Origin: a virus | DNA length: 34,981 nucleotides | Strand: one strand, 5' to 3' | Virus genome (UHGV): UHGV-0117537 | Shown: in pieces, positions 1 to 34,981 of the stretch | Position numbering within the stretch: the stretch's first letter is position 1 | Layout: the number at the start of each line of letters is the position of its first letter | The notes under the pieces: model-generated | Databases searched by the model: none | What the model was told of the DNA's origin: nothing | Seen by the model: only the letters and a program-made list of their open reading frames with translations | Translations under genes and position numbers: made by a program

Positions 1-9
1 TTAGCAAGG

Positions 10-29
10 TTGTGTACATTTGTACACAA
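10..29. promoter_or_regulatory. Perfect 9-bp inverted repeat (ttgtgtaca-tt-tgtacacaa) just upstream of the TetR-family gene; candidate autoregulatory operator
   Basis: Perfect palindrome read directly from the sequence about 20 bp upstream of the ATG at 50; TetR-family regulators commonly bind palindromic operators overlapping their own promoter. Confidence 0.5.
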
Positions 30-49
30 TTGCAGACAGAGGAAATGAC

Positions 50-586
50 ATGCGTCGCGCTAACGATCCGCAACGGCGAGAAAAAATTATCCAGGCCACG
101 CTGGAGGCGGTGAAACTTTACGGAATACATGCTGTTACGCACCGCAAAATTGCTACCCTTGCCGGGGTACCGTTGGGATCGATGACCTACTATTTTTCAG
201 GAATTGATGAGTTGTTGCTGGAGGCGTTCAGCAGTTTTACTGAGATTATGTCCCGGCAATATCAGGCATTTTTTAGCGATGTTAGTGATGCTCAAGGCGC
301 ATGCCAGGCTATCACCGATATGATCTACAGCTCACAGGTTGCAACGCCGGATAATATGGAGCTGATGTACCAGCTCTACGCGCTGGCTAGCCGAAAACCG
401 CTATTAAAAACGGTAATGCAAAACTGGATGCAGCGCAGTCAGCAAACGCTCGAACAATGGTTTGAACCCGGAACCGCCCGCGCGCTTGATGCGTTTATTG
501 AGGGGATGACGCTGCATTTTGTCACCGACCGTAAGCCGCTATCGCGCGAGGAGATTTTGAGGATGGTTGAGAGGGTTGCAGGGTAG
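50..586 (+). CDS. rcdA: TetR-family transcriptional regulator, RcdA/YbjK-like (host gene)
   Basis: ORF 20-586 (TTG-extended); internal ATG at 50 gives 178 aa; N-terminal HTH region ([37 protein letters not shown]) typical of TetR family; protein recalled as RcdA-like from memory. Confidence 0.8.
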
Positions 587-687
587 TAGATAAATTTTAG
601 ATAACAAAAAACCCATTTATGTAAACTGATTAATGAAAACAATAAGTTAGAGTAAAAACAATAAGTTGGGTTGGTGGTCAGTGGTGG
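587..687. other. Candidate prophage left attachment junction (attL) with two direct copies of aaaacaataagtt (possible integrase arm sites)
   Basis: AT-rich spacer between host gene stop and 3' end of integrase gene; direct repeat aaaacaataagtt occurs twice about 19 bp apart; position adjacent to int matches P2-like attL architecture. Confidence 0.4.
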
Positions 688-1743
688 TTATGACGGGGTA
701 ATGCCAACCGCTGCCGCCACTTTGTCGCCACTTGGCAGCGTTGCCAGAGGATTGAAACGGAGCGCCGTTTCCAGATGATCCGGTGCCAGATGTGCGTAAC
801 GCATAGTCATTTTTATATCGTGGTGTCCGAGAATTTTTTGTAAGGCCAGAATGTTTCCACCCGACATCATGAAGTGCGCCGCAAACGTATGGCGCAGAAC
901 GTGTGTGAGTTGACCGCGAGGGAGCACGATAGACGTTTTTTCCATTACGGATAAAAATTGAAAATAGCAGTCTGTGAAGAAATTGAATCCATCAAGCGCC
1001 ATGATCTCTTCATAAAGCTCTTTACTGATAGGGATGCTTCTGTTTTTCTTTCCCTTCGTTCTTACAAAGGTAATTCGGTATTTAGTCACCTGTGATCGGG
1101 TAAGGTTTATTGCTTCTCGCCAGCGTGCGCCTGTGCTTAAGCATATCTTGACTACCAGCGCCAGAATTGGGTCCTGACGTTTGCAATCAGCCAGCAGTTC
1201 AACAATCTGCTCATGGGTAAGCCATGCCATCTCTTTTTCTGCGATGGTGAATTTTCGCATGTTCTCCAGTGGGTTTGGATACGACCATTCGCCCAGGCGG
1301 GATAGTTCGCTAAAAACACTACTTAGATAGCTTTGCTCCAGGTTAATGGTGACCGGGCTGGCTCCTTTCTTCCATTTCTCGCTGAAGTAGATCTCACCGG
1401 TCAGGCGTTTATCTCGATAGTGGGCAAACATTTTAGAGGTGAGATTGGTTGCAAGAGGATTGCCTAGAGCGTCAACCATCAGCAGCAATTTGTCATAGAC
1501 ATGCTGCCCAGCAGTCAGAGATTTACCATGTAATTTGAACCATAGCTCAACCACGTCTTTCAGGGTTCGACGATCCACTGATTCGCCCAGCCAGGGCTTT
1601 GATTCGGTTTCTTCCATCGTGTGACGCTCAAAAGCCAGAGCTTCGCCTTTGGTGGCGAATTGTTTACGCACACGACGCCCACTTCGTCCGGCGGGGTAAC
1701 ATTCGCAAAGCCATTTCCCTGTGGTGAGTTTTCGTACTGCCAT
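688..1743 (-). CDS. int: Tyrosine-family site-specific integrase (P2 Int-like)
   Basis: 351 aa; N-terminus MAVRKL..GRSGRRVRKQF and C-terminal catalytic region HVLRHTFAAHFMMSGGNILALQKILGHHDIKMTMRYAHL with terminal tyrosine motif typical of phage integrases. Confidence 0.93.
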   Translation of the reverse strand: MAVRKLTTGKWLCECYPAGRSGRRVRKQFATKGEALAFERHTMEETESKPWLGESVDRRTLKDVVELWFKLHGKSLTAGQHVYDKLLLMVDALGNPLATNLTSKMFAHYRDKRLTGEIYFSEKWKKGASPVTINLEQSYLSSVFSELSRLGEWSYPNPLENMRKFTIAEKEMAWLTHEQIVELLADCKRQDPILALVVKICLSTGARWREAINLTRSQVTKYRITFVRTKGKKNRSIPISKELYEEIMALDGFNFFTDCYFQFLSVMEKTSIVLPRGQLTHVLRHTFAAHFMMSGGNILALQKILGHHDIKMTMRYAHLAPDHLETALRFNPLATLPSGDKVAAAVGITPS

Positions 1744-1813
1744 AAAAAAGCCCTCATATCAGAGGGCTAAATTTAACTGTATATTTGACCAGTAGTCAAT
1801 GTATGGTTTTTAC

Positions 1814-3802
1814 TTAAAAAACATTCTTATCCCCGTGGAAAAAACGTGCAACGTTCAATAGCCAGTCGGGGGTTTTTATTTCATTTGAATTTGCTAGTAT
1901 TTCTAAATATTTTTCGCAAAATTCATTTTTTTTTCCTGGTAATTCGAAATAATCCTCAATAGCTTTTTTTTCTGTAATGTTAAGATTCAAAGCGCCTCCC
2001 GATACTGAAGACTCCATTAACTGTGGGGTTTCCATAAAGGACAAACTAGTTTCTCCTTTAGTGTAAAGCATTTTCAGAGTTTCTACGTAGAAATCAGCAT
2101 TAAGAGACTGCTCAATTTCTGTAGGTGGATAAACTCGATCATCAGTAACTTTAACAAGGCTTATATTAGATAAGTCTTTATCGAGCAAGAGTCTTCTTAT
2201 TTTTATACTTGGTATTGTATCTGTAGCATCATATGGACTATATTTGTGATCTGTATCTAATAATAATAATACTTTTCCTGAGATTGTTGCTTTGCGATCC
2301 TCTAACGCCATAACGAGTAAATTATATATTTTTTTTACTGTAGGGGAGCCACCGACGGATAAAACTATTAGTTTCTCAATGTTTTCATAATCCAAGTGAG
2401 CGGAAATATATTTTCTATCAGTTTTTCCTTCGCACAATATCCAGTTATAATTATTTCCAGATGTTATTGAATAAACAATTGATTGTGCTAAGTCGTGATT
2501 GCTTTTCATTTCTAAAACGTCAAGGCAAGAGCCATTTGACTCTTTTGCTAGTTCCTTTAATTCATCCTTGTAGTTTTCCAGATCGAGTGCTTTGATGTAT
2601 GTTTGAGAGGGGGAAATATATATGGCTGTACCTGAGCCTGTAACAGGTAAAAAACCATACCAATGAGTTGTACAAATAGTCTGTATGCCTAGGTCGCTAA
2701 TTTTTTTTATTTTATCAAATTGATTAAAACATGATGTGGCATGTAAGGATAATTCAGGTTCATCAACAGCAAGAATTGTTGAGTGCTGAGATTTTTGTGG
2801 ATTATGTTTTAAGAAATTGGTAGCAAGATCTAGCAATGCTTTTCTTTTTTCTCCTGAGCTTAAATTTTGCACAGGGGTATCTTTATTAACATCATCAATA
2901 TGATGTAATATTTTATCACTAAAATATGATTCAATTATTTTAGATATCATATGACGTTGAGTGAAACTATTTTGTCGCTGAGATGGTTTTTTAAATTGAT
3001 ATCGCCCCTCAAGCTTTGTAGTTAATTGTCTAATAAAATCATTTAAGTGCGAATTTATTGCTGTAATATCCTTTTTCTTAATGATTTTACTGATTTTTTG
3101 TTGGAGATTTTCACCTAATAAAGACTGTAATAAATCGCTTTCAATCCTTGAGTATTCGGATGTGGTTATTTCTGCAGGTAGGTAAATATAATTATAGATA
3201 TCCTTAATTGTTATTAATAGCTTAGGTAGTATATTGTTAAAATGATATTTTTTATTATTCGTCGAACTATTTTCATTTGCGAGATCATCAATTTGCAATC
3301 GATAATCATCTATAGATTCGAAAATTGACATGTAGGGGCGAGGAATATCATTTGCAGTTTCTTTTATTATCCCAAGGGGAATTAATAAATATTCATCTGA
3401 AGAATATTTGTATTCTAGTTGCTTCCTGTGTGATATAAATTTCTCAGCTATAGGACGTTGCAATGTATTAAAAACTTCACTTTCTATTTGCCAAGTGATA
3501 TCGCTTACGATTTCTAATGCTTTGTATAGGGAATTATTTATCTTTAGCTTGTTTTTATTTATTAAATAAATTGGCACAATGAATGGTTCTCGAGTATCGA
3601 AACCTTGACTGCGCGCTTCATTGTTGATATCAAGTCTATTGATATCAGTTTTATTTAGTACAATATCTAATGCTTGTAATATTGAGCTTTTCCCGACACC
3701 ATTTTCACCAATGAGCCAAGAGGATTTATTGTTTAAAGTGAGTGGGATATAATGTTGATTTTTGAAATTCTTGAAATTTCGTAAAATAACACCAATAATC
3801 AT
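1814..3802 (-). CDS. OLD-family ABC ATPase-TOPRIM nuclease-like protein (class 1 OLD-like; fused PARIS-like not excluded); candidate anti-phage defence cargo
   Basis: 662 aa; Walker A GENGVGKSS near N-terminus, ABC signature LSSGEKR, Walker B/D-loop ILAVDEPELSLH, H-loop TTHW, then C-terminal TOPRIM-like motifs ILCEGKTD and LLLDTD; gene visibly AT-rich relative to flanking phage genes; sits between cI and int. Confidence 0.65.
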   Translation of the reverse strand: MIIGVILRNFKNFKNQHYIPLTLNNKSSWLIGENGVGKSSILQALDIVLNKTDINRLDINNEARSQGFDTREPFIVPIYLINKNKLKINNSLYKALEIVSDITWQIESEVFNTLQRPIAEKFISHRKQLEYKYSSDEYLLIPLGIIKETANDIPRPYMSIFESIDDYRLQIDDLANENSSTNNKKYHFNNILPKLLITIKDIYNYIYLPAEITTSEYSRIESDLLQSLLGENLQQKISKIIKKKDITAINSHLNDFIRQLTTKLEGRYQFKKPSQRQNSFTQRHMISKIIESYFSDKILHHIDDVNKDTPVQNLSSGEKRKALLDLATNFLKHNPQKSQHSTILAVDEPELSLHATSCFNQFDKIKKISDLGIQTICTTHWYGFLPVTGSGTAIYISPSQTYIKALDLENYKDELKELAKESNGSCLDVLEMKSNHDLAQSIVYSITSGNNYNWILCEGKTDRKYISAHLDYENIEKLIVLSVGGSPTVKKIYNLLVMALEDRKATISGKVLLLLDTDHKYSPYDATDTIPSIKIRRLLLDKDLSNISLVKVTDDRVYPPTEIEQSLNADFYVETLKMLYTKGETSLSFMETPQLMESSVSGGALNLNITEKKAIEDYFELPGKKNEFCEKYLEILANSNEIKTPDWLLNVARFFHGDKNVF

Positions 3803-3822
3803 TTTTTGTCCTTTAAAATTAA

Positions 3823-4413
3823 TTATTTACAGGTCATAATCACTTTAGCGATGATATTAACATCACTGATATTGCACTCTATTTTTTTTGATTTTGACTC
3901 TAGCATTATGCGGTTATTAGGTAACCTCATTAATTCTCGAACAGAATATATACCGTCAATGGCAATCAACCATAACCCATCATCAATCTCATCCACACCT
4001 CGTCTCACGACATAAGTTATATGCTCATGCTCAAGAGCTGAGATATCTTTTAGGTCATTTGGCAATAGTGATAAATCAAAAATTAAATAGCCATTATCAA
4101 TCAGTTTGCCATCGATAATTTTCTCTCTGGTCAGGCTTACAACATGCGATTTTGCATCCACATACATGGGGCCTTCAGCTGCGGATAGCCAACGAAGTGA
4201 AATACCTGTTTCTAACGCACATTGAATTATCCAATCAGCGGGGAATGTATCTCTCATATATCGATTAGCTAACGTGCTTTTAGAAACACCAAGATGTTCA
4301 GCCAAAGCCTGTCGTGTCGTAAAGCCATAAGCTTCGACTAATCGCTCAATCGCAGCCTTACCACCTTTATTGGGATTTATTTTGATCTCACTTGGGTACT
4401 TTGATGTTGACAT
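3823..4413 (-). CDS. cI: Prophage immunity repressor, 186 CI-like (HTH N-terminal domain)
   Basis: 196 aa; N-terminal HTH (FTTRQALAEHLGVSKSTLANRYMR); divergent from Apl/CII-like genes; size matches 186-type CI rather than 99-aa P2 C. Confidence 0.75.
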   Translation of the reverse strand: MSTSKYPSEIKINPNKGGKAAIERLVEAYGFTTRQALAEHLGVSKSTLANRYMRDTFPADWIIQCALETGISLRWLSAAEGPMYVDAKSHVVSLTREKIIDGKLIDNGYLIFDLSLLPNDLKDISALEHEHITYVVRRGVDEIDDGLWLIAIDGIYSVRELMRLPNNRIMLESKSKKIECNISDVNIIAKVIMTCK

Positions 4414-4508
4414 ATCTCTTTTGCGATCCTAGTATCAGTTTTGTCCCCATTTGGGTACTTGTCACGATTACTACAGGCTCACCACAAGCCAATAGGAGAT
4501 GTTGCATC

Positions 4509-4730
4509 ATGACCCCTAACATTTCAATAACTCTGAATACGCCACATGTCACAATTGAGCGTTATAGCGAACTTACTGGTCTTTCAATCGACACAATTAA
4601 CGATATGCTGGCTGACGGTCGCATCCCTCGGCATCGCCTTCGGAAAGACAAGAAAAGAGAAAAGGTGATGATCAACCTTGCTGCTCTTACCGTTGATGCA
4701 CTTACTGATTGCAATGTTGTATTCAACTAG
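4509..4730 (+). CDS. apl: Apl/Cox-like excisionase/early regulator
   Basis: 74 aa from internal ATG of ORF 4392-4730; small HTH protein ([38 protein letters not shown]) first in rightward early operon, directly opposite repressor. Confidence 0.6.
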
Positions 4731-4762
4731 TTCCATTTTGGGATACATCAGGGGTGTCGACC

Positions 4763-5272
4763 ATGTTTGATTACCAAGTTTCCAAACATCCACATTTTGA
4801 TGAAGCCTGTCGTGCATTCGCACTGCGCCACAACCTGGTGCAACTGGCAGAACGTGCAGGCATGAATGTGCAGATTCTGCGGAACAAGCTGAACCCAGCT
4901 CAACCTCATTTATTAACCGCACCAGATATCTGGCTACTTACCGATCTGACTGAAGATTCAACGCTGGTAGACGGTTTTCTGGCACAGATTCATTGTCTGC
5001 CATGTGTACCGATTAATGAGGTGGCAAAAGAGAAACTGCCACATTACGTCATGAGTGCAACCGCAGAGATCGGGCGTGTTGCTGCAGGTGCGGTATCTGG
5101 CGATGTAAAAACCAGTGCAGGTCGTCGTAATGCTATCAGCAGCATTAACTCTGTAACACGACTGATGGCGTTGGCTGCTGTTTCATTGCAGGCCCGTTTA
5201 CAGGCTAACCCTGCGATGGCGAGTGCAGTTGATACCGTGGCTGGCCTCGGTGCTTCATTCGGTTTGCTGTGA
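4763..5272 (+). CDS. cII: CII-like lysogeny establishment regulator (186 CII-like)
   Basis: 169 aa from internal ATG of ORF 4709-5272; sequence [44 protein letters not shown] recalled as 186 CII-like; position after apl. Confidence 0.7.
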
Positions 5273-5279
5273 GGTACTT

Positions 5280-5576
5280 ATGCTGACGAAAGAACCATCA
5301 TTTGCATCGCTGCTGGTAAAGCAAAGCCCGGCAATGCACTACGGTCACGGCTGGATCATGGGTGAGGATGGAAAACGCTGGCATCCATGTCATTCACAAG
5401 ATGAATTGCTGTCTGAATTGACCACGAGGAAACGGAGAAAGTCAAAATGTATGCAGCGGAAAGTGAAGTGGTTTATCAGTTTCGTTACAGAGGGGAGAGT
5501 TATTCAGTACCTGAAGATGATTTGCTCTGTTGTTATCCGTCGTTGTCGGGCGATGGCAGTTACTTTTTCACGCTAA
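5280..5576 (+). CDS. Hypothetical early protein (position of 186 fil / P2 orf78); 3' extent uncertain
   Basis: Internal ATG of ORF 5223-5576; overlaps next ORF by about 130 nt in another frame, so either the end is wrong or a frameshift exists. Confidence 0.35.
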   Translation: MLTKEPSFASLLVKQSPAMHYGHGWIMGEDGKRWHPCHSQDELLSELTTRKRRKSKCMQRKVKWFISFVTEGRVIQYLKMICSVVIRRCRAMAVTFSR

Positions 5577-5671
5577 AAGATGGGACGTTTTTACGGGGAG
5601 AGCAGGTTAAAGAGACGATACGAAAAAATGTATCTCCTCTTGAACGTTACCGTAATAACAAACAACGATAG
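5447..5671 (+). CDS. Hypothetical early protein
   Basis: 74-aa ORF with protein-like composition (MYAAESEVVYQFRYRGESYSVPEDDLLCCYPSLSGDGSYFFTLKDGTFLRGEQ); overlaps upstream ORF. Confidence 0.4.
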   Translation: MYAAESEVVYQFRYRGESYSVPEDDLLCCYPSLSGDGSYFFTLKDGTFLRGEQVKETIRKNVSPLERYRNNKQR

Positions 5672-5693
5672 TTGCGTTTTGGGGATATGAATT

Positions 5694-6035
5694 ATGGCAA
5701 TTAATGGCGCTGCGGCGACTGTTCCATTAAGCCCCGGTGAACGCCTGAATGGACTTAATCACATTGCGGAGCTAAGGGCGAAAGTTTTTGGCCTGAATAT
5801 TGAGTCAGAGCTTGAGCGGTTTATTAAAGATATGCGTGATCCACGGGATATCAATAACGAACAAAATAAACGGGCACTGGCTGCTATATTCTTTATGGCA
5901 AAAATTCCAGCTGAACGTCATAGCATCAGCATTAATGAGCTGACCACTGACGAAAAGCGGGAGTTGATTAAAGCAATGAATCATTTTCGTGCAGTGGTGA
6001 GCTTATTTCCCAGACGGCTAACCATGCCGAATTAA
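5694..6035 (+). CDS. Hypothetical early protein
   Basis: 113-aa ORF in early operon, same strand, non-overlapping. Confidence 0.5.
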   Translation: MAINGAAATVPLSPGERLNGLNHIAELRAKVFGLNIESELERFIKDMRDPRDINNEQNKRALAAIFFMAKIPAERHSISINELTTDEKRELIKAMNHFRAVVSLFPRRLTMPN

Positions 6036-6096
6036 CCAACTAATGAAATTAATGGCGTAAACCCGCCGGGTATCCCTTTATCTAAATTCAGGAGAA

Positions 6097-6336
6097 TTGA
6101 TTATGCGTAATATTGAAACCCTCACGACTAAAACCGGACCGGATGATGCAGGGCTTAATATTTTACTGACAGAGGCTCGTCTGGAAGAACGCCGGGCAAG
6201 GGCTGAAGCAATGGCAGCTCGCCTTGATAGCCTGGCGTGTCATATCACATCCCGCCAGCTAAACCACGTCGAAGCAGCAGAACTGCTGCGTGTGACCGCT
6301 GAAGCAATCCAGAACGAAGCGCAGGAGATCCACTGA
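6097..6336 (+). CDS. Hypothetical early protein
   Basis: 79-aa ORF in early operon; stop overlaps start of TraR-like gene (ATGA coupling). Confidence 0.5.
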   Translation: MIMRNIETLTTKTGPDDAGLNILLTEARLEERRARAEAMAARLDSLACHITSRQLNHVEAAELLRVTAEAIQNEAQEIH

Positions 6337-6563
6337 TGGCTGATGCAATGGATCTCGTACAGCAGCGAGTTGAAGAAGAACGCCAGCGTCATATCCGTGC
6401 TGCCCGTGCCAAAACGCCGGGCGTGTCCCGCGTGCTTTGCGTTGAGTGTGAAGCGCCAATTCCGCCAGCACGCCGCCGTGCCATTCCGGGTGTGCAACTT
6501 TGCATTACCTGTCAGGAAATCGCAGAGCTGAAAGGCAAACATTACAACGGAGGTGCTGTATGA
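6336..6563 (+). CDS. TraR/DksA-family C4 zinc-finger protein (P2 orf82-like)
   Basis: 75 aa with CxxC...CxxC (CVECEAPIPPARRRAIPGVQLCITCQ) characteristic of TraR/DksA zinc fingers found in P2-like early operons. Confidence 0.75.
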   Translation: MADAMDLVQQRVEEERQRHIRAARAKTPGVSRVLCVECEAPIPPARRRAIPGVQLCITCQEIAELKGKHYNGGAV

Positions 6564-7417
6564 GCACCATCCTGAAATGGGCGGGAAATAAAACCGCCAT
6601 TATGTCCGAACTGAAAAAACATCTTCCTGCTGGTCCGCGACTGGTTGAACCTTTCGCGGGTTCCTGTGCAGTGATGATGGAGACGGATTACCCCAGCTAT
6701 CTTGTTGCGGATATTAATCCTGATTTAATCAACCTCTATAAAAAGGTTGCTGCTGATTGTGAGGCGTTTATATCTCGTGCCAGAGCTTTATTTGAGGAAG
6801 CAAACAGAGAGGTGGCTTATTACAACATAAGGCAGGAGTTTAATTACTCCACTGAAATTACTGATTTCATGAAAGCGGTATATTTTCTGTATCTCAATCG
6901 TCATGGTTACCGTGGGTTATGTCGTTATAACAAGAGCGGGCATTTCAACATTCCATACGGTAATTATAAAAATCCGTATTTCCCTGAAAAAGAAATTCGC
7001 GCATTTGCAGAGAAAGCCCAGCGAGCAACGTTTATCTGCGCCAGCTTTGATGAAACGCTGGCGATGCTGCAGGTGGGGGATGTGGTGTATTGCGATCCGC
7101 CTTATGACGGTACGTTTTCCGGCTATCACACTGATGGTTTCACTGAAGATGACCAGTATCACCTGGCATCTGTTCTTGAATATCGATCATCAGAAGGTCA
7201 TCCAGTCATTGTTTCTAACAGTGACACATCCCTGATCCGTTCGCTGTATCGAAATTTCACTCACCACTACATCAAGGCAAAACGCAGCATCGGCGTGTCG
7301 GCTGGCGAGAGTAAATCTGCAACAGAAATCATTGCTGTTTCCGGGGCGCGCTGCTGGGTGGGATTTGATCCTTCGTGTGGCGTGGATAGTTCTGCTGTGT
7401 ACGAGGTGCGTGTATGA
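6560..7417 (+). CDS. dam: DNA adenine methyltransferase (Dam-like, N6-adenine)
   Basis: 285 aa from internal ATG of ORF 6500-7417; N-terminal KWAGNK and FAGSCAV (AdoMet-binding) motifs and catalytic DPPY ([12 protein letters not shown]). Confidence 0.85.
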
Positions 7418-9828
7418 GTCATGACGATATGAGCAACTCTAGCGGCTTTAACGAGGCCGCTGTAGCATTTTCATGGAACGGCCCGAAAAAGGCCATTAAC
7501 CCTTATCTGGACCCGGCGGAAGTTGCGCTGGAGTCTGCACTTTCAAACCTGATCACTCTGTACGCTGCCGATAATGAGCAGGAACAGCTGCGCCGCGATG
7601 CACTGAGTGAGCAGGTCTGGGAGCGTTATTTCTTTAATGAATCCCGTGATCCTGTCCAGCGTGAAATGGAGCAGGATAAGCTCATTAGTCGGGCAAAGCT
7701 GGCGCATGAACAGCAGCGTTTTAACCCGCACATGGTCATTCTGGCGGACGTCAGCGCCCAGCCTTCCCACATCAGCAAGCCGCTGATGCAACGTATCGAA
7801 TATTTCAGCAGCCTGGGCAGGCCAAAGGCTTATTCTCGCTATCTGCGTGAGACGATTAAGCCATGTCTGGAACGACTGGAGCATGTACGCGACAGTCAGC
7901 TATCCACTTCTTTTCGCTTTATGGCAAGCCATGAAGGGCTGGACGGCCTGCTGATCCTGCCTGAAATGAGTCAGGATCAGGTGAAACGCCTGTCTACCCT
8001 TGTCGCTGCGCATATGAGCATGTGTCTTGATGCCGCTTGTGGTGATTTGTACGCCACCGATGATGTTAAGCCAGAAGAAATCCGCAAGACATGGGAAAGG
8101 GTGGCAGCGGAAACCCTACGTTTGGATGTCATCCCGCCTGCGTTTGAGCAACTCCGTCGGAAAAGAAACCGCCGTAAACCAGTGCCCTATGAACTCATTC
8201 CGGGCTCGCTGGCGCGTATGCTGTGCGCCGACTGGTGGTATCGGAAATTGTGGAAGATGCGTTGCGAATGGCGGGAAGAGCAGTTGCGTGCTGTCTGCCT
8301 GGTCAGCAAAAAAGCATCTCCCTATGTCAGCTATGAAGCTGTGATGCATAAACGTGAGCAGCGCCGTAAGTCGCTGGAGTTTTTCCGTTCTCATGAACTG
8401 GTGAACGAAGACGGAGACGCGCTGGATATGGAAGATGTGGTAAACGCCAGCTGCAGCAACCCGGCGCATCGCCGCAATGAGATGATGGCCTGTGTTAAAG
8501 GTCTGGAGCTTATCGCGGAAATGCGCGGTGACTGCGCCGTTTTCTACACCATTACCTGTCCGTCACGTTTCCATTCCACGCTAAATAACGGCAGACCCAA
8601 CCCGACCTGGAAAAACGCGACGGTAAGACAAAGCAGCGATTATCTGGTCGGTATGTTTGCTGCATTTCGTAAGGCGATGCACAAAGCCGGGTTGCGCTGG
8701 TATGGCGTGCGGGTGGCTGAGCCGCATCACGACGGCACAGTTCACTGGCACCTGTTGTGTTTCATGCGCAAAAAAGACCGCCGCGCCATTACTGCATTGT
8801 TGCGTAAGTTTGCTATCCGTGAAGACCGCGAGGAGCTGGGCAATAACACGGGGCCGCGCTTTAAGTCTGAGCTGATTAACCCGCGCAAAGGAACGCCGAC
8901 AAGCTACATAGCGAAATACATCAGTAAGAACATTGACGGGCGTGGTCTGGCTGGCGAGATCAGCAAGGAAACGGGTAAATCTCTTCGTGATAACGCTGAA
9001 TACGTGAATGCCTGGGCGTCTTTGCATCGTGTTCAGCAATTCCGCTTCTTTGGTATTCCGGGGCGTCAGGCTTACCGTGAACTGCGATTGCTGGCTGGTC
9101 AGGCGGCAAGGCAGCAGGGTGACAAAAAAGCAGGTGTGCCGGTACTGGATAACCCGCGCCTTGATGCCATTCTGGCTGCTGCTGATGCTGGTTGTTTTGC
9201 CACCTATATCATGAAGCAGGGAGGTGTACTGGTTCCCCGTAAATATCACCTCATCAGAACTGCTTATGAAATTAACGAAGAGCCGACCGCCTATGGCGAT
9301 CACGGTATTCGTATTTATGGCATCTGGTCACCCATTGCAGAGGGCAAGATCTGCACTCATGCAGTGAAGTGGAAAATGGTTCGTAAGGCCGTTGACGTTC
9401 AGGAGGCGGCAGCCGACCAGGGCGCTTGCGCCCCTTGGACTCGTGGCAATAACTGTCCCCTTGCTGAAAATTTGAACCAACAAGGGAAAGACAAATCAGC
9501 TGATGGGGACTCCAGAACGGATATTACCCGTATGAATGACAAGGAGTTGCACGATTACCTGCACAGTATGAGCAAAAAAGAGCGCCGGGAACTGGCTGCA
9601 AGGTTACGCCAGGTGAAACCGAAACGGCGTAAAGACTACAAACAGCGAATTACAGACCATCAGCGACAGCAGCTCGTCTATGAACTGAAGTCCAGGGGAT
9701 TTGATGGCAGCGAGAAAGAAGTCGATTTGCTCCTTCGCGGCGGCAGTATTCCGTCAGGAGCAGGCCTGCGTATCTTCTATCGGAACCAGCGTCTGAAGGA
9801 AGATGATAAGTGGCGGAACCTGTATTAA
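7414..9828 (+). CDS. A: Rolling-circle replication initiation endonuclease (P2 gpA-like)
   Basis: 804 aa; conserved HWH-type metal motif (TVHWHLLCF) and active-site tyrosine region ([14 protein letters not shown]) typical of P2 A / phiX174 A family; position after early operon. Confidence 0.88.
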
Positions 9829-9920
9829 TTACGCGGGTTAACAATTCGTGCTCTTAATAATACCAGGCATATCAGGCCGATGAACGTAAAAAAACGTTTT
9901 ACATCAGTAAGATTATTATA

Positions 9921-9940
9921 TACTGTAAATATAAACAGTG
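9921..9940. promoter_or_regulatory. LexA (SOS) box taCTGTaaatataaaCAGtg
   Basis: CTGT-N8-ACAG with AT-rich spacer, close match to the LexA consensus; about 40 bp upstream of a strong AGGAGG RBS and the 9981 ORF. Confidence 0.7.
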
Positions 9941-9980
9941 GTTATGTATACAGTATTGTTTTGGTGTCATAGGAGGAAAG

Positions 9981-10169
9981 ATGCAGGACTATTTTTTGGA
10001 GTCTTTGAAGCTTCAGCGCATTGATTTTTTTCTTAAGCTTGTAGCGGCTAGTGAGTGTAGTGATGAAGAGAAGGGGCTGGCTCTGCAGTGGGTTTCTGAA
10101 TTGACTGATGAACTTATGGCAAAAATCAGAAGTCACGAATACAACCGCTCAATGGATGTCATCAGCTGA
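9981..10169 (+). CDS. Small SOS-controlled protein (possible N-terminal part of a Tum-like antirepressor)
   Basis: 62-aa ORF preceded by AGGAGG RBS and the LexA box; immediately followed by the DinI-like ORF. Confidence 0.5.
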   Translation: MQDYFLESLKLQRIDFFLKLVAASECSDEEKGLALQWVSELTDELMAKIRSHEYNRSMDVIS

Positions 10170-10179
10170 GGTGACTTTT

Positions 10180-10413
10180 ATGCGCATTGAAATAATGATC
10201 GATAAAGAGCAGAAGATTAGCCAGTCTACCCTGGACGCCCTTGAATCCGAGCTTTACCGCAATCTGCGCCCCCTGTATCCCAAAACGGTAATTCGCATTC
10301 GCAAAGGTAGCTCTAACGGTGTGGAACTAACCGGACTGCAACTGGATGAAGAAAGAAAACAAGTGATGAAAATTATGCAGAAGGTGTGGGAGGACGACAG
10401 CTGGCTGCATTAA
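10180..10413 (+). CDS. DinI-family protein (Tum C-terminal-like / DinI-like)
   Basis: 77 aa from internal ATG of ORF 10108-10413; MRIEIMIDK...SWLH resembles DinI family (MRIEV... start, acidic C-terminus). Confidence 0.75.
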   Translation: MRIEIMIDKEQKISQSTLDALESELYRNLRPLYPKTVIRIRKGSSNGVELTGLQLDEERKQVMKIMQKVWEDDSWLH

Positions 10414-10605
10414 GAAACGTGGCCCCCAGGAGGATTCATTCTGATGGGGGCTAGTTTGGGCAATGAGTGAAATAAGGCGTAAGGTGGGCGGTTATTTTGA
10501 TAAGTGATCGTCCGCTTTGTGTCAGAAGCAGAAGTGGGAGTGTCTGAGACTCTCTAAAAGTTGATGATTCACTTACAAAACCATTTTCCTGATGGATGCT
10601 TACAC

Positions 10606-10941
10606 TTACGAATGATCATTCTGTTTAGTCTTCATGAGAAAATCCCGAATCTTTGCCAAGTTTGAATTTTCGGGGATTGAATCCATGTACGGATCACGCT
10701 CAAACACTAATTGCTCAGATTCAACGAAAGCCTGCCACTCTACTGGGTCTAGCTCAAATCCCATTGCTGTCATATCACTTTCATCTTCCCCCTCGATCCA
10801 GTGGACTAAATAAAACAATTCATCATCAGGAGAATCATCCTCACCATCAACAATATCAACATCGGTTACAGTGATACGTAGGGTGGGATCGATTTTTGAG
10901 ACATAAATTCCTAACTGTGGTATAGGGGGAATATTGTTCAT
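10606..10941 (-). CDS. Hypothetical acidic protein (orphan, accessory)
   Basis: 111-aa ORF on opposite strand to surrounding genes; strongly acidic (runs of D/E: DGEDDSPDDE, EGEDESD); no family recognised. Confidence 0.45.
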   Translation of the reverse strand: MNNIPPIPQLGIYVSKIDPTLRITVTDVDIVDGEDDSPDDELFYLVHWIEGEDESDMTAMGFELDPVEWQAFVESEQLVFERDPYMDSIPENSNLAKIRDFLMKTKQNDHS

Positions 10942-11320
10942 GGAAACTCCTTTTATTGGTGTTTGCTATTTGAATAAAAATACGCCAAACAGAGTGTTAA
11001 CTGTGAATATGGAAAGAATCGTTGTAAGTACCCCGCTTAGGTGTCCCATTCTATTTTAGAGGTTCTCGTGCATATGGATTATGTTATCTGAAAGCTAACT
11101 TCCGCTTCCCGTTCACAGCGAACATTCATCTTTGTAAACCCGTATGATCCGTTTTTCAAGTGGCCATTCAGATACGGATTTTCACTTCCTTGACAGTGCA
11201 TGACTATGCTGCATGAAATCGCATGATCGATTGAGGATCGTCTTTGCTCAGATCCGCCAGAACTGGCGGGCTTTTGCTCATGTCATGCATGTGCATGAAA
11301 ACCACTGCATAAAGCGGGCA

Positions 11321-11340
11321 GGCGTGGCGGGGATACGAGC
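11321..11340. other. Candidate cos (cohesive-end) site
   Basis: GGCGTGGCGGGGA... resembles the 19-nt cohesive ends recalled for 186/P2 (GGCG(T/A)GGCGGGGAAAGCA); GC-rich island in otherwise AT-rich intergenic region between A-side genes and portal side. Confidence 0.3.
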
Positions 11341-11415
11341 GCGCGGAAGCAGTTTCACATGTAATTCGATTGGTGTAATCTAAACTACAACTTAAGAAAA
11401 GAGAATGAGTAAACC

Positions 11416-13155
11416 ATGGAATTGCACGCATATACTAGAACCATATCAGAATTACTTTCGGTTAATAGAAAATATGTTGTCCCAAGATTTCAGCGAGAAT
11501 ATTCTTGGGTAAAAGAACAAATTAATGAGCTTTGGTATGATGTAATATCTAATATCAAATTAGAGAATGATTTCACATATTCTAATAATGAGTATTTTAT
11601 TGGTTCTTTAGTTTTAGTTGGAGATGAAACAGGAAGGGAAATGCAAATAGTTGATGGTCAGCAACGACTTACAACTCTTACGATTTTTCTTTCCGTTTTA
11701 TGTGAGGCGTTCAAGCTAAACAATCAATCAGATTTAGCATCTGCTCTATTTGAAAATTATATTGAAGGTCGTGATGATGATGGTAAGAAATTTTTTAAGC
11801 TAATAAATGAAACACCTAAGCCTTTTTTTCAGAAAAATATCCAACACCTTAATAAGGCAGATGACGCACCCCAGACACAAGAGGAGCGAAATCTCTTGTC
11901 TGCATATAAGGAAATTACATCGTTAGCCTCAAAGGAAAAATTGGGAAAGCATTTTTCAGTCGAAATTAATACTGAAGATAATTATTCCAGTGTATTAAAA
12001 GCAATTAGGGATCAGATTTTAAGATTTCTTAAGATAATTTTTATTACTGTTAATGAAGAGGACGAGGCGTATACAATATTTGAAACATTAAATGCGAGAG
12101 GGATGAATTTAAGTTTTGTAGATCTAATTAAAAATAAATTATTTAAAGCGTTAAACAACCCTCATCCAAATGATGATGCAAAAGATAATTGGAAGGCTAT
12201 ACGTACTACTTTAATGCAAAGAAATGGTGTAGGGACTTTTGAAAATTTCATGAGGCACTGGTGGGTGTCGAAGTATGCTTACGTGAGCAATGAAAATCTT
12301 TATAAGTCCTTTATTGGAAAATGGCGTAAGGGGGAAATTAATCCGGTAACCTTTATTGAAGAATTGAAACAGGATGCCGAATTGTATGTACGCTTGTCAT
12401 CTCCTTTGGAGAGTGATTATCCACAAATGGAAGATAAACAGATATTCCATTCGTTGAATGCAATTAGGCTATTTGGTATAACGCAGTGTAGACCTTTTTT
12501 ATTAGCTTTACTAAAGGCAAAACAGCAAAGGAGATTGCGTCAATGTGATCTTTTAAAAGCAGTTAAATATATTGAAAATTTTCATTTTGTATTTAATGCG
12601 ATATGTTCATTAAGGCCGTCAGGGATAGAAGGTGCATATTCTAAGGCCGCAAGAGCAATAAATTCACCAAATGCTACAAAAGTAACTAATGGTACAACAA
12701 TTGAACAGTTATGCTTGTTGTTGAGTAACCGCAAGCCAGAAATTTCTGTATTCACTGAAAATTTCAGAGATATATTATTTACTGATGACAACTCCAAGCA
12801 AAAAAGATTGGTCCAATATATTATAAATAAATTTGAAATGGCCCGTCATAATGGAGATGAGTATCGTCCTAATTCTATTTCTTTAGAGCATATAATGCCT
12901 CAAAGTGCTGGCAACGATAAGGAAATAGGAATGATTGGAAATATAATCCCTCTGTCAAAAGAACTTAATGAGCAAGCTGGTAATAAATCATTGGCACAAA
13001 AGCTCTCTATCTATTCACAATCGGAGTTTAGATTGACGGAAGAGTTTATTAGTGAACTTGAAACCATTTACCATAATGAATGGAATCTCCAGTCTATTAT
13101 TCAGAAGACAGATAGAATGGCTGGTGAGGCTTATATGAATATTTGGAGTCATTAA
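11416..13155 (+). CDS. DUF262/DUF1524 (GmrSD/BrxU-like) type IV restriction endonuclease-like protein; candidate anti-phage defence cargo
   Basis: 579 aa; N-terminal DGQQR motif (QIVDGQQRLTTL) diagnostic of DUF262/ParB-like NTPase domain, C-terminal His-Me/HNH-like motif (ISLEHIMPQS) of DUF1524; markedly AT-rich; located between replication gene and portal gene. Confidence 0.72.
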   Translation: MELHAYTRTISELLSVNRKYVVPRFQREYSWVKEQINELWYDVISNIKLENDFTYSNNEYFIGSLVLVGDETGREMQIVDGQQRLTTLTIFLSVLCEAFKLNNQSDLASALFENYIEGRDDDGKKFFKLINETPKPFFQKNIQHLNKADDAPQTQEERNLLSAYKEITSLASKEKLGKHFSVEINTEDNYSSVLKAIRDQILRFLKIIFITVNEEDEAYTIFETLNARGMNLSFVDLIKNKLFKALNNPHPNDDAKDNWKAIRTTLMQRNGVGTFENFMRHWWVSKYAYVSNENLYKSFIGKWRKGEINPVTFIEELKQDAELYVRLSSPLESDYPQMEDKQIFHSLNAIRLFGITQCRPFLLALLKAKQQRRLRQCDLLKAVKYIENFHFVFNAICSLRPSGIEGAYSKAARAINSPNATKVTNGTTIEQLCLLLSNRKPEISVFTENFRDILFTDDNSKQKRLVQYIINKFEMARHNGDEYRPNSISLEHIMPQSAGNDKEIGMIGNIIPLSKELNEQAGNKSLAQKLSIYSQSEFRLTEEFISELETIYHNEWNLQSIIQKTDRMAGEAYMNIWSH

Positions 13156-13160
13156 TAGTT

Positions 13161-13195
13161 AAATGCCCTATTATTATATCAGTAATAGGGCATTT
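13161..13195. terminator. Perfect 13-bp stem hairpin between convergent genes (possible bidirectional terminator)
   Basis: aaatgccctatta / ttatatcag / taatagggcattt; lies between stop of 11416-13155 gene and stop of portal gene; no clear U-tract. Confidence 0.35.
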
Positions 13196-13199
13196 GAAA

Positions 13200-14231
13200 T
13201 TACTCCAACACGTAATTGCCAAATGAAATTATTGGCTCCCCAATCCATTTGTTTAATTCGCATATGAGTTTTTGTAAGGGAATTAACTCGTTTCTTACAA
13301 ATACCTTACTAGCTTTCTCTACATCCCCAAATCCCCCGACATTATTTGGCATTATCCCCATCATTTGCGGCGGCACTCGGTGTGCTGCCATCATGTCATC
13401 GCGGCTGACATTTTTGATATTCAGAAACTCATCCTTTGCCGCAACTTCTGACAAAGGGATGATCTGAAGGCCGTCCTTTTTGCCGTTAGGCGAGTACATA
13501 AACAGGTTGCGGAAGTTGCCTGGACCTTTGGCGCTTTTCATCGCGTTGCGGAGGTTGTTCACATCCTCCTGATTCTGCGCGGCGTCGGTCATGTACATGA
13601 TGAAGCCTGCATGGCTGCCGTTGATGTAATACTTACGGCGGAATAGCGTGGCGGATTCGTTGAGCAGGGCGGATGGAATGGCAGAAAGATAGCCGGGCAG
13701 GCCGTAGATCTCCTGGTTGATGTCCGGTTCCATCAGATGAAAAATGCTGCCTTTCGTGAACTGATACGGCTGGGTTGTCATGCCGTATTGCACAAACCAG
13801 TAGGTATCCAGGTCTAACCCGCGTCGGGTGTATTTTGCCAGCGCAGGCTCAAGGGCGATAACTTCACCGAATCGGTTCGTGCGTTTCTCCAGGTAGGCGT
13901 TACCAAATACCAGATAGTCCTGCACAAAACGCGAAAAAGCCTGCTGGCTGAGCAGCGGATGAGGGATATAGGTACTGGTCAGAATGTTGCACTTTACTGC
14001 AATCGGGGAACTGTGATGCACGGCAGCGCGGAAGGTGCGCGCCAGTCCGTCAAAGCTGACGGGCGGCTCATACCAACGGTCCATCTGTACGCATTCCACA
14101 TAGTCCAGCAGTTCTCGGCGGTCCAGAACAGGAACGGGATCGCCGAAGCTGAATGCTTCGGCTGTAGTCTGGCTTTTAAGCTGGATCTGTTTCGTCGCCG
14201 CAGCGCGGTTCTTCTTACTCTTTCCCATCAA
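13200..14231 (-). CDS. Q: Portal protein (P2 gpQ-like)
   Basis: 343 aa, size and position (adjacent to, and co-oriented with, terminase P) match P2 Q. Confidence 0.9.
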   Translation of the reverse strand: MMGKSKKNRAAATKQIQLKSQTTAEAFSFGDPVPVLDRRELLDYVECVQMDRWYEPPVSFDGLARTFRAAVHHSSPIAVKCNILTSTYIPHPLLSQQAFSRFVQDYLVFGNAYLEKRTNRFGEVIALEPALAKYTRRGLDLDTYWFVQYGMTTQPYQFTKGSIFHLMEPDINQEIYGLPGYLSAIPSALLNESATLFRRKYYINGSHAGFIMYMTDAAQNQEDVNNLRNAMKSAKGPGNFRNLFMYSPNGKKDGLQIIPLSEVAAKDEFLNIKNVSRDDMMAAHRVPPQMMGIMPNNVGGFGDVEKASKVFVRNELIPLQKLICELNKWIGEPIISFGNYVLE

Positions 14232-15994
14232 AAAATCTCCACAATATTGCTGGTATTGGCGGATTCGCCCTGCAGCGGTTCGTTAAACAGTGCGTGCATT
14301 GTTGCCCAGGCCAGATCGGCGTGGCTGGCTTCTTCGCTGCGGCTGGCTTCATAGGTCGGGCGGTTGCCGCTGGCGGTGGTTGCGCGACGGATTGCCATGA
14401 ATGACTGCGCAATGTCGGTGTGTCCGGCGTCAAACTCCAGACGGCGGTGGCTGATAATGTCGTAGGCCTTGAGTACCAGGGCATTTTTAACATTGGGGTT
14501 ATAGACAAACTCCCGGACGGCAGGAAAGAACGCTTTCACGTTCTCATAAACCCCGTGACCAACGCCGGTCGAGTCGATACCGATATACGTAACGTTGTAC
14601 TGTTCGGTGAGTTTTTTGATGGCGTCAGCCTGGGCGCGGAAGTCCATCCCGCGCCACTGGTGACGCTCAAGAATGCGGAACTTACCACCCGGCACGGCTG
14701 GCGGAGCCACCACCACGCATCCGGCACTGTCGCCGTTCTGCGTACCTTTTGCCGGGTCATAACCGATCCACACTTCGCGCCAGCCAAACGGGCGCAGCGC
14801 CAGTGCATGAAAGTCGGTCCAGACTTCCCAGCTGTCCACCATGCACGCCTGTAGCTCGCTGAGCGGAAACACGGACGCGAGATCGTCCACGAACTCACAC
14901 ATCAGCAGGTTCTGGTATTCGTCCGGGCTGTACTCCATGCGCAACTGGTCGAGATCGAACAGGTTACAGCCGCCGCGCACCGCATCTTCCACGGTGACTA
15001 TCTGGCGGTATTGCCCGTCTGCGCACAGCAGGCCGGGGGCCAGATTGCTGTGGGACAGGTCGATGTCCACCTTGTCAGCTTTGTTGCGCCCACGGTTGAA
15101 CAGCGCACCGGACCAGAACGGATAAGCACTGTGGGTCAGACTGGATGGTGTGGAAAAATAGGTCTGCCGCCATTTCTTGTGAATAGCCATACCGGAAGCC
15201 ACTTTGCGTAGCTCCTGAAATTTCGGTATCCAGAAATATTCATCCAGATACAGGTTGCCGTGATAACTCTGGGCCGTGCGGGCATTGGTGCCGAGGAAGT
15301 AAAGCGTGGCCCCGTTAGGAAGCACCATCGGATCGCCTTTCAGCTCCACCTCCACTTCTTTGGCGAAGTCGATGATGTACTGCTTAAAGACGTGGGCCTG
15401 TGCCTTACTGGCGGAAAGGAAAATCTGGTTACGCCCGGTAAGCAGGGCGTCAATCAGGGCTTCACGGGCAAAGTAAAAGGTCGCGCCGATCTGGCGTGAC
15501 TTCAGCAGGTTGCGGATGCGGTTGGTTTTTCCGGCTTCCCACCAGTGGCGCTGGTAGTTGAACATGGAGGAATGGAAGATTTCTTCCAGCTTCTCAATCT
15601 GTTCATCGGTGAAGACATTTTTTTCCGGCTGACGGCGCGGGCCTTTGTTGCGGTTGGCGACGTTAGGGTTTAAGTCGGCTTCGTTGCCGCCATTGTTAAA
15701 CTTGCCGATCCGCGCGTGGCGCTCAGACTGGCGCGCCAGCAGGTCAATCTCTTTGAAATCTTTCCCTTCTTTGTGCTCCTTCATAATGAGCTGGCAGTAG
15801 CGTGCGGCGGTGGTGAGCTGCATCTGATCCAGCGGCCCATAGTCACCCCACTTGTCGCGTTTTTTCCAGCTGTGAACGGTTGCAACTTTCTCGCCCAGCA
15901 TTTCAGCAATGCGGGCTACGCGGTATCCCTGAAAGTACAGCAGCATGGCCTGCCGACGGGGATCGAGATCTGCGGGTGTCAGTGTGGTGTTCAT
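14228..15994 (-). CDS. P: Terminase large (ATPase) subunit (P2 gpP-like)
   Basis: 588 aa; start overlaps Q; size matches P2 P (about 590 aa). Confidence 0.92.
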   Translation of the reverse strand: MNTTLTPADLDPRRQAMLLYFQGYRVARIAEMLGEKVATVHSWKKRDKWGDYGPLDQMQLTTAARYCQLIMKEHKEGKDFKEIDLLARQSERHARIGKFNNGGNEADLNPNVANRNKGPRRQPEKNVFTDEQIEKLEEIFHSSMFNYQRHWWEAGKTNRIRNLLKSRQIGATFYFAREALIDALLTGRNQIFLSASKAQAHVFKQYIIDFAKEVEVELKGDPMVLPNGATLYFLGTNARTAQSYHGNLYLDEYFWIPKFQELRKVASGMAIHKKWRQTYFSTPSSLTHSAYPFWSGALFNRGRNKADKVDIDLSHSNLAPGLLCADGQYRQIVTVEDAVRGGCNLFDLDQLRMEYSPDEYQNLLMCEFVDDLASVFPLSELQACMVDSWEVWTDFHALALRPFGWREVWIGYDPAKGTQNGDSAGCVVVAPPAVPGGKFRILERHQWRGMDFRAQADAIKKLTEQYNVTYIGIDSTGVGHGVYENVKAFFPAVREFVYNPNVKNALVLKAYDIISHRRLEFDAGHTDIAQSFMAIRRATTASGNRPTYEASRSEEASHADLAWATMHALFNEPLQGESANTSNIVEIF

Positions 15995-16038
15995 GGCACA
16001 AACCTACAGTCTTGAATGAAGGCTTTCCCCGCCTGCGG

Positions 16039-16060
16039 TTTGTGTGGTTGTCGGTACAAA
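16039..16060. promoter_or_regulatory. Late-promoter activator site TGT-N12-ACA in the divergent P/O intergenic region
   Basis: tgtgtggttgtcggtaca fits the Ogr/Delta-dependent late promoter element of P2-like phages; located between divergent P and O genes. Confidence 0.5.
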
Positions 16061-16136
16061 TACCGCGCATTGTTTCACTGCCCTCATCACCGCAACCATA
16101 AGGCTCCAGTAAGTTTTTTCTAACGGAGCACGGCTC

Positions 16137-16970
16137 ATGACAGTGAAAGCAAAGCGTTTTCGCATCGGGGTGGAAGGTGCCACTACCGACGGACGTGAAA
16201 TCCAGCGTGAATGGCTGGAACAGATGGCAGCCAGCTACAACCCGGCGGTGTATACCGCGCTGATTAACCTTGAGCACATCAAGTCTTATCTGCCGGACAG
16301 CACCTTTAACCGCTACGGCAAGGTGACGGCGCTGTTTGCTGAAGAAATCACGGAAGGTCCGTTGGCAGGCAAGATGGCGCTGTATGCCGACGTTGAGCCA
16401 ACGGAATCCCTGGTGGAACTGGTGAAAAAAGGCCAGAAATTATTCACCTCTATGGAAGTCAGCCCGAAGTTTGCTGATACGGGCAAAGCCTACCTGGTCG
16501 GCCTGGCTGCCACTGATGACCCTGCCAGTCTGGGCACCGAAATGCTGACATTCAGCGCCAGTGCAGCCCATAACCCACTGGCAAACCGCAAGCAGAATCC
16601 TGCCAATCTCTTTACCGCTGCAGAGGAAACGGTGATCGAACTGGAAGAAATCCAGGACGACAAACCGTCCCTGTTTGCCCGTGTCACGGCGCTGTTTACC
16701 AAAAAAGAGCAGTCCGATGACGCCCGGTTCTCTGATGTGCATAAGGCCGTGGAGCTGGTCGCCACTGAGCAGCAGAACCTGAGCGCACGCACCGAAAAAT
16801 CCCTGTCTGAGCAGGAAGAACGCCTGTCTGAACTGGAGACTGCTCTGCAGGAGCAGCAAACCGCCTTTAACGAACTGGTGAATAAGCTGAGTCATGAAGA
16901 CAGCCGCCAGGACTACCGCCAGCGTGCAACAGGCGGTAACGCCCCCGCTGACACTCTGACCAATTGCTGA
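16137..16970 (+). CDS. O: Capsid scaffolding protein (P2 gpO-like)
   Basis: 277 aa; FRIGVEGATTDGR, INLEHI and YLVGLAATDDPASLGTE motifs recalled from gpO. Confidence 0.9.
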   Translation: MTVKAKRFRIGVEGATTDGREIQREWLEQMAASYNPAVYTALINLEHIKSYLPDSTFNRYGKVTALFAEEITEGPLAGKMALYADVEPTESLVELVKKGQKLFTSMEVSPKFADTGKAYLVGLAATDDPASLGTEMLTFSASAAHNPLANRKQNPANLFTAAEETVIELEEIQDDKPSLFARVTALFTKKEQSDDARFSDVHKAVELVATEQQNLSARTEKSLSEQEERLSELETALQEQQTAFNELVNKLSHEDSRQDYRQRATGGNAPADTLTNC

Positions 16971-16986
16971 TGGAGCACAAAACCTG

Positions 16987-18045
16987 ATGAAGAAGAATAC
17001 CCGCTTTGCTTTTAACGCTTACCTGCAGCAGCTGGCGCGTCTGAATGGTGTGGCAGTTGAAGAACTGTCCAGCAAGTTCACCGTGGAGCCGTCTGTACAG
17101 CAGACGCTGGAAGACCAGATCCAGCAGTCCGCCGCTTTCCTGACGCTGATTAACGTCACGCCAGTGACTGAGCAGTCCGGTCAGCTGCTGGGGTTGGGTG
17201 TTGGTAGCACCATTGCCGGAACCACTGACACCACCGCGAAAGAGCGTGAACCTGTCGATCCTACGCTGATGGTCGATGTGGAATACAAATGCGAGCAGAC
17301 CAACTTTGACACGGTACTGACCTACGCGAAGCTGGACCTGTGGGCGAAGTTTCAGGATTTCCAGGTGCGTATCCGTGACGCCATCGTGAAACGTCAGGCA
17401 CTGGACCGCATCATGATCGGCTTTAACGGCGTGAAGCGTGCGAAAACCTCCAACCGTAGCGAAAACCCGCTGCTGCAGGATGTGAACAAAGGCTGGTTAC
17501 AGAAAATCCGTGAGGATGCATCGGATCACGTCATGGGCAGCAGCACCACGGGCGGTGAAACCACACCGGGTACGGTGAAAGTCGGTAAAGGTGGCGAATA
17601 TGCCAACCTGGACGCCGTGGTGATGGATGCCGTCAATGAGCTTATCGACGTTGTCTACCAGGACGATGACGATCTGGTGGTGATTTGCGGGCGTGAACTG
17701 CTGTCTGACAAGTATTTCCCGCTGATCAACAAAGAGCAGGAAAACAGTGAAAAACTGGCTGCCGATATGATCATCAGTCAGAAACGCATGGGGGGCCTGC
17801 AGGCGGTGCGTGCGCCGTTCTTCCCGCCGAATGCGCTGCTGATCACCCGTCTGGATAACCTGTCCATCTACTGGCAGGAAGATACCCGCCGCCGTTCAGT
17901 TATCGACAACCCGAAACGTGACCGGATTGAAAATTTTGAATCCGTTAACGAAGCCTATGTGGTTGAGGACTACCGCTGCGCCGCACTGGTGGAAAACATC
18001 CAGATTGGCGATTTCAGCGCCGCTGCAGCAGAAACCGGAGCGTAA
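16987..18045 (+). CDS. N: Major capsid protein (P2 gpN-like)
   Basis: 352 aa, follows scaffold gene; size matches P2 N. Confidence 0.92.
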   Translation: MKKNTRFAFNAYLQQLARLNGVAVEELSSKFTVEPSVQQTLEDQIQQSAAFLTLINVTPVTEQSGQLLGLGVGSTIAGTTDTTAKEREPVDPTLMVDVEYKCEQTNFDTVLTYAKLDLWAKFQDFQVRIRDAIVKRQALDRIMIGFNGVKRAKTSNRSENPLLQDVNKGWLQKIREDASDHVMGSSTTGGETTPGTVKVGKGGEYANLDAVVMDAVNELIDVVYQDDDDLVVICGRELLSDKYFPLINKEQENSEKLAADMIISQKRMGGLQAVRAPFFPPNALLITRLDNLSIYWQEDTRRRSVIDNPKRDRIENFESVNEAYVVEDYRCAALVENIQIGDFSAAAAETGA

Positions 18046-18048
18046 TTC

Positions 18049-18699
18049 ATGAGCCTGAGTCCCGCACGGCAGCATCGCCTGCGCGTTCAGGCTGAACAGG
18101 CCGCCCGCGAGGGCGGCAGCGTTCGCCACGCGTCGGGCTATGACCTGATGCTGCTGCAACTGGCGGAAGACCGCCGCCGTCTCAAGGGCGTTCAGTCCAC
18201 GGTCAAAAAAGCGGAAATCAAGGTGGAGCTGCTGCCGAAGTACGCCGCCTGGGCGGAGGGTGTCCTGGCTGCCGGAGGCGTTCAACAGGATGACGTGCTG
18301 ATGTACGTGATGCTGTGGCGCATTGATGCCGGAGATTATGCCGGGGCGCTGGAGATCGGGCGTCACGCCCTGCGTCATGGCTGGGTGATGCCGTTAGGTA
18401 ACCGCAACGTGCAGACCGTGCTGGCAGAGGAAATGGCAGATGCAGCCCAGAGCGCAATGATTGCCGCCACCGGCTTTGATGCCGATCTGTTGCTGCAGAC
18501 GCTGGAGCTGACAGACGGTCTGGATATGCCGGACCAGTCACGGGCGCGTCTGCATAAAGCGATTGGCGCTGTCCTGAGTGAAAGCAACCCGGCTTCCGCC
18601 CTTAATCATCTCAACCATGCGTTACAGCTCGATCCCCGCTGTGGCGTGAAAAAAGACAAACAGCAGCTGGAGCGCAGACTGCGCAATGACAGCCGCTGA
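18049..18699 (+). CDS. M: Terminase small/endonuclease subunit (P2 gpM-like)
   Basis: 216 aa, position after N. Confidence 0.8.
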   Translation: MSLSPARQHRLRVQAEQAAREGGSVRHASGYDLMLLQLAEDRRRLKGVQSTVKKAEIKVELLPKYAAWAEGVLAAGGVQQDDVLMYVMLWRIDAGDYAGALEIGRHALRHGWVMPLGNRNVQTVLAEEMADAAQSAMIAATGFDADLLLQTLELTDGLDMPDQSRARLHKAIGAVLSESNPASALNHLNHALQLDPRCGVKKDKQQLERRLRNDSR

Positions 18700-18794
18700 C
18701 AGAACGTGCCCCCGCGCACGGGCGGCACGGGGTGGCGAAAGGCACTGCCACATCAAAACCCCGTCCACCGCCCTCTATTTCAGGAGAAAGCAGC

Positions 18795-19259
18795 ATGAAG
18801 TTTGTTGCGCCAGAACAGGCACCGGAACAGGCGGAAATCATCAGAAACACGCCGTTCTGGCCTGATGTGGACCTGTCGGAGTTTCGCAGTGTCATGCGCA
18901 CTGACGGCACGGTGACGCAGCCGCGTTTAAAGCAGGTTGCGCTGTCGGCAATTTCGGAGGTCAACGCAGAGCTGTATGAGTTTCGCAGACGCCAGCAGAT
19001 GCTGGGATATGCCTCGCTGGCAGAGGTTCCGGCGGAGCAGCTGGACGGCAAAAGTGAGCGCATTCAGCACTATTTCAACGCGGTTTACTGCTGGGCACGC
19101 GCCATGCTCAACGAACGATACCAGGACTATGACGCCACGGCATCCGGTGTGAAGCGAGGCGAAGAACTGGCAGAAGCCAGCGGTGATTTGTGGCGTGACG
19201 CCCGCTGGGCCATCAGCCGGGTGCAGGATGCGCCGCACTGCACAGTGGAGCTTATCTGA
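18795..19259 (+). CDS. L: Head completion/stabilisation protein (P2 gpL-like)
   Basis: 154 aa from internal ATG of ORF 18732-19259; position after M. Confidence 0.8.
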   Translation: MKFVAPEQAPEQAEIIRNTPFWPDVDLSEFRSVMRTDGTVTQPRLKQVALSAISEVNAELYEFRRRQQMLGYASLAEVPAEQLDGKSERIQHYFNAVYCWARAMLNERYQDYDATASGVKRGEELAEASGDLWRDARWAISRVQDAPHCTVELI

Positions 19260-19462
19260 TGAAAGTGCGTGCGCATCAGTATGACACGGTGGACGCGCTT
19301 TGCTGGCGTCATTACGGGCGCACGCAGGGTGTCACGGAGCAGGTACTGAAGGCAAATCCGGGGCTTGCCGAATACGGCCCCTTTTTACCTCACGGGATGC
19401 AGGTGGAGCTGCCGGACATTCCGACCACCACCACCGTGCAGACCGTCCAGCTATGGGACTGA
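19259..19462 (+). CDS. X: Tail protein X (P2 gpX-like)
   Basis: 67 aa, same length as P2 X, start overlaps L stop. Confidence 0.8.
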   Translation: MKVRAHQYDTVDALCWRHYGRTQGVTEQVLKANPGLAEYGPFLPHGMQVELPDIPTTTTVQTVQLWD

Positions 19463-19465
19463 ATT

Positions 19466-19681
19466 ATGACGCTTGAGCGAATCAGCGCCTTTATCACGTA
19501 TTGCATCGCCGTCGTGCTGGCCTGGCTGGGTGATTTGTCCATCAAGGATGCCTCAACGCTGGGCGGCCTGATGATTGGTGTGCTGATGCTGGCTATCAAC
19601 TGGTACTACAAACACAAAGCCTACCAGCTTCTGCGCGACGGGCAGATCTCGCGGGAGGACTATGAATCCATCAATCGTTAA
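19466..19681 (+). CDS. Small membrane protein, putative holin
   Basis: 71 aa with hydrophobic segments (ISAFITYCIAVVLAWLG, LGGLMIGVLMLAINWYY) immediately upstream of endolysin. Confidence 0.6.
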   Translation: MTLERISAFITYCIAVVLAWLGDLSIKDASTLGGLMIGVLMLAINWYYKHKAYQLLRDGQISREDYESINR

Positions 19682-20174
19682 ACGCTGCCTTGTCGGGACC
19701 GTGCTGGCTATTACTGCCACGCTGCCGGGTTTTCAGCAGCTTCACACCTCCGTGGAGGGGCTGAAACTGATTGCTGATTACGAAGGCTGTCGTCTGCAGC
19801 CGTATCAGTGCAGCGCGGGTGTCTGGACCGACGGCATTGGTAATACATCGGGCGTCATCCCGGGCAAAACCATTACGGAACGACAGGCAGCGGAAGGGCT
19901 GATCTCCAACGTGCTTCGTGTGGAGCGGGCGCTGGAAAGGTGTGTGAAGCAACAGCCGCCGCAGAAGGTGTATGACGCTGCGGTGTCGTTTGCCTTCAAC
20001 GTGGGAACGGGCAATGCCTGCAGTTCCACGCTGGTGAAATTGCTCAATCAGCGGCGCTGGGCGGATGCGTGCCGACAGTTGCCGCGCTGGGTTTATGTGA
20101 AAGGTGTTTTTAATCAGGGGCTGGATAACCGCCGTGCGCGGGAGATGGCCTGGTGTTTACAGGGAGCAAACTGA
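19662..20174 (+). CDS. Endolysin, lysozyme-like (GH24-type), possible signal-arrest-release N-terminus
   Basis: 170 aa; lysozyme catalytic region EGCRLQPYQCSAGVWTDGIGNT; hydrophobic N-terminus CLVGTVLAITATLPGF. Confidence 0.82.
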   Translation: MNPSIVKRCLVGTVLAITATLPGFQQLHTSVEGLKLIADYEGCRLQPYQCSAGVWTDGIGNTSGVIPGKTITERQAAEGLISNVLRVERALERCVKQQPPQKVYDAAVSFAFNVGTGNACSSTLVKLLNQRRWADACRQLPRWVYVKGVFNQGLDNRRAREMAWCLQGAN

Positions 20175-20175
20175 A

Positions 20176-20553
20176 ATGAAAAAGAAATTAATCAGCGGAC
20201 TGTTTCTGATGTTATGGATGGCGCTGTTAATCGCAGCAATGGTGTATCCGCAGGGGATCTTTCCGGTACTGGCAGCGTCCGGCGTTTGGGTAGCCTGTTT
20301 GCTGACATGGGCGGTAATTCCGGTAGCACTGGCTGCGTTAATTCAGAATGGCCCGCTCTGGCAGGAGTTAAGGGCATCTTTGCTGAAGACAATTACCCGA
20401 AAAGAAAACGTATTTATCAGTTGGGTGATGCGATTGCTGATTGTTGTAAGTCTCGCATGGACGGGGTGGGCTATTACCCTGGTCTTTTATCTACTGACCG
20501 TTATTGCCTTCTGGATCACCCGTAATCAGATGGCGCAACAGGTAGCAGCATGA
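20176..20553 (+). CDS. lysA: Lysis accessory membrane protein (P2 LysA-like)
   Basis: 125 aa from internal ATG of ORF 20104-20553; multiple predicted TM helices; position after endolysin. Confidence 0.65.
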   Translation: MKKKLISGLFLMLWMALLIAAMVYPQGIFPVLAASGVWVACLLTWAVIPVALAALIQNGPLWQELRASLLKTITRKENVFISWVMRLLIVVSLAWTGWAITLVFYLLTVIAFWITRNQMAQQVAA

Positions 20554-20978
20554 ACCGGTTGCTGCTGGTTGTGCTGGCGTTATTACTGGCGGCGCTGGGC
20601 TGGCAGACGTGGCGGCTGGCTGATGCCAGCCAGACCATCAGCACGCAGGCAAACGAGCTGCAGAGCAAAAGCCAGGCACTGGCAAAGAGCAACAGCCAGC
20701 TTATCAGCCTGTCCATTCTGACTGAAACCAATAACCGGGAGCAGGCGCGGCTCTATGCCGAAGCAGAACAGACCAGCGCACAGCTGAGACAACGACAACG
20801 CCGGATCGAGGAACTGAAACGTGAGAACGAGGATTTACGCCACTGGGCTGATACTCCTTTGCCTGCTGACATTATCCGGCTGCGGGAACGTCCGGCACTC
20901 ACCGGAGGTGCAGCTTACCGTCAGTGGTTGTCCGCGAGTGACGCCGTGTCGGCTGGAGCAGGCAGCACCGCGCACTAA
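20550..20978 (+). CDS. lysB: Inner-membrane spanin (Rz-like, P2 LysB-like)
   Basis: 142 aa; N-terminal TM (LLLVVLALLLAALGW) followed by coiled-coil-like region. Confidence 0.75.
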   Translation: MNRLLLVVLALLLAALGWQTWRLADASQTISTQANELQSKSQALAKSNSQLISLSILTETNNREQARLYAEAEQTSAQLRQRQRRIEELKRENEDLRHWADTPLPADIIRLRERPALTGGAAYRQWLSASDAVSAGAGSTAH

Positions 20979-21111
20979 CGGTGATCTGAATGCGTTGCTG
21001 GATGAAACGGAGGCCGCCTGGGCGGTCTGTGCAGACAAAGTGGACATGATTATTGCGTGTCAGGAGCGAAACAGTGAACAAACCACAATCCCTGCGCCAC
21101 GCCCTCAATAA
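20821..21111 (+). CDS. lysC: Outer-membrane lipoprotein spanin (Rz1-like, P2 LysC-like), overlapping lysB out of frame
   Basis: 96 aa with lipobox (LLTLSGCG); overlapped arrangement typical of spanin pairs. Confidence 0.7.
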   Translation: MRTRIYATGLILLCLLTLSGCGNVRHSPEVQLTVSGCPRVTPCRLEQAAPRTNGDLNALLDETEAAWAVCADKVDMIIACQERNSEQTTIPAPRPQ

Positions 21112-21505
21112 AGCGGTGCCTTATGTCCGCAATAACCCGGACAAACTGCATCTGTTTGTGGATAACGGTTCGCTGGTTGCCACGGGGGCCAGCTCCATGT
21201 CATGGGAGTACCGCTACACCCTGAACGTGGTGATTGAGGATTTCAGCGGCGACCAGAATCTGCTGATGGCCCCGGTTTTGCTGTGGCTGCGTGATAACCA
21301 GCCCGATGCCATCAATAACCCGGCGTTACGGGAAAAGCTATTCACCTTTGAGGTGGATATTCTGCGCAACGATGTCTGTGATATCAGCCTCAACCTGCAA
21401 CTGACGGAGCGTGTGCTGGTCAGCACTGACGGCAGTGTGTCGAGCGTTGAAGCTATAGCGGAACCTGATGAACCTGAAGAAATGTGGACGGTGAAACGTG
21501 GCTGA
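21053..21505 (+). CDS. R: Tail completion protein (P2 gpR-like); true start may lie slightly downstream
   Basis: 150-aa ORF following lysis cassette; overlaps lysC 3' end. Confidence 0.78.
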   Translation: MRVRSETVNKPQSLRHALNKAVPYVRNNPDKLHLFVDNGSLVATGASSMSWEYRYTLNVVIEDFSGDQNLLMAPVLLWLRDNQPDAINNPALREKLFTFEVDILRNDVCDISLNLQLTERVLVSTDGSVSSVEAIAEPDEPEEMWTVKRG

Positions 21506-21944
21506 ACTGCAGAAAGTGGACGACTGGCTGAGTGCCTTGCTGGCGAATCTGGAGCCAGCCGCAAGAAGCCGCATGATGCGCCAGCTGGCGCAGGAACTAC
21601 GCCGGACACAGCAGCAAAATATCAGAATGCAGCGCAATCCAGATGGCAGCAGTTATGAACCGCGACGGGTAACAGCACGCAGTAAAAAAGGCCGTATCAA
21701 ACGTCAGATGTTTGCAAAGCTGCGCACCACAAAATACCTGAAAACTTCCGCCAGCGCCGACTCTGCCAGCGTGCAGTTTGAAGGCAAGGTGCAGCGCATT
21801 GCCCGCGTTCACCATTACGGCCTGCGAGATCGCGTCAGTCGTAAGGGACCGGAGGTGCGTTACGCAGAGCGTCGCCTTCTGGGTGTAAATGATGATGTTG
21901 AGGCAATGACCCGCGACATGATTCTGCAATGGCTGGCGGGGTGA
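21498..21944 (+). CDS. S: Tail completion protein (P2 gpS-like)
   Basis: 148 aa, overlapping start with R stop. Confidence 0.82.
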   Translation: MAELQKVDDWLSALLANLEPAARSRMMRQLAQELRRTQQQNIRMQRNPDGSSYEPRRVTARSKKGRIKRQMFAKLRTTKYLKTSASADSASVQFEGKVQRIARVHHYGLRDRVSRKGPEVRYAERRLLGVNDDVEAMTRDMILQWLAG

Positions 21945-21948
21945 TCTT

Positions 21949-21966
21949 TGTATCAGCACTGATACA
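21949..21966. promoter_or_regulatory. Late-promoter activator site TGT-N12-ACA upstream of V (P_V-like)
   Basis: tgtatcagcactgataca is embedded in a perfect 20-bp palindrome ttgtatcagcactgatacaa in the S-V intergenic region. Confidence 0.6.
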
Positions 21967-22012
21967 AGTTGCAGCACTGCCGCCTTTCTTCCCCTGATGG
22001 CAACCTTTCCCT

Positions 22013-22591
22013 ATGAACGCACAATTAACCGAAATCATGCGCCTTATCACCAACCTGATCCGCACAGGGGTAGTCACCGAAGTGGACAGGGAAAACTGGC
22101 TTTGCCGGGTGAAAACGGGCGAGCTTGAAACCAACTGGATCAGCTGGCTGACGCTGCGTGCCGGGAATGCCCGTACATGGTGGCGACCATCGGAAGGTGA
22201 GCAGGTGGTGCTGCTGAGTCTGGGCGGCAATCTGGAAACCGCCTTTGCGCTGCCCGCTGTCTATTCGAATCAGTTCGCACCACCGTCGACGTCGGCGGAC
22301 GCCTGCGTGACAGAACATCCTGACGGTGGCTGGTTTGAATACGAACCCGCCACCGGGCGCTGGTATGTCAGGGGCATCAAATCAATGGTCATTGAGGCTG
22401 CTGACAACATCACCATGAAAACCAGTGAGTTTGTACTGGAGGCTGACCGCACGCGCATTAACAGCGAAGTGGTGATCAATGGTGGCGTTATCCAGGGCGG
22501 CGGAGCGATGAGTTCTAACGGGATCGTGGTTGATGCGCATCAGCATACTGGCGTCCTGAAAGGCGGCGATACAACCGGAGGCCCGGTATGA
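22013..22591 (+). CDS. V: Baseplate spike/assembly protein (P2 gpV-like)
   Basis: 192 aa; position and overlap pattern with W. Confidence 0.88.
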   Translation: MNAQLTEIMRLITNLIRTGVVTEVDRENWLCRVKTGELETNWISWLTLRAGNARTWWRPSEGEQVVLLSLGGNLETAFALPAVYSNQFAPPSTSADACVTEHPDGGWFEYEPATGRWYVRGIKSMVIEAADNITMKTSEFVLEADRTRINSEVVINGGVIQGGGAMSSNGIVVDAHQHTGVLKGGDTTGGPV

Positions 22592-22947
22592 CGCTTTATA
22601 GCGGGATGAACAATACCAGCGGCAAAGTCATTACTGATATTGATCATCTGCGCCAGTCGGTGCGGGACATTCTGCTGACACCGCAGGGTAGCCGTATTGC
22701 CCGCCGGGAATATGGTTCCCTGCTGTCGGCACTGATAGATCAGCCACAAAATCCGGCATTACGCCTGCAGGTCATGTCGGCAGTGTATGTGGCGCTGAGT
22801 CGCTGGGAGCCACGGTTGACGCTGGATTCCATCACCATCAACAGCAATTTTGACGGTTCAATGGTGGTGGAGCTGACCGGGCGGCGGAATAACGGTGTGC
22901 CTGTGTCCCTTTCCGTATCAACAGGAGCAGAGAATGGCAGTGATTGA
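22588..22947 (+). CDS. W: Baseplate protein (P2 gpW-like, gp25-like)
   Basis: 119 aa, start overlaps V stop. Confidence 0.88.
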   Translation: MTLYSGMNNTSGKVITDIDHLRQSVRDILLTPQGSRIARREYGSLLSALIDQPQNPALRLQVMSAVYVALSRWEPRLTLDSITINSNFDGSMVVELTGRRNNGVPVSLSVSTGAENGSD

Positions 22948-23842
22948 CCTTTCGCAGTTGCCTGCACCGCAGATTGTGGATGTGCCGGACTTTGAGACAC
23001 TGCTTGCCGAACGCAAGGCAGAATTTGTGGCGCTTCATCCGAAAGATGAGCAGGAAGCAGTGATCCGCACGCTGGAACTGGAATCTGAACCCGCCACTAA
23101 ATTGTTGCAGGAGAACGCTTACCGTGAGTTGCTTCTGCGCCAGCGCATTAACGAAGCCGCGCAGGCGGTGATGGTGGCTTACGCGATGGGCGGCGATCTT
23201 GACCAGCTCGCTGCCAACTACAACGTGACACGCCTGACGGTGACGCCTGCTGATAATGATGCTGTGCCGCCCGTTGCAGCTGTGATGGAAAGCGATGAAG
23301 CGTTGCGCCTGCGTGTGCCTGCAGCCTTTGAAGGGCTTTCTGTTGCGGGGCCAACTGCAGCTTATGAATTTCATGCCCGAAGCGCCGACGGTCGGGTGGC
23401 GGATGCCAGTGCAACCAGCCCGGCACCTGCAGAGGTGGTGCTGGCTGTCCTTAGCCGCGAAGGCGATGGAACTGCAGAAAAAGACCTGCTGGACGTGGTG
23501 GAAAAAGCTCTGAACAGTGAGAACGTCCGCCCGGTGGCTGACCGTCTTACGGTTCGCAGCGCAGAAATCATCCCGTATCGCGTGGAAGCCACCATTTTTC
23601 TCTATCCTGGACCGGAAGCAGAGCCGGTAATGGCAGCGGCAAAAGCCAGCCTGCAGAAGTACATCGCCAGTCAGACGCGTCTTGGTCGGGATATTCGCCG
23701 TAGCGCCATCTTTGCCGCCCTGCATGTTGAGGGGGTGCAGCGTGTGGAGCTGGCTTCTCCTCTGGCGGATGTGGTCCTGAACAAAACACAGGCGGCATCA
23801 TGTACGCAGTGGAGCGTAACCAACGGAGGAACGGATGAATAG
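22934..23842 (+). CDS. J: Baseplate assembly protein (P2 gpJ-like)
   Basis: ATG 13 codons inside ORF 22895-23842 (MAVIDLSQLPAPQ...); about 302 aa. Confidence 0.85.
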   Translation: MAVIDLSQLPAPQIVDVPDFETLLAERKAEFVALHPKDEQEAVIRTLELESEPATKLLQENAYRELLLRQRINEAAQAVMVAYAMGGDLDQLAANYNVTRLTVTPADNDAVPPVAAVMESDEALRLRVPAAFEGLSVAGPTAAYEFHARSADGRVADASATSPAPAEVVLAVLSREGDGTAEKDLLDVVEKALNSENVRPVADRLTVRSAEIIPYRVEATIFLYPGPEAEPVMAAAKASLQKYIASQTRLGRDIRRSAIFAALHVEGVQRVELASPLADVVLNKTQAASCTQWSVTNGGTDE

Positions 23843-24440
23843 TCTGCTGCCACCGGGTTCAACACCACTGGAGCGCCGACTGGCGCAAACCTGCAGCGGG
23901 ATTTCTGATCTGCAGGTGCCGCTTCGTGATTTGTGGAATCCGGCAACCTGTCCGGTCAGTTTCCTGCCTTATCTCGCCTGGGCGTTCTCTGTGGATCGCT
24001 GGGACGAGGGCTGGACAGAAAGCGTCAAGCGCCAGGTGGTGAAGGATGCTTTTTATATTCATCAGCATAAAGGGACCACCAGTGCCGTGCGGCGGGTGGT
24101 GGAGCCGTTCGGATTCCTGATCCGCATTATTGAGTGGTGGCAGACCGGAGAAACACCGGGCACGTTTCGCCTGGATATCGGCGTGCAGGACCAGGGCATC
24201 ACTGAAGATACCTATCTGGAACTTGAGCGACTGATAAGCGATGCCAAACCATGTAGCCGCCACATGATCGGCATGTCCATCAATCTGCAGACCAGCGGCC
24301 CGCATTGGGTGGGAGCCGCCAGCTATCTTGGCGAAGAAATCACGATCTATCCGTATATCAACGAAACGATTATTTCCGGTGGCACCGCGCATGAAGGCGG
24401 GGCGGTCCATGTTATTGACACAATGAGAGTGAATCCATGA
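23835..24440 (+). CDS. I: Baseplate assembly protein (P2 gpI-like)
   Basis: 201 aa, overlapping J stop and H start. Confidence 0.85.
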   Translation: MNSLLPPGSTPLERRLAQTCSGISDLQVPLRDLWNPATCPVSFLPYLAWAFSVDRWDEGWTESVKRQVVKDAFYIHQHKGTTSAVRRVVEPFGFLIRIIEWWQTGETPGTFRLDIGVQDQGITEDTYLELERLISDAKPCSRHMIGMSINLQTSGPHWVGAASYLGEEITIYPYINETIISGGTAHEGGAVHVIDTMRVNP

Positions 24441-25819
24441 GCACAAAATTTTATACCCTGCTGACGGATATTGGCGCGGCGAAACTTGCCAGCGCCGCCG
24501 CGCTCGGTGTGCCGCTAAAAATTACCCATATGGCGGTGGGCGATGGCGGTGGAGTATTGCCAACGCCGGACGCAAAGCAGACGGCACTGGTAAATGAGAA
24601 ACGCCGGGCTGCGCTGAATATGCTTTATATCGACCCGCAGAACAGCAGCCAGATTATTGCCGAACAGGTGATCCCTGAAAACGAGGGCGGTTGGTGGATA
24701 CGTGAAGTGGGCCTGTTTGATGAGTCAGGGGCATTGATTGCCGTGGGCAACTGCCCGGAAAGCTATAAGCCGCAACTGGCTGAAGGTAGCGGGCGCACTC
24801 AGACCGTGCGCATGGTGCTGATTACCAGCAGCACGGACAATATCACCCTGAAAATCGACCCTGCTGTAGTGCTGGCAACCCGCAAGTATGTGGATGACAA
24901 GGCACTGGAGCTGAAGGTGTACGCGGATGATCAGATGGCAAAACATCTTGCCGCACCGGACCCGCATTCACAGTACGCGCCAAAAGCCAGCCCGACATTT
25001 ACCGGAACCCCCAAAGCGCCAACGCCAGCGGCGGGGAATAATACCACGCAGGTTGCGACCACTGCGTTTGTACAGGCGGCACTGACGGCCCTTATTAATG
25101 GTGCGCCAGCCACGCTGGACACGCTGAAAGAAATAGCCGCAGCCATTAACAATGATCCGAATTTCAGTACCACCATTAACAATGCGCTGGCACTAAAAGC
25201 ACCGTTGTCGAGTCCGGCACTCACCGGAACGCCAACAGCCCCCACGGCGGCGCAGTCGGTCAACAATACACAGATTGCCACTACGGCTTTTGTGAAATCG
25301 GCGATTGCAGGAATGGTGGGTTCTGCGCCTGCTGCACTGGATACACTGAACGAACTGGCGGCGGCACTGGGGAATGATCCGAACTTTGCCACGACAATGC
25401 TTAATGCGCTGGCAGGTAAACAACCGCTGGACAATACGCTTACCAATTTGAGTGGAAAGGATGTAGCTGGTCTTCTCACATACCTTGGTTTGGGAGAAGC
25501 GGCAAAACGGAATGTGGGAACAGGGGAAAATCAGATACCTGATATGTCAGCTTATTCATCAGGATCTGGCTGGCAAAAATTGCCTGATGGTTCAATTGAA
25601 CAGTGGGGAAGAATTAATTTCCCGAATAACGCCGCGGCGGTATCTACAAATGTGACTTTCACCATTCCTTTTACGCAGGAGCCAGACGTAGTGATTGTAT
25701 ATGACGGCGGTTTTGGTGGTGGGAATATGTGGGGCGCAACTAACTGGACGAAAACAGGTTTCGTTGCTCATTGTAACTATGGCTTTGAAGGTGGAGCCTT
25801 CTACGCGAAAGGGCGTTAA
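24437..25819 (+). CDS. H: Tail fibre protein (P2 gpH-like) with variable C-terminus (current orientation)
   Basis: 460 aa; N-terminus MSTKFYTLLTDIGAAKLA typical of P2 H; internal tandem repeats (TTAFV..GAPA.LDTL.E.AAA..NDPNF.TT.NALA.K.PL); C-terminal part lies inside the invertible segment. Confidence 0.88.
   Translation: MSTKFYTLLTDIGAAKLASAAALGVPLKITHMAVGDGGGVLPTPDAKQTALVNEKRRAALNMLYIDPQNSSQIIAEQVIPENEGGWWIREVGLFDESGALIAVGNCPESYKPQLAEGSGRTQTVRMVLITSSTDNITLKIDPAVVLATRKYVDDKALELKVYADDQMAKHLAAPDPHSQYAPKASPTFTGTPKAPTPAAGNNTTQVATTAFVQAALTALINGAPATLDTLKEIAAAINNDPNFSTTINNALALKAPLSSPALTGTPTAPTAAQSVNNTQIATTAFVKSAIAGMVGSAPAALDTLNELAAALGNDPNFATTMLNALAGKQPLDNTLTNLSGKDVAGLLTYLGLGEAAKRNVGTGENQIPDMSAYSSGSGWQKLPDGSIEQWGRINFPNNAAAVSTNVTFTIPFTQEPDVVIVYDGGFGGGNMWGATNWTKTGFVAHCNYGFEGGAFYAKGR
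25473..25498. repeat. Hix/gix-like recombination site (left boundary of invertible segment) inside tail fibre gene
   Basis: ttctcacatacc-tt-ggtttgggagaa resembles 26-bp Hin/Gin crossover sites; encodes LLTYLGLGE at the constant/variable junction. Confidence 0.55.
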
Positions 25820-25821
25820 TT

Positions 25822-26262
25822 ATGAAATATTTGTATGTTGATAATCTGGCGTACCCTTATGCCCTCCAGTCTGTTTACGCTGCAAAAGGCCAATGGCCCG
25901 AAGGTAAAGGCGTGGATATAGACGAAGCTATTTTCAGGGAATATTTCCATGATACGCCGCCTGACGGTAAGTACAGAATTACCGGAGACGATGGAATGCC
26001 AGCATGGGCAGATGTTCCACCGCCAACACGTGAAGAACAAATTGCATCAGTCGAAACTAAAAAGCAGCAATTGATTAATCAGGCCAACGATTATATGAAC
26101 AGTAGACAATGGGCTGGTAAAGCGGCGATTGGTCGCCTGAAAGGTGAGGAACTGGCGCAATATAATTTGTGGCTGGATTATCTGTACGCACTGGAACTGG
26201 TCGATACTTCCGGTGCGCCAGATATTGAATGGCCTACGCCTCCGGCAGTTCAGGCCAGATGA
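25822..26262 (+). CDS. G: Tail fibre assembly chaperone (P2 gpG/Tfa-like)
   Basis: 146 aa; N-terminal MKYLYVDNLAYPY and C-terminal GAPDIEWPTPP typical of Tfa proteins. Confidence 0.8.
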   Translation: MKYLYVDNLAYPYALQSVYAAKGQWPEGKGVDIDEAIFREYFHDTPPDGKYRITGDDGMPAWADVPPPTREEQIASVETKKQQLINQANDYMNSRQWAGKAAIGRLKGEELAQYNLWLDYLYALELVDTSGAPDIEWPTPPAVQAR

Positions 26263-26836
26263 CGTCCGGCGCTGTGCTGGTATCTGTTGCCGTCACCACG
26301 TCAATGTAATCCAGCACAGTGTTAAGGCGGGTTGTTTCTGCCTGCGTCAGCTTCCGTCCGGCCTGTAATTTCAGTTGAATCAGACTGATGGAGGCCATTG
26401 CAGTATCAATCAGCGACTGGCGCTGTGCTTCTGCTGCATCTACTGCTGCGCCGTGCTGTGCCTCAGTATCGGTCACCCATTTCTCACCATCCCATTTATC
26501 GTATGGCGTTAACGGGGCGATAGTGGTTGTATTTTCAGGGTAATCACCCGGAGTTGTGATTTCTTTGGCTTCTCCCGTTTCGGTGTTATAGACGATTTCA
26601 CCGCGATGGTCTGGCACATATTCCCATGAGTTAAAATCTGCAGAACGGCAGATAGCATAACCAGCCTTATATGTGCCTGGTGAATCTAAACAGGAATATG
26701 CCGGGATACCAACACCAACGGCAAGATATTCATTTGAAGTGGAAATATATTCCCGTATTTCACCATCATAGTTATAGACGGTAATATTCCCTGCCTTCGT
26801 GGCAATAATCTCGCTATTTAATACAGCGTTATCCAT
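26234..26836 (-). CDS. Alternative tail fibre assembly chaperone (Tfa'), inverted orientation
   Basis: 200 aa on opposite strand; C-terminus TAPDVIWPELPEA parallels the Tfa C-terminus on + strand. Confidence 0.7.
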   Translation of the reverse strand: MDNAVLNSEIIATKAGNITVYNYDGEIREYISTSNEYLAVGVGIPAYSCLDSPGTYKAGYAICRSADFNSWEYVPDHRGEIVYNTETGEAKEITTPGDYPENTTTIAPLTPYDKWDGEKWVTDTEAQHGAAVDAAEAQRQSLIDTAMASISLIQLKLQAGRKLTQAETTRLNTVLDYIDVVTATDTSTAPDVIWPELPEA

Positions 26837-27329
26837 TATGCAGCCCTCACAATATAATTAAAGGCAATGTTACGTGGGCGGTTCTCATTTGCGGTTGGGA
26901 CAACGGCTGAAGCATTAAAATTCGCATACAGGGAGCGTTGATACCCGGATGCTGATGCACCACTTAATGCGGGAGCTTTTGACTCCGAAGCCGAAAAGGC
27001 CCCTGACACGTATCCTAATAACCCTTGTGAATCGCCAATTGAACTGTAGCCAACCACCCCGGTAATGTTTCGGATAGCATCTCCTTGTGCTGAAAGCAGA
27101 GTTCGCCCACTATCCACTCCCTTTCCACCATCCCAGCCACGAATAAACTCACCGCGTAAATCAGGCAATTTTAACGTCGGGTAAGCCTTTGCCAGATTAG
27201 GGTAATCTTCAGCAGAAAAAGCCGCACCGTTGCATTTCAGCCAGCCTGTTGGCGGTGTGGCTGAAGGCCATGGAACAGGCACACCAACAGGCAGCGCAGA
27301 GCCTTCCCCTAAACCAACGTTTAAGAAAA
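26836..27329 (-). CDS. Alternative tail fibre C-terminal (variable) segment, promoterless until inversion
   Basis: Minus-strand ORF 26836-27357; shares LGLGE junction (FLNVGLGEGSALP) with H at the crossover site; the 5' end of the ORF upstream of the site is not expected to be translated. Confidence 0.6.
27304..27329. repeat. Hix/gix-like recombination site (right boundary of invertible segment), inverted relative to 25473-25498
   Basis: ttcccctaaacc-aa-cgtttaagaaaa; its reverse complement (..ggtttaggggaa) matches the right half of the site in H (ggtttgggagaa). Confidence 0.55.
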
Positions 27330-27384
27330 TGCAGAGAAAATGGCTAACTGGCATCATCCCCGGTTTTTATTCAGGGGATTGATC

Positions 27385-27951
27385 ATGCTTATTGGCTATG
27401 TACGCGTGTCAACAAATGACCAGAACACCGATTTGCAACGTAATGCACTGAACTGTGCGGGATGTGAGCGGATTTTTGAGGACAAAATCAGTGGCACTAA
27501 GTCCGACAGACCGGGACTGAAAAAACTGCTCAGGATACTATCGGCAGGAGACACGCTGGTTGTCTGGAAGCTGGACAGGTTGGGGCGCAGTATGCGGCAT
27601 CTTGTTACGCTGATAGAAGAGTTACGCCAGCGTGGTGTGAATTTCAGAAGCCTGACTGACAGTATTGATACCAGTACCCCAATGGGCCGTTTCTTTTTTC
27701 ATGTCATGGGTGCCCTGGCTGAAATGGAACGCGAACTGATAGTTGAACGTACCAGGGCAGGGCTGGCTGCAGCTCGTGCCAAAGGCAGAGTAGGTGGACG
27801 CCGTCCTAAGTTGACCACCGAACAGTGGGCACAGATTGGGCGTTTACTCGAGGCCGGAGAATCAAGACAGCGTATTGCACTGATTTTTGATGTAGGCGTT
27901 TCTACCATTTATAGAAAATTTCCGGCAAATAAGATCAATGAATCCCCCTGA
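27385..27951 (+). CDS. Serine recombinase, DNA invertase of the Hin/Gin/Pin/Cin family
   Basis: 188 aa from internal ATG of ORF 27340-27951; N-terminal catalytic motif MLIGYVRVSTNDQNTDLQ with active-site serine, C-terminal HTH. Confidence 0.9.
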   Translation: MLIGYVRVSTNDQNTDLQRNALNCAGCERIFEDKISGTKSDRPGLKKLLRILSAGDTLVVWKLDRLGRSMRHLVTLIEELRQRGVNFRSLTDSIDTSTPMGRFFFHVMGALAEMERELIVERTRAGLAAARAKGRVGGRRPKLTTEQWAQIGRLLEAGESRQRIALIFDVGVSTIYRKFPANKINESP

Positions 27952-27999
27952 ATCAGCATTATGTTGATTATCCCTGCAAGCAGACAAATACCGTTATTT

Positions 28000-28017
28000 T
28001 GTGTGAATAACGACACA
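28000..28017. promoter_or_regulatory. Late-promoter activator site TGT-N12-ACA upstream of FI (P_F-like)
   Basis: tgtgtgaataacgacaca about 75 bp upstream of the sheath gene start. Confidence 0.5.
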
Positions 28018-28093
28018 ACTGCGCTTAGCTGTTTGTCAGGCACAATCACTTCAACATAGGGCGAAGCCTAATCCAATCAGGAGGTTCGCCACT

Positions 28094-29266
28094 ATGGCTC
28101 AGGATTACCACCACGGGGTGCGCGTTGTTGAAGTCAACGAAGGCACCCGATCTATTACCACGGTGAGCACCGCCATCGTGGGTATGGTCTGCACGGGCGA
28201 TGATGCCGATGCAAAAATGTTTCCTCTTAATAAACCCGTGCTGATCACTGATGTGCTGACTGCCAGCGGTAAAGCGGGTGAGTCAGGTACTCTGGCCCGT
28301 TCGCTGGATGCCATCGCTGACCAGGCAAAACCCGTGACCATTGTTGTGCGTGTGCCGCAGGGTGAAACGGAAGACGAAACCACGACCAATATCATCGGCG
28401 CAGTGACTGCTGAAGGTAAAAAAACAGGTATGAAAGCCCTGTTATCTGCCCAGTCACAGCTCGGCGTTAAACCGCGCATTCTCGGCGTGCCAGGCCACGA
28501 CACCAAGGCGGTAGCTACTGAGTTGCTGAGCGTGGCGCAAAGCCTGCGTGGATTTGCTTACCTGTCAGCGTATGGCTGCAAGACAGTGCAGGAGGCGATC
28601 ACTTACCGCGAAAACTTCAGCCAGCGCGAAGGGATGCTGATCTGGCCTGACTTTACTGGCTGGGACACGGTGCTGAATGCCGAAGCAACGGCATATGCCA
28701 CCGCCCGTGCGCTTGGTCTGCGCGCCAAAATTGACGAGCAGACCGGATGGCACAAAAGCCTGTCCAACGTGGGCGTGAACGGTGTCACCGGAATTTCTGC
28801 AGATGTGTTCTGGGATCTGCAGGACCCGGCAACCGATGCAGGTCTGCTGAACCAGAACGACGTCACCACGCTTGTGCGTAAAGACGGTTTCCGCTTCTGG
28901 GGTTCCCGCTGCCTGAGTGATGACCCGCTCTTTGCCTTCGAAAACTACACCCGCACGGCGCAGGTGCTGATGGACACGATGGCAGAAGCACACATGTGGG
29001 CGGTGGATAAACCGCTTAACCCGTCGCTGGCCCGCGACATTATCGAAGGTATCCGCGCCAAAATGCGCAGCCTGGTCAGTCAGGGCTATCTCATTGGTGG
29101 TGATTGCTGGCTGGATGAGTCGGTGAACGACAAAGACACGCTGAAAGCCGGAAAACTCACCATCGACTACGACTACACGCCAGTGCCGCCACTTGAAAAC
29201 CTGATGCTGCGTCAGCGCATCACCGATCAGTACCTGGTTAATTTCGCCAGCCAGGTCAGCGCGTAA
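28094..29266 (+). CDS. FI: Tail sheath protein (P2 gpFI-like)
   Basis: 390 aa, N-terminus [11 protein letters not shown]; size matches P2 FI. Confidence 0.93.
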
Positions 29267-29275
29267 GGGGACAAC

Positions 29276-29791
29276 ATGGCTTTACCACGCAAATTAAAAC
29301 ACCTGAACCTGTTTAACGACGGGAACAACTGGCAGGGGATCGTTGAGTCGCTGACGCTGCCGAAATTCACCCGCAAATATGAGAAGTATCGCGGCGGCGG
29401 AATGCCGGGTGCGGTGGATGTGGATCTGGGGCTTGATGACAGTGCGCTGGACACAGAATTTTCCATTGGTGGTACTGAATTGCTGCTGTTTAAACAGATG
29501 GGTAAAGCCACGGTGGATGGCATCCAGCTGCGCTTTACCGGCTCTATTCAGCGTGACGATACCGGGGAAGTGCAGGCCGTGGAGCTTGTCGTGCGTGGAC
29601 GTCACAAAGAAGTGGATTCCGGCGAGTGGAAGACGGGCGAAAGCAACACCACCAAAGTGACCAGTACCAACAGCTACGCGAAGCTGACCATCAATGGTGA
29701 GGTGCTCTATGAAGTGGACCTTATCAACATGGTGGAAATTGTGGACGGTGTGGACCTGATGGAAGCGCACCGCAACGCCCTCGGCCTCTGA
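29276..29791 (+). CDS. FII: Tail tube protein (P2 gpFII-like)
   Basis: 171 aa, directly after sheath gene. Confidence 0.93.
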   Translation: MALPRKLKHLNLFNDGNNWQGIVESLTLPKFTRKYEKYRGGGMPGAVDVDLGLDDSALDTEFSIGGTELLLFKQMGKATVDGIQLRFTGSIQRDDTGEVQAVELVVRGRHKEVDSGEWKTGESNTTKVTSTNSYAKLTINGEVLYEVDLINMVEIVDGVDLMEAHRNALGL

Positions 29792-29845
29792 TATATCTGA
29801 ACGGCGCGGGATACCGCGCCAGAACCCAATTGACAGGACAGCAAA

Positions 29846-30148
29846 ATGAGCGATAAGCAGACTGAAAAGACCATTCAACTGGATACCCCCATCAAGCGCG
29901 GTAAAACAGAAATCACCGAAATTGTGCTGCGTAAACCGCAGTCCGGTGCGCTGCGCGGTACACGCCTGCAGGCCATTATGGATATGGATGTAAACGCGAT
30001 GATGACCGTGATCCCCCGCATCTCCAGTCCGGCACTGACTGCACAGGAAATTGCAGAGATGGACCCGGCAGATCTCACTGCCATGTCGGTTGAGGTTGTC
30101 ACTTTTTTGTTGAAGAAGTCGGTGCTTGCCGGTTTACCGACAGCCTGA
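29846..30148 (+). CDS. E: Tail assembly chaperone (P2 gpE-like)
   Basis: 100 aa between tube and tape measure genes. Confidence 0.82.
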   Translation: MSDKQTEKTIQLDTPIKRGKTEITEIVLRKPQSGALRGTRLQAIMDMDVNAMMTVIPRISSPALTAQEIAEMDPADLTAMSVEVVTFLLKKSVLAGLPTA

Positions 30149-30282
30149 CGGTTGACGATCTGGTGGCAGATATCGCCACCATTTTTCACTGGCCGCCATC
30201 CGTTACTGACGTTATGCCGCTGACCGAAGTGCTGGAATGGCGGTATAAAGCGATTCAGAGAAGCGGGGCCAACGATGAGTGA
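29846..30282 (+). CDS. Tail assembly chaperone E+E' made by programmed -1 frameshift at ttttttg (about 30103-30109)
   Basis: Slippery heptamer inside E; the -1 frame stays open to TGA at 30280-30282, overlapping the T start, as in P2 E/E' and lambda G/GT. Confidence 0.55.
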
Positions 30283-33200
30283 TAACAACCTGCGTCTGCA
30301 GGTCATTCTTAATGCGGTTGACAAGCTCACCCGCCCATTTCGATCTGCGCAGGCCAGTTCAAGAGAACTGGCTGCTGCTGTCAAAAAATCCCGCGATGCA
30401 ATAAAGCAGCTTGATCAGGCCGGGAGCAGTCTGGACAGCTTCCGAAAGCTGCAGGCAGAAAATCAGAAATTAGGCGACAGGCTGAACTATGCCCGCCAGC
30501 GTGCAAATTTGCTCAGTCAGGAACTGGGAGCGATGGGGCCGCCTTCGCAACGTCAGGTTGTTGCTCTGGGCCGTCAACGGCTGGCTGTTCAGCGCCTGGA
30601 AGAACGCCAGAAAAAGCTGCAGCAGCAGACGGCGCTTGTGCGTGCTGAACTGTACCGGGCGGGAATTTCTGCGAAAGACGATGCGGGAGCAACTGCCCGT
30701 TTAGCCCGTGAAACATCACGTTATAACCAGGAACTTTCGAAACAGGAGGCGCGGCTGAAGCGACTGGGGGAAGCTCAGCGCAGGATGAATGCAGCGCGTG
30801 CCAGTTATGCCCGTTCGCTGGAGGTGCGTGATCGTATTGCAGGTGCCGGAGCCACCACCACGGCTGCAGGGCTGGCAATGGGTGCGCCAGTGATGGCGGC
30901 AGTAAAAAGCTATACCAGCATGGAAGATGCTATGAAAGGTGTGGCAAAGCAGGTCAATGGTCTGCGTGACGATAATGGCAACCGCACTGCACGTTTTTAT
31001 GAAATGCAGGATGCCATCAAGGCTGCCAGCGAACAGTTGCCGATGGAAAACGGTGCGGTGGACTTCGCTGCACTGGTTGAAGGTGGTGCGCGCATGAACG
31101 TCGCAAACCCTGACGACAGCTGGGAAGATCAGAAACGTGACCTGCTGGCCTTCGCCAGTACGGCAGCAAAGGCGGCAACAGCCTTTGAGCTGCCAGCGGA
31201 TGAACTGTCAGAAAGTCTGGGGAAAATCGCCCAGCTCTACAAAATCCCCACCCGCAATATTGAACAGCTCGGTGATGCGCTGAACTATCTGGATGATAAC
31301 GCCATGTCGAAAGGGGCAGACATCATTGATGTGATGCAACGTCTGGGCGGTGTGGCTGACCGTCTGGATTATCGTAAAGCGGCGGCGCTGGGTTCCACCT
31401 TCCTGACACTGGGCGCTGCGCCAGAGGTTGCAGCCAGTGCAGCAAACGCGATGGTGCGTGAATTGTCCATTGCCACCATGCAAAGCAAGAGTTTCTTTGA
31501 AGGGATGAATCTGCTGAAACTCAATCCTGAAGTGATTGAAAAGCAGATGACGAAGGATGCGATGGGAACCATCCAGCGCGTGCTGGAGAAGGTAAACGCG
31601 CTGCCGCAGGACAAGCGCCTGTCTGCCATGACTATGTTGTTTGGTAAAGAGTTTGGCGATGACGCGGCGAAACTGGCAAACAACCTGCCGGAACTGCAGC
31701 GTCAGTTAAAACTGACAGCGGGCAATGATGCGCTTGGCTCCATGCAGAAAGAATCCGACATTAACAAGGATTCACTTTCTGCGCAGTGGTTGCTGGTCAA
31801 AACCGGAGCGCAGAACACCTTCAGCAGCCTGGGCGAAACGCTGCGCCAGCCGCTGATGGATATTCTGTACACGGTGAAAAGCGTCACGGGGGCGTTGCGT
31901 CGCTGGGTGGAAGCTAACCCGGAACTGACAGGCACACTGATGAAAGCATCGGCTGTTGTGGCTGCGGTTACCGTCGGCCTCGGCACCTTAGCGGTGGCGC
32001 TGGCTGCAGTGCTGGGGCCGCTGGCAGTGATCCGTCTGGGATTCTCTGTGTTGGGTATCAAAACGTTATCTTCCGTTACGGCAGCAGTAACTCGAACCAG
32101 CAGCGCGTTGTCCTGGCTGGCTGGCGCACCACTGGCACTGCTGCGACGCGGGCTTGCTTCATCGGGCAACGCCGCAGGTTTACTTACTGCGCCGTTGTCG
32201 TCTTTGCGCCGCACGGCATCACTGACGGGAAATGTCCTGAAAACTGTAGCAGGTGCGCCGGTTGCACTTTTGCGGTCTGGATTATCCGGTTTACGTGCTG
32301 TTGCTGTGATGTTTATGAATCCTCTGGCGGTACTGCGCGGTGGACTGGCCGCCGCAGGCACGGTGCTGCGAGTACTGGCATCTGGTCCACTGGCGATGCT
32401 GCGCGTTGCCCTGTATGCCATATCTGGTCTGTTAGGTGCTCTGCTCAGTCCGATAGGTCTTGTGGTTACTGCACTGGCGGGCGTGGCGCTGGTTGTCTGG
32501 AAATACTGGCAACCCATCACCGCATTTCTCGGTGGCGTGGTGGAAGGATTCAAAGCGGCGGCAGGTCCCATCAGTGCAGCGTTCGAACCGCTTAAGCCCG
32601 TGTTCCAGTGGATTGGCGACAAAGTGCAGGCGCTGTGGGGCTGGTTTACTGATCTGCTGACGCCCGTTAAGTCGACCTCTGCCGAACTGCAGAGCGCAGC
32701 GGCAATGGGGCGGCGATTCGGGGAGGCACTGGCGGAAGGGCTGAATATGGTCATGCATCCGCTGGACTCCCTGAAATCCGGCGTTTCCTGGTTGCTGGAG
32801 AAGCTCGGCATTGTCAGTAAAGAGGCCGCAAAGGCAAAACTGCCGGAAAGCGTGACGCGTCAGCAACCTGCGACGGTGAATGCAGACGGTAAAGTGATGA
32901 TGCCATCGGGTGGTTTTCCATCATGGGGATATGGCTTTGCGGGGATGTATGACAGCGGCGGCTATATCCCGCGCGGGCAGTTTGGCATCGTCGGTGAAAA
33001 CGGGCCGGAAATTGTTAACGGCCCGGCAAATGTGACCAGCCGGAGAAATACAGCTGCACTGGCTGCCGTTGTTGCCGGAATGATGGGCGTTGCTGCCGCG
33101 CCAGCAGAGCTTCCACCGTTGCACCCCTTGGCACTTCCCGCGAAAGGTGGAGAAGCAATTGTGAGTCGCGCAGCCACTGTGCCACTCGTTCAACGGATTG

Positions 33201-33352
33201 AGACACCGACGCAGATCATCATTCAGACGCAGCCAGGACAAAGTGCGCAGGATATTGCGCGGGAGGTGGCACGCCAGCTTGATGAACGTGAACGCAGGCT
33301 GAAGGCAAAAGCCAGGAGTAACTACAGCGATCAGGGGGGATACGACGCATGA
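30275..33352 (+). CDS. T: Tail tape measure protein (P2 gpT-like)
   Basis: 1025 aa; coiled-coil N-terminal part, Ala/Leu/Gly-rich repeated hydrophobic segment, position after E/E'. Confidence 0.9.
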   Translation: MSDNNLRLQVILNAVDKLTRPFRSAQASSRELAAAVKKSRDAIKQLDQAGSSLDSFRKLQAENQKLGDRLNYARQRANLLSQELGAMGPPSQRQVVALGRQRLAVQRLEERQKKLQQQTALVRAELYRAGISAKDDAGATARLARETSRYNQELSKQEARLKRLGEAQRRMNAARASYARSLEVRDRIAGAGATTTAAGLAMGAPVMAAVKSYTSMEDAMKGVAKQVNGLRDDNGNRTARFYEMQDAIKAASEQLPMENGAVDFAALVEGGARMNVANPDDSWEDQKRDLLAFASTAAKAATAFELPADELSESLGKIAQLYKIPTRNIEQLGDALNYLDDNAMSKGADIIDVMQRLGGVADRLDYRKAAALGSTFLTLGAAPEVAASAANAMVRELSIATMQSKSFFEGMNLLKLNPEVIEKQMTKDAMGTIQRVLEKVNALPQDKRLSAMTMLFGKEFGDDAAKLANNLPELQRQLKLTAGNDALGSMQKESDINKDSLSAQWLLVKTGAQNTFSSLGETLRQPLMDILYTVKSVTGALRRWVEANPELTGTLMKASAVVAAVTVGLGTLAVALAAVLGPLAVIRLGFSVLGIKTLSSVTAAVTRTSSALSWLAGAPLALLRRGLASSGNAAGLLTAPLSSLRRTASLTGNVLKTVAGAPVALLRSGLSGLRAVAVMFMNPLAVLRGGLAAAGTVLRVLASGPLAMLRVALYAISGLLGALLSPIGLVVTALAGVALVVWKYWQPITAFLGGVVEGFKAAAGPISAAFEPLKPVFQWIGDKVQALWGWFTDLLTPVKSTSAELQSAAAMGRRFGEALAEGLNMVMHPLDSLKSGVSWLLEKLGIVSKEAAKAKLPESVTRQQPATVNADGKVMMPSGGFPSWGYGFAGMYDSGGYIPRGQFGIVGENGPEIVNGPANVTSRRNTAALAAVVAGMMGVAAAPAELPPLHPLALPAKGGEAIVSRAATVPLVQRIETPTQIIIQTQPGQSAQDIAREVARQLDERERRLKAKARSNYSDQGGYDA

Positions 33353-33834
33353 TGATGGTGCTGGGATTGTACGTGTTTATGCTGCGCACCGTTCCGTATC
33401 AGGAACTGCAGTATCAACGCAGCTGGCGACATGCGGCAAACAGTCGGGTAAACCGACGTCCGTCCACGCAGTTTCTGGGACCGGAAAACGACATGCTGAC
33501 GCTTTCCGGTGTTCTTATGCCGGAAATAACAGGCGGCAGGCTGTCGTTGCTGGCACTGGAGCAGATGGCAGAACAGGGGAAAGCATGGCCCCTGATTGAA
33601 GGCAGCGGCACGATTTACGGCATGTATGTGATTGAGGGACTGAATCAGACTAAAACGGAGTTTTTCCGCGACGGTATGCCGCGCCGGATTGAGTTCACCC
33701 TGTCGCTCAAACGAGTGGATGAATCCCTGTCCGATATGTTCGGTGATCTCAGTGCGCAACTGAATAATCTGCAGGACACGGCAACGTCTGCCTTAAGCGA
33801 TATCAGTAAAACGGTGGGAGGGCTGCTGTCGTGA
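33349..33834 (+). CDS. U: Tail protein (P2 gpU-like)
   Basis: 161 aa, overlapping T stop. Confidence 0.88.
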   Translation: MMMVLGLYVFMLRTVPYQELQYQRSWRHAANSRVNRRPSTQFLGPENDMLTLSGVLMPEITGGRLSLLALEQMAEQGKAWPLIEGSGTIYGMYVIEGLNQTKTEFFRDGMPRRIEFTLSLKRVDESLSDMFGDLSAQLNNLQDTATSALSDISKTVGGLLS

Positions 33835-34931
33835 ATTTCAGCTCTGAACTGCTTAACAAAGGCAACAAAACTCCCGCATTCAGCATCAGTATTGAGGGCA
33901 GGGATATCACCACTGTGCTGGATAACCGCCTGATGAGTTTGACGCTGACGGATAACCGGGGCTTTGAAGCGGACCAGCTTGATCTGGAGCTGGATGACGC
34001 TGACGGAAAAATCGTGCTGCCGCGCCGTGGTGCGGTTATTACGCTGGCGCTGGGCTGGAAGGGGCAGCCGCTTTTCCCGAAAGGGGCATTCACAGTGGAC
34101 GAGATTGAACACACTGGCGCACCGGACCGCCTGACTATCCGGGCGCGAAGTGCTGATTTTCGGGAAACGCTGAATACCCGCCGTGAAAAATCGTGGCATA
34201 AGACCACCATCGGGGAAGTGGTGAAGGAAATAGCCGCGCGGCACAAGCTGAAGATGGCACTGGGTAAAGACCTGTCGGATAAGCCCGTGGAGCATATAGA
34301 CCAGACTAATGAGAGTGACGGCAGTTTTTTGATGCGGCTGGCGCGCCAGTACGGTGCCATTGCATCGGTGAAAAATGGCAATCTGTTATTCATCCGGCAG
34401 GGACAGGGCAAAAGCGCCACTGGTAAACCACTGCCGGTGATCACTATCACACGCAAGGACGGCGACAGTCACCGCTTTACCCTGGCAGATCGCGGAGCCT
34501 ACACGGGGGTAATTGCCAGCTGGTTGCATACCCGCGAACCCGCGAAGAAAGAAAGCACTACGGTGAAGCGTAAGCGCAGGACTAAGAAGCAGAAGAAAGA
34601 GCCGGAAGCGAAGCAGGGCGATTACCTGGTGGGGACGGATGAAAACGTGCTGGTACTTAATCGCACTTATGCCAACCGGAGCAACGCTGAACGGGCAGCG
34701 AAAATGCAGTGGGAACGCCTGCAACGTGGCGTTGCGTCATTCTCGCTACAACTGGCGGAAGGGCGGGCAGATCTCTACACGGAAATGCCAGTGAAAGTCA
34801 GTGGCTTTAAACAGCCGATAGATGATGCGGAATGGACCATTACGACTCTGACGCATACCGTAAGCCCGGATAATGGTTTTACGACCAGTCTGGAGCTTGA
34901 AGTGAGGATTGATGATTTCGAAATGGAATGA
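33831..34931 (+). CDS. D: Tail protein / late gene D product (P2 gpD-like)
   Basis: 366 aa, last late gene before the expected ogr/attR, which lie beyond the window. Confidence 0.88.
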   Translation: MNFSSELLNKGNKTPAFSISIEGRDITTVLDNRLMSLTLTDNRGFEADQLDLELDDADGKIVLPRRGAVITLALGWKGQPLFPKGAFTVDEIEHTGAPDRLTIRARSADFRETLNTRREKSWHKTTIGEVVKEIAARHKLKMALGKDLSDKPVEHIDQTNESDGSFLMRLARQYGAIASVKNGNLLFIRQGQGKSATGKPLPVITITRKDGDSHRFTLADRGAYTGVIASWLHTREPAKKESTTVKRKRRTKKQKKEPEAKQGDYLVGTDENVLVLNRTYANRSNAERAAKMQWERLQRGVASFSLQLAEGRADLYTEMPVKVSGFKQPIDDAEWTITTLTHTVSPDNGFTTSLELEVRIDDFEME

Positions 34932-34981
34932 TTCTTCGCAATGGAGAACTTTTAAGTTTGCAAAATGGAATAATGCGGTAT

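Follow-up and report, generated by a model that had tools for sequence, protein, structure and literature searches.

What does a long, AT-rich gene for a predicted ATPase and nuclease do between the repressor and the integrase gene of a prophage, and does it act alone? This question is raised by an open reading frame of 662 codons in a DNA stretch of 34,981 nucleotides (the window in the following), which constitutes a complete P2/186-like prophage of Escherichia coli with the host genes rcdA (20..586) and ybjL on either side of its insertion site. Proteins of the OLD family have been divided by gene neighbourhood into class 1, which consists of one gene; class 2, accompanied by a UvrD-like helicase as in Gabija; class 3, found in retrons; and class 4, found in PARIS (PMC10568477). 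An earlier note made from the sequence had placed the protein in this family, with P2 Old, GajA and a fused AriA/AriB as candidate relatives, and had proposed that it defends the lysogen against superinfection. The reading preferred here, to which a probability of about 0.7 is assigned, is that the ORF encodes a stand-alone nuclease of the OLD family, which a P2/186-like prophage carries as exchangeable cargo and which is most likely protective for the lysogen, an anti-phage function being suggested by family and context. Directly supported are the architecture, the conserved catalytic residues, the single-gene context, the rarity, the replaceability and the operon position of the gene; transcription from the promoter of cI, a function against phages, the trigger and the substrate are inferred.

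The locus and its gene content

A locus of E. coli CE0021a is 99.8% identical to the window and carries, in the RefSeq annotation, the usual early, replication, capsid, lysis and tail modules. On the minus strand, cI (4413..3823), the 662-aa ORF (3802..1814) and int (1743..688) follow each other, and matches to CI and Int domains bear out the position between repressor and integrase genes on the same strand that had been described previously. The features of this region are the following.

3823..4413, minus strand: 186-type CI repressor gene (PF07022 2.6e-30, PF16452 3e-23), first gene of the lysogenic transcript
3803..3822, minus strand: cI-cargo spacer of 20 nt from cI stop to cargo start, with Shine-Dalgarno sequence AAGGA at 3809..3813 and no room for a promoter
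1814..3802, minus strand: 662-aa ORF (ORF call and translation), stand-alone OLD-family protein, predicted ABC ATPase and TOPRIM nuclease
1744..1799, minus strand: conserved element between cargo and int consisting of a promoter-like box, a hairpin and a T-run, int-side boundary of the variable region
688..1743, minus strand: tyrosine integrase gene (Int_N 2.4e-32, Phage_integrase 6.9e-22), downstream of the 662-aa ORF

On the opposite strand, an apl-like ORF is followed by the cII (CP76) gene, an arrangement as in the switch of phage 186. The 662-aa ORF, which starts with ATG, is the single ORF of the variable cI-int interval; plus-strand ORFs of 43-53 aa within 1814..3802 are taken as chance ORFs in AT-rich DNA. 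That the gene is AT-rich against its prophage holds, with a GC content of 0.28-0.34 as compared with 0.45-0.55 in the flanks and 0.313 for the whole cI-int interval; equally, the GC content of the homologues is low in each of their hosts, with 0.33 in an Aeromonas locus of 0.62 GC as an example. The protein corresponds to RefSeq entry WP_032286372, named 'AAA family ATPase', for which no paper was found in the searchable literature, and some of its relatives are labelled OLD-family endonucleases in IMG and UniRef. Neither Rfam families nor tRNA genes were found in the window, which rules out a retron or other RNA partner.

Architecture and catalytic residues

Every ATPase and TOPRIM motif quoted in the earlier note is present in the translation, namely GENGVGKSS (31-39), LSSGEKR (314-320), ILAVDEPELSLH (343-354), TTHW (378-381), ILCEGKTD (455-462) and LLLDTD (513-518). 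The predicted regions of the protein are distributed over the gene as follows.

2618..3802, minus strand: ABC ATPase region, residues 1-395, with Pfam AAA_15/AAA_21/SMC_N matches over residues 1-380
2102..2455, minus strand: TOPRIM core, residues about 450-567, with E458-x3-D462, D516-T-D518, T561 and E564
1829..2101, minus strand: C-terminal helical bundle, residues about 568-658, with invariant K625 and W647 (model pLDDT >88)

The predicted ATPase assignment is far above chance level, with E-values of 4.9e-21 for AAA_15 (76 bits against a cut-off of 32), 1.7e-12 for AAA_21 and 2.5e-9 for SMC_N. In an alignment of 46 homologues reaching down to 32% identity, Walker A (G32...K38-S39), Q226, the signature SSGE (315-318), the Walker B/D-loop residues D347-E348-P-E350 and H380 are invariant in 46/46 sequences. 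Where OLD proteins have their dimerisation domain, a helical insertion is located at residues about 210-300 (nt 2903..3175), modelled as long helices (214-238, 243-263 and 282-296) between the ATPase lobes with a pLDDT there of only 55-81. Furthermore, the PADLOC Old model matches the protein at 9.7e-18.

The assignment of the TOPRIM half is based on family-level Pfam matches, full-length profile alignments and fold comparison, because tests with the single sequence gave nothing significant. PF20469, the OLD-like TOPRIM model, remained below threshold with the single sequence (E 0.014; 16.3 bits versus a cut-off of 23.2) and is matched individually by 20 of the 46 homologues, at best with 7e-6, while PADLOC RT-Toprim models match the C-terminal half at 1e-4 to 2e-3. 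A phmmer search of the PDB with the C-terminal half gave nothing significant; equally, the C-terminal domain profile found no solved structure among the PDB sequences and was not significant against P2 Old alone. A Cadherin match of the C-terminal half in Pfam and a VapC match of the C-terminal profile in the PDB (E 0.54) were regarded as chance matches. The profile-profile alignment (hhalign) with P2 Old reaches a probability of 98% and an E-value of 1.7e-13, pairing family columns 240-488 with Old 212-440; it extends from the ATPase signature region into the start of the TOPRIM domain, where ILCEGKTD is aligned with LLVEGKTE. The profile alignment with E. coli YbjD spans all three TOPRIM motifs (E 9e-5, probability 59%). 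In the AlphaFold (AF2) model of the whole protein (pLDDT 84.9, pTM 0.81), the top Foldseek matches in the PDB are full-length OLD proteins: GajA (1.7e-13), the retron-Eco8 effector (1.2e-12) and Thermus (Ts) OLD (3e-11), the alignments to GajA and Ts OLD covering about 700 columns; E-values of domain-only comparisons are weak (about 1e-2, TM 0.4-0.5). An OLD-type ATPase plus TOPRIM architecture, as claimed from the sequence initially, is supported by profiles and model alike. Of the profile comparisons that the earlier note had proposed, those with the ATPase models succeeded directly, that with the OLD TOPRIM model at the level of homologues and that with DUF4435 failed.

The catalytic set of Thermus OLD comprises E377/D431/D433 for metal A and D381/S478/E480 for metal B, with the basic residue R487 equivalent to K562 of Bp OLD (PMC7049728). 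Judged from the family alignment, this two-metal set has conserved counterparts in the 662-aa protein, as E458, D516, D518 and E564 occur in 46/46 sequences, position 462 is D in 37 and E in 9, and position 561 is T in 45 and S in 1; invariant basic candidates are R537 and K625. The spacing T561...E564 is one residue off S478-x-E480 of Ts OLD. A basic residue 7 positions past E564, a structural trait of class 1, is absent, and K625 is situated in a helical bundle of ~90 residues after the TOPRIM core, a trait of class 2. Of the C-terminal model, 159 residues align to the C-terminal region of class 2 Bp OLD as compared with 132 to class 1 Ts OLD.

Family spread and genomic contexts

When 1.84 billion representatives were searched exhaustively with the profile of the C-terminal domain, only 383 proteins were found at E<=1e-3, most of them 630-700 aa long with the domain at about 390-650. 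Canonical OLD, GajA and AriB were not reached by the C-terminal profile in this search, which indicates a divergent branch whose activity may differ. A tblastn search against 50,697 phage genomes, P2 included, gave no match at 1e-3, so at that sensitivity no isolated phage carries the family. The family is, by sequence, small and mostly fused. Besides the window, members of the family were inspected at nine further places, in the following contexts.

E. coli, second allele, 66% identity: same cI-int slot, behind a different cI of 311 aa
Klebsiella, 72% identity: cI-X-int
Serratia, 58% identity: cI-X-int
Aeromonas, 62% identity: P2-like prophage, classical gpA-portal 'old/tin' hotspot
Vibrio cholerae, 37% identity: lambdoid prophage
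Pectobacterium, 81% identity: integrase-bearing island, adjoining another AAA_15 gene pair
Pseudomonas and Aeromonas: chromosomal loci

Over ten contexts in seven genera, a helicase, a reverse transcriptase or a separate TOPRIM partner was neither recognisable nor recurrent, so that the description as a single gene without helicase partner stands. The family is class 1 by context, with one gene, and class-2-like by C-terminal architecture.

The cI-int slot as a variable cargo site

In the reference phage 186, cI and int overlap by 1 nt, and in P2 a gap of 115 bp separates C and int. A flank query matches 1,153 of 5,426 complete E. coli genomes, among which only 8 contain the 662-aa gene, in agreement with the slot being variable as had been suspected; by a more sensitive search, any member of the family is present in 13 of the 5,426 genomes. 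The occupants of the slot were surveyed in 60 of the 1,153 matching E. coli records, sampled at even spacing.

OLD gene: 1
DUF4041/'SNIPE-associated' gene: 8
Another gene: 7 (frameshifted in the one locus examined)
KAP/P-loop NTPase: 2
No large cargo gene: 27 (an ORF of ~63 aa in the locus examined)
Cargo in a second slot, the interval from int to the attachment site: 4 (DUF4917, DUF2971, Panacea plus partner)
Int-only match: 11

All slot occupants examined have a GC content of 0.31-0.37. DUF4041 proteins are validated anti-phage effectors (PMC9519451; SNIPE preprint). Homology to related prophages resumes about 13 nt past the stop codon of the 662-aa ORF. Among prophages at the rcdA site, Int is 97-100% identical, whereas their cI is 31-54% identical, and the cI of the window is closest (62%) to a Klebsiella cI that also precedes an OLD homologue, which gives a range of 31-62% for cI between loci. 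As cI diverges with the cargo while Int is near-identical, the exchanged block appears to be cI plus cargo rather than cargo alone. With the same flanks, different genes and atypical composition, the cI-int slot behaves as a cargo site of the kind known from prophage defence hotspots.

The view of a less-studied cargo site was overstated, however. In phage K139, the order cI-orf2-glo-int is found on a P_L 'lysogenic operon', and the annotation of Glo reads 'involved in phage exclusion'; Rousset et al. 2022 reported that K139-like phages have a defence hotspot in the interval from cI to int (PMC9122126); and according to a 2026 survey an integrase-primase interval holds 8% of the defence systems of P2 phages. 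Exclusion or defence cargo is thus found between cI and int in K139 and K139-like hotspots as in the window, although Glo, a small protein of the periplasm, has no relationship to OLD; and while the published hotspot concerns phages of Vibrionaceae, the same design is encountered here in 186-like prophages of E. coli, Klebsiella and Serratia. Both the kind of protein and the cargo position are already known, and the 662-aa protein is a divergent and rare addition to the stand-alone OLD nucleases.

Expression and the int leader

Most likely the cargo belongs to the repressor transcript, since its start lies 20 nt past the cI stop and a ribosome-binding site precedes it. In a scan of the minus strand from 3803 to 4413, neither a terminator-like site nor a consensus promoter was found, and the tight cI-cargo junction is also seen with other slot occupants; these features together make co-transcription with cI from a pL/pE-type promoter the simplest reading. 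Co-transcription of cI and cargo is likely, and in the lysogen a repressor transcript of pL type would most likely be the source of the cargo protein. A consensus scan, which returned 19 sites versus 15.4 expected, did not reveal the pL-type promoter. Those sites of the scan that fall within the AT-rich ORF do not exceed chance and were not accepted as an internal promoter of the cargo.

The earlier note had read cI, cargo and int as one operon; its cI-cargo part remains likely, while the continuation into int meets a conserved terminator-like structure. A promoter-like box TTGACT-18-TAAATT (1799..1770) is followed by a G+C-rich hairpin of 7 bp, AGCCCTC-TGATAT-GAGGGCT (1768..1749), and by a T-run (1748..1744) that ends at the int ATG, with the int Shine-Dalgarno sequence GAGG inside the 3' arm of the stem. 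Box, hairpin and T-run are common to 8/8 related loci, the stem differing between lineages by one double compensatory change (A-U to U-A) and one single change (G-C to G-U), and the RNA fold of the int leader has -19.9 kcal/mol with a z of -2.9. Hairpin and T-run look like an attenuator or a translational lock on int, which would limit read-through into int or its translation after the cargo. If so, the 'cI-X-int operon' would rather be read as 'cI-X expressed, int restrained', which would suit a defence gene expressed in the lysogen.

Alternative readings

A fused PARIS, in which an anti-restriction protein of a phage would be sensed by the AriA-type ATPase and an AriB-type TOPRIM thereby freed or switched on to cleave host tRNA, was considered in view of the joined ATPase and TOPRIM halves named in the earlier note, and is very improbable. 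AriA matches are confined to the generic AAA_15/AAA_21 region (residues 1-380), and DUF4435 (PF14491), which defines AriB, was found neither in the C-terminal half even at E<=10 nor in any of the 46 family members at E<=0.01, as opposed to the OLD TOPRIM model with its 20 matches. Equally, P2 Old aligns across the ATPase-TOPRIM junction. All members found are fused, and a genuine split AriB-like form, the two-gene arrangement of PARIS, was not seen in the exhaustive domain search, as of the two short hits that were inspected one was a fragment at a contig end and the other a gene split on a contig of 1.9 kb with 2.6x coverage. A tRNA substrate is possible for the 662-aa protein, yet equally so for P2 Old. 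The class-2-like C-terminus would fit an orphan Gabija-like OLD, whose UvrD-type helicase partner has been lost or is borrowed from the host and which would act as a nucleotide-sensing DNA nickase; GajA nicks DNA upon nucleotide depletion. This is unlikely too, since a helicase gene adjoining the homologue was not recognised in any of the ten contexts, the PADLOC models of GajA do not match beyond the Walker A region (residues about 2-97), and the closest tested relative by profile is P2 Old of class 1.

Comparably unlikely is a role outside defence, either as a silent or decaying passenger or as an ATPase for the prophage's own biology such as DNA maintenance or addiction. H-NS may silence DNA of 31% GC in E. 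coli, and the low GC content suggests possible silencing of the AT-rich gene; its great rarity (13/5,426 E. coli genomes) and the non-defence or Toprim-independent roles of some OLD proteins point in the same direction. Against this, each of the 13 E. coli genomes has an intact ORF (an annotated CDS, not a pseudogene), and the residues for ATPase and nuclease catalysis do not vary among homologues as distant as 32% identity, which speaks for selection on activity. In addition, the gene is encountered again in the defence hotspots of mobile elements that are unrelated, and within the slot its place can be taken by validated defence genes. The preferred reading of a lysogen-protective OLD nuclease can be extended to a tentative and rather doubtful proposal: the family of ~380 clusters may represent a distinct OLD branch, an autonomous single gene with a class-2-like C-terminus (the bundle with its invariant lysine) and with its own trigger and substrate, and cI and cargo may be exchanged in 186-like prophages as one 'immunity plus defence' cassette, whose int-side boundary would be the int-leader hairpin that lets cI and cargo be expressed and keeps int low.

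A proposed model for the probable stand-alone OLD nuclease and its relation to known systems

According to the preferred reading, an N-terminal ABC ATPase with an inserted helical domain of the dimerisation type would be joined in one polypeptide to a TOPRIM nuclease of the two-metal type and a helical bundle. If tested OLD proteins are a guide, the ATPase, acting as a dimer, may hold the nuclease inactive until another phage infects, whereupon the binding or hydrolysis of ATP would permit cleavage of nucleic acid at the TOPRIM site. Candidate substrates are phage DNA, to be nicked as by Vc OLD, or host tRNA as for P2 Old and AriB, between which the evidence does not choose. The infection would be stopped, probably at the cost of the infected cell.

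P2 Old (AAD03309), the closest tested relative by profile, is equally a single-gene ABC ATPase with TOPRIM and a non-essential cargo of a P2-family prophage expressed in the lysogen, as expression is proposed here. It is activated by inhibition of RecBCD and severs the anticodon stem of tRNA-Thr(UGU) (PMC12445682), a trigger and a target that are not known to carry over to the 662-aa protein. However, identity is only 23% and restricted to the ATPase, P2 Old has 586 aa compared with the 662 aa including the extra C-terminal helical bundle, and it resides together with tin in the gpA-portal hotspot under its own promoter, whereas the 662-aa gene follows cI. Vc OLD restricts phages alone when expressed, showing abortive-infection behaviour, and it nicks DNA and blocks ICP1 replication in dependence on ATPase and nuclease residues (PMC12392090). 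Vc OLD and the 662-aa protein are alike in being stand-alone OLD proteins on mobile elements; Vc OLD is encoded beside DarTG on a phage defence element, the 662-aa protein in the lysogenic operon of a prophage. YbjD/OldB of E. coli, a class 1 OLD protein with a phenotype that does not need the Toprim domain (PMC13261556), also stands alone and its TOPRIM motifs align, although similarity is weak. The remaining classes differ by their partners, as GajA and other class 2 OLD proteins (e.g. 8U7I, 6NK8) have a GajB/UvrD-like helicase as neighbour that is absent from all contexts here, and the retron type I-B (class 3) OLD adjoins a reverse transcriptase and an msr/msd ncRNA where the 662-aa gene has cI and int.

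Implications

To our knowledge, tests of phage defence cover no more than three OLD proteins of the stand-alone type (class 1), namely P2 Old, Vc OLD and YbjD. These disagree in substrate, tRNA or DNA, and in the need for the Toprim domain. As a fourth member, divergent in sequence, presumably expressed naturally in the lysogen and located in a tractable E. coli prophage, the 662-aa protein would be a convenient test case for trigger and target of single-gene OLD nucleases. On the level of the locus, the cI-int slot in 186-like prophages of E. coli resembles in its behaviour the K139-type hotspot of Vibrio and carries validated systems such as SNIPE, which makes it useful for mining defence genes. 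The locus extends current views and overturns none of them, and the 662-aa gene is a good experimental candidate rather than a surprise.

Boundary and repressor of the cI-int slot

The variable cargo position between the CI repressor gene and the integrase gene int, the cI-int slot, is flanked in the window by two features:

1744..1799, minus strand: promoter-like box, G+C-rich hairpin and T-run, directly 5' of the int start codon
3823..4413, minus strand: cI

On the int side, the variable region is bounded by the 1744..1799 element, which is kept in 8/8 related loci with compensatory stem changes and, with the int Shine-Dalgarno sitting within its hairpin stem, may work on int as a terminator/attenuator or as a translational lock. 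On the repressor side, comparison with five loci (L003, L004, L005, L006 and L015) gave 31-62% identity for cI versus 97-100% for Int. The N-terminus of the window cI is near-identical to that of the cI preceding DUF4041, the SNIPE-associated alternative cargo, whereas the C-terminus differs, and the closest cI overall, from Klebsiella, likewise precedes an OLD homologue. The cI gene is a mosaic that co-varies with the cargo.

Further members of the OLD family

5722..7704 of L026 (E. coli C4): second E. coli OLD-family allele
8179..10889 of L019 (Pectobacterium parmentieri): possible two-gene defence system near an OLD-family member, in an integrase-bearing island

The second allele, with 66% amino-acid and 72% nucleotide identity, also occurs in four other E. 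coli genomes; in E. coli C4 its site is again the cI-int slot, where the cI that precedes it is a different and longer one (311 aa). A further AAA_15/AAA_21 ATPase, of 532 aa, is encoded 1.2 kb downstream of the Pectobacterium member (81% identical); after this ATPase comes a 369-aa protein with no Pfam matches, and the two may form a separate two-gene defence system.

Other variable sites, and a methylase gene of the prophage

A second variable slot, from int to the attachment site, is found in related prophages at the rcdA site and contains DUF4917, DUF2971, or a Panacea-domain protein with a partner, a toxin-antitoxin-like pair:

527..1510 of L007: cargo
777..1529 of L008: cargo
432..1660 of L009: cargo
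587..687 of the window: counterpart, empty

In the prophage of the window, the gpA-portal hotspot, the classical P2 'old/tin' site, is occupied by a GmrSD-type gene, listed here with two neighbours:

10108..10413: DinI-like gene
10606..10941, minus strand: 111-aa ORF without matches
11416..13155, plus strand: GmrSD-type gene (579 aa; GmrSD_N 1.2e-38, GmrSD_C 2.4e-15, PADLOC HEC-06 1e-92)

The GmrSD-type protein, beside whose gene the other two lie, looks like a second, type IV restriction-like defence cargo. What looks like an invertible host-range segment is present where P2 has its Z/fun hotspot:

26152..27911 of L017 (window coordinates about the same): tail-fibre and tail-fibre-assembly genes in opposite orientations, adjoining a recombinase-family gene

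In the early operon, a methylase gene lies shortly before the gene for the replication endonuclease:

6500..7417, plus strand: DNA adenine methylase

The prophage's own DNA could be modified by this enzyme, and such methylation, if it occurs, may bear on self/non-self discrimination by the prophage's two nucleases.

Follow-up and report, generated by a model that had tools for sequence, protein, structure and literature searches.

The DNA analysed here, referred to as the window, is the 34,981-nucleotide virus genome UHGV-0117537, whose gene content is that of a P2/186-family prophage of the Fels-2 type (Peduoviridae). It encodes an integrase, a 186-type CI immunity repressor together with a CII/CP76 homologue, a Dam methylase, the replication endonuclease gpA, and portal and terminase genes. 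The CI reading frame matches both Pfam families expected of its name, Phage_CI_repr (PF07022, E 2.5e-30) and Phage_CI_C (PF16452, E 3e-23). Directly 3' of gene A, in synteny with Fels-2, 186 and PSP3, lies a compact SOS module: gpA ends at 9828 and the module runs from 9898 with a putative promoter, a LexA operator, a 62-aa ORF that we name tumA, a 77-aa DinI-family ORF that we name tumB and a GC-rich hairpin (Table 1). The tumB ORF is in the +1 frame relative to tumA (10180 - 9981 = 199), and the TGA stop of tumA is followed by a 10-nt gap, which includes GAGGTGA, and then by the tumB ATG.

A preliminary description of the sequence had proposed at this place an SOS-controlled Tum-like module whose coding capacity is divided between a 62-aa ORF and a DinI-like one. 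Its inventory is borne out: a near-consensus LexA box, an AGGAGG ribosome-binding site ahead of a 62-aa ORF, a 77-aa DinI-family ORF in another frame, and a joint coding capacity of about 139 aa (62 + 77 = 139 aa, against 146 aa in 186 Tum) are all present, and the gene to which it compared them, tum of phage 186, is indeed LexA-controlled with a DinI-like C-terminal part. The split itself agrees with what is reported of Fels-2 (PMC3121763) and with the annotation of PSP3. The description fell short at the operator, where it named one LexA box: the box that it saw is the first of two overlapping ones, and the second was missed.

Table 1. Position of the SOS module and of neighbouring genes in the window.
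Feature	Position	Strand	Remarks
Integrase	688-1743	-	
AAA_15 / OLD / AriA-like ATPase	1814-3802	-	662 aa; between int and cI
186-type CI immunity repressor	3826-4413	-	Presumed TumA target; Pfam Phage_CI_repr and Phage_CI_C
gpA replication endonuclease	7414-9828		804 aa
Putative -35 hexamer	9898-9903	+	TTTACA; p95-equivalent SOS promoter
Putative -10 region	9919-9926	+	Either TATACT (spacer 15 nt) or TACTGT (spacer 17 nt); overlaps box 1
LexA box 1	9923-9938	+	CTGTAAATATAAACAG; 20-mer TACTGTAAATATAAACAGTG at 9921-9940
LexA box 2	9938-9953	+	GTGGTTATGTATACAG; one base in common with box 1; degenerate left half
Shine-Dalgarno of tumA	9971-9976	+	AGGAGG; ATG (9981) follows after 4 nt; conserved in all relatives
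tumA	9981-10169	+	62-aa antirepressor homologue; orthologue of Fels-2 STM2728
Shine-Dalgarno of tumB	10168-10174	+	GAGGTGA; overlaps the stop of tumA; ATG follows after 5 nt
tumB	10180-10413	+	DinI-family protein of 77 aa; orthologues in Fels-2 (STM2726.1) and PSP3 (TumB)
GC-rich hairpin after tumB	10419-10453	+	Positional counterpart of 186 t95a
Acidic ORF	10606-10941	-	111 aa; between tumB and the GmrSD-like gene
GmrSD-like gene	11416-13155	+	579 aa; 3' of tumB

Several neighbouring genes vary between relatives. The ATPase between int and cI matches AriA (E 3.6e-23) and Old (E 1.1e-17) in PADLOC, different genes occupy this interval in relatives, and the ATPase probably serves in defence against phages, as cargo of a variable prophage region. 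On the other side, the GmrSD-like protein 3' of tumB combines PF03235 and PF07510 and matches HEC-06 of PADLOC with an E-value of 1e-92; its spot is held by orf97 in 186, by STM2726 in Fels-2 and by TIR, RloB/ATPase or other cargo in relatives. The 111-aa acidic ORF that precedes it gave no match in Pfam or PADLOC, and is labelled hypothetical protein (WP_001059831.1) in E. coli Ecol_224.

The module is widespread and its split form is known

A 650-bp region around the module is about 96% identical to the Salmonella prophage Fels-2, where the upstream gene, STM2728, is annotated as hypothetical and the downstream gene, STM2726.1, as a DinI family protein "similar to TumB of PSP3". Of 5426 complete E. 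coli genomes, 1124, about a fifth, contain the locus, nearly always annotated as a hypothetical protein followed by a DinI-like family protein, and also in many Peduoviridae of Klebsiella, Salmonella and Yersinia. The record of PSP3 calls tumA "similar to 5' end of 186 tum; UV induction of prophage" and tumB "similar to dinI and 3' end of 186 tum". In the record of 186, a fused tum of 146 aa lies behind the LexA-repressed promoter p95.

The literature agrees with these records. 186 Tum has been described as resembling an antirepressor–DinI fusion (Lemire et al. 2011, PMC3121763), and a passage of the same paper, citing Bunny et al. 2002, states that tum is split in two in Fels-2 and PSP3; another assigns the antirepressor activity of PSP3 to the upstream gene on the strength of a personal communication. 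Also according to a passage there, 186 Tum binds CI and blocks its binding to the operator (Shearwin 1998, via Lemire 2011, PMC3121763). In Fels-2, STM2727 was induced 5.5–14.8-fold by a mutagen, and STM2726-STM2727-STM2728 were listed among the operons analysed (PMC2225428). For SopEPhi, a passage of PMC9827884, citing Diard 2017, links SOS-driven expression of Tum to induction. A full-text literature search on the names tumA and tumB returned unrelated papers only. The split tumA-tumB arrangement is thus already known, from Fels-2 and PSP3.

Compared with these systems one by one, the window is closest to Fels-2, to whose pair of genes orf10/orf11 of SopEPhi are closely related; with Fels-2 it shares the order of gene A, LexA operator, 62-aa ORF, 10-nt gap and 77-aa DinI ORF. 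It differs from Fels-2 in its CI, 37–41% identical overall, and in what follows tumB: the orf97-like STM2726 there, the minus-strand 111-aa ORF and the GmrSD/HEC-06-like gene here. In PSP3, too, gene A is followed by a LexA box and two distinct genes, and these are in frame, parted by a TAG and one codon; its TumA is distant from that of the window, the link between them being transitive through the N-terminal half of 186 Tum. In 186 the position, the SOS control and the logic are those of the window, whereas both halves stand in a single ORF with internal starts and orf97 follows tum. [quoted passage not shown] 2011, PMC3121763), but with dinI first and the order of the genes thus reversed.

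TumB belongs to the DinI family

The assignment of the downstream ORF is straightforward. TumB matches the Pfam family DinI (PF06183) over profile positions 1–63 of 63, with an E-value of 6.6e-23 and a score of 81.3 bits against a cut-off of 24.2, and it matches the structure of E. coli DinI, PDB 1GHH, with an E-value of 2.7e-6; 7YWA was also matched as DinI. Its sequence is 100% identical to the Fels-2 protein, 78% identical to PSP3 TumB and 41% identical to the C-terminal half of 186 Tum. Judging from this homology, TumB probably acts on RecA filaments and, through them, modulates SOS signalling.

TumA is a remote homologue of the N-terminal half of 186 Tum

The upstream ORF was less easily placed. 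It is 97% identical to Fels-2 STM2728 and 90% identical to the SopEPhi ORF, and phmmer against 1.84 billion representatives retrieved 67 clusters of small proteins. BLASTP gave no alignment of the 62-aa ORF with 186 Tum or PSP3 TumA, a Pfam search found nothing above noise, and a sequence search of the PDB found no match. AlphaFold2 models TumA as a two-helix hairpin (helices 2–23 and 28–61, pLDDT 88), for which Foldseek returned only generic helical hairpins from the PDB, with E-values of 0.87 or worse. In some records (MK416009, MK422454), the 62-aa homologue is named "levan regulatory protein" or "levan regulatory domain protein", which looks like a propagated misannotation.

Because BLASTP left the relation to Tum and TumA blank, profiles had to be compared. 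Homologues of the 62-aa ORF, of residues 1–72 of 186 Tum and of PSP3 TumA were collected, trimmed, aligned and compared with hhalign. The family of the 62-aa ORF matched the family of the Tum N-terminal half with a probability of 95.4% and an E-value of 1.8e-8 over 41 columns, and in the same register, residues 4–44 being aligned with residues 4–44. The Tum N-terminal family in turn matched PSP3 TumA with a probability of 89.5% (E 2e-6), and the direct match of the 62-aa ORF to PSP3 TumA was weak (E 0.011) and kept the register around a conserved Cys and an Ala-Leu pair. Controls were far lower: shuffling the columns of the Tum family 60 times gave scores of 9.6 ± 1.8 with a maximum of 16.3, and the reversed alignment scored 6.5, against 42.0 for the real one. 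Since the profile match stands so far above its controls, the 62-aa ORF is genuinely, if distantly, homologous to the antirepressor half of Tum, as judged from profiles over about 41 columns. Of the alignment to 186 Tum suggested in the preliminary description, the DinI-like ORF thus gave a direct result, whereas the 62-aa ORF failed with BLASTP and succeeded with hhalign; a lack of similarity to the Tum N-terminus, which had been named as evidence against the proposal, is what BLASTP returned, and the profile–profile comparison overturned it.

A double SOS box overlaps the putative promoter

How would such a module be controlled? The 20-mer TACTGTAAATATAAACAGTG agrees with the LexA consensus at 17 of 20 positions, a score that none of 100 shuffles equalled, and it is the sole CTGT-N8-ACAG within the 35-kb window. 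It does not stand by itself: the operator at 9923–9953 consists of two 16-bp LexA boxes with a one-base overlap, following the 31-bp pattern CTGT-N8-ACAG/GTGG-N8-ACAG, and by its sequence it is a double SOS box of the colicin type. A 42-bp operator segment found matches of about 87–92% on small mobilizable plasmids, two of which we inspected. One of these has the operator 43 nt ahead of the colicin N gene cna, and its alignment with the operator of the window shows identity at 32 of 36 positions; the other is pPCP1 of Yersinia pestis, which carries a similar operator (pesticin). [quoted passage not shown] The double overlapping box is common to the colicin and pesticin operators and to that of the window, but it precedes a bacteriocin there and a prophage antirepressor here, and the colicin N operator differs from the tumA promoter in its -35 element and spacer. 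Fels-2 has the same double box as the window, whereas 186, PSP3, ESSI2_ev040 and Yersinia phage 06.16-2 (Yen06.16-2) have a single LexA box each, that of 186 being 18 nt from the start codon.

A strict sigma-70 consensus scan of 9700–11500 called no promoter, so that the promoter assignment rests on phylogenetic footprinting and on analogy with p95 of 186. Across five diverged lineages, TTTACA at 9898–9903 is invariant (5/5) between flanks that are 35–48% identical, and TATACT at 9919–9924 is invariant as well (5/5). Conservation in this footprint was 100% for the -35 and for the -10, 79% for box 1 (95% for its half-sites) and 87% for box 2 (100% for its ACAG right half), and dropped to 48% in the leader after box 2. 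In p95 the annotated -10 coincides with the opening 6 nt of the LexA box, at a spacing of 17 nt, which compares with the TACTGT option in the window. We take TTTACA/TATACT as the putative promoter of the SOS operon. The LexA operator overlaps this promoter at the level of the sequence, an arrangement in which bound LexA would be expected to block it.

At the other end of the operon, the hairpin after tumB has a fold energy of -24.7 kcal/mol and a z-score of -2.4, followed by a poor T-tract (TAGTTTGGG). In 186 the partial terminator t95a is annotated at the matching position, and by this analogy the hairpin is a possible weak or partial terminator.

tumA and tumB are two genes under selection

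The preliminary description had left three options for the split: a genuine pair of genes, a frameshift or sequencing error, and a regulated recoding event. We compared the junction of the window with those of relatives fetched for this analysis. In the window, Fels-2 and other near-identical loci, tumA ends in TGA, the gap is 10 nt and the frame offset is +1; the corresponding values are TAA, 11 nt and +2 in SEN8, SopEPhi and ST437phi4.1, TAG, 12 nt and 0 in MLG42, TAG, 13 nt and +1 in ST13phi12.1, and TAG, 3 nt and 0 in PSP3. Despite these differences in the gap, a purine-rich Shine-Dalgarno and an ATG precede a 77-aa tumB in every relative compared. The dN/dS ratio is 0.04–0.08 for tumA and does not exceed 0.11 in tumB, pairs with dS > 1 included; by this measure both ORFs are under strong purifying selection, each in its own frame.

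The DinI part is also separable from the rest. It is fused in 186, adjacent in Fels-2, PSP3 and the window, and absent in ESSI2_ev040 and Yersinia phage 06.16-2, which have TumA-like genes (7501–7713 and 6950–7132, respectively) behind a near-consensus LexA box and no DinI gene at all. Such loci mean that the DinI module is optional. Thus, the three states, fused, adjacent and absent, indicate a module built from separable parts, with the LexA box and tumA as its core.

Could the two ORFs nevertheless be a single tum gene that was broken by a frameshift mutation, or that appears so through a sequencing error? The locus would then be a pseudogene or an artefact. The combined 139 aa come near the 146 aa of 186 Tum with its fused halves, and no stop interrupts the tumB frame in the 75 nt that precede its ATG. 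We nonetheless give this reading next to no credit. The same junction is kept in the 1124 E. coli genomes and in dozens of phages of Klebsiella, Salmonella and Yersinia, in all of which two genes are annotated, both ORFs are under strong purifying selection in their own frames even between sequences with dS > 1, and tumB has a start signal of its own in all relatives. Furthermore, among the 67 cluster representatives found with TumA as the query, none is a Tum-sized protein extended C-terminally past the TumA match, and TumA-like genes without DinI exist. A regulated +1 frameshift or stop readthrough yielding some TumA–TumB fusion fares only marginally better and is very improbable. In its favour, a +1 shift anywhere in about 10105–10166 of the window would join the frames, the two ORFs of PSP3 and MLG42 are in frame with a TAG between them, and a weak hairpin spans the junction. 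Against it, close relatives show all three offsets (0, +1 and +2), gaps of 3–13 nt and each of the stop codons TGA, TAA and TAG, and because stop, gap and offset all vary, no single recoding mechanism could be conserved. The stretch open upstream of the tumB ATG shrinks to 12 nt in MLG42 and to 3 nt in PSP3. Direct reading of 10140–10169 revealed no slippery heptamer and no prfB-like CUU-UGA before the tumA stop. The hairpin itself (10158–10175), which had been flagged as terminator-like, was rejected as a regulatory element: its z-score against shuffles is -0.69 and its sequence differs in diverged relatives. On these comparative grounds the tumA-tumB split is a genuine two-gene layout, and we reject frameshift, sequencing error and recoding.

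A different doubt concerns what tumA encodes. The 62-aa ORF might be an unrelated small prophage protein that happens to sit in the tumA position, with the antirepressor encoded elsewhere or the prophage not SOS-inducible. The blank results of BLASTP against Tum and TumA and of the Pfam search, and the uninformative fold matches, are what one would then expect, and no co-variation ties the sequence of TumA to the linker or the C-terminal domain of CI. We consider this improbable, if less so than a broken or recoded gene. It would leave unexplained why the profile aligns in the same register with that of the Tum N-terminal half, at a score that the shuffled and reversed controls do not approach, and why the gene keeps its position after gene A, between the LexA box and the DinI module; and passages in the literature place the antirepressor in the upstream gene of PSP3 and name tum in SopEPhi and Fels-2.

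A model for the induction of the prophage

Taken as a whole, we regard it as highly probable that the locus is the LexA-controlled SOS operon of a Fels-2-type prophage, encoding a separate TumA antirepressor and a DinI-like TumB. In the undamaged cell, host LexA would sit on the double SOS box, cover the -10 and the start site and keep the operon silent. Upon DNA damage, RecA-stimulated self-cleavage of LexA would free the promoter, and a single tumA-tumB transcript would give rise to two separate proteins. TumA would bind the uncleavable, 186-type CI of the prophage and stop it from binding its operator, leading to lytic development, while TumB would be translated from its own Shine-Dalgarno, 10 nt past the tumA stop, and act on RecA filaments. 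By analogy with 186, the CI encoded on the minus strand is the presumed target of TumA. Within this scheme, the sequence elements, the homologies, the selection on both ORFs and the lack of a conserved recoding geometry are results of our analysis; the split layout, the antirepressor activity of the upstream gene (PSP3) and the damage-inducible expression (Fels-2, SopEPhi) come from the literature on orthologues; and we infer LexA binding, the role of TumB and the binding of TumA to CI in this prophage. The CI of the window is only 37–55% identical to the CI of phages with the same TumA, which counts against taking the TumA–CI pairing as established here.

TumA type follows the N-terminal domain of CI

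The pairing of TumA and CI has a further feature. Across seven phages and prophages TumA is at least 97% identical, and their CI proteins are 32–61% identical to one another. This divergence is unevenly distributed: the N-terminal helix-turn-helix domains of all CI partners of the Fels-2-type TumA are 59–81% identical, and the C-terminal domains are 24–36% identical to that of the window and 24–60% identical (median 32%) among the seven CI. The N-terminal domains of the CI of 186 and PSP3, which are paired with remote TumA types, are 41–42% identical to that of the window. In 50,697 phage records we found nothing close to the CI of the window: the best matches reach 55–56% identity, although TumA is at least 97% identical between the window and these phages. 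These comparisons, drawn from few independent lineages, fit a TumA type that tracks the N-terminal rather than the C-terminal domain of CI. Some CI proteins of this phage group are longer, about 290–313 aa: those of Kp4860-7 and PSP3 have a duplicated N-terminal helix-turn-helix domain, and for that of Ecol_224 (locus 4850–5788), of 312 aa, the length is what was seen.

[quoted passage not shown] As at least seven CI classes with conserved N-terminal domains occur together with a near-invariant TumA, one TumA allele could induce divergent Fels-2-like prophages in trans. The double box, if this is true, would make induction a late, high-threshold event confined to a subpopulation, as in colicins.

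As a finding, the locus matters little, being another copy of a prophage induction switch that has been described. It has value for annotation: tumA, for an SOS-controlled antirepressor, is a name that can be given to the 62-aa gene, mostly a "hypothetical protein" in RefSeq and phage records. The double SOS box and the link between TumA and the N-terminal domain of CI are modest leads. The former bears on how tightly induction is gated, and the latter on polylysogens, in which P2-like prophages may coordinate or cross-trigger one another.

Follow-up and report, generated by a model that had tools for sequence, protein, structure and literature searches.

The window analysed here, the whole stretch of 34,981 nucleotides of UHGV virus genome UHGV-0117537, is a 186/P2-like (Peduoviridae) prophage, in which an ORF on the minus strand between replication gene A and portal gene Q encodes a strongly acidic protein of 111 residues (Table 1). 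The protein has 26 Asp and Glu against 7 Lys and Arg residues; its pI was computed as 4.05 and its net charge as about -19, to which residues 31-60 contribute -12. Re-reading of the sequence confirmed the location, strand and length given in a preliminary description of the locus, as well as its two Asp/Glu runs (DGEDDSPDDE and EGEDESD) and the opposite orientation of the ORF, which is convergent with the early-operon genes A, orf62 and DinI-like. With a GC content of about 0.39-0.42, this stretch lies below the phage core (about 0.53). Two plus-strand ORFs inside the acidic gene (10634-10813 and 10653-10874) were treated as shadow ORFs. The mechanical ORF of the DinI-like gene (10108-10413) comprises 101 aa from an upstream ATG, and the RefSeq start at 10180 reduces it to 77 aa; as the prophage is 186-like (CI, CII/CP76, Fil), this gene may encode a Tum-type DinI-like antirepressor.

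Table 1. Features of the window around the acidic ORF, in window positions, followed by predicted elements of its protein product, in residues
Feature	Position	Strand	Remarks
Integrase gene	688-1743	-	gene map
186-type CI repressor gene	3823-4413	-	gene map
CII/CP76, Fil, DUF5347 and Dam methylase genes	between CI repressor gene and gene A		gene map
Replication gene A	7414-9828		followed by a 62-aa ORF (orf62)
DinI-like gene	10180-10413	+	77 aa, WP_001217575.1; conserved left flank of the slot
GC-rich hairpin GCCCCCA...TGGGGGC	10421-10452		between the convergent DinI-like gene and acidic ORF; left edge of the variable block
Cargo sub-slot 1 (DinI-like gene end to cos)	10424-11192		769 bp; holds the acidic ORF; BLAST breakpoints
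Core mobile module	10570-11104	-	ORF, about 165 nt upstream and 36 nt downstream; about 535 bp
Acidic 111-aa protein CDS	10606-10941	-	ATG start; stop codon 10606-10608; identical to WP_001059831.1
Shine-Dalgarno AGGAG	10947-10951	-	5 nt 5' of the ATG of the acidic ORF; read from the sequence
Weak candidate sigma-70 promoter	10977-11007	-	TTCACA, 19-nt spacer, TATTTT; looser scan
Conserved cos element	11193-11348		contains GGCGTGGCGGGGATACGAGC starting near 11322; BLAST and SEN8 record end
GmrSD-like type IV restriction gene	11416-13155	+	DUF262 N-terminal and GmrSD_C; PADLOC HEC-06/Orf5; sub-slot 2 cargo
Portal gene Q	13200-14231	-	followed by terminase gene P
Predicted strands of the acidic protein	residues 11-15, 22-31, 43-50, 61-64, 78-82		AlphaFold2
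Predicted acidic loops	residues 32-42 (low confidence), 51-60		AlphaFold2
Predicted helices	residues 66-76; short helix, then C-terminal 94-108		AlphaFold2

The acidic ORF is a real gene under purifying selection and not a chance ORF, because comparison with homologues from seven other loci gave dN/dS values of 0.07-0.26 (Nei-Gojobori, unsaturated dS only) and because 61 homologous protein clusters were found. The reading frame is kept across genera, and so are the start codon and the Shine-Dalgarno sequence in an alignment of homologous modules, which have AAGGA at the equivalent position.

The protein had also been considered an orphan without a recognisable family, a view that had to be abandoned. 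It is 100% identical to RefSeq WP_001059831.1 (PGAP name "DUF8087 domain-containing protein"), the precomputed annotation PF26332 (DUF8087) is attached to each of the 61 homologue clusters, P0001 with 98% identity among them, and PHROG 17127 (unknown function) was matched at E = 2e-70, with residues 1-111 on profile positions 1-111 of 111. Given these entries DUF8087 is a catalogued family, one without an assigned function, and the membership of the acidic protein is taken from the precomputed annotations and the PGAP name rather than from a direct HMM match. The ORF had no match in the local Pfam-A, NCBIfam or PADLOC collections (0 families of the PADLOC-DB v2 defence models at E up to 1), scanning the 61 members of the family against Pfam returned only noise, and searches of the PDB with 25- and 61-sequence profiles (E up to 10) gave no match either. 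Full-text literature searches for DUF8087 and WP_001059831 likewise gave no match.

The 61 clusters, at 50-98% identity, derive from Escherichia, Raoultella, Providencia, Morganella, Citrobacter, Edwardsiella, Enterobacter, Scandinavium, Serratia, Pectobacterium, Xenorhabdus and Klebsiella, and amino acid identity across genera reaches 85-90%. A profile search of 1.84 billion representatives yielded 35 proteins, with distant relatives at E-values down to 1e-24; these distant relatives, of 70-106 aa, match residues 1-80 only. The relatives examined are all acidic (net charge -7 to -19), the first acidic loop is missing in some and up to about 12 residues long in others, and some short relatives, for instance that of Nitrosospira, have a basic N-terminal extension. 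In Nitrosospira (L018) and a metagenome (L024) the gene with this extension (MGQAKxRG...) occupies a fixed site, divergent from an HTH_17-rep operon. In tblastn searches for which the window protein and one distant relative served as queries, DUF8087 was not found in 50,697 phage records, and a search of 72,556 plasmid records returned a single E. coli record; apart from that record, the DUF8087 loci that we located are in chromosomally integrated elements. The block that contains the acidic ORF is present in about 131 of the 5,426 complete E. coli genomes, E2348/69 among them, and the flanking sequences in about 1,300.

The region between A and Q is a known cos-proximal (tin/old) hotspot of P2-type prophages, the gpA-gpQ hotspot (Rousset et al. 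2022, PMC9122126). In BLAST comparisons with sister prophages (L007, L008, L026, L027) homology ends at 10423, resumes at 11193-11198 for about 150 bp, ends again at 11345-11348 and then returns near 13240. The intervening element of about 150 bp is common to P2/186-like phages that have neither of the two cargo genes, and the linear record of Salmonella phage SEN8 has its right end at about window position 11320. Of the sequence GGCGTGGCGGGGATACGAGC in this element, the first 13 bases presumably match the cohesive end of phage 186. The element is identified as cos by this 186-like cohesive-end sequence and the SEN8 record end. The exact P2 cos 19-mer was absent within 3 mismatches, the cos of the window being 186-like (GGCGTGGCGGGG...). 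The gpA-gpQ hotspot is split at cos into two independently assorting sub-slots, A-cos and cos-Q, and there is a third cargo slot in the lysogeny operon, between cI and int.

In related prophages sub-slot 1 is empty (68 bp in phage 813R9) or holds either a 372-aa DUF2971/PDC-S31 gene or a 225-aa hypothetical gene; sub-slot 2 is filled here by the GmrSD-like gene. The ORF was originally described as lying in an accessory slot beside cos and a type IV restriction-like gene. The slot, its low GC content and the adjacency of the two genes on the prophage map were all recovered, but cos separates the genes, and because it does so they would lie at opposite ends of the genome in virion DNA, the acidic ORF about 380 bp from the right end. 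Like other cargo of the P2-like gpA-gpQ hotspot (PMC9122126; Moura de Sousa et al. 2026, PMC13586616), the acidic ORF is located between A and Q, adjoins cos, is low in GC, varies among related prophages and is replaced in the sisters, but in contrast to the defence cargo of the hotspot it has no PADLOC match and it sits in the DinI-cos sub-slot.

Two further ORFs of the window touch on these slots. A plus-strand ORF at 11213-11383, annotated in some RefSeq genomes as the 64-aa hypothetical protein WP_072199413.1, spans cos and the recombination boundary of slot 2, so that its C-terminus differs from cargo to cargo, and a real gene is improbable here. Between the CI repressor and integrase genes, a 662-aa AAA_15/AAA_21 ATPase is encoded on the minus strand (1814-3802; PADLOC AriA at 1e-23 and Old at 1e-17); this OLD/AriA-like ATPase gene occupies the cI-int interval in which Klebsiella prophages have Flk_N and DUF8087 genes.

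We observed no dependency between the acidic ORF and the GmrSD-like gene, which matches PADLOC HEC-06 at 1e-92 and has a GC content of 0.30-0.35. The latter was found at 94% identity in four of the 5,426 complete E. coli genomes; in the two of these four that were examined it lies in the cos-Q slot, with the DUF2971 gene in slot 1 and the acidic ORF absent. In a third E. coli copy, an IS2 lies under the match. The combination present in the window was found in none of the 5,426 genomes, so that all four copies of the GmrSD-like gene occur without the acidic ORF. Conversely, at least eight different cos-Q cargoes accompany an identical acidic protein, for instance a PDC-S59-like 416-aa gene, a Sll1717-family ATPase, a DprA-like gene (in E2348/69) and a retron Ec67-type reverse transcriptase. 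Among the entries of Table S5A of an earlier study (PMC9122126) that concern WP_001059831, the protein is listed as 'hypothetical', together with a hypothetical gene and an RVT_1 gene in BL21(DE3) and REL606 and, at further loci, with two more RVT_1 genes and one AAA_15/21 ATPase. That table comprises 18,150 gpA-gpQ loci; reverse-transcriptase cargoes accounted for 4 of the 7 loci considered here. Since the acidic ORF and the GmrSD-like gene assort independently, the co-variation with the neighbouring defence gene that the preliminary description had suggested looking for came out negative. By this distribution, the acidic ORF does not appear to be a partner of the GmrSD-like gene. The RVT_1 cargo of BL21(DE3) and REL606 we take to be retron Ec86.

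The gene also recurs beyond P2-like prophages. A module of about 535 bp is present at 84-88% nucleotide identity in Serratia, Symbiopectobacterium, Lonsdalea, Proteus and Morganella, with the same breakpoints in all five genera (10570 and 11104-11119 in window positions), and none of these copies adjoins P2 genes. The contexts of DUF8087 genes include a CP4-57-like island, where the gene directly follows a Mokosh type II MkoC gene (E = 0), an ICE-like region that also encodes DUF2857 and a DUF4365-TPR protein, another in which Imm42 and VirB3/4 (T4SS) genes are present, an integrase-rich island with MC2/CTD6/AAA_23 genes, an inovirus-like prophage of Xenorhabdus and a lone copy at the pgsA-uvrC attachment site of Pantoea. 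For the homologue P0035 no contig was found. In small betaproteobacterial integrative elements the order is int, DUF8087 and then HTH_17 and a GPA-type replication gene, and the defence cargo of these elements consists of a TIR-STAND protein or of Gabija-like genes with a BglII-type R-M system. DUF8087 genes are thus recurrently located beside defence genes on integrated mobile elements, and the shared breakpoints show that the gene is transferred horizontally as a unit of about 535 bp among prophages, islands and ICE-like regions of several enterobacterial genera. Terminal repeats were considered as a basis for the mobility of the cassette, and only short repeats at chance level were found.

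In Klebsiella P2-like prophages the gene is part of a tight operon, in the order C repressor, Flk_N, DUF8087 and int, with an overlap of 4 nt with int. The Flk_N-annotated gene directly upstream of DUF8087 at these loci (L009-L013, 6343-6990) encodes 215 aa and had no local Pfam or PADLOC match; it could be a functional partner of DUF8087 in that lineage. In Serratia, Lonsdalea and Proteus (L003, 6330-6530; L005/L006, 6340-6921) a conserved palindrome (GGCAAA...TTTGCC) and an extended -10-like sequence (TGTATAAT) come after the DUF8087 module, and in Lonsdalea and Proteus these are followed by a 127-aa ORF without a Pfam family, which may be a second small cargo gene travelling with the module.

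A standard consensus scan returned neither a promoter nor a terminator for the acidic ORF; both hexamers of the weak candidate promoter from a looser scan (Table 1) are conserved in six aligned modules. The hairpin lies about 150 nt downstream of the ORF and is predicted at -24.7 kcal/mol (z -2.8) on the plus strand and -17.9 kcal/mol (z -2.4) on the minus strand relative to shuffled controls, which makes a putative two-way terminator plausible. A structured RNA in the conserved 5' region was rejected, as none of the 39 pairs proposed by RNAalifold has a compensatory change and the covariation term is positive; Rfam (positions 9800-11500, E up to 1) gave no match. Identity in the upstream region is similar to that at third codon positions, so that there is no clear extra constraint on it. 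An inverted repeat in this region (ACAG-N8-CTGT) was discarded as a LexA box because of its wrong polarity.

AlphaFold2 gave five concordant models with the 61-sequence alignment (mean pLDDT 83, pTM 0.68) and a pLDDT of 76 with the 25-sequence alignment. By this prediction the acidic protein would be soluble and fold into a small SH3-like beta-barrel that has two loops rich in Asp and Glu and lacks catalytic features. Compared with known anti-defence, anti-restriction and DNA-mimic proteins, it showed no similarity in sequence or predicted fold. It shares with T7 Ocr and ArdA a small size, richness in Asp and Glu and a location on mobile elements, but neither sequence nor fold. The predicted fold may resemble that of CarS of Myxococcus xanthus (PMC2926617), an acidic five-stranded SH3-like barrel of about 80-110 aa, and this antirepressor is an SH3-topology mimic of operator DNA (PMC2926617); by analogy, a CarS-like fold could plausibly obstruct a DNA-recognition helix. 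TifA (Orf65) of Enterococcus phage phi47, which inhibits GmrSD-like type IV restriction enzymes (PMC11322646), is likewise small, SH3-like, about 21-23% acidic, without a B-DNA-like shape and encoded near a GmrSD-type enzyme. In contrast to DUF8087, which is on prophages and islands, lacks similarity in the phage collection and is unlinked to GmrSD, TifA is borne by a lytic phage.

These observations are best explained by an accessory gene of the DUF8087 family that would form a moron-like cassette, consisting of the ORF, its upstream region and the nearby hairpin, in the DinI-cos sub-slot. As with phage morons, there is a discrete insertion of deviant GC content with its own upstream region and a nearby hairpin, oriented independently of the flanking operon; unlike morons, the cassette is also found outside phages (in the CP4-57-like island and ICE-like regions), and promoter and terminator are only candidates. 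Transcription of the acidic ORF would be independent of the lytic early operon, and the gene is probably expressed in the lysogen, because of its placement in the repressor-integrase operon of Klebsiella and its orientation against the lytic early operon. The protein would act in stoichiometric amounts, as a ligand that masks the basic surface through which another protein binds nucleic acids; binding seems a better explanation than catalysis because of the core of about 70 aa, the conserved acidity with variable loops and the lack of catalytic signatures. To such a binding inhibitor with a role in conflicts between mobile elements we assign a probability of roughly one in three.

The target that we rank first would be a nuclease of an immune system or a different DNA-binding protein, belonging to a competing element or to the host, which would make DUF8087 an anti-defence factor. 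The conserved acidity of the family, its SH3-like predicted fold and the defence-gene neighbours on several kinds of elements are in line with this, as are the precedents of small acidic SH3-like inhibitors, CarS (PMC2926617) and TifA (PMC11322646). An anti-restriction function during entry fits poorly, because genes of that type are common in phage and plasmid collections such as those searched, from which DUF8087 is absent except for the one plasmid record, and because the operon in Klebsiella suggests that the gene is expressed by the lysogen and not on entry. Moreover, selection on the gene is purifying and not diversifying and its slots otherwise hold defence cargo, and a role in defence or one directed at the host would account for this just as well. 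In P2-like prophages, known anti-defence genes are reported to be rare (28 of 1,511; PMC13586616). The suggestion of a DNA mimic or anti-defence factor made in the preliminary description thus gains from the acidity, the predicted fold and the neighbours and loses from the lack of co-variation and of similarity to solved mimics. We rank the anti-defence role only narrowly ahead of a defensive decoy role.

In that decoy role the acidic barrel would act in the lysogen as a defensive or exclusion factor, sequestering an essential DNA- or RNA-binding protein of superinfecting phages, and would thus be an immunity cargo made of protein only, as are its slot-mates. The DinI-cos and cI-int slots otherwise hold genes for defence or candidate defence functions (DUF2971/PDC-S31 and the OLD/AriA-like ATPase), the placement of DUF8087 in the lysogeny operon of Klebsiella fits, and its absence from phage records is what may be expected of a gene that benefits the lysogen. 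What makes us regard it as doubtful, though worth keeping in mind, is that the protein has no effector, sensor, membrane or enzymatic domain and no PADLOC match. To our knowledge, few stand-alone defence proteins are small, soluble and acidic.

A host-directed role would be the modulation of nucleoid proteins, in which the acidic protein binds proteins of the H-NS/HU type and thereby relieves the silencing of AT-rich cargo. Acidic mimics that bind H-NS exist, for instance Arn of phage T4, and DUF8087 is always located within low-GC cargo (such as the GmrSD-like gene), is indifferent to the identity of the neighbouring genes and, the one plasmid record aside, belongs to chromosomally integrated elements. 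The occurrence of the family in small integrative elements of Betaproteobacteria, and the lack of similarity to known H-NS antagonists, make this role improbable.

Somewhat less probable still is an orphan immunity protein against an interbacterial nuclease toxin (bacteriocin, CDI or T6SS), which would give the lysogen a competitive gain. The protein is indeed small, acidic and mobile, an Imm42 gene lies 600 bp downstream of DUF8087 on the same strand in Symbiopectobacterium, and an Hcp gene lies within 5 kb in Morganella. However, no adjacent cognate toxin was found in about 15 contexts, the immunity-gene neighbour is the only one of its kind, and the conservation across genera is unusually high for immunity proteins.

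That the protein is a dedicated partner of GmrSD, as an antitoxin-like safety inhibitor or a regulator, is suggested by the adjacency on the prophage map and the TifA precedent (PMC11322646), but is very improbable and largely refuted by the lack of co-variation, given cos between the two genes, the unrelated cargoes in slot 2 and the absence of the combination from the complete E. coli genomes. Finally, a non-functional chance or decaying ORF, for which the missing functional annotation and the lack of a confident promoter could be cited, is hardly credible in view of the low dN/dS, the frame kept across genera, the strong Shine-Dalgarno sequence, the confident AlphaFold2 fold and the distant relatives.

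The sequence, the DUF8087 family and the gpA-gpQ hotspot were already known from databases and literature; new here are the two-slot anatomy around cos, the autonomous cassette across several kinds of elements, the fold prediction and the negative co-variation. The two slots that flank cos, together with the cI-int slot, are a modest but useful addition to the annotation of P2/186-like prophages. If the acidic protein has no role of the kind proposed, its gene would simply join the conserved hypothetical genes among the cargo of a hotspot that is already well described. We tentatively suggest, as one of the less likely outcomes, that DUF8087 is a new family of small acidic SH3-like inhibitors, expressed during lysogeny by prophages, satellite-like integrative elements and islands and acting as broad anti-defence factors or as non-enzymatic decoy immunity proteins. 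BL21(DE3) and REL606 carry the gene beside their reverse-transcriptase cargo, and any effect on defence assays in these strains would be of practical interest. If the protein does inhibit defence or serve as a decoy against incoming phages, the small acidic inhibitors in mobile-element conflicts would gain a new fold family, and the hotspots of P2-type prophages would carry more than enzymatic defence systems.

Follow-up and report, generated by a model that had tools for sequence, protein, structure and literature searches.

The predicted cos site of a Fels-2-type, P2/186-like prophage and the cargo genes on either side of it

Introduction

At the cos site of phage lambda, staggered nicks give rise to 5' cohesive ends, and repeated elements recognised by the small terminase subunit form a cluster to one side of the nicks. 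Phage P2 packages monomeric circles. For cos function, about 125 bp are reportedly enough. A core of approximately 55 bp is common to the cos sites of P2 and its satellite P4 (Ziermann & Calendar 1990, as quoted in PMC5694545, PMC9594776 and PMC3931495). Primary data on the minimal length of cos and on the end that is packaged first were not found in the literature searched. The genome announcement of phage SEN8 gives ggcgtggcggggatacgag as the cos site (PMC5427200), which was assigned by annotation and not by end mapping; the literature searched yielded no physical end data for any phage with the exact 19-nt sequence that is described below.

The DNA next to the cos site of these phages is also known as a place where foreign genes are found. 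The position between cosL and gpQ was suggested to be a hotspot for foreign genes, as summarised in PMC5694545 with reference to Dodd & Egan 1996 and Nakayama et al. 1999, and the retrons Ec67 and Ec86 are described in PMC7826664 (citing Dodd & Egan 1996) as replacing the DNA from cos to a terminator in a 186-related prophage. In the study of Rousset et al. 2022 (PMC9122126), the whole cos-proximal interval from gpA to gpQ is the main defence hotspot of P2, and a 2026 study in NAR (PMC13586616) likewise treated gpA-gpQ as one interval and as the main P2 defence hotspot.

The DNA analysed here, hereafter called the window, is a stretch of 34,981 bp representing the virus genome UHGV-0117537. 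Like the Ec67 and Ec86 retrons and the P2 hotspot, it carries foreign DNA of the defence type between cos and the packaging genes; unlike the retron insertions, its cargo is a single-gene enzyme of the GmrSD family. The feature as such is already known, the 19-nt sequence having been published and the cargo slot described since 1996. Whereas the published analyses of the P2 hotspot take gpA-gpQ as one interval, two slots split by cos are distinguished here. Neither this split nor the linkage of the cargo with the C-terminal tail of the portal protein was found in PMC9122126 or PMC13586616.

Results and Discussion

Gene setting

The window is a P2/186-like prophage of the Fels-2 type (Table 1). 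Besides the portal protein and both terminase subunits, it encodes the scaffold gpO, the capsid protein gpN and gpL, so that the P2-type set of head and packaging genes is complete, and it has a module of the Tum/DinI type. The site described below lies where the P2 family has its cos, i.e. between the gpA side and the gpQ homologue, and the cognate gpM and gpP homologues are found in the same window. The locus of the 662-aa ATPase is a probable third position for defence cargo in this prophage.

Table 1. Features of the window and of the predicted cos region, with their positions
Feature	Position	Strand	Basis or remark
Integrase	688-1743
AAA_15/AAA_21 ATPase, 662 aa	1814-3802	-	OLD/Gabija/AbiEii-like type; between integrase and CI repressor
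CI	3823-4413
CII	4709-5272
Dam-class (D12) methyltransferase	6500-7417
gpA	7414-9828
DinI	10108-10413
A-side cargo slot, DinI to cos	10414-11195	.	782 bp in the window
111-aa ORF, unknown function	10606-10941	-	phrog_17127, 2e-70
Conserved cos island	11196-11346	.	about -125 to +25 from the first base of the cohesive end; hypervariable flanks
Distal box cluster: TGCAT 11197, TGCAT 11210, GCATG 11221	11197-11225	+	GCAT at -123, -110, -100
GC-rich inverted repeat CCGCCAG-AA-CTGGCGG	11254-11269	+	repeat search and terminator scan
Proximal TGCAT boxes 11286, 11292 and 11306, then AAAACC	11286-11310	+
Predicted 19-nt 5' cohesive end GGCGTGGCGGGGATACGAG	11321-11339	+	homology to annotated cos sites
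CGCGCG	11340-11345	+	no other sequence is conserved beyond the cohesive end towards the portal gene
Portal-side cargo cassette, GC 0.33	11347-13199	+	GmrSD-family gene and hairpin terminator
GmrSD-family type IV restriction-like gene, 579 aa	11416-13155	+	Pfam, PADLOC
AT-rich hairpin terminator ATGCCCTATTA-N9-TAATAGGGCAT	13163-13193		between the convergent GmrSD and portal genes
Last 23 codons of portal gene and stop (KLICELNKWIGEPIISFGNYVLE*)	13200-13271	-	AT-rich
Portal, gpQ homologue	13200-14231	-	Pfam Phage_portal
Large terminase subunit, gpP homologue	14228-15994	-	Pfam Terminase_6N, Terminase_6C, Terminase_5
Small terminase subunit, gpM homologue	18049-18699	+	Pfam Phage_term_smal PF05944, 1.6e-40

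The predicted cohesive end

A preliminary description of the window, made from the sequence alone, had pointed to GGCGTGGCGGGGA at positions 11321-11333 as resembling the cohesive end of 186 and P2, and had named an alignment to the cos regions of these two phages as the way to check it. This alignment bears the resemblance out. The segment beginning with these bases, GGCGTGGCGGGGATACGAG, is aligned with positions 1-19 in the records of 186, P2, PsP3 and P4, of which those of 186, P2 and PsP3 start at annotated cohesive ends and that of P4 starts with the same 19-mer as P2. Furthermore, the SEN8 record is linearised exactly at GGCGTGGCGGGGATACGAG, its positions 1-19 being annotated as 'putative cos site'. 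The first 13 of the 19 bases are identical with those of 186, and all 19 with those of SEN8 and Fels-2; the P2-family core GGCG(A/T)GGCGGGGA is found within this G+C-rich end of 19 nt. With up to three mismatches allowed, the 34,981 bp of the window hold no second match to the 19-mer, and 100 shuffles gave no match at all.

A conserved island around the cut site

The conservation of the site was followed in 80 IMG/VR loci (L011-L090) selected for a portal gene at least 93% identical to that of the window (93-99%). Exactly one cos core, located downstream of the portal gene, is present in 76 of them, and it always lies between the gpA side and the portal. Seventy-two of these 76 relatives have the identical 19-mer, and the remaining four differ from it by one base. 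In a profile of the per-column information of 73 distinct relatives, anchored on the cos cut site, the signal leaves zero at -126/-125 and is back to zero at +26/+27; given these sharp edges, the conserved island comprises 151 bp, and the interval 11200-11345 that had been singled out beforehand almost coincides with it. Matches in the phage database cover positions 11195-11350.

Two open reading frames overlapping the island (11204-11431 on the minus strand and 11213-11383 on the plus strand) were considered as a possible reason for its conservation and rejected, there being no codon periodicity and the conservation ending inside both of them. In the record of Yersinia phage MLG42 (L006 3518-3661), as in other deposited records, an open reading frame over the cos island is annotated as a hypothetical protein; such hypothetical proteins are probably spurious. 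A scan of positions 10400-11500 against Rfam (E <= 1) returned a single chance match to a snoRNA outside the island, and, since no Rfam family overlaps it, the island does not correspond to any known RNA gene.

In terms of annotation, these data fix where the prophage has its packaging site and where its virion ends are predicted to lie. The natural variation among the relatives amounts to a large series of deletions and insertions, by which the DNA that a P2-family terminase can require is confined to about 125 bp towards gpA and, towards the portal gene, about 7 bp past the overhang, an extent of cos that is useful for the design of cosmids and transducing particles.

Comparison with described cos sites

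For comparison with the described sites, the right and left ends of the reference phage records were joined and then aligned with the window. The sequence at the cut is ...GTGCATGAAAACCACTGCATAAAGCGGGCA/GGCGTGGCGGGGATACGAG/CGCGCG in the window and ...CTGCATTAAAACCGACCCATAAAGTGGGCA/GGCGTGGCGGGGAAAGCAT/TGCGCG in 186, the slashes marking the borders of the cohesive end. The pattern TGCAT(T/G)AAAACC...AAAG.GGGC.GGCG.GGCGGGGA......GCGCG of the window is aligned without gaps with P2, P4 and 186, and the core of approximately 55 bp known from the P2 family is present. The sequence GTGCAT(G/T)AAAACC is invariant in a six-way alignment, and GCGCG follows the overhang without change in P2, 186, P4, SEN8, Fels-2 and the window. 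The tetranucleotide GCAT occurs at -123/-122, -110, -100 and -28 in P2, 186, P4 and the window, while the sequence between these positions has diverged; in PsP3, the corresponding positions are -119, -110, -100 and -28. Thus 186, PsP3, P2 and P4 resemble the window in the GCAT register, in TGCAT(T/G)AAAACC, AAAG.GGGC and the GCGCG that follows the overhang, as well as in the placement of cos between the gpA side and the portal gene. They differ from it in the last 6 nt of the overhang (ATACGAG in the window versus AAAGCAT or AAAGCAC), and in 186, P2 and PsP3 only about 170-180 bp with a terminator separate cos from the portal gene.

The cos sites of Fels-2, SEN8, Yersinia phage MLG42 and Escherichia phage 500465-1 are nearly identical to that of the window. 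In SEN8 and Fels-2 (Felsduovirus), the identity over the island from -125 to +25 is approximately 87-90%, and the interval from cos to the portal gene holds cargo genes as it does in the window; however, the cargo is a different one on both sides of cos, and the extra TGCAT boxes that the window has at -35 and -15 are lacking. No Psu homologue was present in any of the 119 IMG/VR loci with the exact 19-mer, i.e. no P4-like satellite with this cos was found among them.

Recognition elements within the island

The pentanucleotide TGCAT begins at 11197, 11210, 11286, 11292 and 11306 on the plus strand and at 11285 on the minus strand, with a GCATG variant at 11221. It is rare in the window as a whole (75 found versus 136 expected from shuffles), and against an expectation of 0.23 derived from this background of the window itself, the six hits on both strands within the 114 bp from 11197 to 11310 correspond to a Poisson P of 1.5e-7. 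All P2-family cos sites share the box at -29/-28 (11292), TGCAT being found at -29 in P2, 186, P4, PsP3 and the window. The repeats of the tgcatga/catgcatg type had earlier been proposed as possible packaging or terminase-binding elements; their occurrence at the same distances from the cut as in P2, 186, P4 and PsP3 is in keeping with such a role. The distal GCAT boxes are candidates for binding sites of the small terminase subunit, and the gpM homologue would presumably be the protein that reads them.

The GC-rich inverted repeat sits between the two box clusters, at about -60, and is directly followed by CTTTTGC. Among the relatives, its stem is kept and its loop is variable. A dyad at about -60 is likewise found in 186 and in P4, where the sequence differs (CCGCGCC..GGCGCGG) and the symmetry is kept; in P2 the dyad is weak. 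On the plus strand, the inverted repeat looks like an intrinsic terminator for rightward transcription of the gpA/DinI operon. Inside cos, it could be either a terminator or a protein-binding site.

The outline is similar to that of cosB and cosN of lambda in that recognition elements lie on one side of the nicking site. There is, however, no sequence similarity with lambda cos, the overhang of which has 12 nt versus the 19 nt predicted here. The analogy with cosB is also incomplete because no IHF consensus lies between the box clusters (WATCARNNNNTTR was searched for on both strands of 11150-11400).

Two GATC sites within the island (-96 and -85; 11225-11239) are kept in more than 70 of the 76 relatives. 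This is a trait of the Fels-2 type, whereas the cos regions of P2, 186 and P4 lack these sites and PsP3 has a single GATC at another position. The D12-class (Dam-like) adenine methyltransferase is encoded just upstream of gpA. By analogy with the pac site of P1, a methylation-sensitive step of packaging acting via these GATC sites is conceivable.

Cargo between cos and the portal gene

The gene that follows the island encodes a protein with the apparent architecture of a GmrSD enzyme in a single polypeptide, namely a predicted N-terminal DUF262/ParB-like domain with DGQQR and a predicted C-terminal DUF1524 nuclease domain. GmrSD_N (PF03235) was matched by residues 10-243 (1.2e-38) and GmrSD_C (PF07510) by residues 442-569 (2.4e-15), and the motif VDGQQRLTT can be read at about 11650-11676. 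Among the PADLOC models, the best match was HEC-06 (1e-92), and Orf5, SspE and mREase_IV were matched as well. The GC content around the gene is 0.29-0.38 versus 0.52-0.60 in the backbone. A consensus scan of 11347-11415 called no promoter for the gene; TTCACA-N16-TAATCT at 11354-11381 is a weak promoter candidate read by eye. A distant-mode search with the cargo (11347-13199) found no match among 50,697 deposited phage records. Its closest copies are found in the same slot of E. coli chromosomes (93% identity) and in one IMG/VR contig (L011).

That the predicted cos lies on the A side of the defence gene had been recognised in the preliminary description, and relative to the GmrSD gene the island is indeed found towards gpA. 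The further view taken there, that the place between cos and the portal gene is an unusual one for cargo, does not hold. Cargo is carried there by 74 of the 76 close relatives, whose cohesive end lies 518-3039 bp away from the portal stop; only in the other two, with a distance of 159-161 bp, is the slot empty as in P2 and 186. The corresponding distance in the window is 1860 bp. A second, independent sample of 85 loci, picked by the 19-mer alone and having portal identities of 67-98%, comprised 76 occupied and nine empty loci. Across the samples, the cargo is 0.5-3.5 kb long. Annotated phage records agree with this, since a gene for a 565-aa hypothetical protein lies between cos and the portal gene in Fels-2, a hypothetical gene and an HNH endonuclease in SEN8, and a TIR-domain protein in phage 500465-1. 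In Fels-2-type phages, a defence gene in this place is therefore the default, with about 90-97% of the relatives having cargo there, and the supposed anomaly of the cargo position is removed.

The cargo of 77 loci falls into 49 portal-side clusters. Nearly all of the larger open reading frames run from cos towards the portal gene, and the GC content of the occupied clusters is 0.31-0.42. Matches were obtained to GmrSD (4) and to retron-type reverse transcriptases (4, including RT-Toprim I-C), furthermore to PIN_12, TIR, SIR2, SEFIR, SieB and Schlafen/AlbA_2, and also to AIPR, the Cap4 nuclease domain, DprA, AAA_15/21 and KAP NTPase. With its hypervariable content between conserved flanks, the locus is part of the gpA-gpQ hotspot, and, judged by these sequence matches, its cargo seems rich in anti-phage systems.

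The slot on the A side and its combinations with the portal-side cargo

A second stretch of variable content extends from the DinI stop codon to the near edge of the island. It is empty, with a length of 82-83 bp, in 19 of 68 relatives and measures 0.2-4.4 kb in the rest. The 111-aa open reading frame that the window has there matched nothing in Pfam or PADLOC. Many E. coli genomes, that of E2348/69 among them, have the A-side cassette at 99-100% identity. When both sides were clustered, 25 A-side and 49 portal-side clusters were found in 67 combinations in 72 loci; 14 A-side clusters occur next to several different portal-side cargos, as do 16 portal-side clusters next to several different A-side ones.

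The same picture was obtained with complete E. coli genomes, among which no record covers 80% of the region 10400-13300. Some of them, for example E2348/69, match 10400-11345/11356 at 99-100%, others match 11193-13300 at 93%, and the breakpoints fall at the edges of the island. The combination of A-side and portal-side cargo seen in the window is present in no complete E. coli genome searched. In the homologous cos-GmrSD-portal region of one E. coli genome (NZ_CP019944.1), an IS2 element is inserted.

Assignment of the site and alternative explanations

Taken together, the homology to annotated cohesive ends, the bounded island of conservation and the matching terminase genes in the window make it highly probable that positions 11196-11346 are the cos site of this Fels-2-type, P2/186-like prophage. 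By homology, the two terminase subunits would recognise the site during lytic growth and nick it in a staggered manner, with the top-strand nick 5' of 11321 and the bottom-strand nick opposite 11339/11340, and the virion DNA would have 5' overhangs of 19 nt with the sequence GGCGTGGCGGGGATACGAG. The conservation pattern suggests that essentially all information for recognition is to be found towards gpA, in the GCAT boxes at -123/-110/-100, the dyad at about -60 and TGCAT-AAAACC at -29, and that on the portal side only the 6-7 bp past the overhang (CGCGCG) would be constrained. As the outer flanks need almost nothing, the DNA on either side of the 151-bp island would be replaceable, and the island would come to lie between two cargo slots.

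Many P2-like prophages found in genomes are cryptic, and the site might in the same way be a dead relic, i.e. a homologue of cos in a defective prophage that is no longer cut or used. This is unlikely, because neither the 19-mer nor the island as a whole departs from the consensus of the relatives, because the portal, both terminase, scaffold, capsid and gpL genes are intact open reading frames with full-length Pfam matches, and because integrase, CI, CII and gpA are present too. It is also hard to place the true ends beside the 3' end of the portal gene, at about 13160-13200, and to take the sequence at 11321 for a fortuitous or duplicated partial copy. The cohesive ends of P2, 186 and PsP3 do lie 168-179 bp from the portal stop, but the stretch 13160-13200 contains nothing cos-like, only the AT-rich hairpin of the terminator, the 19-mer has no near match elsewhere in the window, and in the relatives the single cos core shifts with the length of the cargo, from 159 to 3039 bp away from the portal stop. 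Such a location of the ends is scarcely credible.

The alternative that the island is kept mainly as a homology arm or recombination site, or as a terminator or insulator between the slots, packaging specificity residing elsewhere, could draw on the E. coli matches that break exactly at its edges, on the free reassortment of the slots and on the terminator-like hairpin within the island. Against it stands the same architecture in P2, 186 and P4, the records of which put the cohesive ends exactly here, P4 having nothing else in common with P2 (PMC9122126); moreover, a pure homology arm would not hold short boxes in register across diverged sequence. This explanation is considered very improbable. 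A role as recombination pivot is compatible with function as a cos site, from which it would probably follow.

The C-terminal tail of the portal protein

The portal-side cassette borders the portal gene at its far end, and here the nucleotide homology of the portal gene to that of the relatives ends 36-157 nt before the stop codon; the exception is L011, which has the same cargo as the window. The variable part corresponds to the last 22-29 residues of the protein, following the conserved ...VFVRNELIPLQ. Fifty-six versions of this tail were found among the 80 relatives, each tied to one cargo cluster. The identity of the tails is 48% between cargo clusters and 97% within them, as compared with 98.4% for the portal body (the preceding 200 residues), and their GC content is 0.33 versus 0.51 in the body, correlating with that of the cargo (r = 0.57). 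In the two empty loci, the tail resembles the one seen in P2 and 186 and has a GC content of 0.47-0.49. Being AT-rich and co-inherited with the cargo, the portal tail is effectively the right arm of the cassette.

The tail diversity is most simply read as hitch-hiking, in which a gene end under weak constraint is carried along next to a locus that selection keeps diverse. The tail could also be functionally tuned, for example at an interface of the portal with the terminase or with DNA, next to the DNA end that bears the cargo. If the tails are specific to the cassettes, each defence cassette would have travelled for long with a private portal C-terminus. It is therefore tentatively proposed, as a possibility on which we put somewhat less than even weight, that the gpA-gpQ hotspot consists of two independently reassorting slots with the cos island as their pivot, and that portal-side cassettes carry their own portal tail. 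These observations on the two slots and the portal tail are of possible interest for the study of the exchange of defence cassettes between phages. Throughout the diversity of the tails, the pattern ELN.W.....I.F..Y is kept.

Follow-up and report, generated by a model that had tools for sequence, protein, structure and literature searches.

A divergent HEC-06-type DUF262/DUF1524 gene forms a single-gene cassette between cos and the portal gene of a P2-like prophage

What is a very AT-rich gene doing between the cohesive-end site and the portal gene of a P2-like prophage, and on what would its product act? The locus lies in the UHGV virus genome UHGV-0117537 (34,981 nucleotides, the whole of which we call the window), whose source is a P2/186-like prophage of E. 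coli. A complete open reading frame with an ATG start (11416–13155, plus strand) encodes 579 residues, exactly where a first-pass annotation made from the DNA letters had placed a candidate type IV restriction protein. That annotation had also called the gene very AT-rich, and the composition count agrees: 33.2% GC (GC3 26.9%), set against ~51–57% in the flanking phage genes (GC/GC3 of 52.9/56.9 for gpA, 51.0/61.9 for the portal gene and 56.5/69.8 for the terminase) and 50.5% over the whole window. By our own arithmetic, ~7.4% of random codons would be stops at the base composition of the gene, and the chance of a 579-codon open frame is ~4e-20. The frame is intact and strongly conserved over homologues that are 49%–100% identical; the 100%-identical NCBI protein is an E. 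coli 'DUF262 domain-containing protein'. NCBIfam returns a DGQHR-domain match that is sub-threshold only (21 bits against a cut-off of 59), and the protein therefore carries no curated NCBI family name. The gene is real and intact, foreign in composition and self-contained, and is best explained as a horizontally acquired single-gene cassette.

The protein is differentiated into three parts. Profile searches place the proposed pair of DUF262 and DUF1524 domains far above the Pfam cut-offs: a DUF262/GmrSD_N ParB-like NTPase domain at residues 10–243 (11443–12144, plus strand; PF03235, E 1.2e-38, 133.6 bits against 33.2, full profile 1–199) and a DUF1524/GmrSD_C His-Me finger nuclease domain at residues 442–569 (12739–13122, plus strand; PF07510, E 2.4e-15, 57.1 bits against 23, profile positions 3–136 of 138). 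Between them lies an all-α-helical linker (residues 244–441; 12145–12738, plus strand), recognized from the AF2 model and from collinearity with the tested HEC-06 representative, which extends to at least residue 410. The AF2 model is confident (pLDDT 85.8), showing a mixed α/β DUF262 domain, the helical linker (helices at 254–451, pLDDT mostly >85) and a ββα-Me domain.

All three motifs that define DUF262 (QR, DGQQR and FxxxN; PMC11411939) are found on the plus strand. The QR motif (P23-R24-F25-Q26-R27, 11482–11496) aligns with DndI without gaps, F25 taking the position of the phosphorothioate-sensing tyrosine of DndI (Y25) and SspE (Y30). The NTP-hydrolysis motif DGQQR (D80–R84, 11653–11667), which had been spotted near the N terminus, is equivalent to the site at which R87A abolishes the ATPase of DndI; FxxxN is present as F222-E-T-L-N226 (12079–12093), with F222 and N226 invariant. 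LEHIMPQS, likewise reported earlier near the C terminus, lies at residues 490–497 (12883–12906) and opens the ββα-Me core (12883–12975, plus strand). In the AF2 model, L-E491-H492 ends strand 1 (489–492), G508-N509 precede strand 2 (510–513) and N518 sits in the helix (515–521), giving the H…N…H/N pattern of His-Me fingers with H492, N509 and N518. The catalytic motifs (QR, DGQQR, FxxxN and E-H…N…N) are all invariant across 46 homologues, as is G508; the catalytic histidine, H492, is thus retained.

To which subfamily does the pair belong? The first-pass annotation had proposed a GmrSD/BrxU-like protein; the domain pair survives closer inspection, and the subfamily does not. The best full-length profile is the PADLOC HEC-06 model PDLC04154 (1e-92, residues 3–578 against profile positions 7–565 of 569), followed by two further HEC-06 models, PDLC04155 (1.5e-90) and PDLC04157 (5.6e-90). 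As these three are nearly equal (300–310 bits), the protein forms a subcluster of its own. It shares its top PADLOC pair, PDLC04154 and PDLC02687, with the tested HEC-06, WP_096851903, to which it aligns collinearly over ~400 residues (~28% identity, E 1e-32); this comparison covers the first 399 residues of WP_096851903, the last ~160 being compared through profiles only. PADLOC DndI-family ('Orf5') models also match the full length of the protein, with the models that DndI itself matches best (PDLC02701/PDLC02695) reaching 134/164 bits against 310 for HEC-06, and the PADLOC type IV model matches the N-terminal domain only (2.8e-14). Taken by itself, the DUF262 domain is equidistant (29%) from HEC-06 and DndI. 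Significant PDB fold matches of the AF2 model are limited to DndI (4e-16, TM 0.55), SspE (TM-score 0.42) and BrxU (1e-5, TM about 0.3), in that order. DndI is also the best PDB sequence match (3e-15), and a PDB sequence search with the 579-residue protein does not retrieve BrxU at E≤1. With BrxU unretrieved by sequence and weakly matched in fold, a placement in the BrxU or classical GmrSD subfamily was rejected. The protein is best read as an ordinary, divergent addition to the known HEC-06-type defence nucleases of the GmrSD superfamily.

The position of the gene is equally well defined. Replication endonuclease gpA (7414–9828, plus strand; PF05840 at 5e-127) forms the left edge of the gpA–gpQ cos-proximal hotspot, which Rousset et al. 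2022 defined (PMC9122126) and which is rich in defence genes. The portal gene (13200–14231, minus strand; PF04860), a homologue of P2 Q and 186 W annotated as 'portal protein' in related loci, is the right edge of the slot. Between them, a 19-nt cohesive-end sequence, GGCGTGGCGGGGATACGAG, marks the phage cos at 11321–11339, 95 nt ahead of the ATG. In 186 the annotated cos reads GGCGTGGCGGGGAAAGCAT, and the P2 right-end flank with cos aligns to 11291–11333. At six other loci the cos motif likewise precedes the start of the DUF262 gene by 94–95 nt, and both this spacing and the slot are kept in lineages diverged to 55% protein identity. No RNA family reached its gathering score when Rfam was run against the whole window, so the conserved ~150-bp non-coding block upstream of the gene, at 11195–11353, is not a known RNA; it is the cos region. 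Locating gpA, cos and the portal gene bears out the placement of the gene in the A-to-Q defence hotspot of a P2-like prophage. The accompanying remark that this region holds tin/old in P2 is right for the hotspot and wrong for the exact place: tin/old occupy the interval from A to cos, with leftward transcription, whereas the 579-residue gene lies between cos and Q.

Homology to prophages with other cargo stops 6–8 nt past cos, and a cassette-specific AT-rich leader occupies 11340–11415 (plus strand). This leader holds weak candidate sigma-70 promoters (TTCACA-16-TAATCT, 11354–11381; GTTTCA-16-TGTAAT, 11352–11379; score 8/12), which fall short of the threshold used in a standard promoter scan. 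That scan reported none upstream of the gene, and the sites it did report are no commoner than in shuffled sequence; a promoter in the leader is a weak candidate at best. At the other end, the palindromic hairpin of the first-pass annotation proves to be a 17-bp stem (13159–13197, unstranded) with a perfect 13-bp inverted repeat inside it (13161–13173/13183–13195) and a free energy of −20.9 kcal/mol, for which z = −6.85 relative to shuffled sequence. The hairpin takes up the 44 nt between the convergent stop codons of this gene and the portal gene, and has no canonical T-run. Cassettes with other cargo have different hairpins at the same place, and the stem, a putative terminator, belongs to the cargo cassette. 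The cassette is composed of the leader with its candidate promoter, the gene and the hairpin, running from 6–8 bp past cos to the portal stop.

In sibling E. coli prophages that share this cos and portal, the slot is occupied by a GTP pyrophosphokinase gene or by one for an Sll1717 ATPase, and the cos–Q interval of P2 and 186 is only ~170 bp of non-coding DNA. Cargo between A and cos varies independently of the DUF262 gene. A 111-residue acidic ORF on that side (10606–10941, minus strand) was considered as a partner or antitoxin and rejected, being also found beside other cos–Q cargo and giving way to different genes where the neighbouring DUF262 copy is identical or 96% identical. These comparisons show the published gpA–gpQ hotspot to be two independently varying slots, one on each side of cos, with the cos–Q slot hosting single-gene cassettes that each have their own leader and terminator. 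Table S5A of PMC9122126 already lists 'DUF262/DUF1524' arrangements, including WP_094658700 and WP_000422658 (96% and 55% identical to the 579-residue protein, respectively); the pair is absent from the eight additional P2-hotspot systems tested according to the main text of that paper.

The gene is rare, present in 10 of 5426 complete E. coli genomes, where matches rise to 1268 once the flanks are part of the query; one of four close copies in such genomes is interrupted by IS2. Homologues occur in P2-like prophages of E. coli and Klebsiella, lambdoid Klebsiella prophages, an Aeromonas P2-like prophage, a Pectobacterium island and two cyanobacterial chromosomes, and none >30% identical was found in deposited phage genomes, so that this collection offers no isolated phage with the gene. 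In all contexts examined the homologue is a single cargo gene lacking a modification partner, and no companion gene is consistent across the loci. There are no dnd, ssp or BREX genes beside the homologues (~20 loci), and dndBCDE/sspABCD are absent from the window and from within 6–10 kb of the homologues examined. Judged by genomic context, this suggests single-gene action.

HEC-06 (Hma-embedded candidate 06) provides the experimental reference. A 2024 preprint (bioRxiv 10.1101/2024.01.29.577857) validated this GmrSD-like gene as a stand-alone defence gene with WP_096851903 from E. coli MOD1-EC1687, which works by itself in E. coli K-12 devoid of restriction systems and loses defence in the mutants Q79A/R80A and E471A/H472A. 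The counterparts of these residues here are Q83, R84, E491 and H492, all invariant. HEC-06 reportedly blocks T4. A Bacteroides homologue with 22% identity stops T-even phages but does not stop the unmodified mutant T4-GT7; modification dependence in the HEC-06 family has been shown in vivo only, for this one distant homologue.

We regard it as very probable that the product is an intact defence nuclease of the GmrSD superfamily and that the gene works without a partner. The best explanation, which we hold with moderate confidence, is a stand-alone, horizontally acquired HEC-06-type defence cassette restricting hypermodified DNA; that hypermodified DNA is the trigger, an assignment by analogy, we would put marginally lower. 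In the lysogen, the protein would most likely restrict hypermodified (T-even-type) phage DNA in a modification-dependent manner, a type IV activity that we infer from relatives 22–28% identical. The protein would be expressed by the lysogen. By analogy with BrxU, SspE, DndI and the HEC-06 mutants, its DUF262 domain would bind and hydrolyse NTP via QR, DGQQR and FxxxN, and would serve as the DNA-modification sensor and switch. Entering hypermodified DNA, most likely carrying the glucosyl-hydroxymethylcytosine of T-even-type phages, would act as the trigger; the DUF1524 His-Me finger (E491/H492, N509 and N518) would then nick or cleave the modified DNA, and infection would be stopped while unmodified host and prophage DNA is spared.

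The alternative that survives best, albeit unlikely, keeps the defence nuclease and its fold and changes the trigger, which could be a protein of the phage, an intermediate of replication or foreign DNA that lacks modification, perhaps with abortive infection in place of type IV restriction. Consistent with this, the subfamily is very divergent from enzymes of known specificity, and the available part of Payne et al. (bioRxiv 10.1101/2024.01.29.577857) gives HEC-06 a defence profile unlike that of BrxU and names none of the phages that it blocks. However, all characterized DUF262/DUF1524 enzymes (GmrSD, BrxU, TgvAB, SspE and DndI) read DNA modification, and the one HEC-06-family homologue compared on T4 and T4-GT7 is modification-dependent.

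The proximity to DndI raises another reading, improbable in our view, in which the protein is a phosphorothioate (PT)-sensing effector of the SspE/DndI kind: PT marks put on self DNA by a host dnd/ssp system would switch the nuclease, and PT-free invaders would be restricted. DndI is the top PDB match in sequence and fold, SspE ranks ahead of BrxU, 'Orf5' models cover the full length and the DUF262 domain is as near to DndI as to HEC-06. Against this, the window and the ~20 homologue loci are devoid of adjacent dnd/ssp genes, and the gene travels as a lone cassette in prophages across several genera. Self DNA must carry PT for DndI to leave it alone, and DndI is toxic where PT is lacking (PMC11662687); such harm to its own cell sits poorly with a mobile single gene that is widely conserved. 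Bit scores for the true DndI models lie well below those for the HEC-06 models, down to less than half. The residue at the sensing position (Y25 in DndI; PMC11662687) is an invariant phenylalanine in this clade and in HEC-06, a weak argument given that phenylalanine could line a hydrophobic pocket.

Similarly doubtful is that the protein is a type IV-style enzyme attacking a different mark on incoming DNA (phosphorothioate or deazaguanine, for example, in place of glucosyl-hmC), or that it uses a self mark placed by the prophage's own Dam-type methylase; the idea arises because the clade is nearer in sequence and fold to DndI/SspE than to GmrSD/BrxU yet travels alone in prophages. An inactive relic, or a passenger with no current function, is very unlikely. 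The rarity of the gene, the IS2 in one close copy and the failure to find a strong promoter would suit a relic, but the frame is intact, no catalytic residue varies among 46 homologues with identities as low as 49%, and slot and cos spacing are conserved at 55% protein identity. Some cos phages, for example HK97, require an HNH endonuclease beside the terminase/portal genes for cos cutting. Such a packaging accessory would suit an HNH/His-Me finger gene directly between cos and the portal–terminase operon, but we reject it as barely credible: P2 and 186 package normally with their short non-coding interval, and the gene is replaced by other cargo in siblings with the same cos and portal, is foreign in GC3 (27% against 62–70%), has homologues outside phages and is present in 10 of 5426 E. 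coli genomes where 1268 match the flank-including query.

The gene adds one more divergent variant to the large GmrSD-like family. Current understanding is left unchanged: domain pair, family and hotspot have each been described before. A lysogen with the gene may resist T4-like phages, which is relevant to phage therapy and strain engineering. Were the protein to read a different mark, its specificity would be new among stand-alone DUF262/DUF1524 enzymes.

Among known systems, HEC-06 shares with the protein a single polypeptide of DUF262, helical linker and DUF1524, the DGQQR motif, the E–H dyad and a phenylalanine before QR; the gene tested there lies within an Hma system, whereas here the gene is cos–Q cargo of a P2-like prophage. 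DndI of S. enterica Cerro 87 (PDB 9JFL, PMC11662687; PADLOC 'Orf5') is the closest solved structure in both sequence and fold, comparable in length (596 against 579 residues), domain order, DGQQR and HNH domain. It differs in being encoded in a dnd cluster and co-transcribed with dndFGH, a context missing here, in having Y25 where this protein has F25, and in a C-terminal domain that aligns weakly (5 bits). SspE (PDB 6JIV, 7DRS) likewise combines a DUF262 N-terminal domain bearing DGQQR with a DUF1524 nuclease, but is larger (~770 residues), coupled to sspABCD and alignable in sequence over the first ~100 residues only. The mark that DndI and SspE recognize is phosphorothioate on self DNA, and neither is a type IV enzyme; GmrSD and BrxU are of type IV, cutting glucosyl-hmC or hmC DNA. 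The Pfam domain pair is common to GmrSD (E. coli CT596, Eco94GmrSD), BrxU (PDB 7P9K) and this protein, which has NELWYDV in place of the RLFDS motif of BrxU and no BREX genes in its window. P2 tin/old are unrelated in protein and share the published hotspot and the character of lysogenic-conversion-type cargo; Tin blocks the growth of T-even phages, and the benefit proposed here for the lysogen would be similar, by another mechanism.

The open reading frame at window positions 11416–13155 (+) runs from an ATG and encodes 579 residues, with coordinates identical in the ORF list to those of the first-pass annotation, and the two motifs reported there are present: DGQQR at residues 80–84 and LEHIMPQS at residues 490–497. 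Pfam profiles recover the matching domains, DUF262 (GmrSD_N, PF03235; residues 10–243, E = 1.2e-38) and DUF1524 (GmrSD_C, PF07510; residues 442–569, E = 2.4e-15), both far exceeding the curated cut-offs. The gene is AT-rich as described, at 33.2% GC and 26.9% GC3 against 51–57% and 57–70% in flanking phage genes; by our own calculation, the chance that a frame stays open for 579 codons at this base composition is ~4e-20. The 44-nt gap between its stop codon and that of the convergent portal gene is occupied by the flanking hairpin also noted earlier (17 bp, 13159–13197, −20.9 kcal/mol, z = −6.85). The observation is borne out completely: the DUF262/DUF1524 feature is real and was interpreted correctly.

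In PADLOC, the protein best matches models of HEC-06, a stand-alone GmrSD-like defence gene, over its full length (1e-92, 1.5e-90 and 5.6e-90), followed by 'Orf5' models; SspE and type IV models cover the N-terminal domain only. The DndI N-terminal domain scores 437 bits on the Orf5 model PDLC02701, so Orf5 represents the DndI family. The window protein shares its top pair of models, PDLC04154 (HEC-06) and PDLC02687 (Orf5), with the tested HEC-06 protein, which scores 551 and 465 bits on them; DndI's own best models give the window protein only 134–164 bits. The tested HEC-06 protein is collinear with the window protein over ~400 residues at 28% identity, and the DUF262 domain alone is 29% identical to HEC-06 and 29% to DndI. 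A PDB sequence search returns DndI first (9JFL, 3e-15) and SspE next, with BrxU absent at E ≤ 1. The AlphaFold model (46 homologues, pLDDT 85.8) comprises a DUF262 domain, a long helical linker and a ββα-Me domain, and has only three significant fold matches in the PDB: DndI (4e-16, TM 0.55), SspE (~1e-14) and BrxU (~1e-5). Profile, sequence and fold matches therefore place the protein in the HEC-06/DndI/SspE branch of the GmrSD superfamily, where it is nearest the HEC-06 profiles and occupies its own subcluster. As a side point, the scores of tested HEC-06 mean that the two PADLOC sets overlap, and annotation could mistake a stand-alone HEC-06-type gene for a dnd-associated Orf5 or vice versa.

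A 100%-identical E. coli protein is named 'DUF262 domain-containing protein' at NCBI. Relatives of 76–83% identity occur in Klebsiella, Leclercia, Enterobacter and Hafnia, and those of 50–53% in many cyanobacteria (full-length, among homologues P0041–P0120; Leptolyngbya, Stanieria, Calothrix, Trichocoleus and others). The cyanobacterial relatives suggest a fairly recent inter-phylum transfer, and low GC fits a foreign origin. In all contexts read the gene is unaccompanied: the slot between cos and the portal gene (Q) of P2-like prophages, lambdoid Klebsiella prophages, a Pectobacterium island, cyanobacterial chromosomes (toxin–antitoxin genes adjoining) and, in a P2-like prophage of Aeromonas, the interval from CI to integrase. 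In none of these is it next to dnd, ssp, BREX or Hma genes. It is rare, with the gene or its 55%-identity sibling in 10 of 5,426 complete E. coli genomes, and no homologue above 30% identity was found in deposited phage genomes. Complete E. coli genomes contain four close copies (~94% nucleotide identity), one of them interrupted by IS2 (NZ_CP019944.1 3055571–3058646; matches H1 and H41).

Across 46 homologues of 49–83% identity, the invariant residues are P23, R24, F25, Q26 and R27, the D80–R84 DGQQR motif, F222, N226, E491, H492, G508, N509 and N518. They include counterparts of the DndI positions mutated in R87A and N541A, and of HEC-06 Q79, R80, E471 and H472, at which alanine substitutions abolish defence (Payne et al. 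2024, bioRxiv 10.1101/2024.01.29.577857). Model pLDDT drops below 50 inside the protein only at residues 223–231 (window 12082–12108), an invariant E-T-L-N-A-R-G stretch directly after F222 that may form a mobile loop at the nucleotide site.

That preprint showed that HEC-06 needs no partner gene to work in E. coli K-12 devoid of restriction systems, and that both the DGQQR motif and the E–H dyad are required. According to a later study, T4 is blocked by HEC-06; the same work shows that a Bacteroides homologue of 22% identity confers protection from T-even phages, though not from T4-GT7, a mutant with unmodified DNA. In the wider family, DUF262 is viewed as an NTP-driven modification sensor and DUF1524 as a nuclease (PMC11411939, PMC11662687). 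DndI harms cells lacking phosphorothioate (PT; PMC11662687); for that reason, cells would not tolerate a DndI-like enzyme as an intact lone mobile gene. The HEC-06 data, the family roles and the intact lone mobile gene thus make a stand-alone, modification-dependent (type IV) restriction enzyme the best-supported reading; its domains, motifs, fold, lone-gene context and position are established by the analysis, whereas its expression, substrate and phenotype we infer. Such an enzyme would shield the lysogen against phages whose DNA is hypermodified. A protein of the same fold answering to another trigger is unlikely. That it is a PT-sensing effector, which structural proximity to DndI and SspE supports, is improbable given its genomic context, its profile scores and F25, which replaces the PT-sensing tyrosine of both proteins and is likewise phenylalanine in HEC-06. 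A relic is very improbable, the catalytic residues being invariant.

The window is a P2/186-like prophage, with an integrase (688–1743, −), a 186-type CI repressor (3823–4413, −), gpA (7414–9828), a 62-residue ORF, a DinI homologue (10180–10413), a 111-residue acidic ORF (10606–10941, −), the DUF262 gene, portal (13200–14231, −) and terminase (14228–15994, −), with late genes beyond. The non-coding block 5′ of the DUF262 gene, conserved in many P2-like phages regardless of cargo, is the cos region: window 11291–11333 aligns with the P2 right end and P2 cos sequence, and a 19-mer at 11321–11339 (GGCGTGGCGGGGATACGAG) agrees over its first 13 bases with the annotated cos of 186 (GGCGTGGCGGGGAAAGCAT) and is followed by a GCGCG run, as in P2 and 186. 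P2 carries tin and old between A and cos; from cos to Q, both P2 and 186 have only ~170 bp of non-coding DNA. The proposed A-to-Q hotspot placement therefore stands, but the equation with the tin/old position does not: the DUF262 gene lies across cos from them, at the far left of the genome as packaged.

Cassette boundaries were drawn from seven related loci. Homology among prophages with different cargo ends 6–8 nt past the cos 19-mer and restarts at the portal stop codon; each cargo type brings its own AT-rich leader and hairpin. Cargo in the cos–Q slot (window 11340–13199) consists of single-gene cassettes. Sibling E. coli prophages share the A, 62-residue, DinI, 111-residue and cos layout, and in place of the DUF262 gene carry a GTP pyrophosphokinase or Sll1717-family ATPase. 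The 100%-identical DUF262 copy has a HEPN_LA2681 gene at the 111-residue ORF's place in the A–cos interval, and the 96%-identical copy is adjoined by a DUF2971 gene. Cargo is thus swapped on either side of cos independently, which rules out the 111-residue ORF as a partner of the DUF262 gene; on these comparisons, the published gpA–gpQ hotspot in fact comprises two independently varying slots. The varying cos–Q content, and its absence from P2 and 186, make a packaging HNH nuclease extremely improbable. The distance from cos start to the DUF262 ATG is 94–95 nt in three lineages, whose proteins are 96%, 82% and 55% identical to that of the window; this constancy suggests that the gene has long resided in the slot.

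Other genes merit description. A second AT-rich cargo gene (1814–3802, −; 31% GC, GC3 24%), between integrase and CI, encodes a 662-residue AAA_15/AAA_21 ABC-type ATPase matching AriA (1e-23, residues 1–380) and Old (1e-17, residues 287–496) in PADLOC; P2 Old is only 23% identical over 170 residues, and no PDB relative was found by sequence. We regard it as a probable single-gene defence candidate resembling OLD/PARIS. The Aeromonas prophage carries a 52%-identical DUF262/DUF1524 gene in this same slot (locus L021, 10001–11746), so the int–CI interval seems to be a further hotspot for cargo in 186-like prophages. The 111-residue ORF corresponds to WP_001059831, a protein found commonly in P2-like prophages of E. 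coli; it matches phrog_17127 (2e-70), a family of unknown function, and nothing in Pfam or PADLOC. Its charge (26 D+E against 7 K+R, pI 4.05) is compatible, speculatively, with a DNA mimic or anti-restriction protein. Directly 5′ of gpA, and overlapping its start, lies a gene for a D12-class (Dam-type) N6-adenine methylase (6500–7417, +; PADLOC 'orphan MTase', 5e-112), which also occurs in related 186-like loci.

The gpA–gpQ hotspot is known from Rousset et al. 2022 (PMC9122126), whose Table S5A already lists 'DUF262/DUF1524' arrangements with WP_094658700 and WP_000422658, 96% and 55% identical to the window protein. DUF262 is unmentioned in the main text of that paper and does not figure in the eight further P2-hotspot systems that the text reports testing. 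Validation of the HEC-06 family comes from Payne et al. 2024. The window protein is therefore a further member of a known family, to which we make three modest additions: its placement in the DndI/SspE-proximal branch and not the BrxU branch, its location on the Q side of cos, and the cassette anatomy of the cos–Q slot.

Follow-up and report, generated by a model that had tools for sequence, protein, structure and literature searches.

The 34,981-bp sequence analysed here (UHGV virus genome UHGV-0117537, hereafter the window) is that of a P2-like prophage whose tail-fibre operon very probably contains a functional site-specific inversion switch of the Pin/Gin/Cin type (Din family); the range of bacteria to which the phage can attach most likely changes when it flips. 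Phage DNA switches of this sort are ordinary and well known, with examples already documented in P2-like prophages. The elements that we assign to it, in window coordinates, are as follows.

24437-25484, plus strand: the part of the P2 H-like tail-fibre gene that encodes the constant N-terminus, ending at the crossover point.
25473-25498, no strand: left crossover site (pix/gix-like), 26 bp, within the fibre coding sequence, with its central TT at 25485-25486.
25485-27317, no strand: invertible segment, 1833 bp; 25485-27320 is reversed in E. coli AF16 at 99.9% identity, with both flanks collinear.
25487-25819, plus strand: variable fibre C-terminus A, currently fused, giving 106 aa after LGLGE.
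25822-26262, plus strand: Tfa chaperone A (Pfam PF02413 Caudo_TAP, E=5.9e-30).
26234-26836, minus strand: Tfa chaperone B, TfaE-like (Pfam PF02413, E=4.5e-32).
26836-27315, minus strand: variable fibre C-terminus B, with a Collar domain (Pfam PF07484, E=1.5e-15).
27304-27329, no strand: right crossover site, 26 bp, with its central AA at 27316-27317; 81 bp separate its start from the invertase ATG downstream.
27385-27951, plus strand: serine DNA invertase of the Pin/Cin/Gin family, 188 aa, outside the invertible segment.
27403-27474, plus strand: predicted recombinational enhancer (sis), within the invertase gene and close to its 5' end.

The host element is a P2-like (Peduoviridae) prophage of E. 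coli, integrated between rcdA and ybjL. Its genes run in the P2-type order V-W-J-I-H ... FI-FII-E-T-U-D and are accompanied by a GPA replication protein and a P2-type capsid module; Tail_P2_I, Phage_GPA and sheath domains are among those found in the window, and E. coli AF16 (NZ_OZ547176) has an annotated P2-family prophage with which the window is collinear at 95-99%. The prophage appears complete, with int, CI, A, portal, terminase, capsid, lysis, baseplate, sheath, tube, tape-measure and D genes all found, and it also carries defence cargo. Reference P2 reads H-G-Z/fun-FI and has no invertase at the equivalent position, in agreement with the original prediction that classical P2 lacks such a segment.

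The left crossover site reads TTCTCACATACCTTGGTTTGGGAGAA and the right one TTCCCCTAAACCAACGTTTAAGAAAA. They stand in inverted orientation and share the central dinucleotide TT (AA on the plus strand at the right site), as Din-family sites do. When the right site is reverse-complemented 19 of the 26 positions agree, a likeness lower than that between gixL and gixR, and the right site is the poorer palindrome (16/26 self-complementary). A scan with a degenerate hix/gix consensus, tolerating up to 3 mismatches, found exactly these two sites in the whole window against an expectation of 0.01 from shuffled sequence, and a looser score scan returned the same two and none other. Both resemble the gix, cix and e14 sites in reference records, and the earlier call of two inverted 26-bp hix/gix-like sites is thereby confirmed. 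A generic inverted-repeat search listed neither of them, because they have only short exact seeds in common, and the consensus search was needed to recover them. We rejected a multi-site, shufflon or Min-like reading, since the window holds two sites only at either threshold; the original label of a Min/Gin/Cin-type segment holds for the simple two-site Pin/Gin/Cin arrangement, and extends to the multi-site Min system at family level only.

The GC content drops from about 0.56 to 0.44-0.50 within the invertible segment. Outside it, the constant part of the fibre is collinear with relatives as far as the left site, opens with a Phage_tail_fib domain (residues 1-150, Pfam PF12571, E=4.7e-65) and at residues 220-340 shows 84% identity to the stretch of the P1 S constant part that adjoins cixR. 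In the present orientation this constant part is joined to C-terminus A, giving a 460-aa fibre with a Gp53-like_C domain at residues 381-449 (Pfam PF21882). Cassette A (tip plus Tfa-A) is the one expressed; Tfa-B is silent, and C-terminus B has neither a promoter nor an N-terminus. The two cassettes are convergent and both intact, the 3' end of Tfa-B overlapping Tfa-A by 29 bp. Inverting the segment in silico replaces the present fibre with an in-frame one of 509 aa. The crossover TT falls within codon L350 and GLGE is encoded by both inner half-sites, so that both fusions read ...TYLGLGE.... A constant N-terminus outside the segment, opposed tip-plus-Tfa cassettes inside it and two in-frame fusions together make up the layout of a host-range switch. 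Here the original prediction fared well: Pfam supports its claim that the sites bracket one C-terminus and Tfa on the plus strand and an alternative pair on the minus strand, both fusions contain its shared junction peptide LGLGE, and the in-silico inversion bears out its proposal that tip and chaperone are switched together.

Variants A and B have no significant similarity to each other. Comparison of the variable tips with Mu S/S', P1 S/S' and the last 248 codons of P2 H likewise gave no similarity, Mu and P1 yielding no tblastn hits, and NCBIfam returned no family above cut-off for the invertase, fibre or Tfa proteins. As the two tips are unrelated in sequence, it is likely that they recognise different receptors.

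Evidence that such segments invert comes from natural isomers. E. coli AF16 is collinear with the window across 13296-25499 and 27303-34981, and carries the intervening DNA inverted. Its left site joins the window's left outer half to the window's right inner half in reverse complement, with the reciprocal arrangement at the other site, which is the expected product of exchange at the central dinucleotide and identifies the two sites as genuine crossover sites. Both isomers also occur within a single assembly, GCF_001874485.1 (E. coli O25b:H4), where a chromosomal copy and a 29.5-kb extrachromosomal copy (L003 and L001, respectively) are 99.95-100% identical apart from an inverted segment of 1863 bp. 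Exchange exactly at the 2-bp core is therefore seen in natural isomers of the same prophage, the window being a single sequence in one orientation. Among related IMG/VR loci, exactly two sites with TT/AA centres were found in 58 of 80, and cassettes shared between loci are found about as often in one orientation as in the other. Junction probes against E. coli genomes found the constant-A junction in 10 and constant-B in 408, counts that we rejected as a measure of switching bias, given that the Collar-domain start of B is probably shared by many cassettes and confounds the comparison.

Inverted repeats can give rise to inversions and to misassemblies, and the database isomers could in principle stem from RecA-dependent general recombination at short inverted repeats, or from assembly error. 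We find this barely credible. Repeats of 26 bp with 7 mismatches are too short and divergent for efficient homologous recombination, the exchange falls at the central dinucleotide with non-identical half-sites cleanly swapped, a dedicated invertase adjoins the segment, and the pattern is repeated in many independent assemblies.

The enzyme that would catalyse this inversion is intact. It is a small serine recombinase of the ~190-aa Din-family kind, with an N-terminal resolvase domain (PF00239 Resolvase, E=3.4e-53) and a C-terminal helix-turn-helix (PF02796 HTH_7, E=1.3e-15), and it matches Gin structures 3UJ3 and 4M6F over its full length (E=2e-92). A Hin/Gin/Pin-family invertase had been predicted directly downstream of the segment, and these matches bear that out, with its end at 27951 correctly placed. 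Alignment to the family gave 84.8% identity to PinE, 77.4% to Cin and 73.9% to Gin, and residues Y5, R7, S9, R42, D64, R65 and R68 are identical in all four proteins; the active-site serine, whose mutation had been named as a sign of an inactive switch, is thus in place. Translation starts at ATG 27385 (MLIGYVRVST), with AGGGGA just before it, a start that we favoured over ATG 27340, the upstream start of the mechanical ORF. H106 and M114, the positions altered in Fis-independent mutants of Gin, are wild-type here (the M114V change is visible in 3UJ3). The residues Q150/R153/L154 and K46/K47/R50 are also present; in Hin, Q151/R154/L155 and the basic residues 47/48/51 make Fis and enhancer contacts unique to DNA invertases (PMC3798978).

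Within the invertase gene, positions 27403-27474 align without gaps to the annotated enhancer at nt 19-90 of P1 cin (AF234173; 55/72 identical) and to pinE (64/72 identical). This putative enhancer contains Fis-like 15-mers at 27407-27421 and 27455-27469, conserved in cin, gin and pinE, whose centres are 48 bp apart. In the work of Johnson and colleagues from 1987, the two Fis sites of the enhancer reportedly lie ~48 bp from each other. Between the Fis-like sites are the motifs ATTTG and TAATG; the hin enhancer, 65 bp in size, carries ATTTA/TAATG (PMC3798978). The region is also coding, and across 73 unique invertase genes synonymous variability was 0.29 in codons 7-30 and 0.35 in the rest of the gene (one-sided p=0.10). 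Because this dip is weak, our assignment of the enhancer leans on homology; dependence of inversion on Fis and the enhancer is likewise a prediction. A promoter and terminator scan of 25400-28150 gave nothing above shuffled background, including no sigma-70-like promoter for the invertase.

These last results bear on whether the locus might be a frozen relic, in which the architecture is inherited from an invertible ancestor, switching no longer reaches a meaningful rate because the sites are weak, the invertase is not expressed or the enhancer has degenerated, and the tip now fused is the only one that matters. The 19/26 match between the sites, the poor palindrome on the right, the lack of a promoter-like site upstream of the invertase and the weak synonymous dip would all fit such a decayed system. 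Yet the invertase reading frame is unbroken and keeps every catalytic and Fis-contact residue, the silent cassette too is whole and in frame, near-identical prophages are found in both orientations even within one assembly, and the site preceding the invertase is kept at a fixed distance from its start in nearly all related IMG/VR loci with enough flank (about 60). We consider a relic highly unlikely.

For the functional switch that we favour, the following mechanism is proposed. Dimers of the 188-aa invertase would bind the two 26-bp sites, and host Fis, bound to the enhancer in the invertase gene's own 5' part, would help to assemble an invertasome. Both sites would then be cleaved at the central 2-bp overlap (25485-86 and 27316-17), one subunit pair would rotate by 180 degrees, and religation would leave the 1833-bp segment flipped. 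The segment appears to have no promoter. Outside it, the fibre gene's constant 5' part is presumably transcribed with the late baseplate/fibre operon and would therefore be fused in frame, alternately, to C-terminus A (gp53-like, followed by Tfa-A) or C-terminus B (Collar, followed by Tfa-B). A lysogen population would release two kinds of virion with different receptor-binding tips, each tip assembled by its cognate chaperone, and the switch would act as bet-hedging over host range. For this system, both the rate of switching and a host-range difference between the two kinds of virion are inferred.

A different beneficiary should also be considered, namely that the switch mainly serves the host, fibre-like proteins altering the cell surface and blocking adsorption of other phages. 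PinQ-driven inversion of e14/Qin DNA has been reported with such a role, as part of a host-surface function of the cryptic-prophage recombinases PinQ and PinR (PMC12529663); the invertase and cassette B described here are closely related to PinE, TfaE and StfE, and the defence cargo of the prophage would be in keeping with a service to the host. However, this prophage appears complete, unlike e14, and its fibre gene sits in a functional virion module, so that a change of tip directly alters adsorption. We judge a mainly host-serving switch to be unlikely, and the two roles are in any case not mutually exclusive.

The cassettes were also encountered in an unrelated setting. E. coli C31 carries the whole 1.83-kb cassette pair, at 99.5% identity, in another prophage backbone, one with a Mu-like tail order (X-D-V-W-J-I-fibre) and an invertase only 67% identical to the one described here. 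The near-identity stops at both crossover points, with flanks at most 70% identical. It is conceivable, if somewhat doubtful, that the 26-bp sites also act as portable junctions for cassette swaps between unrelated prophages. The sharing could have arisen by invertase-catalysed intermolecular exchange between co-resident prophages, or alternatively by ordinary recombination followed by selection. Horizontal exchange of fibre cassettes at Din sites is an old idea, and its operation here, if true, would be a refinement and not a new principle.

Scientifically, the locus adds nothing beyond Mu, P1, e14, Fels-2 and the EPEC P2-like prophages, and its practical value is one of annotation. This prophage's true fibre gene can finish in either of two 3' ends, and the minus-strand 'phage tail protein' ORF is half a gene, silent as it stands, and not a gene in its own right. 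Both tips must be counted when host range is predicted for this prophage family, and the two isomers may be collapsed or separated when such strains are assembled, as happened with O25b:H4.

The closest characterised relative is the P segment of e14, a cryptic prophage of E. coli K-12 (stfP/tfaP - tfaE/stfE - pinE). Its layout is the same, with a constant fibre, a left site, two convergent tip-plus-Tfa cassettes, a right site and the invertase outside, and its sites are nearly identical to those of the window (left CTCTCGAAAACCTTGGTTTGGGAGAA, other TTCTCCCAAACCAACGTTTATGAAAA). Besides the invertase's similarity to PinE, Tfa-B is 89% identical to TfaE, variant B 55% to the StfE C-terminus and Tfa-A 51% to TfaP, whereas the tip of cassette A differs in having a gp53-like C domain. 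e14 is defective, with a truncated tail module, while the switch described here resides in an apparently complete P2-like prophage. Mu G/Gin and P1 C/Cin are two-site, Fis/enhancer-dependent switches that alternate S/U with S'/U', and in them too the segment excludes the invertase; their enhancer is situated early in the invertase gene, where one is predicted here. The segment in the window is shorter, at 1.8 kb versus 3 kb for Mu G and 4.2 kb for P1 C; its backbone is P2-like and not that of Mu or P1, and its tips are unrelated in sequence to theirs.

Going by published descriptions, the invertible loci of P2-like phages share with the window the phage family, the principle and the position, between the fibre genes and FI, where P2 itself has Z/fun. 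In EPEC E2348/69, inversions in P2-like prophages were shown by sequencing and PCR, with both orientations coexisting in clonal cultures (Goldberg et al. 2014, PMC4272514); one of those loci is a three-site shufflon with four variants, compared with two sites and two variants here. A tail-fibre inversion is likewise described for Salmonella Fels-2 (PMC7953296), which has a pin homologue/Fin (PMC7953296, PMC12529663), and the Z/fun hotspot of P2 frequently contains a DNA invertase (bioRxiv 10.1101/2024.10.15.618418). The Min system of p15B also assorts fibre C-termini by means of a Din-family invertase and 26-bp sites, but has six crossover sites and many isomers where the window has only two sites. 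Salmonella Hin/H has an invertase of the same family and 26-bp sites, one of them ~100 bp from a Fis enhancer (PMC3798978); Hin, however, is encoded within its segment, and what it flips is a promoter, whereas here the invertase lies outside and the 3' end of a gene is replaced in frame.

The segment at 25473-27951 is very probably an active, Fis-dependent switch of the Din family (the DNA invertases Gin, Cin, Pin, Hin and Min) which exchanges the receptor-binding tip of the tail fibre together with its chaperone. The observation behind the original prediction was confirmed, and its interpretation is supported by the data described here. The features concerned are as follows.

Features of the invertible segment and invertase gene
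24437-25819, + strand: tail-fibre ORF, 460 aa, with a PF12571 N-terminal domain (E=5e-65) and a gp53-like C-terminal domain
25473-25498: left 26-bp site, within the fibre gene, TTCTCACATACCTTGGTTTGGGAGAA
25822-26262, + strand: Tfa chaperone A (PF02413), after the fibre ORF
26234-26836, - strand: Tfa chaperone B (PF02413), converging on Tfa-A with a 29-bp overlap
26836-27315, - strand: variant B fibre C-terminus, with a Collar domain (PF07484) after the site, upstream of Tfa-B
27304-27329: right 26-bp site, TTCCCCTAAACCAACGTTTAAGAAAA
27385-27951, + strand: serine invertase, 188 aa, starting MLIGYVRVST, with an AGGGGA Shine-Dalgarno upstream
27407-27421: first Fis-like 15-mer, within the invertase gene, TGTCAACAAATGACC
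27455-27469: second Fis-like 15-mer, within the invertase gene, GTGCGGGATGTGAGC

Two inverted hix/gix-like sites of 26 bp had been proposed, and this holds: 19 of their 26 positions are identical when the two are read on opposite strands, and TT is the central dinucleotide of both (25485-86, and 27316-17, where the + strand reads AA). A degenerate hix/gix consensus allowing up to three mismatches matched twice in the 34,981-bp window, at these two sites, where 0.01 matches were expected from dinucleotide shuffles, and a looser score-based scan of the window returned the same two and no others. Neither was listed by a generic inverted-repeat finder run on the window, as the exact seeds common to both are short. 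Having two sites only, the locus is of Gin/Cin/Pin type, so that part of the earlier "Min/Gin/Cin-type" label stands, while a Min-type multiple-inversion system is ruled out.

As predicted, the sites bracket one C-terminus with its Tfa on the + strand (A) and an alternative C-terminus with its Tfa on the - strand (B), ORFs and Pfam domains being in agreement. The crossover TT falls in fibre codon L350, and because each inner half-site encodes GLGE, both fusions read ...TYLGLGE..., which contains the common junction peptide LGLGE noted previously. Inverting 25485-27317 in silico produced an uninterrupted fibre of 509 aa. Sequence comparison found no significant similarity between the variable tips A and B, and the likeness of Tfa-A to Tfa-B is confined to 68 residues near their C-termini. 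A single inversion would swap the receptor-binding tip along with the Tfa chaperone. Over 25450-28100, which covers the invertible segment and the invertase gene, GC content is 0.42-0.50, down from ~0.56-0.58 in the tail genes on either side, consistent with this stretch being a horizontally acquired module.

The invertase encoded just downstream carries resolvase catalytic and HTH_7 domains and matches Mu Gin crystal structures over its full length (E=2e-92). Its protein identity is 84.8% to PinE (from e14, the cryptic prophage of E. coli K-12), 77.4% to P1 Cin and 73.9% to Mu Gin, a range of 74-85% that bears out the Gin/Pin-family assignment. In the full-length alignment the active-site residues are unmutated, the nucleophile S9 being conserved along with Y5, R7, R42, D64, R65 and R68; at H106 and M114, the positions altered in Fis-independent mutants of Gin, the protein has the wild-type residues. 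Hin residues Q151, R154, L155 and basic residues 47, 48 and 51 are conserved uniquely in Fis/enhancer-dependent invertases (McLean et al., PMC3798978), and their equivalents are kept here. A longer mechanical ORF starts at 27340, an unlikely start when set against the ATG at 27385 with its AGGGGA. A scan of the region found no promoter for the invertase, whose mode of expression we infer.

The original prediction also proposed searching the 5' part of this gene for a Fis-dependent enhancer. The Cin enhancer is annotated at nt 19-90 of cin in the P1 record AF234173, and window 27403-27474 aligns with that stretch without gaps, matching cin at 55/72, gin at 53/72 and pinE at 64/72 positions. The two Fis-like 15-mers, 48 bp apart centre to centre, are kept at equal positions in all three genes, and between them sit ATTTG and TAATG, which resemble ATTTA and TAATG, two segments that PMC3798978 describes in the hin enhancer. 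Since the putative enhancer is coding sequence, synonymous-site constraint was compared between this stretch and the rest of the gene in 73 distinct invertase genes; synonymous variability was 0.29 against 0.35 elsewhere, a small dip that is not significant (p=0.10). The search thus yielded homology to the Cin enhancer with a slight synonymous dip, and an enhancer may reasonably be placed here on homology, as a putative rather than a demonstrated feature.

To look for natural isomers, the sequence inverted in silico was used to query complete E. coli genomes. NZ_OZ547176 (isolate AF16) matches it end to end, in one piece, at 98.7%. The window and the AF16 prophage are collinear over 13296-25499 and 27303-34981, with 25485-27320 reversed at 99.9%. 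The AF16 left site consists of the window's left outer half, TT and the reverse complement of the window's right inner half, and its right site is the reciprocal combination. This swap of non-identical half-sites fits exchange exactly at the central dinucleotide, next to which a RecA-mediated or artefactual origin of the inversion is scarcely credible. In GCF_001874485.1 (E. coli O25b:H4), the chromosomal and 29.5-kb extrachromosomal copies show 99.95-100% identity over the stretch retrieved, with the sole exception of an inverted 1863-bp segment; both isomers were therefore present in one sequenced culture. The chromosome is NZ_CP015085 and the other record, NZ_CP015088, is linear and labelled "extrachromosomal", its sheath gene annotated as frameshifted; its probable source is phage that was excised or replicating, or else a variant in the population whose sequence was assembled on its own.

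IMG/VR holds at least 598 relatives. Among 80 of its loci with invertases 85-99% identical in protein, exactly two sites occur in 58, one (centre AA) starting 81 bp before the invertase start codon and the other (centre TT) another 1.1-1.9 kb upstream, and the window's cassettes lie in both orientations in these loci at about equal frequency. In three related contigs (L030, L034 and L051) the number of hix-like sites is three or four, and the invertase and the constant fibre part are on opposite strands; these could be variants with multiple sites, prophages in tandem or in duplicate, or the result of an assembly that ran across inversion isomers. A single orientation together with a mutated serine had been named as what would count against a working switch; public genomes hold opposite isomers and S9 is intact, and that the locus is a frozen relic is quite improbable. 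For the active switch, we infer dependence on Fis and an enhancer, the switching rate, and a difference in host range between isomers.

The window comes from an E. coli chromosome, and its left end is rcdA (ybjK; window 1-1800; 99.8% identity), which the prophage adjoins; the homologous AF16 prophage ends ahead of ybjL, which its far end abuts. Of 5426 complete E. coli genomes, 1101 have matches that cover 80% or more of the rcdA-plus-integrase junction, so roughly one in five has this attachment site occupied. The prophage is P2-like, with int, a 186-type CI repressor, Dam, GPA, portal, terminase, a P2-family capsid module and lysis genes. Its tail genes run V-W-J-I-fibre, then FI, FII, E, T, U, D, where reference P2 has H, G, Z/fun, FI and no invertase, in keeping with the earlier remark that classical P2 lacks such a segment. 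Judged by this gene order, the switch sits at the position of the Z/fun hotspot, at which a DNA invertase with inversion of adjacent genes is common (2024 preprint, bioRxiv 10.1101/2024.10.15.618418). Other genes of the prophage include the following.

Further prophage genes
1814-3802, - strand: AAA_15/OLD-family ATPase, 662 aa (best PADLOC matches AriA, 1e-23, and Old, 1e-17)
6500-7417, + strand: Dam-type N6-adenine methyltransferase, directly preceding replication gene A
10108-10413, + strand: DinI-like protein, downstream of replication gene A
11416-13155, + strand: GmrSD-type (DUF262/DUF1524) type IV restriction enzyme, 579 aa (PADLOC HEC-06, 1e-92)

The ATPase gene has the integrase gene (688-1743, -) on one side and that of the CI repressor (3823-4413, -) on the other, and is likely to be anti-phage defence cargo in the int-CI hotspot. 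The GmrSD-type gene occupies the hotspot between replication gene A and portal, P2's tin/old position, where the AF16 prophage, otherwise 95-99% identical, has other cargo (a PD-(D/E)XK nuclease, two hypothetical proteins and ParA). A host-serving, anti-adsorption role for the switch itself, like that reported for PinQ, is unlikely, and would be compatible with the exchange of fibre tips.

The whole cassette pair (window 25462-27322) is also found, at 99.5% identity, in a prophage of E. coli C31 (NZ_CP102061; positions 5008-6867 of the locus) which has a different backbone with Mu-like tail-gene order X-D-V-W-J-I-fibre and adjoins pflD/frwD. Its fibre constant part and invertase gene have ~70% DNA identity to the window's (invertase protein, 67%). 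Near-identity breaks off at both crossover sites, a pattern suggestive of cassette exchange with the Din sites as its limits and with the invertase itself as a possible catalyst. These breakpoints fit an old idea, in which Din sites mark the ends of fibre modules that can be exchanged horizontally.

Switches of this kind are well known and this is one more copy, with near-identical ones already in public genomes. Among P2-like prophages, EPEC E2348/69 has two invertible fibre loci, one simple and one a three-site shufflon of which all four variants occur together in the population (Goldberg et al., PMC4272514). In Fels-2, which carries a pin homologue, a fibre segment is inverted (PMC7953296), and the Fels-2 invertase, Fin, is able to flip the Salmonella H segment (work cited in PMC12529663). 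Fibre residues 220-340 (window 25096-25456) have 84% protein identity to the constant part of P1 S beside cixR, and the conserved module therefore reaches past the 26-bp site into the fibre shaft; the matching P1 stretch (9747-10109 of the P1 record) lies in P1's b1/b2 repeat region. The Mu G/Gin and P1 C/Cin systems work on the same principle as the switch described here. Its closest characterised relative is the e14 P segment, which shares its layout and has almost identical sites, with identities of 85% for PinE, 89% for TfaE against Tfa-B, 55% for the StfE tip against variant B and 51% for TfaP against Tfa-A.
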